A stretch of DNA of 46,456 nt from Thermoproteota archaeon (GCA_030055575.1 JASFYL010000004.1:1-46456); one strand, 5' to 3'; shown: positions 1 through 46,456, numbered from the stretch's first letter. Numbers and translations are program-made. The notes: a model not told the origin generated them from the letters alone.

Positions 1-480
1 GTGCCCGCCAGCACAGTCAGCCACAGCCTGAAGCCGCTGAGGGGAATGGGAGCGATCGATGTGAGCCGCAACGGGATAGCCGTAAAGAACCCCAGGAAGA
101 TCCTGCTTTTCTGGTGCAGCGTCAGGCGCCTGGAACCGCTTGTTGTGTACAGGAAAAGTCTCAGAGTGCCCGTGCAGGAGATAGAGGGGATGGTTCCTCC
201 ACGCACCATATTCACCGCATTCACCGCCTTCAAGCATCGCTTCGGGCGTGTTCCAGCCGAATACAGCGAGGTTTACGTCTACGGCGATGCGGAAGGCTTC
301 GAGTCCAGGTTCGGACCGCCATCCTACCCCAAGGAGAGGTGCAACCTCATAGTGATGGAGCCGGACAACCACTTGAGAAGGCTTGGGAAGGCGCCCCTGG
401 CGCAAATTTACGCTGATCTCTGGAACATCCCCTCCTGGTACTCGCAGGACTTTATCAATGAGCTGGACAGGATGATCTAA
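1..480 (+). CDS. AbiEi-like type IV TA antitoxin / winged-helix protein, probably 5'-truncated by the window edge
   Basis: N-terminal HTH tail (STVSHSLKPLRGMGAI), conserved-looking LLFW and C-terminal PLAQIYADLW segments typical of archaeal AbiEi/DUF2186-like proteins; ends 1 nt before a nucleotidyltransferase gene. Confidence 0.6.
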   Translation: MPASTVSHSLKPLRGMGAIDVSRNGIAVKNPRKILLFWCSVRRLEPLVVYRKSLRVPVQEIEGMVPPRTIFTAFTAFKHRFGRVPAEYSEVYVYGDAEGFESRFGPPSYPKERCNLIVMEPDNHLRRLGKAPLAQIYADLWNIPSWYSQDFINELDRMI

Positions 481-481
481 G

Positions 482-1126
482 ATGTCATTCTATCATCCCG
501 ACATAACCGAGGAGAGCTGGAGGGTCCTTCTGGAACTGAGGAGGAGGCATTCGTTCATACTGATCGGGGGATGGGCCGTCTGGCTCTACACAAAGGGGCT
601 GAAGTCCAAGGACATCGACATTATAGTGGACTTCGAAGAGCTCTCCCAACTGAGGAAAGAGTTTTTGCTCACCAAGAACCCGCGCCTGAAGAAGTACGAA
701 CTTAAGCAGGGCTCCACTGATGTGGACGTATACGTGCTCCACTACTCGGACTTCGGGATCCCGCCGCATCTTCTCAGCGCACATGTCCTCAGCGTCGAAG
801 GGTTCAGGGTGCTGGCTCCGGAGTACCTCCTGGTCCTGAAGTTAAGGGCTGCCATGGACCGGGAGGTCTCGGCTAAGGGGGAAAAGGACAGGATAGACAT
901 ACTATCGCTGCTGGTATCAGGGGCGGTCAAGCTAAGCGAGTTTGTCGCGATCTGCAGGCAGAACTCCCTTGACGGCTACGTCGATTTACTAGAAAGAGTG
1001 GTACTAAGAGGTCAGGCAGAATATGCAACGCTCGGATTGTCCGACCTCAGGAAGGTGAAGCTCTTCAAAGAGAAATTTGCCAAGGAGCTAGGTGATGCAA
1101 AATCCAAATTTCGGCTGGACAAGTGA
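482..1126 (+). CDS. Pol-beta-superfamily nucleotidyltransferase, AbiEii-like toxin
   Basis: ILIGGWAV...KDIDIIV (hGG...DxD) motif, LVLKLRA and KDRID C-terminal motifs typical of AbiEii-like NTases; operonic with upstream gene. Confidence 0.7.
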   Translation: MSFYHPDITEESWRVLLELRRRHSFILIGGWAVWLYTKGLKSKDIDIIVDFEELSQLRKEFLLTKNPRLKKYELKQGSTDVDVYVLHYSDFGIPPHLLSAHVLSVEGFRVLAPEYLLVLKLRAAMDREVSAKGEKDRIDILSLLVSGAVKLSEFVAICRQNSLDGYVDLLERVVLRGQAEYATLGLSDLRKVKLFKEKFAKELGDAKSKFRLDK

Positions 1127-1506
1127 AGACAAATCTTCCGTTAAGCCATGCAAGCAGAGTCCTGATAAAATACGAGTCCATTCCCGTGGAAACTTTAATG
1201 GATGCATAAGCGAGCTGGTGAAGTGGGTGATTACAGGTTATTCTGCGATGTATCTCAAATCAGCTGGGATCACTTGCATAAGTAAGTTCTTGGATAAGAC
1301 GACTGGCTTCATTTTGTGTTGGTAGCGACCATTGTGTGAGGCTCGGGGGCGTTAGAATCCTACTCGACCTCGAACTTCTCTCGACCGAAGTATGGAGTTC
1401 GAAACGCTAGGGATCCCTTGGTTGAAGCTGAATACCCTCTACGAACGAAGGTAGAGATGGCAAGGCACGGTAGGTCAGGGCAGGGCGCGCTGGGCTTGAA
1501 GCGGCG

Positions 1507-3519
1507 CTAAGTCGTCCTCTCGCGGGTAAGGGGGAGGCGGATGGTGAACGTAGTTCTTCCCTCCTCTCCCTTCACTGCCGCGGTCCCCGCGACTTCGGGG
1601 CGGCTCTCGACCTCGACGCTGCCGCCCATCGCCTCTACGAACTTCTTCACGACCGCCAGACCCATGCCCATCCCCCTCGGCTTGCCCGTCACGAAGGGCT
1701 GGAAGAGCTTCTCCCTGACCTCCGGCGGGATCCCCACCCCGGTGTCGGAGACTGATACAGCGTAGCGGTGCCCTCCTTCTTCAACCGCCGCCTCGACCCT
1801 GAGCTGCCCACCACGGGGCATCGCCTGGACGGCGTTAGTAAGGATGTTGACTAGGCACCTTTTCAGGAGGTATGGATCCGTCTTCACACAGCTCAGGGCT
1901 GTTTCAACCGAGACCTGGACATCAACATTTGGCGGGATCGAGACGCTCGAGAGCGCGTCCTTGACCACCTCCTGGATATTGACCGGCTCGTACTGGGGAG
2001 AGACACTCCTCGCGTAGTCGTTGAGGTCGCGCACGATCTTGTCCATGTACTGGATCTGCCTCTGCACCCTACCGTAGATCTCCAAGAGCGTCTGCCGCTC
2101 CCTCTCGTCATTGATCCCGAGCCGGGATATCTCCTCGCGGGTCAGCCAGACCAGGTTTGTCATCGCTTGGAGCGGGTTCCTCAGATCGTGCCCTACCATC
2201 GTGGCTGCCTCGCCTAGTGCAGCCATCCTCTCCGCCTCCCTGAGCCTCTTCGTCCGCTCGACCACGACCTCCTCGAGGGAAGAGACGTAGTTCCAAAGCG
2301 CCTCCCTCGCCAGGACGGTCTCGGTGATGTCAAGGATAATCCCCTGGTAGTGGGTGATCTCCCCAGACGGCGAACGCCTGACCCAAGTGTAGTCCCTCAC
2401 CCACCTCGTTTGCCCGTCCCTCGTTACAATGCGGTAGACCTGCTCGAACTCGACCAGCCCCTTTTTGGAGTACTCCGAGACCTCCGAGGCGACGCGGGCG
2501 AGATCCTCCGGGCTCACTATATCAGCATACTTCAGCCTTCCAGAAGTGAAGTCATCTGGAGAGTACCCGAACTTGGAGATGTTCTCGGTGACATACTCAA
2601 CGGGCCACCCCTCCTCATTCTTCCAAAGGAAGGTCACAGCCGGGCTCCTGTTTATTATGAAGTAGAGCGCCTGCAGGTCGCGCATGGCTCTCTTGAGGCT
2701 CTCTTCGGTTTCCTTCAGCTCGGTGATGTCTACCCCGGTGCTTATGAAGAAGGTCTTCCCGCCGAACTCGACGGACCGGTGGATGTTCATGTAGGTCCTT
2801 CCGGATCGGGAGGTCCACTCGTGCTTTTCGGTCCCAGCTTTGCCCAAAGCCTTGAGGCTGGGGCACCCGTAGCATGGTCTGGAGAGCCCCTTCGAAACCT
2901 CGTAGCACTTCCTGCCCGACGGGTTCTCAAAGGCGATGTTATCCTCAAAGAACCTATTCCAGTAGACAAAATTGAACTTGTCGTCCTTTAAGTAGACATA
3001 TGCGGGCAGCGAGTCAAGCAAGAGATCCTTCAGCCTGAGCTCCCGGAATGTGCTAATTATAAACGATAGATGCTGGGCTGTCAGCCTTGCTAAAGGTACC
3101 GCTTTCAGAGAGAGCTCCTTTGTATGGACTAAGACGACTGATACGGGCTCGCCATCTACGGCAACCCTAGTCAAGGCGGCTTCCGAACTGCCTACATCTC
3201 CCGGGGCGGGGTCTAGCCTAACCAGCTCACCGCCGATGGCGCGGTGGACGGCGTCTCGGGTACTTGGTGCCAAGAGTAGCTCGGCAGGAACGCTGGGCGA
3301 GGAGCAAAGAAGCTCAACCCGGTCGCCATTCCGGACGAAGATAGCGACCCCGAACCTCGGACCAGAGAGGGCGAGGCAGAATCCCTTATACACCTCGACC
3401 TCGTCTAAGCCTGACCGAGGGAGGGCGAGCAGTGTTTCGTTCACCGATATCAGGGCATTCATGAGATCATCGTCCGTAAATCTCTCCCTCCTCGACGGAA
3501 TCGGTCTTCTCATGCCCAT
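1507..3519 (-). CDS. Cytoplasmic multi-PAS sensor histidine kinase
   Basis: H-box GHDLRNPL, N-box NILTNAVQAM, G1 DTGVGIP, F-box LFQPFVTGK, G2 GMGMGL; two PAS/PAC regions; no obvious TM helix. Confidence 0.95.
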   Translation of the reverse strand: MGMRRPIPSRRERFTDDDLMNALISVNETLLALPRSGLDEVEVYKGFCLALSGPRFGVAIFVRNGDRVELLCSSPSVPAELLLAPSTRDAVHRAIGGELVRLDPAPGDVGSSEAALTRVAVDGEPVSVVLVHTKELSLKAVPLARLTAQHLSFIISTFRELRLKDLLLDSLPAYVYLKDDKFNFVYWNRFFEDNIAFENPSGRKCYEVSKGLSRPCYGCPSLKALGKAGTEKHEWTSRSGRTYMNIHRSVEFGGKTFFISTGVDITELKETEESLKRAMRDLQALYFIINRSPAVTFLWKNEEGWPVEYVTENISKFGYSPDDFTSGRLKYADIVSPEDLARVASEVSEYSKKGLVEFEQVYRIVTRDGQTRWVRDYTWVRRSPSGEITHYQGIILDITETVLAREALWNYVSSLEEVVVERTKRLREAERMAALGEAATMVGHDLRNPLQAMTNLVWLTREEISRLGINDERERQTLLEIYGRVQRQIQYMDKIVRDLNDYARSVSPQYEPVNIQEVVKDALSSVSIPPNVDVQVSVETALSCVKTDPYLLKRCLVNILTNAVQAMPRGGQLRVEAAVEEGGHRYAVSVSDTGVGIPPEVREKLFQPFVTGKPRGMGMGLAVVKKFVEAMGGSVEVESRPEVAGTAAVKGEEGRTTFTIRLPLTRERTT

Positions 3520-3623
3520 TATTTACTAGAAATGTCCAGTCATTAGTTCAAGCACAATCGGACGGACTATTCTCCACGCCCCAAGATCCGATTGCCTAAT
3601 AATAGCAGCGCCACGATCGTCAG

Positions 3624-4106
3624 TCAATAGTACATCTCCTCCCGGATCCTTTTTATCCTCTCCTGAGAGTCCCTCTCGATGAGAGCGATTATCTTCTCCT
3701 GTATGTTCCGGATCTCCTGTTTCTGCCTATCCACCTGATCGTTGATCGCCTTGATCAGCTCCTCTGGGTCCACTGGCTTCAGGAGGTAGGCGTCAGCCCC
3801 CATGTTGAGTGCCTGGATTGCGTTCTCTAGCGTCGCGTTCCCCGTGAGGATAATCTTCCTCGTCCTCGGGATCCTCGTCTGGTTGAACTCTCTGAGGAGT
3901 GCCACCCCCGACGAGTCTGGTAACACGATGTCAAGAATGGCTACGTCGTAGTGCCTCCGCTGTATCCGATCCGCTGCCTCGCGTCCAGTGGATGCGGTGT
4001 CGACGTGGTACCCCCTGCTCTCGAGGATCATCTTTAGGGTCTCGAGGAGGGTTGTGTCGTCGTCCACAATAAGCACGTAGATCGAGCCCGGATCCAAGGA
4101 GGGCAC
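3624..4106 (-). CDS. Response regulator, receiver domain plus C-terminal coiled coil, no DNA-binding domain
   Basis: LIVDDD, phospho-acceptor ILDIVLPD, LTG, YLLKP motifs; GTG start. Confidence 0.93.
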   Translation of the reverse strand: MPSLDPGSIYVLIVDDDTTLLETLKMILESRGYHVDTASTGREAADRIQRRHYDVAILDIVLPDSSGVALLREFNQTRIPRTRKIILTGNATLENAIQALNMGADAYLLKPVDPEELIKAINDQVDRQKQEIRNIQEKIIALIERDSQERIKRIREEMYY

Positions 4107-4176
4107 CCCACCAGTTCATCGCCAGTTGCTTGATAGTTAGTCCACCTTACGACTAATAAAGGTTCATATGAATCCC

Positions 4177-4208
4177 AGCGTTGGTCAAGATTTCTTGCCC
4201 AACACGCT
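4177..4208. promoter_or_regulatory. Imperfect inverted repeat, candidate operator in a divergent promoter
   Basis: GTTGGTCAAGA (4180-4190) vs TCTTGCCCAAC (4193-4203), 10/11 complementary, extendable by AGCG/CGCT; lies between the divergent response regulator and transporter genes, next to TTAAA. Confidence 0.35.
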
Positions 4209-4426
4209 TAAAGCAACCGTAACCGAAGTGGTATCCCAACGGAGGACTAGCAATGGGTGAGTGTCTTTATAAAGGTGGTAGCCTTTTCTGGTTACCGCGG
4301 TAGTGCGGTGCGCCAGTCCTCTGCCATGACCTCCCCCTCGAATTTCTATGAGAGTTTTATAGCCGAGGGAATGGCAGCGGGCTGTTCATGCGGGTCGATT
4401 TTTTTGAACCCTGAAGTGTTGGGGGG

Positions 4427-4618
4427 ATGCCTTTGGCGAGGCTGAACGGAAGGATCGTCCTCGGGCTCGCGATACTGGGTGTCAGCTTCGTCTCGGTGCT
4501 TCTCGTCGCGGCGACTGTGGGCGGGTGGGTCGCGTACTTCTACCAGCTGGCGGTCAGCTGCGTCTGGGCAGCCGCCCTCCTCTGGCTGAGGGTGAAGGAC
4601 TTCTGGGAGGAGGACTGA
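4427..4618 (+). CDS. Small two-TM membrane protein, likely symporter accessory subunit
   Basis: 63 aa, two hydrophobic segments, ends 3 nt before an SSS symporter gene, a common arrangement for this family. Confidence 0.7.
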   Translation: MPLARLNGRIVLGLAILGVSFVSVLLVAATVGGWVAYFYQLAVSCVWAAALLWLRVKDFWEED

Positions 4619-4621
4619 AAG

Positions 4622-6187
4622 ATGGCAGACTCGGTTCCGATCCCATCCCCGACGGTCGAGTCAGCGCTGGCGGTCCCTCTTGCGGTCGGGGCTATGCTGG
4701 TCGTCAGCGCGGCGATCGGGGTCTTCTTCTTCAGGAAGAACAGGAGTTTCGACGACTGGGCCGTTGGTCACGGCGACGTCGGCCCTCTTGTAACGGGACT
4801 GGCTTTGACTGCGACGTGGCTGAGCGGTTGGGCCATCTTCGGCAATGCCGGGCTCGGGTACACATACGGTTGGTCCGGGACATGGCTAATAGGCGGGATG
4901 AACCTGATGGGCCTCTCGTTATGCGTCGTGCTGGGCTACAGAATGAGGAGGTACGCTGCTCTCGGTGCTAGGACCGTCCCCGAGGTAGCGAGGGTCAGGT
5001 TCGACAGTAGGCTCGTGCAAGGGCTCGCCGGGATCGCGATGGTGATCCTGCTCATAGTCTACAGCGTCGGGCAGTACAAGGCGATGGCATCGGTCTGGAA
5101 GCTGACGACTGGGACGGACTGGCTTGTCAGCCTCCTCATCACCGCGGTGCTGTGCGCCGCGTACATAATGGTCGGCGGCTACGCAGGGACTCAGCTGTCC
5201 CTCGCGCTCCAAGGAGCCATATTCATGGCGATAGGCTGGATATTCGGCTTAGCTTCGATATTCTGGGCGGGGGGGCCAGACAAGATAGCGGAGGCGATAG
5301 CCTCGTCGAACTTCGTTAAGCCGGGAGGGGATGCGACATCGGTCCCGATAGGGGGATACACCTCGCCGATAGCGCCCTCTTTCCCAGGGTACGACTGGAT
5401 CGGCGTGACCGCGGCGATGTTCATGTTCCTGTTCATGGCGACGGGGTTCCCGCACAACATAGCCAGGTTCCTCGGGACTAGGAAGGTCACGAAGAAGGAG
5501 TACGGGGCGATCATGCTCGTCGTCGCGCTCAATTGCGTAACTCCGCTGATGGTGGGTGCGATGGGCTACGCGGCTAGGGCGGTCTGGGGTCCCGAGCTGA
5601 TGAAGTCCGGACCGATCTACGGCGACGCCGCTGCCTCGCTGGTCTCAATGGCCATCGGCGGTACTGCGGGGGCGGCAGTATTCTCGATGGCGGTCTTCTC
5701 TGCGGCTGTATCATCGCTCGCTGGCATGGTGATGATAATGGCGACGAATGTCAGCAGGGACCTGGTCCAGAACGTGGCGCCAAAGATGAGCAAGCGCGCC
5801 ACGCTGGCGCTCTCGAGGCTCCTCGTGATACCGTTCGTGCTGATACCCCTATGGTGGACTTACACATCTCCTCCCCCGGTCCTCTCCGAGTTCATGTCTG
5901 GGTCCGCGGTCGCGCAGGGCGGGATATTCTTCTTCGTCATCGCGGTCTCGATGTACTGGAGGAGGGCCACGAAGTGGGGGGCAGTAGCCACAATAGTCTA
6001 CGGGATGGCATTCGCGCTGCTCCACCCGAACGTCTACGGGAAGCTCTACCCGCCGTTCAACCACTGGGGGATCTGGGCGCTCGCGCTGATGTTCGGGTGC
6101 GCCGCGGTCTATGTGCTGGTGAGCCTGGTAACGAAGCCTCTGCCGGAGGAGAAGCTGGCGAAGCTCTTCGGCAAAAAGGAGGGGTGA
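4622..6187 (+). CDS. Sodium:solute symporter (SSS; PutP/PanF/ActP-like), substrate unknown
   Basis: About 13 TM helices; ATWLSGWAIFGNAGLGYTYG, TVPEVARVRFDS, GGYAG, GFPHNIARF, SAAVSS motifs. Confidence 0.92.
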   Translation: MADSVPIPSPTVESALAVPLAVGAMLVVSAAIGVFFFRKNRSFDDWAVGHGDVGPLVTGLALTATWLSGWAIFGNAGLGYTYGWSGTWLIGGMNLMGLSLCVVLGYRMRRYAALGARTVPEVARVRFDSRLVQGLAGIAMVILLIVYSVGQYKAMASVWKLTTGTDWLVSLLITAVLCAAYIMVGGYAGTQLSLALQGAIFMAIGWIFGLASIFWAGGPDKIAEAIASSNFVKPGGDATSVPIGGYTSPIAPSFPGYDWIGVTAAMFMFLFMATGFPHNIARFLGTRKVTKKEYGAIMLVVALNCVTPLMVGAMGYAARAVWGPELMKSGPIYGDAAASLVSMAIGGTAGAAVFSMAVFSAAVSSLAGMVMIMATNVSRDLVQNVAPKMSKRATLALSRLLVIPFVLIPLWWTYTSPPPVLSEFMSGSAVAQGGIFFFVIAVSMYWRRATKWGAVATIVYGMAFALLHPNVYGKLYPPFNHWGIWALALMFGCAAVYVLVSLVTKPLPEEKLAKLFGKKEG

Positions 6188-6228
6188 GGTCGAGGAGGCA
6201 ACCCTCGGACCGGACGGGTGCTGTGCCC

Positions 6229-6279
6229 GTTCTTCCTTTTTCCCTTTTTATCCTTCATTTCCCTCTTTTGGTACTTTTC
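6229..6279 (+). terminator. Polypyrimidine / oligo-T tract, probable archaeal intrinsic terminator
   Basis: TTCTTCCTTTTTCCCTTTTTATCCTTCATTTCCCTCTTTT about 40 nt after the symporter stop, between convergent genes. Confidence 0.55.
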
Positions 6280-6339
6280 TGGGCCGATCGCTGCAGTCTT
6301 GATCCGGCGCCATCGATTTCCGAACTCGAGGTTCCGGTT

Positions 6340-7392
6340 TCAGAAGGCATGAGCTGGCACGAATTTCTTTGCTATCTCAGAGCAAATCCTGACGGTCTCC
6401 CTCCCCTCCTCGGGCGGGACTGGGGTGCGCCCGCCGCCGATAATAGCGTCGACGAACTGCTTGATGAGAGCCCGGTGCGTCTGGAGCCACCTCTTGCTAC
6501 TCGGTCTCAGCGCGGTGCAGAAGGACTGGCTGGTGAGCTGCCCCCACTGGCTGACCAAGGAGAGGTTCTTGTCGACGACTTTGAGCGTGGGGAGGCGCCT
6601 GGTGATGAGGATCGAGTTGTACATGTCGACATCTACTGCCCCGCTCGTGGCGATGGCCTCCACAGTGTAGTTCCAGCTGCCTCCACCGAAGGAGACCAGG
6701 ATCATGCAACGGGCGTTCCCACCCTGGAGGGCGACCCTGAAGGTGTCGTGGGGTATCGCCAGGTGATCGTTCAATCTGCAGGCCTCTGCGCTCAAGAGGT
6801 CCACCCTTCCCAAGAGCGAAATGGCAAGGTAAATCGGGTGGGGGAAGTTCTCGAGGAAGAAGCCGCCGCCTATGCGGTGCACCCAGTGCTCCGGATCAAG
6901 GTATACGGATTTCCTGAGCTGGTGGGTAATACGAACGTCAAGGACCTCTCCCAACTCTCCTCCGGCGATCATCTTCCGGGCGCGCAGGAAGCACGGGTGG
7001 AACCGCTGGTTGTGCGCCACGCAGAGCATCCTCCCGGACTTGGACGCGGCGCCTATCATCTCGTCGCACTCCTTGAGGGTCGTCGCCATCGGCTTCTCCA
7101 CCATCACGTGGCAGCCCCTCTCGAGCGCGCCGACGGATACCTGGGCATGGGAGTCGGGAGGGGTGCAGATGTGCACCAGATCAGGTTCCTCCCTTACAAT
7201 CATCTCCTCCCAGGAACGGTAGAAGCTCCTAATCCCGAACTTCTTAGAGGCAGACTCGGCCCTTTTAAGATCGGTGTCCGAGACCGCAACGACAGACACC
7301 ATGTCCTTGAGCCGAATCAGGGACGGGAGGTGGGAGGACAGTGCGACGTTTCCGCACCCCACGAGAGCGACCCTTATCTTTGGCATCCTCAT
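6340..7392 (-). CDS. Gfo/Idh/MocA-family NAD(P)-dependent oxidoreductase, likely acting on a sugar
   Basis: VALVGCGNVA Rossmann motif, ICTPPDSH, HVMVEKPM, HNQRF, GGGFFLENFPHPI. Confidence 0.92.
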   Translation of the reverse strand: MRMPKIRVALVGCGNVALSSHLPSLIRLKDMVSVVAVSDTDLKRAESASKKFGIRSFYRSWEEMIVREEPDLVHICTPPDSHAQVSVGALERGCHVMVEKPMATTLKECDEMIGAASKSGRMLCVAHNQRFHPCFLRARKMIAGGELGEVLDVRITHQLRKSVYLDPEHWVHRIGGGFFLENFPHPIYLAISLLGRVDLLSAEACRLNDHLAIPHDTFRVALQGGNARCMILVSFGGGSWNYTVEAIATSGAVDVDMYNSILITRRLPTLKVVDKNLSLVSQWGQLTSQSFCTALRPSSKRWLQTHRALIKQFVDAIIGGGRTPVPPEEGRETVRICSEIAKKFVPAHAF

Positions 7393-7462
7393 CCATCTAT
7401 CTTTTTATGTCAACGGGTAACAGAGATATAATGGTTGCCGTTGCCCACGAAGAGGTCTTGAA

Positions 7463-8422
7463 ATGATCGTTGATCCTTACTTGCAGAAGACGCTCAAGGA
7501 GAGGGCGATCTTCTCGCTGGACCGGACAGTGCTTCCGATGCTCCCGGAGCTTTACGAGGGGGTCGTGATACCGGTCAGGAGGTGGATCTACGACCTCGCC
7601 GTGAGGGGGAGGGTGAACCGTCTGGTCTCGGAGAGGCTGGCCGAGTGGCCCTCCGTATTCACCAACATCGAGATCGAGACCGTGAACAGGTGCAACAACG
7701 ACTGCCCATTCTGCCCGGCAAACAGAGGCGCGGACAGGAGGGCCCATGCCGTGATGGGCAGACGGCTGTTCACGTCGATCGTGAGGCAGCTGGGGGAGAT
7801 CGGCTTCAGGGGGAACCTAGCGCTTTACTCTAACAACGAGCCCCTCTTGGACCCCAGGATCGCGGAGCTGGCAAGGGAGGCCAGGGGGGCGGTGCCCGGA
7901 TCTTTCATCTACATCTTCACGAACGGAACTCTACTCACACCTGGGCTCTACACGGAGCTGATGGGATCACTGGACCTGATCGTGATAAACAACTACAGCG
8001 ACGACCTCAAGCTGCTCCCCCAGGTGAGGGAGATCGAGAGGGCCTCGAGGAGCGACCCCGGGCGCTACGGGAGGACCAAGATCGTGCTCCGGAGGAAAAG
8101 CGAGTTCAGGACGAACAGGGCCGGGCAGTCCCCTAACAGGAGGCGCCGCTTGGGGCTTACGTCGGCTTGCATCTATCCCTTCTCCCAGATGGTGGTCAGG
8201 CCCGATGGGAAACTGAGCCTCTGCTGCAACGACGCGTGGGGGGCGACCACCATGGGAGATCTCTCCGAGACCGCGATACTCGATTGCTGGTTCGGGGAGA
8301 GGTACAAAGAAGCGAGGAGGAAGATCATCAGGGGGAGGAAGTGCCTCAGCCCGTGCAGGGAATGCGACAACCTGACCACAGGGCACATCGAGGAGGTGCC
8401 TTTGAAGCTCGGCTTCAATTAA
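7463..8422 (+). CDS. Radical SAM protein with twitch/SPASM auxiliary Fe-S domain
   Basis: CNNDCPFC (Cx3Cx2C), NEPLL, FTNG; C-terminal C-x17-C-x43-C-x2-C including RPDGKLSLCC. Confidence 0.93.
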   Translation: MIVDPYLQKTLKERAIFSLDRTVLPMLPELYEGVVIPVRRWIYDLAVRGRVNRLVSERLAEWPSVFTNIEIETVNRCNNDCPFCPANRGADRRAHAVMGRRLFTSIVRQLGEIGFRGNLALYSNNEPLLDPRIAELAREARGAVPGSFIYIFTNGTLLTPGLYTELMGSLDLIVINNYSDDLKLLPQVREIERASRSDPGRYGRTKIVLRRKSEFRTNRAGQSPNRRRRLGLTSACIYPFSQMVVRPDGKLSLCCNDAWGATTMGDLSETAILDCWFGERYKEARRKIIRGRKCLSPCRECDNLTTGHIEEVPLKLGFN

Positions 8423-9076
8423 ATAGGGGCATGAACGGGAGACTCAGCCGTAAGACCGGCAGGGAATTGCTCGATTCTTGACCGGGAACCTACTGAATGC
8501 AGAGCAGATTTATCCAAGTTCCTTCTGAAGGATTTTGCTGTAATTACTCGACCCGACGTGCCTGGGGCTTGAGACGGACCCGCAGCGCCTCGAGTACTCT
8601 AGAGCGCACTTGAGGAGACCCCTCTTCAAGGATCCGAGGCGGCGCAGCGAGCCGTTCCTGCTCCCCCCATTCTCAGGGCAAAGGGACTGGATGTAACCGA
8701 GGGGCACGATGAAATGCACATGAACCGCTTGTTTACTAGTCCCATATTGTTACGATTTCTGAACTAAACTAATGTCAGATTGTTCTTTATGATCATGTGA
8801 TTTGTTCCTGGTGTTACAGAAGAAGGGGGCGATCCAAGTCGCAACCCCTATGGAAGGATTAAGCTGAGGCGCATACTTATTGAAACTTCCAGTAGCAAAC
8901 CAGGCGTAGAAGGATTGATGGAGAAAGACACCCCAATTAGGTCAAGCTGAGGGCTGCGCCCGTTGAGAATGCATGGGCAGCACAACTAACGCGGGAACGG
9001 GTCTCAATTAATACACGTAAGTCTCTAAATAGATAGTGCTATATTCTACTCTGCGTCCGAATAGGTAGAGAATCAG

Positions 9077-9517
9077 ATGGTCGAGAGCATTACAGTAGTG
9101 GTTGCTGGTGGGGACGACATGTCCCCTGCCATCACTCTCGGTGAGCCGCTCGAATTAGAGGCGGTAGAACCAGACCAGATCAGGCAGGGGGATGTGATAG
9201 TGTTCAGGAGGTACGTCTTGATAGCCCACAGGGTGCTCTGGTCCGCTCGGATCCACGGTAGAACGTACTTCATCACAAGGGGCGACCAGTGCCCTTACAT
9301 AGATTCACCGGTGGACTCCCGGATCCTGGTCGGTAGGGCGAAGCGAAAGTGGCGGTGGGTGCAGACCTCTCTACGGAGCCGTATTCTTTTCTCGGTTGCC
9401 ATACTGTGGTACATCGTCGGTACAAAATTGATCAGGGGAAGGGCATTCAGGGTCCTTAATGCAAATGTGAGGAGGGTGGCAAGCATGTGCCTCCCAAAAC
9501 CGCCTGCAGATCGTTGA
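9077..9517 (+). CDS. S24/S26 signal-peptidase-like protein with atypical active site
   Basis: GGDDMSPAITLG (aligns to GxSMxP...G), GDVIVF, IAHRV, ITRGD, ILVGRA; hydrophobic C-terminal segment. Confidence 0.8.
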   Translation: MVESITVVVAGGDDMSPAITLGEPLELEAVEPDQIRQGDVIVFRRYVLIAHRVLWSARIHGRTYFITRGDQCPYIDSPVDSRILVGRAKRKWRWVQTSLRSRILFSVAILWYIVGTKLIRGRAFRVLNANVRRVASMCLPKPPADR

Positions 9518-9518
9518 A

Positions 9519-10598
9519 TCAAAGTATAGAGGAGTATATGTCGGCGAGCCTCCTGACGTGGTCTCGGATGGAGAAGAGTTCCACCGCCCGCCTCCTCGCC
9601 CGTTCTCCCATCCTGCGCCGCTGGGATTCGTCATCTATCAGCCTTGCTATCGCCTCAGCTAGGGCTTTGGGATCCCCCGGCTCGACCAGTATTCCAGTCT
9701 CGCCGTCTTCCACGATCTCTGGTAGCGCGCCGACCTTTGTTGCTACCACCGGCAGACCGCACGACATCGCCTCGACAGCCCCCAGACCGAATGGTTCCTG
9801 CCAGACGGAGGGGAAGACGCACAGGTCTGCGTCCCTGTAAAGGTCGGGCATGCGGCGGTAGGAAGGCACCTCTCTTATGGTCACGGAACTCAGCCTTTTT
9901 GCGGCAGTCCTGACCCTGGCGTCCGAGATTGCCTGCCAATCGACGGGCTCTGAGGTCTTGTATAGGAACGCGGAGCCTGCAATCACCCCTTCGAATTCTA
10001 TCCCCGCCCTCTCGAGCTGCATAAAGGCATCAAGGAGGACGAATATGCCCTTGTGGTGTATCCAAGCCCCGGTGAATACTACGCGGGGGCGCGGCGCATG
10101 AATCCTAACGGGGGGGGAAAAGAGGTCAGTGTCTATCCCGTTGTATAGCAGCAAACAGCGATCCTCCGGAATCGAGGGGTTCTTCTCCAGAAAGTCCTCC
10201 CTTATGAACTTGGAGCAGCATATGAAGAAACATCTCCCGTACTTCTCTCTTGCGAGGTCGTAGTAAGGCAGGGTAGTGGAGTTGTGGATATGGAGGATCA
10301 CCCTTGGGTGCCTCGACACCAGCGCGAGCATCGGAGCGTTTACAGAGTGCTGGATGTCATAGCCAGAGGTCCTTTCGCAGAACCAGAGGTAGTATTCCCT
10401 GCCTGTTTTTCCTGCGGGTTGGGAGGGGCACATCGCCTCTACCCTTGGGTGTTGCCCCACTGAGCCGAGTACGTAGTACCTCGCGTCGACGCCGAGGTCT
10501 AAGAGGTGATCGAGCTCAAGGAAGGTCACCCTCTCTGCTCCGCCGCAAATCTCAGGATCCACCACCACGAGGGGGCTGTTGAGGAATGCGACCCTCAC
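9519..10598 (-). CDS. Glycosyltransferase family 4 (GT-B)
   Basis: GGAERV, NGIDTDLF, HKG, EPFGLGAVE (Ex7E), AMSCGLPVVAT; GTG start overlaps the kinase stop. Confidence 0.93.
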   Translation of the reverse strand: MRVAFLNSPLVVVDPEICGGAERVTFLELDHLLDLGVDARYYVLGSVGQHPRVEAMCPSQPAGKTGREYYLWFCERTSGYDIQHSVNAPMLALVSRHPRVILHIHNSTTLPYYDLAREKYGRCFFICCSKFIREDFLEKNPSIPEDRCLLLYNGIDTDLFSPPVRIHAPRPRVVFTGAWIHHKGIFVLLDAFMQLERAGIEFEGVIAGSAFLYKTSEPVDWQAISDARVRTAAKRLSSVTIREVPSYRRMPDLYRDADLCVFPSVWQEPFGLGAVEAMSCGLPVVATKVGALPEIVEDGETGILVEPGDPKALAEAIARLIDDESQRRRMGERARRRAVELFSIRDHVRRLADIYSSIL

Positions 10599-11560
10599 CG
10601 CAACGCACCCTGTACTGCCTCGTAAAGTGAACGGTTCCCCCTGCCCACATAGAGGTCGAAGCAGGGTACTGATTCCGCGATCGAGGAGAATGCGGCGAAC
10701 GCCGCCCTAGCGTATTCCTGTGACGGCTCGAATATGCTCCCGGACTCGAGCAGAAAGTTCCTGACTAGCCTCGGGACGGTTTTGGCTGGGGTGGAAGGTC
10801 TGCACTCGCTCGACTCCGAGTTCCAGACGCTGGTGTTGAAAATAGCGACCGGCTTCACTGCTTCTTTCTGCACGGGGAAGTACTCCCCCAAGTTCACCCA
10901 TGAACCATCTGCGCCCGGATCGTACCTGCTCCTCTCGAAGGCTTTGCGCAGGGAAGGGAACCTCCTAACGGTCCCTGTGTGGATCATGCTCCGCAGGTAG
11001 AATGGGAAGACGAGGCTTTCCTTGAGGAGGACAACGTCGTCCGAGACCATCCTGTACCCGTTCTCCAACATTGTTAGCAGGCAGGTCGTCTTTCCAGACC
11101 CAGACACGCCGGTGAATATGAGGGCGCCTCCCCCAGGTCCCTGTGAGACCGAGGAACCGTGAATCCAGTGGAACCCCCTCCTCTCGAGCGCCTTCACGAC
11201 GAGGTGCTTTGAGAGGTAGCGAACCTTTTCGAAGATGCGCGCGCTCGGAGAGGCCCATATGGATACCTCGAGGCTCTCCGGAGAGGTGCAGATCAGGTAG
11301 TTACCAGGGTCGTGGATGTAGATCTTTCCCCGGTGGGCAAAGACGCTCGAAGAGGGGAAGACGGTAGAGACGCGAACAGCGCACTCTGGGAGGCGATCTT
11401 GGACAGGGTCCTCCTTTCGCATCACCAAAGACGCGTCTGACCGGAAGGATCCCGAGCCCGCGTGCTCCCGAAACTCCTCCATAAGATCCGCGGCGAGTTC
11501 GTCCATCTCGATTCTAAAGTAAACGGCTGCCCCATGAATGCTGCAAGTAAATTCTTTCAT
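10595..11560 (-). CDS. HprK-related P-loop kinase (lasso-peptide-kinase-like family)
   Basis: IHGSSV, Walker A GVSGSGKTT, VSDDVVLL; start moved to ATG 11560 because the longer ORF runs through the AT-rich divergent promoter. Confidence 0.85.
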   Translation of the reverse strand: MKEFTCSIHGAAVYFRIEMDELAADLMEEFREHAGSGSFRSDASLVMRKEDPVQDRLPECAVRVSTVFPSSSVFAHRGKIYIHDPGNYLICTSPESLEVSIWASPSARIFEKVRYLSKHLVVKALERRGFHWIHGSSVSQGPGGGALIFTGVSGSGKTTCLLTMLENGYRMVSDDVVLLKESLVFPFYLRSMIHTGTVRRFPSLRKAFERSRYDPGADGSWVNLGEYFPVQKEAVKPVAIFNTSVWNSESSECRPSTPAKTVPRLVRNFLLESGSIFEPSQEYARAAFAAFSSIAESVPCFDLYVGRGNRSLYEAVQGALR

Positions 11561-11565
11561 GGCTG

Positions 11566-11634
11566 TTCGTTTAAAAGAAGGATTGATCGGTATATATCTG
11601 CTTTTAACGGTCTGCAGAGGGGCAGGTTTTATAT
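11566..11634. promoter_or_regulatory. AT-rich divergent promoter between the kinase and PqqD genes
   Basis: TTTAAAA, TATATAT, TTTTAAC and TTTTATAT TATA-like boxes in a roughly 95 bp gap. Confidence 0.5.
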
Positions 11635-11656
11635 CGGTGCGGATTTCTTTCAAAAA

Positions 11657-11941
11657 ATGGTGAGCAGAGTGGGCAATCTTCTAGACCTCAAGCCATCGAA
11701 GAGCCCTGAGGTAGCCGAGAAGATAGGGTCCGTGACGATGCTCTTCGACGCCTCGTCTGGGAGGCTGTTTGAGCTAAACGAAACAGGAAAGACGGCTTGG
11801 ACCCTCCTCGACGGGAAGAGGAGTGTCAGGGAGGTGGCTGAGGCGATAGCAGCCGAGTATGGGATGGACCCGTCCCAGGTCGCTGAGGACCTGGCGAGGT
11901 TCGTAAAGGAGATGCTCGAGTTTAACCTCCTCAGAGCCTAA
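11657..11941 (+). CDS. Standalone PqqD-family RiPP recognition element (RRE), 94 aa
   Basis: LFDASSGRLFELNETGKTAWTLLDGKRSVREVAEAIAAEYGMD...DLARFVKEMLEFNLL matches the PqqD pattern; ATG at 11657 is in frame with ORF 11462..11941. Confidence 0.9.
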   Translation: MVSRVGNLLDLKPSKSPEVAEKIGSVTMLFDASSGRLFELNETGKTAWTLLDGKRSVREVAEAIAAEYGMDPSQVAEDLARFVKEMLEFNLLRA

Positions 11942-13169
11942 CGTGCTCCCGCTGAGGGGCAGACCGAAGCAGGTAGAAAGTCACATTCATCAAGTACCTT
12001 GAGAGCTCGCGATAGCACTTAAGCGCCGCCGGTGTGCCAGCCTCTCTAACCACGGCTGTTGATATGAACTCGACGTTAAGCTTGACCCTCTCCGGGAAGC
12101 TCCTAAAGGCGTCGTTTATCGTCAGCAACTCGGGGAATGGAGGTAGCCTCCTCTGCATGTAAATCGGGCAACCCCTGCACCAACCCCCGGGGCAGCGCGA
12201 GACCCCGCACACCGAGGAGAATCTGACCGGGAAGCTCACCTTCATCTCATCTGGGATCCTCATGGGGATTTCCCTGAGGGCAGAGGGGACCCCCCTTCCC
12301 AAGGACTCTAGTAGCCATCGGTACAGCGAGACCGGAAGGGCGATGACCCCCCACCAAGACGGGCTGCTGAGCCTTCTGCTAATCGCGCCCCAATCTAGGT
12401 TGGGGAATCTGGCAGATATAGCGTCGATGTCGCAGAGATCCCTGAGCTTCACCTCCCCGTCCCTGAAGGCGTTCATCGCAGTCACGAGGACCATAGACTC
12501 GGGAGGCACCATCCCGAACCTGATCCCACCTGCCTCGACCCTGGAGGCTGACTCCCACAGGCCGTCTATAGCAGGGTATCCAAAGAGGTGCGAGACGCCG
12601 GGAAGGCGGGAGTGGAGCTCTACGCTGAGCTCCAACCTATTCCTTCCTTCCTTCACCATCTTGACATGGTAGGCATCGCTCCCCGACACCAGCTTCCTGT
12701 AGCCTAGCCTCTCAAGCAGATCTCTAGCCCTCGCCAGCTCTTTCCGGTTCGGGATCAGGAGATCCATGTCGGAGTAGTCCCGCATAACCCCGGGCGGGTA
12801 AACCACCGAGTCAAGAAGAACCCCCTTGAAAGGAAGAAATGAAACGCCTGCCCTTGCGAGCGCCTTCATTGCCTTCTTGTACTCAGATCTCCTTGCTAAT
12901 TGGGCAGAGAGCATTTGCAGGTACGCGGGTCGGTAAGACTTCAGGTAGGAGTCATTGTCTTGCCTTGAAAGGACGGATTGGAGGCGTTCGTAGACCTGCA
13001 AGAAGATGCGGTTCCTATGGGCAAGGCTCAGAAGTGCACCCCAATCCAAGCCCCCCGAGAGGTCGCCCTCAACATTTGCTGCGCGCCCTTCCCAACTCAA
13101 GGCGGGCAAGAGGCTTATGAGGATCCTCTGCTCCCTAACCGAGATATCATTCAACCCACTTAACCACAA
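11931..13169 (-). CDS. Nucleotidyltransferase family protein (NTP_transf_5-like)
   Basis: LDWGALLSLAHRNRI, FKGVLL..VVYP...RDYSDMDLLI, VELH, LCDI, LDW motifs; start uncertain (TTG 13169 or 13154). Confidence 0.85.
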   Translation of the reverse strand: MWLSGLNDISVREQRILISLLPALSWEGRAANVEGDLSGGLDWGALLSLAHRNRIFLQVYERLQSVLSRQDNDSYLKSYRPAYLQMLSAQLARRSEYKKAMKALARAGVSFLPFKGVLLDSVVYPPGVMRDYSDMDLLIPNRKELARARDLLERLGYRKLVSGSDAYHVKMVKEGRNRLELSVELHSRLPGVSHLFGYPAIDGLWESASRVEAGGIRFGMVPPESMVLVTAMNAFRDGEVKLRDLCDIDAISARFPNLDWGAISRRLSSPSWWGVIALPVSLYRWLLESLGRGVPSALREIPMRIPDEMKVSFPVRFSSVCGVSRCPGGWCRGCPIYMQRRLPPFPELLTINDAFRSFPERVKLNVEFISTAVVREAGTPAALKCYRELSRYLMNVTFYLLRSAPQREHVRL

Positions 13170-13233
13170 CCAAATAAAAGAGAGGGAGGATAAATGGGTT
13201 TGGATCGGTTTGGATAGGAGTTGGCTGGTTACT

Positions 13234-14382
13234 TTGAGGGTAGCCGCAACAGTGCCTTGGAGCCTCCAGTGGGAGCATACTGGCCTCTCGAAGCGGCTAA
13301 TGGGGCAGATCTCTGCTATCGCCTCATCCGGAGTAGAGATAGAGCTATTCTCACATGGTGAGGAAGCTGACTATGGGGCGTTCAGTAACAGGAGGGTGCG
13401 GGCAACGGTCTTCGAGGGGGAAGATCCGAACCTCCCTCTACTGAACTCGTTGAGCTTCAGCCTGGCCTTCTCGGAGGTCGCGAAGGGGCTCGAATGTGAC
13501 TTGCTCCACTGCTTCAACACTACTGCGCTCTTCTTGGATGAAGAGGAATATCTCCTCCAGATGCTCAACCCCACCTCGGCTTTCGTGAAGGAGATGCTGC
13601 AGGGGGAGTACCCCGAGGAAGGGATGTATGCGAACAAGATGCGTTCCTATGAGGTTATGTCCTCGATGGAGAGGAGGGAGGGCGCAAGGGCAGAGCTCGT
13701 CATTGTCTCCTCGGAACTTGCCAAGCGCAACTTAGTAAGGCTCTACGGGATCCCCGAGAGTAAAATCAGAGTCATCCCTACCGGGGTCTCGCCGTCCGAG
13801 GTAGACCAGAGCTACGAGAAGAAGGAGGAGGGGCTGAAGGTCGTACTGTATCCGAACAGGGTCTCGGTGATGAAGGGCTTTAGGTACATGGCCGAGGCGA
13901 TGTTGGAGATCAGAAAGTCGTTCCCTTCCGCAGTCATGATCGTGTTGGGCAGGATAGACAAGTTCGATTATGGGGTTGTATCCCCCCATTTGAAGGTGCT
14001 GAGGGACGCCGGGTGCGTTTCGATAGGTGGGTTCGTGGACAGGGCGCGGTTGAGAGAGTACTACAAGATGGCGGACGTGGTGGTCGTTCCCTCACTTTGC
14101 GACGACCTCAGCCTCTCACTCCTCGAGGCCGTAGCCATGTCGACCCCTGTAGTGGCGACGGAAAACACAGGTTTCCCAGAGGTTGACGAGGTCGGGGTGA
14201 AGGTCAGACCCAAGGACGGGGGCGAGATCGCCGATGCGGTGATCAGTTTGTTGTCGGACAGGCGGATCTACAGAGAGAAGAGGGAGGGCGCAAAGGCGGT
14301 GATAGGGAGGTACTTGTGGCCCAGTATAGGGAAGAGGTACCTCGAGGCATACAGAGAGGTTCAACCCAGCTCAAGCAGATAG
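13234..14382 (+). CDS. Glycosyltransferase family 4 (GT-B)
   Basis: KIRVIPTGV, MKG, DVVVVPS, DDLSLSLLEA (Dx7E variant), TPVVAT; likely TTG start at 13234, since the longer ORF overlaps the opposite-strand gene. Confidence 0.88.
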   Translation: MRVAATVPWSLQWEHTGLSKRLMGQISAIASSGVEIELFSHGEEADYGAFSNRRVRATVFEGEDPNLPLLNSLSFSLAFSEVAKGLECDLLHCFNTTALFLDEEEYLLQMLNPTSAFVKEMLQGEYPEEGMYANKMRSYEVMSSMERREGARAELVIVSSELAKRNLVRLYGIPESKIRVIPTGVSPSEVDQSYEKKEEGLKVVLYPNRVSVMKGFRYMAEAMLEIRKSFPSAVMIVLGRIDKFDYGVVSPHLKVLRDAGCVSIGGFVDRARLREYYKMADVVVVPSLCDDLSLSLLEAVAMSTPVVATENTGFPEVDEVGVKVRPKDGGEIADAVISLLSDRRIYREKREGAKAVIGRYLWPSIGKRYLEAYREVQPSSSR

Positions 14383-14511
14383 ACACCGCGTGTTCCGACC
14401 TGCTCATCCCAAATCTCCTTCACCGCGGGAGGAGAGTACACCTTCGGGCTTACTGACATATGCTAGAATTTGGTTTCGAGAGGATATATGCTTTTCCAGA
14501 ACATGCTTGAT

Positions 14512-16665
14512 TCAGCAGCCGCCGTATGGGATGAGGGCATGCACTGAAAATCTGTTGAACTCGACTAAGGGCTCGGAGATCATCTTTTCCACCGGGGCAG
14601 GGGTCTCGTAAGATCTCATCAGGACCACGTAGGCTTGACGCGAAGGGTCAAGGCTATCGTAGAATGATCTTATCGACTCTCCGGTTTCATTGAGGTTGGT
14701 CATTGCCCTGAGGTCCCTGTCCGAGATCGTGGTTATCCCTCTAGCGAACTGCCACCGGACGGTCGGATTCGAAGGGTCAAGAGAACGGGAGCGTGAATAG
14801 TCCGGATAGAGCACTAGGGAATCCTGAGGCGTGTTCTCGTTCAGCCACCGGAGCAGAGCCACTAGGTCTTCTGGGACTTTAGGATCATTAACAGCATAAT
14901 GGTAGTCCAGGTACAGCGTGGAGGTGAAAGAGAGCGCGACGAGTATGGCAACGCCCGCCCTGACGGGCAGCCTGAGGATCCTTGCGGGGGAGCGTTCGGG
15001 GAGCCTCTTCCACAGCCAGAGGACTCCATATGCTCCCAAGATGGAGAGGGCTGGGTGAAGGAAGGCGTTCATCCGGGTGCCCCACCAGAGGCTCCCCAGC
15101 AGCAAAGCTAGCCCTGCCCACGCTGCCGCTATCTTGAACCAGCCCTCCTTCCAGGAAACGACCGCTGCTCCGATCAGCGCCAAGAAACCCAAGATCCCGT
15201 ATCTGGTGATGTAAAGGTACAAGGGGAAGGTAAATTCCACAGAAACCTCGGGGGCGGATGGGGAGCCGAGGAGGTAAGGCAGCCCAGAGGCGTATGCAGA
15301 CGCAAGCATGATTATAAACAGTAGTTTCACGTAGGCGGAGGCTGCAGGGAGCAAAACACGGCTGGACATCCGAGCGCGCAGGCGAGAGAAAGCGACTGCG
15401 AGAATTGTGAGACCCGCAACCCCACCAAGGGCAAGGAGTGCAAACCTGGTGCTGATAGCAAAGAAGGGGATCTTCTCCACAAGAAGCGATGTGTTCAGCC
15501 ACCCAGTCATCAACTCGATGCCAAGGAACACTGCTGCAGAGGAGGCTGCTAGGAGAAACAGGCTGAAGACACCCTTTCTCGTCGGAGAGGCGAACAGGAA
15601 TATTAGTAGAAAAACGGGCGCTAAGAAGCCAGGCAGCATATGTATAAGGAAGGAGGAGAGGAAGAGCACTGCTGATGCGAAGATAGCGGAAAGGCTTTGC
15701 CTTATCCGGGTGGAACCTAGCGCGACGATGAATATAGCGAATGAGGAGAATACTTGGACTACAGATATCATCTTGTAGGTGAGGTCTATCGCGCCCCATG
15801 CAAATGGCATGAAATACATGTCCTGTGTGATGTTGCTTACAGTCCAGAAACTGAGTTTCGGGAAAATGAAAGTGTGTATGAAATAGCCGAGTCCCGCGCT
15901 GAAGGAGTATAACAGGGATGCCAGGACTGCTGAGGAGTCTGTCATCTTGAAGACACGCTTCGCCATCGCGTAGAAAACGAGCACGTTCAAGCCGGAGAGC
16001 AGGAAGAAGAGCGCGTTGGCATTGACTACAGGGATCCCCATAGAAACGGAATACCCAGCAATCATAAATCCGAAAAATACAGGGTAGTATGATCTGTGGA
16101 AAAAATTCCAAACATCGACGCCATTTATGAGTTCAACAGCAGGAGTTATCGCCACCCACTGATCCCCAGGGATCAGGTAAAGGTGCCTGGCGAAGACTAG
16201 ACCCGAGATGGCAGAAGAAGAGGCGGCAGCTAATATCAGTGCGCAGTGGGGGGGCGAGATCTTCGGAGCTGGCGGATGTTCCTTGAAACGCGTCGAGAGT
16301 GCGAACATCAGGGACGTAATTACGATGGCGAGGACAGGGAACGTCGAAATGGAACCGAAGAGGTAGTTGGAAAAAAAACCAAAGAGCCCATTGAACGCGA
16401 AGGAAAGGCAGACCGAAAGAGGGATCGCGCAACCCCACCCCACCCTCTGGTCTAGTCCCGTGATCCTCATGAAAAGACCCCCGGGCAGATAAGTGAGACC
16501 AGCTAGCCAGACCAACGAGCGGAGGTACTGAAGGGGACCTATTTCGCTCCATAGGGATATTGGCGCCACGGAGGCGGGGATCAATAGGGTGACCGCCATA
16601 GAGGATATCAGCGCGAAAACCGCCCAGTTCCATGGATCCTTCTTAGGCATGCCGCCGTCCTTCAT
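14512..16665 (-). CDS. Large polytopic membrane protein of glycosylation loci (GT-C-like or glycan polymerase/transferase-like)
   Basis: 717 aa, many TM helices, GDQW and YYP loop motifs, C-terminal soluble WLNENTP.DS.VL segment typical of GT-C-like archaeal proteins; co-oriented with GT genes. Confidence 0.6.
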   Translation of the reverse strand: MKDGGMPKKDPWNWAVFALISSMAVTLLIPASVAPISLWSEIGPLQYLRSLVWLAGLTYLPGGLFMRITGLDQRVGWGCAIPLSVCLSFAFNGLFGFFSNYLFGSISTFPVLAIVITSLMFALSTRFKEHPPAPKISPPHCALILAAASSSAISGLVFARHLYLIPGDQWVAITPAVELINGVDVWNFFHRSYYPVFFGFMIAGYSVSMGIPVVNANALFFLLSGLNVLVFYAMAKRVFKMTDSSAVLASLLYSFSAGLGYFIHTFIFPKLSFWTVSNITQDMYFMPFAWGAIDLTYKMISVVQVFSSFAIFIVALGSTRIRQSLSAIFASAVLFLSSFLIHMLPGFLAPVFLLIFLFASPTRKGVFSLFLLAASSAAVFLGIELMTGWLNTSLLVEKIPFFAISTRFALLALGGVAGLTILAVAFSRLRARMSSRVLLPAASAYVKLLFIIMLASAYASGLPYLLGSPSAPEVSVEFTFPLYLYITRYGILGFLALIGAAVVSWKEGWFKIAAAWAGLALLLGSLWWGTRMNAFLHPALSILGAYGVLWLWKRLPERSPARILRLPVRAGVAILVALSFTSTLYLDYHYAVNDPKVPEDLVALLRWLNENTPQDSLVLYPDYSRSRSLDPSNPTVRWQFARGITTISDRDLRAMTNLNETGESIRSFYDSLDPSRQAYVVLMRSYETPAPVEKMISEPLVEFNRFSVHALIPYGGC

Positions 16666-16697
16666 GTCCTGAATTGTAAGTTGGATTCTTAAAAAAG

Positions 16698-17819
16698 TTA
16701 ACTAGGACTGCACGATCTAATCTTACTGTAAAGATCCAAAACCCTCATGACTATAATGGAGATCTCATAGTTTTTCCTAATGTGGAACGCTGCCCTCTCG
16801 CCCATACGCCTGAGTAGACACCTGTCTCCAAGTAGACCGCTTATAGCCATCCCCAAGGCGCGGTGGTCTCCCGGCGGAACCAGGATGCCAGTCTCTCCGC
16901 TACGTACAACAGAACTTATTCCCGGGATGTCGGATCCGACCACCGGGTTCCCGCAAGACATGGCCTCGAGGAGTGAGAGGGGCATCCCCTCGCTAAAGGA
17001 GGGCATGACGAAGAGGGTGGATGAGCGGAGTATCCGAGCAACTTCGCAGCGGCTCACCGCACCAGTGAACACGAAGCGTTCATACACGCCTAAGCGTTCA
17101 GCCATTTCTTCGATTCTTTGGCGGAGCGGCCCGTCGCCGACCAGCATAAACCTGATATTCCTCGAGGTCTTGATTACCTCGACCGCAGCCCTCAGCAAGG
17201 TCGGTAAGCCCTTCTCCTCGACGAACCTTCCGGTCCACACTATGGTGTCTGAGTCTTTATCTCTGGGCCCAGGGCGGAATAATGTTGTATCGACCCCGTT
17301 GGGGATTATGGAGATCTTCTCCCATGGGCACCCAAGCCGGTTTGCTTCGACCGCGTCGCTCTCGGTGAGACACCTCACGGCTGAGGCCGCCCTGAAGACT
17401 AATCTGGAGAGCGTGTTCAGGTAGGCGAACTGGGCGAGGTTCAACGCCCCTTTTCTTGGGGCTTTGATCCCGTTCACGGTCACTACCGAAGGTATCCCCA
17501 TCCGGCGAGCGTAGAGTACAGCCTGGAGAGAAGTCAGGAAAAGGTGGGATTGGCAGTCCACTACTTCCGCCTGCGAATATTCAAAGGCACTCCCAACGTG
17601 CTTCAAGAGAGGGAAGATCGTTCCGTGAATGGGCAAGAGGTTTACCCCTGGCAGCTCTATCAGATCGATTCCGGGCTCGACCAGAGAGATCCTAGTTTCG
17701 CCCAAACCCTTAACCCAGGTCATGACAAAGGGTTGCTCCCCTCTCATCAGCAGTAGTCTGGGAAGTTCGAATGTCACGTCTCTATAATGCCAGTAGGGGT
17801 GCACCAACAGGATCTTCAA
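16698..17819 (-). CDS. Glycosyltransferase family 4 (GT-B)
   Basis: KILLVHP start (TTG 17819), IPNGVDTTLF, GRFVEEKG, EGMPLSLLEAMSCG (Ex7E). Confidence 0.93.
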   Translation of the reverse strand: MKILLVHPYWHYRDVTFELPRLLLMRGEQPFVMTWVKGLGETRISLVEPGIDLIELPGVNLLPIHGTIFPLLKHVGSAFEYSQAEVVDCQSHLFLTSLQAVLYARRMGIPSVVTVNGIKAPRKGALNLAQFAYLNTLSRLVFRAASAVRCLTESDAVEANRLGCPWEKISIIPNGVDTTLFRPGPRDKDSDTIVWTGRFVEEKGLPTLLRAAVEVIKTSRNIRFMLVGDGPLRQRIEEMAERLGVYERFVFTGAVSRCEVARILRSSTLFVMPSFSEGMPLSLLEAMSCGNPVVGSDIPGISSVVRSGETGILVPPGDHRALGMAISGLLGDRCLLRRMGERAAFHIRKNYEISIIVMRVLDLYSKIRSCSPS

Positions 17820-17832
17820 AGCGCATTCCCCA

Positions 17833-18876
17833 TCAGAGGGCGGAATCGAGCATATCCAGCAGCGGTTTGTATGCCTTCTCCAACAGATTCTCCCCGGCAA
17901 ACCTTTTCACATTGCTCACAAAACGAGCATATCTCTCACATATTCCATTTATCGATTCTAGAACCCCTTCAGGTTTGGTCACCACCCCGATGCCGGCGTG
18001 TGCCACCTGACCAGTCCAACCGTCTCCTATAGCGATTATTGGCTGGAGTAGGGAGGCATGGAGATAAATCCTGGTAGGGCAACTAGCACGGTACCTTACA
18101 AGCAATCCGATGGGAACCTGCCTCAGCTCCCCTATAGCGTCTCCGAGCGTCGGGTAGGAGTACCACCTGACGTGCCGCAGCCTTCTTTTCAGTCTTTTTG
18201 CCAATCGACCTTGGTCGTAGGACCACAACTCAATGGAGTCGATGCGCCTACAGACCTCAAGAAATGCCTGTTCCTCTTCCTTAAACTGGAGCTTCCCCGA
18301 ACTTACCAACGACACCCCCTTAATCATCCTGTTCAGAGACTCCTCTTCGCTCATGACCACCTTGTCTAGCCCCGGAGGTACAACACAGGAATCAATGCCC
18401 ATAGAGAGCAACTTCTCCCTGAGCCCCTGCGATACGGCAATGACGCCCTCTGTGCTCTCGGTCAACGAGCGCAGCATCCTCGTATAACCATCGGAGGGCG
18501 TGCCGCCGAGCCACTCTGGAGTGAGGTCTTCGATGCTTAAGAAGGTAGCAACCCCTTTGGACGTCAAGTATCGGGCTGCACCGGCGGTTACATCTGTTAT
18601 AAGGATGGCTGCGTCAGGTCTAGCTTGCATCACTTGCTTGGCGATCCGCCTGCCTATCAGGTCCCAAACCGGCTTCTGACCGATTATTATTGGACCGAGG
18701 ATCCGGTAGATACCTCTGAACGCTTTCTCCTGATCTCCTTTGAGAATCCTCACATCATACCGAGACCGGAGTGCTTCGAGCATCATGTCGACCCGGTATC
18801 TAATACCAGGAGAGGAGTGATAGGTTGGCGTGAAGACTACCACTTTAGGTATTGATCCGTTCCGCACAAGGATCAC
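17833..18876 (-). CDS. Divergent GT-B-fold glycosyltransferase-like protein
   Basis: VVVFTPT..SPGIRYR, SIEDL, VIAVS..L, VPPG, PTRIY...LQPII; GTG start at 18876 overlapping the GT2 stop, or GTG 18867 behind a GGAGGTGA SD. Confidence 0.6.
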   Translation of the reverse strand: MILVRNGSIPKVVVFTPTYHSSPGIRYRVDMMLEALRSRYDVRILKGDQEKAFRGIYRILGPIIIGQKPVWDLIGRRIAKQVMQARPDAAILITDVTAGAARYLTSKGVATFLSIEDLTPEWLGGTPSDGYTRMLRSLTESTEGVIAVSQGLREKLLSMGIDSCVVPPGLDKVVMSEEESLNRMIKGVSLVSSGKLQFKEEEQAFLEVCRRIDSIELWSYDQGRLAKRLKRRLRHVRWYSYPTLGDAIGELRQVPIGLLVRYRASCPTRIYLHASLLQPIIAIGDGWTGQVAHAGIGVVTKPEGVLESINGICERYARFVSNVKRFAGENLLEKAYKPLLDMLDSAL

Positions 18877-19820
18877 CTCCGGTCTTGAGAGGTCACGGTC
18901 AACGTCACCCACAGTATCATCATTAATGAGAAAAAGAGGAATGCGAGAAGCGTTGATCCAACCGCGATCAGTGCCAAATTGATTGGGACATAGCCGTTTT
19001 GTGAGTAGCTTTGGACGCACCAGATGCCGAATGTGAATCCGATTAGCATAAAGATGGCTGCGGGTATCCCGTAAATCTTAGTCGGGTGCCTTATCGAAAG
19101 CAGCTTCAAAGTGTTCAGAACCACCGACATGCCCTGTGTCAGAGATCTTATATTGGATTGCTTCTCAGGATAGGTTATACGGACAGGGACCTCAGAAATC
19201 CTCAAACCTTTTCGACTTGAATCCAACAGGATTTCAGTACTCGCACTCATCCCGTGCTCGGACACCATAATGCAATCAAGTGCCTTTCTCCCGTACGCCC
19301 TGAAACCAGACTGCGTATCCGTAATTTTTTTGTCAGAGGAGATGTTCACAACGGCGTTGATGAGTTTTATCCCGTACTTCTTAGGGTACGGGACATGACC
19401 GTTCCCGAGGAACCTCGAACCTATGACAAGGTCGGCCTCGTTTTTGATTATCGGAGAGACAAGGTCGGGTATATAGCGAGGCTCGTGCTGGGCGTCGGCG
19501 TCGAGGGTCACCAGCACATCTGCCCCGATTTCGACGGCGACCCTAAATAACGACGATATGGCTGCACCGTACCCCATGTTAGTTGGGTTGCTTATCACAA
19601 CAGCTCCCAGGGCCTCCGCGATCTCTGCCGTCATGTCGGTTGACCCGTCATCGCATACGAAAATAGCGTCCACGAAGGGTTTCACTTTCAGTATTACTGA
19701 GGCGATAGTCTTCTCCTCGTTGTGGGCAGGGATACCTGCCACCAAGAATTTGCCTCCTGTTGAGTGTTTGTCAACCAAGGATGCTGACCCGCTTGATCCG
19801 GTCATCCGATTTTTCTCCAC
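18873..19820 (-). CDS. Glycosyltransferase family 2, DPM1/polyprenol-phosphate glycosyltransferase-like, with 2 C-terminal TM helices
   Basis: IPAHNEE, DDGSTD, NMGYGAA, LDADAQH, DLVIGSRF, DTQSGFRAY. Confidence 0.92.
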   Translation of the reverse strand: MEKNRMTGSSGSASLVDKHSTGGKFLVAGIPAHNEEKTIASVILKVKPFVDAIFVCDDGSTDMTAEIAEALGAVVISNPTNMGYGAAISSLFRVAVEIGADVLVTLDADAQHEPRYIPDLVSPIIKNEADLVIGSRFLGNGHVPYPKKYGIKLINAVVNISSDKKITDTQSGFRAYGRKALDCIMVSEHGMSASTEILLDSSRKGLRISEVPVRITYPEKQSNIRSLTQGMSVVLNTLKLLSIRHPTKIYGIPAAIFMLIGFTFGIWCVQSYSQNGYVPINLALIAVGSTLLAFLFFSLMMILWVTLTVTSQDRR

Positions 19821-19948
19821 GAATTATTCTTAATCTCCTCGGTCAGATAAATTATATTAAGCAAACCTGGCTACCAAAAATTCGGTAGCTCATGATATTA
19901 CAATCCAAATGCTTTGAAAAATGAATGGCGATGTTTTGAAAAGTGAAA

Positions 19949-20932
19949 TTAATTGCGGCTTCCTTCCAAAACGGCATTCATTTCATAGATGAATGAATTC
20001 AGCACATTGCGTGCGTACTGCCGCACTGCTATACCTCTGGCTATCTCCCCCAGCTTCTCCTCAGGCTCGGCTGCCCGCTTCAGGTATTCCTTCTTTCCAA
20101 TTTCACGGCTCAGGAACATTTGCCTGATCCCAGTCAGCCTGAGGAGGGGCCCCTGCCTCTCTAGGGTCAACGCCGCGATCTCATTCTTAAGATCCTCCTG
20201 CCTCTTTGCGAGGGTTGTTTTTAGAGCCTTCAGCTCCGCGCTCAAGGGAAAACCAAAAGAACTAGCTTCCGATCCAGTCCTCGAATTAGCAGACGGGTTC
20301 CGATTCGTGACCCCCGATGCCTCGGCGAGTATCCTCATAGTCTCCGCGTCGAGCTGCGGGGTGGGAGGATAAAAGAGAACTTTGTGCAGCTCCGCTGCTC
20401 TCCTAACGCGCCTCAGTGTCCCGCCAGTCCGACGCGCGAGAGGCTCGAGCACCCCTAACTTCTCGCTCACCCCCATGTAAACAACGTTAATCTTTGCCTG
20501 CTGGAGGATCGCTTCGTAAATGCCTAGTCGAGGGTCCTCCCCCAAGCTATAGTCGGCGTCTGTGATTAGCACGATCTCCCTCTCGCCCTCCTCATGCGAG
20601 GTCTGGGAAAGAGCCTCGAAGAGCGCAAGCCCGATCGGGGTGCCACCCTCCGCACTGATTGTGGAGATCTCTCTGATTAGGTGAGGGCAGCTCGGTGCAA
20701 TGCTGTGCGCGTTTTGGAACGGGATGACTGTTTCGAGCGCCGGCTTTCCCTTCCTGTTCTTGAAGGTGATGAGCGCGACCCGGTCGTCGGCGCAAAAGCG
20801 ATCCTTGGAGCCGAGGAGTTTTGTGAGCTCAGCCTTCGCCTGCTCGATCTTGGGAACAGAGAAGTCGATTACGCCTTCTGTATTTGACATACTGCCGGAG
20901 GAGTCGAGGAGGTAAACTCTGCTCACTCCCAT
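19949..20932 (-). CDS. von Willebrand factor A domain protein with C-terminal coiled coil
   Basis: MIDAS LDSSGSM, GGTPIG, LITDA; helical charged C-terminus. Confidence 0.85.
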   Translation of the reverse strand: MGVSRVYLLDSSGSMSNTEGVIDFSVPKIEQAKAELTKLLGSKDRFCADDRVALITFKNRKGKPALETVIPFQNAHSIAPSCPHLIREISTISAEGGTPIGLALFEALSQTSHEEGEREIVLITDADYSLGEDPRLGIYEAILQQAKINVVYMGVSEKLGVLEPLARRTGGTLRRVRRAAELHKVLFYPPTPQLDAETMRILAEASGVTNRNPSANSRTGSEASSFGFPLSAELKALKTTLAKRQEDLKNEIAALTLERQGPLLRLTGIRQMFLSREIGKKEYLKRAAEPEEKLGEIARGIAVRQYARNVLNSFIYEMNAVLEGSRN

Positions 20933-20980
20933 TTATGCTCACCGCTCATTGCGCACAACTACCAACACCCGGAAGACCAT

Positions 20981-21904
20981 TCAGGAATGACCTTGCAAGG
21001 ATCCTGATCGAGACCTTTTTTCTCCTGACGGCTCGATCTCTATGACCATCTCGGAGATATCGCCGTACTCACTAATGATTCTTTCCTTAACTTCCGATGA
21101 AATCCTGTGCGCCTCGGCGACAGAGAGAGAGCCGTCTAGCTCGACGACCGCCTGCCCCGCGACCGATCTCCCCAAGCTCCTCAGCCTCACTCCCCTTACC
21201 CCTACCACGCCCTCCGTCCGGAGTGCGATCGAGGCGATCCTCTCTAACCTCTCAGGGCACAGGCACCCATCCAAGAGCACTACCGAGGACTCCTTGATTG
21301 AGACGTAACCCACGGTGATTATCATAAAAGATATCGCCATTCCGGCGACTGCGTCGAAGTAAGAAAAGCCGAGGGACGACAGCCATACCCCCGCTACCAC
21401 CACAAAGGAGGCACCGCCATCCTTAATCGAGTTGTAGGCGTCGATCTTCATGGCCAGAGAGGATGACCTCCTGGCGAGTCCCAGTTTGTAGACCGCCAAT
21501 CCTGCGGAAGAGATGCCTGCAGACGCCGCCACTGCGATGGCTAGCATCGAGTCCTGGATCTGGACGGGCTCCAGCAGGGCGATGTAGGACTCGTAAAGCA
21601 TCAGCCCGCCGAGCGACATCATGGCGACCGCGGCTAAAAGCCCGAAGAGCGTCTCAGCCCTTTTGTAGCCGTGGCTGAAGATCCTGTCGGGCCTCCTCCT
21701 CGAGATCGATATGCCGACCAAAACGAGGACTGATACCACGCTATCGGCTAAGGAGTGCGCCCCGTCGGCTATGAGCGCGATGCTGCCCAGGGAGAGACCG
21801 AAGAGAATCTCCACGGCGCCAATTGCGAGCAGGAAGGCTACTGAGATCCTCAGTGCCAGGATTTCTGTCTTTATGTGGTGGTAGCTCCGCCCCCTACTGG
21901 ACAA
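20981..21904 (-). CDS. Cation diffusion facilitator (FieF-like) transporter
   Basis: SIALIADGAHSLAD, HGYKRAE, FDAVAG, LLDG, C-terminal dimerisation domain SVAEAHRI. Confidence 0.92.
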   Translation of the reverse strand: MSSRGRSYHHIKTEILALRISVAFLLAIGAVEILFGLSLGSIALIADGAHSLADSVVSVLVLVGISISRRRPDRIFSHGYKRAETLFGLLAAVAMMSLGGLMLYESYIALLEPVQIQDSMLAIAVAASAGISSAGLAVYKLGLARRSSSLAMKIDAYNSIKDGGASFVVVAGVWLSSLGFSYFDAVAGMAISFMIITVGYVSIKESSVVLLDGCLCPERLERIASIALRTEGVVGVRGVRLRSLGRSVAGQAVVELDGSLSVAEAHRISSEVKERIISEYGDISEMVIEIEPSGEKRSRSGSLQGHS

Positions 21905-22003
21905 TAGACGACACAGCCTTGTGGAGTTTTGATGCAGAGATAACTTTTTACGGTATGCAAAGCACTAGAAAAAGATATTTCTTTCCGGTCAAACTACTCA
22001 ATC

Positions 22004-24571
22004 ATGGGATTTTTAGAAAACCCGCACTCAATTCCATTAGAAGAGCTTGAACGCATGCTGGGCACCTCCCCTGAAGGTCTCCCTCCCGAGGAGGCTGAAA
22101 GGAGGCTCGCGGTCTACGGGAGGAACGTCCTCGAGGAGGAGAGGAGGTCCCGGCTGAAGCTCTTTCTAAGGCAGTTCAAGAGTGTGCTGATATACGTGCT
22201 CATCCTCGCTTCTGCGATCGCCCTGCTGTTGGACAAGGTGGAGGACTTCTTTGTCATTGTCGGGATCGTGCTCCTCAATGGGAGCATAGGGTTCTGGCAG
22301 GAAATGAAGGCCGAAGCCTCCATCCAGTCGCTGAAGAAGATGGCCGAGAGCAGGGTCTCGGTGGTCAGGGGCGGAAGAACAATCACGATACCCTCCTCGG
22401 AGCTCGTTCCGGGCGATGTCGTCTCGGTGTCTGAGGGGGACGTGGTCGCTGCGGACATCAGGCTCTTCGAGAGCAACGGGCTCATGGTGGACGAGTCGAC
22501 GATTACCGGGGAGTCGGTGCCATCCTCGAAGGACGAGTCGCGCGTCCTTCCCCCCCAGACGCCCCCGTACGAGATGTCCAACATGCTCTTCTCCGGTACG
22601 ACGGTCGTAAGGGGGTCCGGGAGAGGCTACGTCTGCAAGACTGGCAGCGGCACGTACCTCGCGTCGATCGCCGAGAGGGCGAAGGAGGAGTCCCCGGACA
22701 GCCCGCTCACCCGAGCGGTGAAGGAGTTCTTCAAGAGGTACGTGGTCCTTCTGGTGGCGGTCTTCGCCTCCGTGGGAGTTGCAGGGGTACTCCAAGGAAG
22801 GGAGATAGGCAACCTCTCGTACCTGCTCGTGGCGCAGATGGTCTCTGCGGTCCCAGAGGGCCTCCCGCTCGTCATTACGATAGTGATGGTGGTGGGGGCG
22901 GTCGCGCTCAGCAGGAAGAAGACGCTGACGAGGCACCTGCCCGCGGTGGAGACCCTGGGGAGCGCTACCGTGATAGCCTCGGACAAGACTGGCACGATCA
23001 CAGAGGGGAGGCTGGAGGTCAAGGAGGTCTACTCAGTAGACCCGGAGATGGCAAGGCTCGGGGCGGCGCTCTGCAACGACTCGGACGGCAAGGCAGGGGA
23101 CCCGCTGGACCTGGCGCTCAGCAGGTGGGTCGGTGAAGAATACAACCAGCTCAGGGAGGAGAACAGGAGGGTCTGGTCATTCCCGTTCGACACGAAGAGG
23201 AGGTTCATGGCGACAGCCAACGATGTGTCCGGCAGGAGGGTCTTGTTCGTCAAGGGCGCGTTCGAGGAGCTCAGGAAGCTCTCCGAGGGTACCGATGGAG
23301 ATTTGGAAAACCTCGAGAGGCAGCAGGACGGGATGGCCTCCCGCGGGCTCAGGACGATCGCGATCGCGACAGGGGACTTTTCGGAGGGCCGGGATCCGGA
23401 CGGCTGGAGGTTGAGGATCGTGGCCCTGGTCGGCTTCCTAGATCCGCCAAAGGAGGGTGTTAGAGAGGCAGTCATCACAGCGAAGAGGGCAGGGGTCAAG
23501 GTCCTCATGATAACTGGAGATCACCCGCTGACGGCTAAAGCGATCGCAGGCTCTGTCGGGATATTCAACGAGGGCGAGAGGATCCTCACGGGGATAGAGG
23601 TCGACGGGATGGACGACGAATCCCTCTACAGGGCGCTCCAGGAGTCTTCCGTGGTAGCCAGAGCGCTGCCCGAGAACAAGTACAGGATAGTGAAGGTCCT
23701 GCAGGAGAGGGGGGAGATCGTAGCGGTCACCGGGGACGGGGTGAACGACGTGCCGGCGCTTAAGGCGGCGGACCTCGGGATAGCGATGGGCTCTGGCAGC
23801 GAAGCCGCGAAGAGCGTTGCGAAGATGGTCATTCTCGACAGCAACCTCAGCATCATCGTGGACGCAATAAAGAGGGGGAGGGTCATCGCGGACAACATCA
23901 GGAAGGTGATCTACTACCTCCTTTCCACCAACATGATGCAGATCGTCCTGCTCGCGCTCTCTGTCTTTGCCGGGTACCCGATCCCCCTCCTCCCGATCCA
24001 GATCCTTTGGATAAACATCGTGACCGACGGGGTGCAGGACAAGTTCTTCCCGTTCGCGGATGAGGAGGGAGACGTGATGGCAAGGTGCCCGAGGAAGCCC
24101 AAGGAGCAGTTCTTCGACGGGGTGCAGGTCTTCAGGATCGGCTTCTTCGGGGCGATTACTGGGGCTGCAGCCCTGCTGCTCTTCAGTCACCTGCTGGGAG
24201 CTTACGGGTACGAGCTCGCGGTGTCGATAACGTTCACCACGGTAGCTGCTGCGCAGTGGTTCAACGGGATACAGGCTCAGAAGGAGAGGGAGCCTTTCTT
24301 CAGGGGGGTCAAGAGGAGCTTCCGGGTGAACCCGTACGCGTATCTCGGAGTCCTGTTGGGTATGACGCTCCAGCTCGCGGCGGTCTACCTCGTCCCTGGC
24401 GTCTTCGGCGCCATCCCCCTAGGCATGGAGCACTGGCAGTACGTCGCTGCGTTCTCTGCTTTCTCCTTCTTCGTGGTCGAGGTCAGGAAGCTATTAGAGG
24501 GGAAGATCTTCAGGGAGCGAAGCTGCCAACCCAAAATATTTTTACCAGTTCAGACAACAAAGGAGCTATGA
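22004..24571 (+). CDS. Cation-transporting P-type ATPase (type II, Ca2+-like)
   Basis: TGES, PEGLP, DKTGT phosphorylation site, KGA, DPPK, TGD, GDGVNDVPAL, QILWIN. Confidence 0.95.
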   Translation: MGFLENPHSIPLEELERMLGTSPEGLPPEEAERRLAVYGRNVLEEERRSRLKLFLRQFKSVLIYVLILASAIALLLDKVEDFFVIVGIVLLNGSIGFWQEMKAEASIQSLKKMAESRVSVVRGGRTITIPSSELVPGDVVSVSEGDVVAADIRLFESNGLMVDESTITGESVPSSKDESRVLPPQTPPYEMSNMLFSGTTVVRGSGRGYVCKTGSGTYLASIAERAKEESPDSPLTRAVKEFFKRYVVLLVAVFASVGVAGVLQGREIGNLSYLLVAQMVSAVPEGLPLVITIVMVVGAVALSRKKTLTRHLPAVETLGSATVIASDKTGTITEGRLEVKEVYSVDPEMARLGAALCNDSDGKAGDPLDLALSRWVGEEYNQLREENRRVWSFPFDTKRRFMATANDVSGRRVLFVKGAFEELRKLSEGTDGDLENLERQQDGMASRGLRTIAIATGDFSEGRDPDGWRLRIVALVGFLDPPKEGVREAVITAKRAGVKVLMITGDHPLTAKAIAGSVGIFNEGERILTGIEVDGMDDESLYRALQESSVVARALPENKYRIVKVLQERGEIVAVTGDGVNDVPALKAADLGIAMGSGSEAAKSVAKMVILDSNLSIIVDAIKRGRVIADNIRKVIYYLLSTNMMQIVLLALSVFAGYPIPLLPIQILWINIVTDGVQDKFFPFADEEGDVMARCPRKPKEQFFDGVQVFRIGFFGAITGAAALLLFSHLLGAYGYELAVSITFTTVAAAQWFNGIQAQKEREPFFRGVKRSFRVNPYAYLGVLLGMTLQLAAVYLVPGVFGAIPLGMEHWQYVAAFSAFSFFVVEVRKLLEGKIFRERSCQPKIFLPVQTTKEL

Positions 24572-25512
24572 AGTTCCTAGTAACCGGCGGCGCGGGTTTC
24601 ATAGGGTCCAACATAGTCTGGAGGCTCGTCTCGGAGGGGCATGAAGTCTCGGTCCTCGACGACATGAGCCTTGGGAGGAGCGAAAACCTCCCAAAGGGGG
24701 TCAGGATCGTCCAGGGAGATGTCAGGGACAGGATCCTCTTCGAGGATGCGTCCAAAGGCGTCGACGTGGTCTTCTACGAGGCCGCTAGGAGTTCGTCCCC
24801 GATGTTCAGCCCGGACCCTAGAAACGGGGTGGAGGTGAACGTCATGGGCTTCCTCAACGCCCTCGAGGCTGCGAGGAAGTTCGGCTTCGCGATCGTTTAC
24901 GCCTCAACGTCCTCGCTGTACAGCAGGTGCGAGCCCCCACACAGCGAGGGGATGGCTGTGGTCCCAGGGTCTTTCTACGAGTACTCGTTCCTCGCCCGGG
25001 AGGGGGCAGCCAGGCTATACCATGAGCTGTACGGAGTCAGGGCGGTCGGGCTGAGGTACTTCAGCGTCTACGGCCCCAGGGAGGAGGCTAAGGGCAAGTA
25101 CGCGAACAACATCTCTCAGTTCGCGTGGGAGATGATGGAAGGGCGGCGCCCAGTGATATACGGCGACGGAACTCAGACTAGGGACTTTATTTTCGTCGAG
25201 GATGTCGTGGAAGCGAACCTGCTCGCGATGGAAGCCGCGAACCATGAGGGGGGCGAGGTCTTCAATGTCGGCACCGGGGTCGAGACGACGTTCAACAGGA
25301 TAGTCGAGCTACTCTCTGACGAGCTTGGCTCGGAAGCGAGACCGTTGTACGTAGAAAACCCGATCAAGAACTATGTCAGGCGCACGCTGGCTGACACTAC
25401 AAAATCGGAGAGGCTGCTGGGATTCAAGGCGAGGACCCCGCTGAGGGAGGGGATCAGGAGGACCATAGAATACTACAAGTTGACAAGAGGCGCCTCGCTT
25501 CGTCGCTCGTGA
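24568..25512 (+). CDS. NAD-dependent nucleotide-sugar epimerase/dehydratase (extended SDR)
   Basis: ATG 24568 behind GGAG, ATGA overlap with the ATPase stop; TGGAGFIGS, LRYFSVYGP, GDGTQTRDF. Confidence 0.92.
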   Translation: MKFLVTGGAGFIGSNIVWRLVSEGHEVSVLDDMSLGRSENLPKGVRIVQGDVRDRILFEDASKGVDVVFYEAARSSSPMFSPDPRNGVEVNVMGFLNALEAARKFGFAIVYASTSSLYSRCEPPHSEGMAVVPGSFYEYSFLAREGAARLYHELYGVRAVGLRYFSVYGPREEAKGKYANNISQFAWEMMEGRRPVIYGDGTQTRDFIFVEDVVEANLLAMEAANHEGGEVFNVGTGVETTFNRIVELLSDELGSEARPLYVENPIKNYVRRTLADTTKSERLLGFKARTPLREGIRRTIEYYKLTRGASLRRS

Positions 25513-25607
25513 TGGCTCAATTGGGGACCTGAAAGGCAGCCTTTGTTCTTATTCTCATTAAGCTTGGGCTGAACATTTAGAAGCTGGGAACTGACCGAGG
25601 ACGTCCC

Positions 25608-26672
25608 TCATCTTTCGATTGAATCCACGATCCTCTTGGCTGAATTTCCGTCTCCGAATGGGTTCTGCCAGCCCACATTGGCCCTTAGCATCTCCCGGGC
25701 GCAGTCCAGGATCCTTTGTGGGTCGGTTCCCGAGAGCACATTCGCGCCGACCTCGACCGTTTCGGGGCGCTCGGTGTTGTCCCTCAGGGTGACGCACGGG
25801 ACTCCCAGGATGCAAGCCTCCTCCTGGACGCCGCCCGAGTCGGTGAGGATGAGATCCGCACCCCGCTCTAGCATCAGGAACGTCAGGTAATCCACCGGAT
25901 CCACCATCCTTACCGAGGCACCCACGTGCAGCCCATATGCGGAGATCCTCTTCCTTGCCCTCGGGTGCACCGGATACACTACTTCCCTCCCCAGCTCCTT
26001 GGAGACGAGCTCCAGTCCCCCGAGGATCCTCCTCAGCCTCTCCGGGGAGTCTACATTCTCCTGCCTGTGGACGGTCGCGAGGAAGTAGCGGTCTAGGCAG
26101 AGCTCCGAGCGGATGTCCCTGCCCTCGGTGAGCGAGAGGTTCTGGTTGACGGCATCCACGATGGTGTTTCCGGTCACGCGGATCTTCTCCTGGTCCAAAC
26201 CCTCCCGGAGGAGGTTCTGCATCGATACCTCGGTCGGCGCGAATAGGATGTCCGAGACGTGGTCTGCGACGATCCGGTTGATCTCCTCTGGCATCGACAT
26301 GTCACCGCTCCTGAGGCCTGCCTCGACATGACCGACTTTGATGCGCATCTTTGACGCCGCGAGTGTGCCCGCGAGGACTGTGTTCGTGTCCCCCTCGACC
26401 AGCACGTAATCCGGCTTCTCCTCAGCTAGCACCCGCTCTATCCCCATCAGCATCCTCCCAGTCTCCTCGCCGTGGGTACCGGAACCGACGTTCAGATTGT
26501 GCCTGGGCGGGCGGAGGCGGAGGACCTCGAAGAAGACCCGGTCCATGTTGTGGGAGTAGTGCTGCCCAGTGTGGAGGACGAAGTGATCTATCCCCCGCGC
26601 CTCCAGTTCCCGTACCACAGGCGACATCTTGATTATCTCAGGCCTCGTCCCGAGGACGACCGCGACCTTCAA
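25608..26672 (-). CDS. wecB: UDP-N-acetylglucosamine 2-epimerase (non-hydrolysing)
   Basis: GTRPEIIKM, HTGQHY, GDTNT, HVEAGLRS, PEEINR, HRQEN, TDSGGVQEEA, TERPE. Confidence 0.96.
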   Translation of the reverse strand: MKVAVVLGTRPEIIKMSPVVRELEARGIDHFVLHTGQHYSHNMDRVFFEVLRLRPPRHNLNVGSGTHGEETGRMLMGIERVLAEEKPDYVLVEGDTNTVLAGTLAASKMRIKVGHVEAGLRSGDMSMPEEINRIVADHVSDILFAPTEVSMQNLLREGLDQEKIRVTGNTIVDAVNQNLSLTEGRDIRSELCLDRYFLATVHRQENVDSPERLRRILGGLELVSKELGREVVYPVHPRARKRISAYGLHVGASVRMVDPVDYLTFLMLERGADLILTDSGGVQEEACILGVPCVTLRDNTERPETVEVGANVLSGTDPQRILDCAREMLRANVGWQNPFGDGNSAKRIVDSIER

Positions 26673-26795
26673 CCAAATGCACCGAGATCAGGTGGCTCAA
26701 AACACGCTTTTATCGGCTGCGATCCCAGCTGCCAGTTTGCAGTATTCCCAGTACGAAGGAGTGCGCAGGGGGGAAGGGCAGGGATTGATCGGGCG

Positions 26796-35575: not shown

Positions 35576-38500
35576 GTTTCCATGGCTCAAGAAGGTGCTT
35601 ATCCTCGGTAGCGGGGCGATCAAGATAGGAGAGGCTGCGGAGTTCGACTACTCCGGAAGCCAGTGTATAAAGGCGCTACGTGAGGAGGGGATAGAGACCG
35701 TTCTTGTGAACCCGAACATAGCGACCATCCAGACCGACCCGAGGCTCGCAGGCAAGGTCTACCTCCTCCCCGTCACACCAAAGTACGTCGAGATGGTGAT
35801 AGAGAGGGAGAGACCAGACGGGATACTCCTCGGGTTCGGCGGTCAGACTGCACTCAACTGCGGGGTCCAGCTGGCGAGGAGGGGAATCTTGGACAAGTAC
35901 GGCGTCAAGGTTCTAGGCACTTCCATAGACTCGATAGAGACGACCGGAGACAGGGAGAGGTTCAAGCAGACGATGGTGAACGCAGGGATCAATGTCCCTA
36001 GGAGCGGCTCCGCAAACTCGATATCGAAGGCGATAGAGCTCGCGAAGGAGATCGGTTACCCGGTCATAGTAAGGGTCGCTTACACGCTCGGCGGAAAGGG
36101 GTCAGGGGTGGCCTACGACGAGAAGGACCTTGTCGAGATAGCGGAGCGGGGCCTCGCCCAGAGCATGATAAAGCAGATCCTGGTCGAGGAGTACCTCAAC
36201 CATTGGAAGGAGGTCGAGTATGAGGTCGTAAGGGACTACGAGGACAACTGCATCACAGTATGCAACATGGAGAACCTCGACCCGCTGGGAGTCCACACCG
36301 GGGACTCTATCGTCGTCGCGCCGTCCCAGACGCTGACTAACTATGAATACCACATGCTCAGGAGCGCTTCAATAAGGGCAATACGCGCGCTAGGCATCAT
36401 AGGTGAGTGCAACATCCAGTGGGCACTCGACCCGAAGAGCAACGACTTCAGGGTTATTGAGGTGAACTCGAGGCTCTCGAGGAGCTCCGCGCTAGCCAGC
36501 AAGGCGACGGGTTACCCGCTAGCCTACGTCGCAGCAAAGCTGGCAATCGGTTATAGCCTAACCGAGCTTACGAACAGGGTCACCGGGGTGACCACCGCAT
36601 GCTTCGAGCCTGCGCTCGACTATGTCATCGTCAAGTACCCGAGGTGGGACTTCCAGAAGTTCAGGAACGTCGACCCGCACCTAGGACCGCAGATGAAGTC
36701 GGTCGGGGAGGTCATGGCGATCGGCAGGTGCTTCGAGGAGGCGCTCCAGAAAGCGATCAGGATGCTCGACATCGGGAAGAGGGGGGCGGTCTGCAACCCG
36801 GACGAGCCCGAGGGGGACCTCGAGGCGGAGCTAGCGCGCCCGACCGACAAGAGGCTCTTCTACGTCGTCAAGGCACTCAGGACAGGGATGCCCGTTGAGA
36901 GGGTTTACGAGCTCTCGGGGATAGACCCGTGGTTCCTGAAGAAGATCAAGAGGATGATCGATATAGAGACCGAGCTCAGGGGCGCGAGGCTTGAGGAGGG
37001 CGCTGTAGAGCTGGTGAGGGAGGCTAAGAGGCTAGGGTTCTCGGACCTTCAGATCGCCGTTTGTACAGGGGCGTCGGAGGACGAGGTGAGGGAGTTCAGG
37101 AGGTGCCACGGCATAGTCCCGGTCGTGAAGCAGATCGACACGATGGCAGCGGAATGGCCCGCAAGGACAAACTACCTCTACGTGACGTACGGGGGCGACG
37201 AGGACGACATCGACTTCGGGAGGAGGCGGAAGGCGATGGTCCTTGGCGCCGGCGTGTTCAGGATAGGGACGAGCGTGGAGTTTGACTGGTGCGGCGTAAA
37301 CACCGCTTGGGGGCTTAAGAAGGAAGGGTTCGAGGAGACGATAATAGTGAACAACAACCCGGAGACGGTCTCCACGGACTACGACGTCCCTGACAAGCTC
37401 TACTTCGAGGAGCTCACGTTCGAGAGGATAATGGATATCGAGGAGAAGGAGAGGGTCGAAGGTGTTGTGCTCAGCGTGGGGGGGCAGATACCGAACAACC
37501 TCGCGGTGAGGCTCTCCAATGCGGGGATGAGGATCCTCGGGAGCTCCGCGGAGAGTATAGACCTCGCTGAGGATCGGTCCAAGTTCAGCGACCTGCTCGT
37601 TAGGCTAGGGATACCCCAGCCCAGGTGGAAAGCACTGACGAGCATGGAGGAGGCGAAGGCGTTCGCCAAGGAGATCGGGTTCCCCGTGATCGTTAGGCCG
37701 AGCTACGTCCTCTCGGGCGCGGGAATGCGAGTTGTGTACAACGAGGAGGCTCTCGACGGACTGAGGTCGGCAATAGCGCTCTCGAAGGAGCACCCCATGG
37801 TGATGTCCAAGTTCCTCCAGTCTGCCAGGGAGGTCGACGTAGACGGGGTTGCGGACGGGGAGGAGGTCTACATAGGCGCCGTACTCGAGCACCTCGAGTC
37901 GGCAGGGATACACAGTGGCGACGCGATAATGTGCATACCTCCCAGGACCCTGAGCGAGGAGGTGGTCAGGAAGGTAAGGGACTACACGGAGAGGATAGCA
38001 CGGGGGCTCGGGATAAGGGGGCCGTTCAACGTTCAGTACATAGTCAAGGAGGAGGAAGTCTACGTAATCGAGTGCAACCTAAGGGCTTCCAGGACTTTCC
38101 CGTTCGTGAGTAAGACCATAGGGGTCAACCTGATGGACATCGCCTGCGCGGTCATGGCGGGGAAGAGGATACGAGACCTCGGTTTGTCCCCACCTGGGGA
38201 GCTGCCACACTCCGGGGTCAAGGTCCCGGTCTTCAGCTTCATGCGCCTCACAGGCGCGGACACGCTCTTGGGGGTCGAGATGCTGAGCACCGGGGAGGTC
38301 GCGTGCATCGGGGAGAACTTCACGGACGCGCTGATGAAGTCCCTCGAGGCAGCCGAGATCAGGATACCTGACGCCGGTTCCTCGGTGCTGGTCACGGTCG
38401 GGAACGGCGGGAAGAAGACCGTGATAATACCTTTCATATGGGTTCTGAAAAAGGAGGGCTTCAAGATCTACGCCACCGAGAAGACCTCGAGGGCGCTCGA

Positions 38501-38810
38501 GGAAGCCAAGCTCAAGGACATCGTCACGCTCCACAAGATCAGGGAGGTAGACAAGAAGCCGAACATATCCGAGGAAATAGCATCAGGGAACATCGACCTG
38601 GTGATAAACATCCCCGTGGAGGAGTCTAAGGAGGAGATGGAGGACGAGTACCTGATAAGGAGGATGGCAGTCGAGTTCAACGTGCCGGTCATGACAACGC
38701 TCGAGCTGGTCTCGGCGCTCGTGGGCGTGATAAAGTACAGGCACGCGAACCCGCTGACGATAAAATCGCTCAACGAATACATGGACGCGCTACCATGGAG
38801 GAGCTGGTAA
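35568..38810 (+). CDS. carB: Carbamoyl-phosphate synthase large subunit
   Basis: LGSGAIKIGEAAEFDYSG, HTGDSIVVAPSQTL, duplicated ATP-grasp halves (RPSYVLSG, HSGDA), C-terminal MGS-like domain. Confidence 0.98.
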   Translation: MPKFPWLKKVLILGSGAIKIGEAAEFDYSGSQCIKALREEGIETVLVNPNIATIQTDPRLAGKVYLLPVTPKYVEMVIERERPDGILLGFGGQTALNCGVQLARRGILDKYGVKVLGTSIDSIETTGDRERFKQTMVNAGINVPRSGSANSISKAIELAKEIGYPVIVRVAYTLGGKGSGVAYDEKDLVEIAERGLAQSMIKQILVEEYLNHWKEVEYEVVRDYEDNCITVCNMENLDPLGVHTGDSIVVAPSQTLTNYEYHMLRSASIRAIRALGIIGECNIQWALDPKSNDFRVIEVNSRLSRSSALASKATGYPLAYVAAKLAIGYSLTELTNRVTGVTTACFEPALDYVIVKYPRWDFQKFRNVDPHLGPQMKSVGEVMAIGRCFEEALQKAIRMLDIGKRGAVCNPDEPEGDLEAELARPTDKRLFYVVKALRTGMPVERVYELSGIDPWFLKKIKRMIDIETELRGARLEEGAVELVREAKRLGFSDLQIAVCTGASEDEVREFRRCHGIVPVVKQIDTMAAEWPARTNYLYVTYGGDEDDIDFGRRRKAMVLGAGVFRIGTSVEFDWCGVNTAWGLKKEGFEETIIVNNNPETVSTDYDVPDKLYFEELTFERIMDIEEKERVEGVVLSVGGQIPNNLAVRLSNAGMRILGSSAESIDLAEDRSKFSDLLVRLGIPQPRWKALTSMEEAKAFAKEIGFPVIVRPSYVLSGAGMRVVYNEEALDGLRSAIALSKEHPMVMSKFLQSAREVDVDGVADGEEVYIGAVLEHLESAGIHSGDAIMCIPPRTLSEEVVRKVRDYTERIARGLGIRGPFNVQYIVKEEEVYVIECNLRASRTFPFVSKTIGVNLMDIACAVMAGKRIRDLGLSPPGELPHSGVKVPVFSFMRLTGADTLLGVEMLSTGEVACIGENFTDALMKSLEAAEIRIPDAGSSVLVTVGNGGKKTVIIPFIWVLKKEGFKIYATEKTSRALEEAKLKDIVTLHKIREVDKKPNISEEIASGNIDLVINIPVEESKEEMEDEYLIRRMAVEFNVPVMTTLELVSALVGVIKYRHANPLTIKSLNEYMDALPWRSW

Positions 38811-38958
38811 GCCGCAGGCAGTGTTCGATCACACCTGTTGCTACATACCTCTGAACCGTCATCAATTGCTACACTACTCCATTGCCAGGTAAAGGTGTTT
38901 TTATACTTGGACGGAATATCCTTCCATAACATAGCTTTTCTTTCGGAGGGCAATCTGG

Positions 38959-39627
38959 ATGCATGTAAGGGGGACCGGGGAGGGGGGCGTGACTGTTAAG
39001 ACTGCAGCCCTCTTTTCTGGGAAGGATTCTCTCTACGCGGCCTACCTGGCTGAGGGTCTTGGTTTAGAAGTAAATGACTTGATAACCATGATCACCACGC
39101 TCGGCGAACCGTCCCCGCACTTAGAGAACATCGAGGCTATGAAGAAGGCTGCAGAGAGGATGCGGAAGAGGCTCAGGATCGTCGACCTCCGTGGAGGAGA
39201 AGGGGAACTGTTGGGAGCGCTGAGGATCACTGGTGCCTCTGGGCTCGTGGCAGGCGATGTCTTCGTCGAGGACCACATCAAGTGGCTCGAGGGGATCTGC
39301 AGGAGAGCTGGCATAGGGCTCGTTGAGCCGCTCTACAGGAGGGGCACGCTCGAACTCCTCAAAGAGATGCTCAGAGCCGGGTTTGTCGTCAAGATAATCG
39401 GGGTGGACACGAGGCTGCTCGGGGAGGATTGGCTTGGGTTCACGCTCTCAGAGGATACCCTTGACGAGTTTCTTGCAGGCATAGGTAAGGCAGATCCCCT
39501 CGGGGAGAATGGAGAGTACCATACGCTGGTCCTCGACTGCCCCCTCTATACGAGGCGTCTTGATGTGCGCTCCTCTTGGGAGGTCGTAGCTGGACCGTTG
39601 AAGTGCCTCAGGGTAGAAGTCTCCTGA
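38959..39627 (+). CDS. Diphthine-ammonia ligase (Dph6)-like PP-loop ATPase
   Basis: ALFSGKDS, VAGDV, VEPL, WLG, DPLGENGEYHTLVLDCPLY; start may be GTG about 30 nt downstream. Confidence 0.8.
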   Translation: MHVRGTGEGGVTVKTAALFSGKDSLYAAYLAEGLGLEVNDLITMITTLGEPSPHLENIEAMKKAAERMRKRLRIVDLRGGEGELLGALRITGASGLVAGDVFVEDHIKWLEGICRRAGIGLVEPLYRRGTLELLKEMLRAGFVVKIIGVDTRLLGEDWLGFTLSEDTLDEFLAGIGKADPLGENGEYHTLVLDCPLYTRRLDVRSSWEVVAGPLKCLRVEVS

Positions 39628-39910
39628 CACGAGTCGAACCACTGGTCAAGTGCGGAAGGAGACTTAGACCATCCCCCAGAGATTACACTTGAGGGCGCCC
39701 CCACGGGTTGGTAGGAACGAGATTCCAAGCAACCATGCGGTCGAGCATTAGGGCAGCCTGATCCTGAAGCAACACTTCGTACAATTTTTGTGAGCACTGC
39801 CACTCGACTTGCAGCAAGACAAGAGTGGGTCGTGTCTCGCACTCTCCCCCCACTATCCAGCGATTTATGGGATCCTCGTACCTCCTGCTGGGGTTAAAAG
39901 GGCTTGCCCA

Positions 39911-40143
39911 CAAAGTTTAATACCCTTGTCGATAATGCTAATTCTACCAAACGGTGGTTAAAGTGAGCCAATTCCAATATCTATAACTGGACCGGCTTCT
40001 GTTGCCTTTTGTACTAGCCGGTCCGAGCTGAAGGGCTTAGAAATCCGAAAAAGGAGAAATTATAGAATTAGGGGAAAACGGAGCCGTTCGGCAATTCGAG
40101 GCGCCAAAAGCCGAATCTCGGCTGCTGAGGGGGGACGACGGAT
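39911..40143 (+). promoter_or_regulatory. Promoter and structured 5' leader of the aromatic biosynthesis operon
   Basis: CAAAG-TTTAATA (BRE/TATA-like) at 39911-22; hairpins GGACCGGCT/AGCCGGTCC (39989-40024) and AGCCG-TTCGGC/GCCGAA-CGGCT (40082-40123). Confidence 0.5.
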
Positions 40144-41001
40144 ATGAGCTCCGCAGTCGAGTTGGCAGACCTGAGGCACGCGACCGATGTCCAGAAGCTC
40201 AAGGAGAGGATAAGGGAGATCCGAAGGTCTATCCTTGAGATGACGTCAATACGCGGGTTGCACCTCGGCTCATCGCTCTCATGCCTGGAGATAATCGCGA
40301 CGCTCTACTTCCTGAAGATGCGGCACAGCCCACACAGACCCCGGTGGAAGGACCGCGACAGGTTCATACTGAGCAAGGGGCATGCCGCGCCCGCGCTCTA
40401 CGCGGTATTGGCAGAGGCAGGCTACTTCCCGAAGGAGGAGCTCAGGACGCTCAAGTCGATAGGGTCGCGACTGCAGGGCCACCCTGACCTACGCACTCCG
40501 GGGGTAGACGCGCCTTCGGGATCCCTGGGACAGGGTCTCTCGATCGGCATAGGGATGGCACTCGCAGCGAGGATGCGCGGCAGCAGGAGCAGGGTATACG
40601 TGCTCGCGGGCGACGGGGAGTGCGACGAGGGTCAGGTCTGGGAGGCCATGATGACCGCCGCCCACCTCAGGCTGGGGAACCTGGTCCTGATAATAGACAG
40701 GAACGGGTGGCAATTGGACGACAGGACGGAGGAGGTTAAGCGGAAGGTCCCTCTCAGGGGCAAGCTCGAGAGCTTCGGCTGGGTGACTTATTCCATCAAC
40801 GGGCACGACATCGAGAAGATCATAGAGGTCCTTGACTCGGCTGAGAAGTCAGAGCTCCCGGTGGCGATCATCGCGCACACGAAGAAGGGGAACGGCGTCT
40901 CGTTCCTCGAGGGCACAAATAAGGGGCACAAGCTGAAGCTCAGCGAGGAGGAGTACCTCGCGGCGCTGAAGGAGCTGGAGGCGAAGCCAGTTTGCGAGTA
41001 G
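40144..41001 (+). CDS. Transketolase, N-terminal TPP-binding subunit
   Basis: HLGSSLS, RDRFILSKGHAAPALY, LQGHP, SGSLGQG, GDGECDEG...RN TPP motif. Confidence 0.95.
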   Translation: MSSAVELADLRHATDVQKLKERIREIRRSILEMTSIRGLHLGSSLSCLEIIATLYFLKMRHSPHRPRWKDRDRFILSKGHAAPALYAVLAEAGYFPKEELRTLKSIGSRLQGHPDLRTPGVDAPSGSLGQGLSIGIGMALAARMRGSRSRVYVLAGDGECDEGQVWEAMMTAAHLRLGNLVLIIDRNGWQLDDRTEEVKRKVPLRGKLESFGWVTYSINGHDIEKIIEVLDSAEKSELPVAIIAHTKKGNGVSFLEGTNKGHKLKLSEEEYLAALKELEAKPVCE

Positions 41002-41900
41002 CCTTTGGAGAGGCGATTCTGAGGCTAGGCGAGGAGGCAGAGGACATGGTGGTCCTTACCGCCGACGTTGCCAAGCCAACGCAGGTGGCAGCCTTCGGGG
41101 AGCGGTACCCCCACCGGTTCCTGAACGTCGGCATCAGCGAGCAGGACATGGTGGACATTGCGGCTGGCCTCGCTCTCAGCGAGAAGATCCCGGTGGCGGT
41201 AGCATTTGCGCCCTTCATGATGAGGGCATGGGAGCAGGTCAGGAGCACGATCTCGAGGTGTAACCTGAACGTGAAGCTCGTCGGGACGCACTCAGGTCTC
41301 TCTGCATCCGACGAGGGCAGCTCCCACCAGTCGCTAGAGGACGTGGCACTCGCCCGCGTGTTGCCCAACATGACAGTGATCGTCCCAGGGGACCGAGAGG
41401 AGGTGAAGGAGGCTACTGAGGCGGCGGTGAAGAGCCCAGGACCTGTTTACATGAGGATAGGCAGGGACGAGGATGTAAAGTTCCTCGACGAACCTTTCAG
41501 GATAGGCAGGGCAGTTGTCCTCAGGGACGGGAGCGACGTCGCAGTGATCTCCAACGGCGCCATCACAGCGGAGGCGCTCGCGGCGGCCGAGGGGGCACGG
41601 GTGGACGCGATGGTGATCCACGTGCCAACTGTGAAGCCGCTCGACGCCCAGGCGGTTGTCTCAGCGGCGAGGAAGACAGGCGCAGTCGTGTGCGTCGAGG
41701 AGCACAGCACCATAGGCGGACTCGGAAGCGCCGTGTCCGAGCTACTCTCGTCCGAGTACCCAGTCCGGGTCAGGAGGATGGGCGTCAACGACACGTTCGG
41801 GGAGTCCGGAACCTACAGGGAGCTGCTGGAGAAGCACGGGCTTAGCGCGCCGCACATAAGGAGGAGGATGGAGGAGGCTGCCGAGAAGAGGGATAGATAA
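40992..41900 (+). CDS. Transketolase, C-terminal subunit
   Basis: NVGISEQ, RAWEQVR, GSSHQSLED, GPVYMR, VEEHSTIGGLG, FGESG. Confidence 0.95.
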   Translation: MRVAFGEAILRLGEEAEDMVVLTADVAKPTQVAAFGERYPHRFLNVGISEQDMVDIAAGLALSEKIPVAVAFAPFMMRAWEQVRSTISRCNLNVKLVGTHSGLSASDEGSSHQSLEDVALARVLPNMTVIVPGDREEVKEATEAAVKSPGPVYMRIGRDEDVKFLDEPFRIGRAVVLRDGSDVAVISNGAITAEALAAAEGARVDAMVIHVPTVKPLDAQAVVSAARKTGAVVCVEEHSTIGGLGSAVSELLSSEYPVRVRRMGVNDTFGESGTYRELLEKHGLSAPHIRRRMEEAAEKRDR

Positions 41901-41919
41901 GGGGGAGGGGGAAGACGGC

Positions 41920-42894
41920 TTGATCATCGTGCTAGAAGAGGAGTCCAAGGCGCTGGAGGAGGGCTTGGGCGGAAGGTACAGAAAGGTGAAGGTGGGCAGG
42001 CAGGTCGCCTACGTGGTGAGCAGGACTATTCCGAAGCACATCTCGGAGAGACTCTTCGGCGCAAGGATCGTCGAGACCTCGAAGGGCTACCAGCTCGCGA
42101 GCAGGGAGTTCAGTAGAGAGGGCTCGAAGGTCAGGATAGGGAAGGCGGAGTTCGGCGGCAGGGCGGTTCAGGTCTGCGCCGGACCCTGCGCGGTAGAGGG
42201 TAAGGAGCAGCTCTACGAGGCAGCGAGAGCAGTGAAGGAGGCGGGAGCAACGGTCCTCAGGGGTGGGGCATTCAAGCCAAGGACCTCCCCATACGCGTTC
42301 CAAGGGCTCGGGGAGGATGGGCTGAGGATGCTCCGCGAGGTTTCCGATGTCGTCGGGATACCCGTGCTCACCGAAGCAACCTCGCCGGAGCAGGTCCCCC
42401 TCGTCGCTGAGTACGCAGACGCCATCCAGATAGGGGCCCGGAACATGCAGAACTTTGAGCTCCTGAGGGCTGCGGGGAGGTCTGGGAAGGCGGTCGTGCT
42501 TAAGAGGGGGATATCGGCGACGATAGAGGAGTGGCTCTACGCGGCAGAGTACCTCCTGCTCGAGGGCAACTGGAACGTCATCCTATGCGAGAGGGGAATA
42601 AGGAGCTTCGACAGCTCCACCAGGAACGTCTTCGACCTAGCAGGCATGGCGCTGGTCAAGGGGCTCACGCACCTCCCCGTGATAGCAGACCCGAGCCACG
42701 CGACTGGGAGGAGGGAACTGGTCACCCCGGCGGCGAGGGCAGCCATTGCGGCTGGGGCAGACGGTCTCATCGTGGAGGTCCACCCCAGACCTGATGAGGC
42801 GCTTAGCGACGGCCCCCAGTCGCTCGACCCCCAGGGGTTCGCGATTATGATGGAGGAGGTATCGAGGATAGCCAAGGCTCTCGGAAGGGAATGA
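41920..42894 (+). CDS. aroF: 3-deoxy-7-phosphoheptulonate (DAHP) synthase, class I-beta
   Basis: AGPCAVE, RGGAFKPRTSPYAFQG, QIGARNMQN, LKRG, LCERGIR, DPSH, SDGPQSL. Confidence 0.96.
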   Translation: MIIVLEEESKALEEGLGGRYRKVKVGRQVAYVVSRTIPKHISERLFGARIVETSKGYQLASREFSREGSKVRIGKAEFGGRAVQVCAGPCAVEGKEQLYEAARAVKEAGATVLRGGAFKPRTSPYAFQGLGEDGLRMLREVSDVVGIPVLTEATSPEQVPLVAEYADAIQIGARNMQNFELLRAAGRSGKAVVLKRGISATIEEWLYAAEYLLLEGNWNVILCERGIRSFDSSTRNVFDLAGMALVKGLTHLPVIADPSHATGRRELVTPAARAAIAAGADGLIVEVHPRPDEALSDGPQSLDPQGFAIMMEEVSRIAKALGRE

Positions 42895-42897
42895 CCT

Positions 42898-43980
42898 TTG
42901 AGGGCGATCCGTGTCGAGCTGGGAAGCCGAAGCTACGAGGTGCGTGTCGGCGCAGGCATCCTGGGCGCTGTAGGAGAGTGGCTGAAGCCCATCGCTGGTC
43001 GCGGGACCCCCGTAGTGGTAACAGTGCCTCCCGTCGAGAGGCTATACCTGGCGCAGGTCGAGGAAGCGCTGGAGAGCTGTGGTCTGGATCCCCTAGTTGT
43101 GGTGGTAGAAGACGGGGAGGATGCCAAGACCCCATCAGCCTTCCTGGATGTGGTGGGCAGGATGCTCGAGGGAGGGGCTGGCAGGGACTCGACGGTGATC
43201 TCCCTCGGGGGGGGTTGCGTCGGCGACCTCTCCGGGTTCGTCGCATCGACATACATGCGCGGGGTTGGGCTCGTCCATATCCCCACCACTCTCCTGGCAC
43301 AGGTGGACAGCAGCATAGGAGGAAAGACTGCCCTGAACCACCCGAAGTCGAAGAACCTCATAGGGACTTTCCACCAGCCAAGGCTGGTGGTATCCGACGT
43401 TTCAACTTTGAAGACGCTTCCGAGAAAAGAGATCCGCTGTGGGCTCGCGGAGGTCGTCAAATACGGCGTTGTCCTGGATCGCCGGCTCTTCGAGTATGTC
43501 GAGAGCAGGGCAGAGGGCGTGTTAGCGCTCGAGGAACGCGACGCCGAGGAGGTGGTTGGCAGGTCCGTTGCGATCAAGGCAGGAATAGTCTCAGAGGACG
43601 AATCGGACATAGGCAGGAGGATGCTGCTTAACTTCGGGCACACGGTAGGCCACGCAATCGAGGCTGCCACCGGCTACAGGAAGTACAGTCATGGAGAAGC
43701 AGTCGCATTGGGAATGGTAGCAGAAAGTAAGATCGCCGAGAGGCTCGGGATGCTGAGGGGGGCGGAGCTCAGTCGAATCGAGGCACTCCTCTCAGAGCTC
43801 GGGCTCCCTACTGGAGGCGGAGGGGTGCCATTGGAAGCAGCGCTGGGGCTGATGCGCGGCGACAAGAAGGTCGAGGGAGGGGAGCTGAGGTTTGCCCTGC
43901 CCTGTGGGATCGGGTCAGGGAAGGTCGTCAGGGTGACCGATATGGGAGTGATCAAGGACGCCCTGTCTGAGGTGCTCTGA
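42898..43980 (+). CDS. aroB: 3-dehydroquinate synthase
   Basis: GGGCVGDLSGF, PTTLLAQVDSSIGGKT, KNLIGTFHQP, LNFGHTVGHAIE, HGEAV, DKK. Confidence 0.96.
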   Translation: MRAIRVELGSRSYEVRVGAGILGAVGEWLKPIAGRGTPVVVTVPPVERLYLAQVEEALESCGLDPLVVVVEDGEDAKTPSAFLDVVGRMLEGGAGRDSTVISLGGGCVGDLSGFVASTYMRGVGLVHIPTTLLAQVDSSIGGKTALNHPKSKNLIGTFHQPRLVVSDVSTLKTLPRKEIRCGLAEVVKYGVVLDRRLFEYVESRAEGVLALEERDAEEVVGRSVAIKAGIVSEDESDIGRRMLLNFGHTVGHAIEAATGYRKYSHGEAVALGMVAESKIAERLGMLRGAELSRIEALLSELGLPTGGGGVPLEAALGLMRGDKKVEGGELRFALPCGIGSGKVVRVTDMGVIKDALSEVL

Positions 43981-44694
43981 ATGTCGATGTTTGAGGACAG
44001 GAGAGGCGGGGGCGGCTACAGGTATAGGATCTGTGCGTCGGTGACCGGCACGAATGAGTCAGAGATGGCGAGGGCAGCCATCGAGGGGGAGGAGCTGGGG
44101 GCGGATCTTGTGGAGCTTAGGCTCGACACGCTTGAGGGCCTGGACGCAGAGAAGGTCAGGGAGGTGTTGAGGATGACCTCCTCCCTAGGGATCCCTAGGA
44201 TAGCGACCGTCATGCCTAGGTCACTCTTCGGCGGGTTCACAGGGGGACCGGCGGAAAGGGGGAGGCTGATCCTTGAGGCAGCCGACCAAGCCGAGTACGT
44301 CGATGTTGGAGCCGAGCTCGGAACCTTGTTGCCCGAGGTCCTTGGGAGGGCAACAAAGAAGGCGGAGGTTGTCCTCTCGTGGCACCCAGAGAGGGTGCTC
44401 ACCCTCGCCGAAGCCAAGAAGTTCGTCGAGGCTTGGCCGGGATGCAGCGTCTACAAGGTAGCGATGCCCGCAAAGAACGCTGAGGACAACATCCGGGCGC
44501 TGGAGCTCTCGCTCGCCCTAGGCGGCGTGAGGAGGATAGTATTCTGCCACGGGAGGGGGGGCAAGGCTTCCAGGATCCTATCCCCACTCTTCGGTGCCGA
44601 ATGGGTGTACGCGTCCCTACGGGCTGGTCGGGAAACTGCGCCGGGTCAGCTGGGAATAGCAGACCTGAGGAAGATCAGGGAGGCACTCGCTTGA
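43981..44694 (+). CDS. aroD: Type I 3-dehydroquinate dehydratase
   Basis: ADLVELRLD, VLSWH, YKVA (Schiff-base Lys), SRILSPLFG, TAPGQ. Confidence 0.9.
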   Translation: MSMFEDRRGGGGYRYRICASVTGTNESEMARAAIEGEELGADLVELRLDTLEGLDAEKVREVLRMTSSLGIPRIATVMPRSLFGGFTGGPAERGRLILEAADQAEYVDVGAELGTLLPEVLGRATKKAEVVLSWHPERVLTLAEAKKFVEAWPGCSVYKVAMPAKNAEDNIRALELSLALGGVRRIVFCHGRGGKASRILSPLFGAEWVYASLRAGRETAPGQLGIADLRKIREALA

Positions 44695-45536
44695 GCACCA
44701 GCAGGACGAGGCTATTCTGCATTATAGGGGACCCTGTAGAGCACTCGGTCAGCCCGGAGATCTTTACCAGGGCTTTCTCGGCCCGCGGCATGGATGCAGC
44801 ATACCTCGCGTTCAGGGTCCCTTCGGAGAGGCTTGGCGAGGCGATCATGGGGTTGAAGGCGATAGGGTTCGCGGGATGCAATGTAACCATCCCCCACAAG
44901 TTGCGCGTGATGGATCACCTGGACTGGATCGACGAGACCGCGAGGGTGGCTGGGGCGGTTAACGTGGTGAAAGCAGAGGGGGGGAGGCTAAGTGGCTACA
45001 ACACCGACATGAAAGGGGCACTCCTAGCGCTCGAAGGGGTGCAACTAAACGGCAAAAGGATCGCGATTGTCGGTTACGGCGGCGCTGCGAGATCAGTCGC
45101 CTTCGCGATATCCTCCTCGTACAGACCGAAGGAGGTGGTCATTACAGGGAGAAAGCTCGAGCCGGCGGAAAGCCTCGCGCGCTGTCTATCAAGGGTGATC
45201 GAGAGCAGGGCGGTTCCACTTGAGGATCTGGCAGAGTTAGAACCGGATGTGATCGTCAATGCGACGCCCCTCGGCATGTGCCCAGACATGGAGAGGGCGC
45301 CCGTGGATCCACGCGTGTTGCGCAATGGGATGACGGTATTCGACTTGGTCTACAACCCCATGGAAACTAAGCTACTGAAGCTTGCCCGGGGGGCGGGATG
45401 CAGGACGGTGGGCGGGATAGAGATGCTTGTGGGACAGGCTGCCGCGGCATTCGAGATCTGGACGGGCGAGCCCGCACCCGTCAGCGAGATGCGCGAGGCA
45501 GCAAAGGAGGCGCTTGGCGCAAAGAGAGCCAAGTAA
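44691..45536 (+). CDS. aroE: Shikimate dehydrogenase
   Basis: GDPVEHSVSP, NVTIPHK, GAVN, GYNTD, GYGGAAR, NATPLGM, DLVYNP; TTG start 44691 overlapping the aroD stop. Confidence 0.95.
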   Translation: MSTSRTRLFCIIGDPVEHSVSPEIFTRAFSARGMDAAYLAFRVPSERLGEAIMGLKAIGFAGCNVTIPHKLRVMDHLDWIDETARVAGAVNVVKAEGGRLSGYNTDMKGALLALEGVQLNGKRIAIVGYGGAARSVAFAISSSYRPKEVVITGRKLEPAESLARCLSRVIESRAVPLEDLAELEPDVIVNATPLGMCPDMERAPVDPRVLRNGMTVFDLVYNPMETKLLKLARGAGCRTVGGIEMLVGQAAAAFEIWTGEPAPVSEMREAAKEALGAKRAK

Positions 45537-45622
45537 GTGGATTGACTGGGCGGGAGATTGGCTGGATGGAGCTGGTGCCTGGAAGCGTGAAGATGCAGGA
45601 AAGGAAGGGGCAAGGGAGAGGG

Positions 45623-46456
45623 ATGGGAGCAGGAAGTGAAGGTGGTGCAACGGCAGTGGTGGAATGGAGAAGGGAAGGTCTTGGGGAGATCAAGGGTTGC
45701 GGGAAAGGGTCCGGGACCGCCTTTGGTGCCACAACTATAGTCAACGCAATGCCTTCTGGGTACGGGGCGGCCCTAGGGGTCTGCCTGAGCACCGTCGCAG
45801 AAGTCGAGATCCTGGATACGCCAGAGGTCGAGGTCGAGATAATTGGCTCAGGGCGTGTCGACGACTTGCTGGCGAGGGAGGCGTTCAGGACTGTAGTGAA
45901 TAAGTTCGGGACGATGTGCGGAGGGCGCATCGTTACTCGGAGCGAGATCCCACCTGCCAGAGGCATGAAGAGCTCGAGCGCCGCGTCTAATGCGGTCGTG
46001 ATCGCGACGCTAAATGCGATCGGGGCGAAGCTGGATCCTTTTGAAGTCGTGCGGCTCGGGGTGGAAGCTTCGAGGAGGGCGGGCGTCACCGCGACTGGGG
46101 CTTTCGACGATGCATGCGCAAGTCTATTCGGCGGGGTGAACCTAACCAATAATTACAACATGAGGCTCATCAATGGCAGTGATCTCGAGGAGGAGTTGAG
46201 GGCAGTCTTCCTCGTCCCCGAGGAGCAAAGATACTCAGGGGCGGTCGACATGGATCGCCTCCGAGACTTTTCCAAGGCATCCCTCATGGCTTTCAGCGAG
46301 GCGATGGAAGGGAGGATCTGGCGGGCGATGATCATCAACGGGCTACTCATGGCACGCGCCTTCGGATCCGACCCAGAACCGATACTCGAGGCGGTCAAAG
46401 AGGGCGCGGTATCCGCTGGGCTCTCAGGAAAGGGCCCCGCTTACTGCGCCATAGTC
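45623..46456 (+). CDS. aroK: Archaeal (GHMP-fold) shikimate kinase, 3'-truncated by the window end
   Basis: Translated by hand, since it is absent from the ORF track for lack of a stop: GTAFGATTIVNAMPSGYGAALG, SEIPPARGMKSSSAASNA, TATGAFDDACAS, GLSGKGPAY; start uncertain (45623, 45656 or 45659). Confidence 0.9.
   Translation, partial: MGAGSEGGATAVVEWRREGLGEIKGCGKGSGTAFGATTIVNAMPSGYGAALGVCLSTVAEVEILDTPEVEVEIIGSGRVDDLLAREAFRTVVNKFGTMCGGRIVTRSEIPPARGMKSSSAASNAVVIATLNAIGAKLDPFEVVRLGVEASRRAGVTATGAFDDACASLFGGVNLTNNYNMRLINGSDLEEELRAVFLVPEEQRYSGAVDMDRLRDFSKASLMAFSEAMEGRIWRAMIINGLLMARAFGSDPEPILEAVKEGAVSAGLSGKGPAYCAIV

Follow-up and report, generated by a model that had tools for sequence, protein, structure and literature searches.

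Gene content of the island

The window (the whole 46,456-nucleotide stretch of Thermoproteota DNA analysed here) contains a genomic island at 6188..19948 with 13 genes and one small precursor ORF, inserted between an SSF symporter gene and a VWA gene in the genome (88% complete) of a methane-metabolising archaeon. The 13.7 kb insertion is absent at the same site in five congeners (G016, G017, G019, G020 and G022), in which the SSF, VWA, CDF and P-type ATPase genes are contiguous, and the distance from SSF to ATPase is about 2.4 kb in these five vs. 15.8 kb here. GC content is 0.50-0.565 in the island vs. 0.596-0.611 in the flanks, and a search of the island borders for terminal direct or inverted repeats found none. 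A search for sequencing runs carrying the locus returned three DNA runs, at shares of 0.06-0.10, and no RNA run. The genes listed in the original prediction (PqqD, HprK-like kinase, NTP_transf_5, S26-like protein, radical SAM (rSAM) enzyme, two GT4s and their flanks) are all real, mainly on Pfam evidence. Four independent loci have enough DNA for comparison: the window, L010 (= G014, a genome 96% complete), L012 and L014, with L013 giving the same values as L014; fractions of four loci below refer to these.

At the centre of the island is a stand-alone PqqD-type RRE (11657..11941, + strand; PF05402, 4.3e-16, 59.4 bits), the only PqqD match in the whole genome; in NCBIfam it scores best with lasso_PqqD_Strm, reaching 39.5 bits where the cut-off is 70. 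Divergent from it is the gene for an HprK-like P-loop kinase of 321 aa, counted from Met32 of the ORF (10595..11560, − strand), which scores 21.2 bits with Hpr_kinase_C in Pfam, under the 33.3 cut-off; the profile of its family of 20 proteins matches HPr kinase 1ko7 in the PDB at 1.6e-4, and H-G, the P-loop GxSGSGKTT and DD are invariant in all 20. Some of the kinase homologues bear the Pfam label PF27840. The NTP_transf_5 nucleotidyltransferase-fold enzyme (11931..13154, − strand; PF14907, 8.8e-38, 130.7 bits), its start set at ORF residue 6 after the Atlas record, is the sole copy in the genome and keeps G...DxD and E..H in 4/4 loci. Judged by these residues, the enzyme motifs of both kinase and nucleotidyltransferase are intact.

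Two glycosyltransferases accompany this core. GT4 'a' (9519..10598, − strand; Glycos_transf_1, 3.1e-35) lies directly after the kinase gene in every locus, with 47-56% identity in L010, L012 and L013/L014; its start and the kinase stop share 4 nt in both the window and L014, and the tblastn matches abut in L010 and L012. GT4 'b' (about 13210..14382, + strand, with Pfam GT4 domains and a start inferred at TTG 13210) shares 48-59% identity with its counterparts in the same loci. The predicted tie to glycosylation is borne out by these two GT4s in the conserved core, one of them overlapping the kinase gene. Outside the core are a GT4c (16698-17900), a GT4-N-domain protein (17833-19020) and a GT2 (18873-19820), all on the − strand and identified with Pfam, and a polytopic membrane protein of 717 aa (14512..16665, − strand) for which a Pfam search gave no family. 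The structure modelled in the Atlas is similar to clusters of PMT_2/GT39, DUF6541 and STT3 (TM 0.5-0.69), a structural lead on which we call the protein GT-C-like. In L010 and L012, as in the window (3/4 loci), its gene sits immediately upstream of the peptide gene described below, and GT4c and GT2 are also present in L010 and L012; none of the GT-C-like gene, GT4c and GT2 was found within the 19.5 kb of L013/L014.

The S26 (archaeal-type signal peptidase I)-like protein (9077..9517, + strand) matches no Pfam family; it scores 44.1 bits (1.9e-11) with NCBIfam TIGR02228, below the 51.85 cut-off, and aligns with human SEC11A at E 2.4e-4. In that alignment D14 falls on the nucleophile Ser, with H51 and D70 conserved, and the nucleophile site reads D-M-S-P in 4/4 loci, again with His and Asp conserved. 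Of the 150 best representatives, 123 have S at this position, 6 have D, 4 have C and 1 has F; in 16 the motif was not found. The gene is co-located with PqqD in 4/4 loci and its product is a candidate leader peptidase or adaptor. Upstream of it, 654 nt of non-coding sequence (8423..9076) are peculiar to this genome; we found no conserved ORF and no Rfam match in this gap, and no second copy of it in the genome or the related loci. L010 and L012 have about 100 nt in its place.

The rSAM enzyme (7463..8422, + strand; Pfam Radical_SAM 6.1e-9, SPASM 8.9e-11) has as its best solved relative the twitch enzyme BtrN (PDB 4M7T; E 2.8e-16, full length, residues 62-306), the butirosin 2-deoxy-scyllo-inosamine dehydrogenase. 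CxxxCxxC and the twitch-domain (auxiliary-cluster) cysteines are in register, and the enzyme is by these features probably a dehydrogenase of the BtrN-type twitch class, although its identity to BtrN is low and the BtrN context is an aminoglycoside cluster rather than a peptide cassette. Beside it is a Gfo/Idh/MocA sugar-type oxidoreductase (6340..7392, − strand; PF01408, 7.5e-30). Orthologues of the rSAM in L010 and L012 share 53% identity, and those of the oxidoreductase are 42% identical in L012, partial in L010 and distant (26%) in L013/L014. Because the rSAM/SPASM protein of L014 is non-orthologous to the window type and the oxidoreductase is so distant there, the role of both in the core pathway is uncertain.

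A conserved precursor peptide gene

The original prediction saw no visible precursor, which proved wrong: a conserved ORF of 32 codons at 14361..14459 (− strand), encoding MSVSPKVYSPPAVKEIWDEQVGTRGVYLLELG, shares 22 nt with the 3′ end of GT4b, next to which it lies in 4/4 loci. It is a short ORF with a YxxP leader, a type that the prediction suggested searching for. The C-terminal 25 residues of the peptide are 74-85% identical among the four loci vs. 34-59% for the enzymes, with 20 of 32 alignment columns invariant, and the 21 database homologues are of 39-60 aa; in an alignment of 23 rows 12 columns are invariant and 8 nearly so. Pairwise differences between the genes fall 23/16/91 by codon position (91 of 130 at the third), with 72 synonymous vs. 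30 non-synonymous codon differences. This pattern and the conservation establish the small ORF as a real coding gene. It has an ATATAT box upstream in 4/4 loci, is single-copy in its genome and gave no family in Pfam and NCBIfam searches. 'No precursor' calls in such cassettes can thus simply reflect unannotated genes of 30-40 codons.

The predicted leader motif is KxYxPPx[V/I] and the predicted core RGVYLLELG, nine invariant residues with no Ser and no invariant Ser or Thr; downstream of the RRE motif no hydroxyl but the Tyr of GVY is invariant. At position −1, 11/23 rows have T and 12/23 have M. Co-folding of the RRE with this peptide, as the prediction had proposed for candidate peptides, gave a score of 0.63, whereas the best of three controls reached 0.02; the mark applied was attained by 116/157 solved complexes and by 2/215 mismatched pairs. 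Contacts agreed between runs to at least 77%, partner pLDDT was at least 57, and the modelled interface joins peptide residues 5-17 (the YxxPxV stretch) to PqqD residues 36-44 and 64-91. The model supports binding of the RRE to the YxxPxV motif, though its pass may stem from likeness to solved complexes (lasso B1-leader and LppB-LppA).

Co-inheritance of the cassette

Peptide, PqqD, kinase, GT4a, S26-like protein, GT4b and nucleotidyltransferase occur together in 4/4 loci, as the prediction of co-occurrence in other genomes implied, and the rSAM and Gfo/Idh/MocA oxidoreductase also occur in each. Gene order is the same in 3/4 loci and rearranged in L013/L014. Two short contigs (L015 and L016) likewise carry PqqD paired with the kinase, the divergent pair being present in all six related loci with sequence at that point. 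Four peptide clusters have longest contigs equal in size to those of kinase clusters (174554, 98702, 92662 and 6807), and the kinase family is present in 2/33 genomes of the order. The cassette genes are one conserved functional unit, and their grouping is not chance. A search of genome contigs with the single kinase as query found no relatives. The sole match of the full-length kinase alignment, which saturated on the Walker-A pattern, was a locus in a distant Chloroflexota (L007) without cassette genes and was rejected; a metagenome match (L017) was discarded as a 12-residue match with E 7e-4.

A predicted peptide maturation pathway

The island appears to phosphorylate and glycosylate a tiny conserved peptide. 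We consider it somewhat better than an even bet that this is a cyclase-less, RRE-guided maturation of the island's own 32-residue precursor, resembling the pathways of linear polyphosphorylated peptides (LPPs) and phosphorylated lasso peptides and fused to a sugar-tailoring set. What the analysis itself shows is which genes are present, that they are inherited together, that the peptide ORF is coding and that a fold model places the leader on the RRE; every chemical step, the order proposed in the original prediction and the product are inferred. The PqqD RRE would bind the leader motif and present the peptide to the HprK-like kinase, which would phosphorylate either the Tyr of GVY, given that no other hydroxyl downstream of the RRE motif is invariant, or a sugar that the peptide already carries. 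A glycan or phosphoglycan would be built on the peptide by NTP_transf_5 and the two GT4s, the BtrN-like dehydrogenase and Gfo/Idh/MocA oxidoreductase would oxidise a sugar or cyclitol unit, and the S26-like protein would cleave, or help to cleave, after the T/M that stands 16 residues from the motif Tyr, releasing the core; this spacing equals that of the LppA cleavage site (PMC13381572). The whole set would move as the 13.7 kb island with the GT-C-like membrane enzyme and three more glycosyltransferases. As a dedicated precursor exists, the substrate need not be a surface protein, which the original prediction had suggested.

Several observations count against a maturation pathway. The core has no invariant Ser or Thr and position −1 is mixed, no exporter was found in the available sequence of any locus, and antibiotic-type RiPPs do not usually have a core that varies so little. 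LppK rejected both S3T and S3Y in the published assays (PMC13381572), so that kinases of this type would have no precedent for acting on Tyr. A more specific form of the maturation pathway, which we regard as speculative and unlikely, is a Tyr-linked phosphoglycopeptide: the kinase would have switched from Ser to the Tyr of RGVYLLELG, NTP_transf_5 and the two GT4s would build an oxidised sugar chain on the Tyr phosphate, the Asp-variant S26 protein would remove the leader, and the product would be a handle or primer for a GT-C-dependent surface glycan of methane-metabolising archaea. If true, Archaea would have their first RiPP-type pathway of the LPP lineage, and LPP-type peptides would be tied functionally to the assembly of polysaccharides.

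Alternative explanations

The peptide might instead be a carrier or primer for a phosphoglycan built in the cytoplasm and then passed to the GT-C-like enzyme and island glycosyltransferases to give a cell-surface glycoconjugate, which is possible but doubtful. LPP clusters of Bacillota also occur in capsular polysaccharide loci (PMC13381572). An invariant core suits a peptide that serves as structure or handle, the GT-C-like protein, two GT4-type genes and a GT2 are inherited together with the cassette in a single island, and the GT-C-like gene is directly upstream of the peptide gene in most loci; however, that gene, GT4c and GT2 are missing from the 19.5 kb of L013/L014, and the Atlas structural matches are leads only. 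We know of no precedent for a peptide carrier or primer of such a glycan.

Improbable, in our view, is a peptide-derived cofactor or small molecule akin to mycofactocin or PQQ, in which RRE and rSAM would act on GVY, the peptidase would free a fragment, and the oxidoreductase and glycosyltransferases would finish it. The mycofactocin precursor MftA ends in GVY and the cofactor is glycosylated; here a GVY motif, RRE, rSAM/SPASM, peptidase-like protein, oxidoreductase and glycosyltransferases are all present, and the core is invariant in lineages with enzymes 34-59% identical. Yet GVY is followed by LLELG and its Tyr is not C-terminal, the rSAM is BtrN-like and non-orthologous between loci, the NCBIfam matches include neither MftB nor MftC (on which mycofactocin membership was rejected), the kinase and nucleotidyltransferase would have no role in such pathways, and a kinase family in so few genomes of the order does not fit a core cofactor.

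Very improbably, and in line with the original prediction, the locus is an island for glycosylation whose RRE, kinase and nucleotidyltransferase have a surface protein or lipid-linked glycan as substrate, the small ORF playing no part. The neighbourhood is indeed rich in glycosyltransferases and the LPP authors could not identify a final product (PMC13381572), but no other element of the locus is as well conserved as the small ORF, which carries YxxPxV, accompanies the kinase in 4/4 loci, and has that motif placed on the RRE by the fold model. Finally, there is a negligible chance that this is a normal lasso pathway whose cyclase and B2 protease are encoded at another site: lasso B1 models come nearest to the RRE (at sub-threshold scores), the leader contains YxxP and Thr lies near the predicted cleavage site in 11/23 rows, but a lasso needs a 7-9-membered ring plus tail, and the cut core GVYLLELG, 8 residues with Glu at 6, is too short for both.

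Comparison with known systems

SynChlorMet cassettes and HPr-rel-A, both NCBIfam in-silico systems, resemble the cassette in that a protein of the PqqD family is combined with an HprK-related or rSAM partner. The SynChlorMet likeness drawn in the original prediction did not hold, with ScmD at 32.8 bits vs. a cut-off of 100 and no ScmC/E/F among the NCBIfam matches; PqqD_rel_X scores 18.6 vs. 35, and HPr-rel-A membership was rejected on HprK_rel_A (25.8 vs. 200).

Paeninodin and pseudomycoidin lasso clusters likewise combine an RRE, an HprK-like kinase and an NTP_transf_5-type enzyme. In pseudomycoidin, PsmN adds hexose to phospho-Ser, so phosphorylation followed by hexose addition is documented chemistry of such clusters (PMC9266682). 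They differ from the cassette, which is without cyclase, B2 protease and C-terminal Ser and has a core too short for a lasso. Transglut_core3 (PF13471), the B2 protease family, had 0 matches in the window's own genome (88% complete), the one searched, and no lasso cyclase was found in it; the Asn_synthase (PF00733) matches lie in open frames of 268-338 aa that lack an N-terminal domain and have no PqqD nearby. As far as a genome of this completeness allows, the predicted lack of cyclase and B2 protease stands, and so does the view that the unit is something other than a lasso pathway.

Among known systems, the LPP family of Bacillota (Popov et al., Nat Commun 2026; PMC13381572) comes closest. 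As the combination of RRE, HprK-like kinase, NTP_transf_5 and signal peptidase I with no cyclase is that of LPP clusters, the pathway can no longer be called undescribed. Its authors report a family restricted to Bacillota, with clusters in capsular polysaccharide loci, and tally NTP_transf_5 and PqqD among Pfam families around LPP peptidases (Supplementary Data 2); the archaeal signal peptidases in the seen part of Supplementary Data 1 have no RRE beside them. Our literature searches found no archaeal version, and the term 'linear polyphosphorylated peptide' returned a single paper.

Shared with LPPs are a discrete PqqD RRE, an HprK-like kinase, NTP_transf_5, a protein resembling signal peptidase I of the archaeal type beside the RRE (TIGR02228 sub-threshold here), no cyclase, glycosyltransferase-rich or polysaccharide loci, a patchy, island-like distribution and a precursor with YxxPx[V] and 16 residues from Tyr to the residue before the cut. 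Apart from the archaeal host, the differences begin in the precursor, 32-60 aa with an invariant nine-residue C-terminus here vs. 35-200 aa with variable C-termini in LPPs. Of the LPP motif YxxPxVLxHQxIxFETxxS, YxxPx[V/I] and the Y-to-T spacing match whereas L, HQ, I, FE and Ser3 do not, T being M in 12/23 rows; LppK phosphorylates core Ser3, and RGVYLLELG has no Ser. LppS cleaves after T−1 only with LppB and requires S29, H68 and D93 (PMC13381572); here Asp replaces the catalytic Ser in 4/4 loci, leaving the LPP triad incomplete, and the S26-like protein may not be a peptidase, because Asp stands where LppS needs Ser29. No MsbA-like/ABC exporter, part of the LPP core set, was found within the island or the sequence of L010, L012 and L014, the nearest ABC genes in the window being of ABC-2 type (28586-30357). 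Unlike LPP clusters as described, the cassette has two GT4 genes in its conserved core, one overlapping the kinase gene, and an rSAM and Gfo/Idh/MocA oxidoreductase.

For LPPs the final product and role are open and the constant association with polysaccharide loci is unexplained, points that an archaeal relative could make testable through its glycosyltransferases in the conserved core, its nine-residue invariant core, its lack of a Ser acceptor and the Asp at the nucleophile position. It offers a compact system for asking how NTP_transf_5 acts, what the kinase targets and why such peptides travel with glycan genes, and adds a RiPP-like pathway to the little-studied methane-metabolising archaea. 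On its sequence features, the cassette appears to be an archaeal relative of an LPP-type pathway so far reported only from Bacillota.

A precursor peptide gene within the cassette

The original prediction saw no precursor in the cassette, and here it was mistaken: when all short frames of the window were compared with those of three related loci, the standout element was a conserved small ORF at 14361-14459 on the reverse strand, convergent with the 3' end of the glycosyltransferase gene GT4b, which reads MSVSPKVYSPPAVKEIWDEQVGTRGVYLLELG. The ORF is protein-coding, with pairwise differences at codon positions 1/2/3 of its last 26 codons numbering 23/16/91, and 72 synonymous vs. 30 non-synonymous codon differences over the same stretch. 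Across the four locus copies 20 of 32 peptide columns are invariant, the stop directly follows Gly in every copy, and the stretch that begins at KY and runs to the final Gly retains 74-85% identity, whereas the enzymes of the same loci share 34-59%. An ATATAT box lies upstream in all four copies and is compatible with an archaeal TATA box. The gene is single-copy in the window's genome and its product matched no Pfam or NCBIfam model, while a profile search with the peptide recovered 21 more proteins of 39-60 aa among 34 candidates, all with E ≤ 4e-10. Twelve positions (Y8, P11, W17, D18, E19, G22, R24, G25, Y27, L28, L29 and E30) are invariant in the 23-row peptide alignment, two rows of which represent one peptide read from different starts.

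Gene content of the cassette

Contig C46, the window, belongs to an archaeal genome of 1.36 Mb (97 contigs, 88% complete) that encodes McrA. ORF listing and family scans bore out every gene named in the original prediction: a Gfo/Idh/MocA oxidoreductase (6340-7392, reverse), a radical SAM/SPASM protein (7463-8422, forward), an S26-like protein (9077-9517, forward), GT4a (9519-10598, reverse), an HprK-like kinase (10595-11560, reverse), PqqD (11657-11941, forward), an NTP_transf_5 nucleotidyltransferase (11931-13154, reverse), GT4b (about 13210-14382, forward) and a 717-aa membrane protein (14512-16665, reverse), followed by two more GT4-type genes and a GT2 that reach as far as 19820. Between the rSAM and S26-like genes, 654 nt (8423-9076) hold no conserved ORF, no Rfam match and no second copy in the window's genome; the same interval is ~100 nt in the related loci L010 and L012.

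The rSAM-twitch label was apt, since the window rSAM can be aligned from end to end with the twitch enzyme BtrN (E 2.8e-16), and the cysteines of the radical-SAM and auxiliary clusters line up. BtrN is a dehydrogenase of a sugar-like alcohol, and the nearest model for the window enzyme would accordingly be a dehydrogenase acting on such a substrate. The S26-like protein has no Pfam match and scores 44.1 bits against the archaeal signal peptidase I model TIGR02228 (cut-off 51.85), matching human SEC11A at E 2.4e-4. Its nucleophile position is Asp in all four loci; among the best 150 of 6243 relatives this position is S in 123, Asp in six and C in four, and the surrounding clade of small peptidases seems to tolerate nucleophile swaps. 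The NTase retains its G...DxD and E..H residues. Near its C-terminus (residues 321-334), outside the Pfam domain match, a C-x4-C-x4-C-x2-C arrangement invariant in all four loci could be a metal site. The membrane protein matched no Pfam family, and we call it GT-C-like, as a lead only, because PMT_2/GT39, DUF6541 and STT3 clusters are similar in structure to its Atlas model (TM 0.5-0.69). Its orthologues lie in open frames of 1011 aa (L010, 5415-8450) and 1124 aa (L012, 3028-6402) vs. 717 aa in the window; these frames may be extended at either end or at both.

Co-inheritance across related loci

Among 6374 candidates the kinase family comprises a small set of 20 proteins, and H-G, GxSGSGKTT and DD are invariant within these 20. 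Of 33 genomes in the order two carry it, as do two of the 401 genomes sampled from the phylum; the window's own genome is one of the two each time. L010, from a genome of a different genus, and the metagenome locus L012 repeat the gene order and orientation of the window at 37-59% identity, with GT2, GT4c, membrane protein, peptide, GT4b, NTase, PqqD, kinase, GT4a, S26-like, rSAM and oxidoreductase genes common to all three. The L010 oxidoreductase (15269-15769) matches only residues 173-339 of the window protein and may be truncated or replaced. In a further locus, L014, the gene order is rearranged, yet peptide, PqqD, kinase, GT4a, S26-like, GT4b and NTase are all present, together with rSAM/SPASM and Gfo/Idh/MocA genes; locus L013 gave identical values and probably represents the same population. 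The L014 rSAM has PqqE as its best solved relative (5.5e-7) and only local 26-29% identity to the window rSAM, to which, on this comparison, it is not orthologous. The flanks of L014 also differ: an NRPS-like A-T-TE protein and a phosphopantetheinyl transferase lie ~5 kb from the cassette (442-3944), and an IS5-type transposase directly adjoins the PqqD gene.

Because the same seven genes, the peptide included, recur in the window, L010, L012 and L014, they form the strictly conserved core, and an rSAM and an oxidoreductase are always present but replaceable. In the window and L014 the end of the kinase gene shares 4 nt with the beginning of GT4a, and in L010 and L012 the tblastn matches abut. 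The divergent PqqD-kinase pair was also found on two short contigs, and for four peptide clusters the longest contig is equal in length to that of a kinase cluster.

The cassette lies in a genomic island. Five congeners have the SSF symporter, VWA, CDF and P-type ATPase genes side by side, and the distance from symporter to ATPase is about 2.4 kb in one of them (G022) vs. 15.8 kb in the window. The 13.7 kb insert (6188-19948) corresponds precisely to the block of 13 genes together with the peptide, with GC of 0.50-0.565 within the block vs. 0.596-0.611 in the flanks; no flanking repeats were found at its borders, and the kinase family is absent from the whole genomes of all eight congeners. 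Just upstream of the bordering symporter lie a PAS/HisKA/HATPase histidine kinase and a receiver-only response regulator (1507-4106). On the other side, 28586-32841 encodes an ABC-2 type transporter pair and then a putative surface protein of 804 aa, 9 kb past the island, whose Ig-like domains are of the Big_13, Big_7 and TIG types.

A proposed pathway and its alternatives

When PqqD (five alignment rows) was folded together with the peptide (22 rows), the model score was 0.63 vs. 0.02 for the best of three controls, a mark that 116 of 157 solved complexes attained, as did two of 215 mismatched pairs. Runs agreed in at least 77% of contacts with partner pLDDT of at least 57, and peptide residues 5-17 were placed on PqqD residues 36-44 and 64-91. 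As similar RRE-leader complexes have already been solved, this pass expresses likeness to them and is not proof of binding.

What is shown extends to the parts list, its co-inheritance and the coding status of the peptide; the chemical steps that we infer follow the precedents of linear polyphosphorylated peptides (LPPs; PMC13381572) and pseudomycoidin (PMC9266682). The leader would be captured by the RRE, the kinase would act on Tyr27 or on a sugar, the NTase and GT4s would build a phosphoglycan, the BtrN-like rSAM would, with the Gfo/Idh/MocA enzyme, oxidise a sugar, and the leader would be cut off after T/M-1. Three rival readings are that the peptide serves as a glycan primer, that the pathway is cofactor-like, and that the locus is a glycan island directed at a protein. 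A lasso pathway is rejected, as the original prediction of no lasso cyclase or B2 protease held in the 88%-complete genome (no Transglut_core3 matches; Asn_synthase matches in open frames of 268-338 aa) and the C-terminal stretch of the peptide is too short for a lasso. The genome's one PqqD and one NTP_transf_5 match are both in this cassette.

Comparison with linear polyphosphorylated peptides

The reading as a peptide-modifying pathway stood in part; its kind had already been anticipated by the LPPs (Popov et al., Nat Commun 2026, PMC13381572). According to that paper, LPP clusters often lie within capsule loci and are, in the authors' view, restricted to Bacillota; the families tallied around LPP peptidases are NTP_transf_5 and PqqD, and the archaeal peptidases in the passages retrieved from Supplementary Data 1 have no RRE alongside. 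Precursors carry YxxPxVLxHQxIxFETxxS, core Ser3 is polyphosphorylated by LppK, and LppS, needing S29, H68 and D93, cut after T-1 only with the leader presented by LppB. We found no archaeal description of such a cassette in the openly accessible literature, and no exporter was seen in the island or in the L010, L012 and L014 locus DNA.

Set against the LPPs, the archaeal cassette shows the same gene logic, and its peptide has YxxPx[V/I] at the same spacing, with Tyr at position 1, T/M at position 16 and a hydrophobic residue at -3. However, the remainder of the leader motif is missing, T-1 is replaced by Met in 12 of 23 rows, and position 19 is Val where LppA has Ser3. The predicted core RGVYLLELG is invariant, with Tyr its only hydroxyl residue, the S26-like protein has Asp in place of the LppS nucleophile S29 in all four loci, and two GT4s are core genes. 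The archaeal cassette is a distinct variant of the LPP kind, whose differences touch the defining chemistry.
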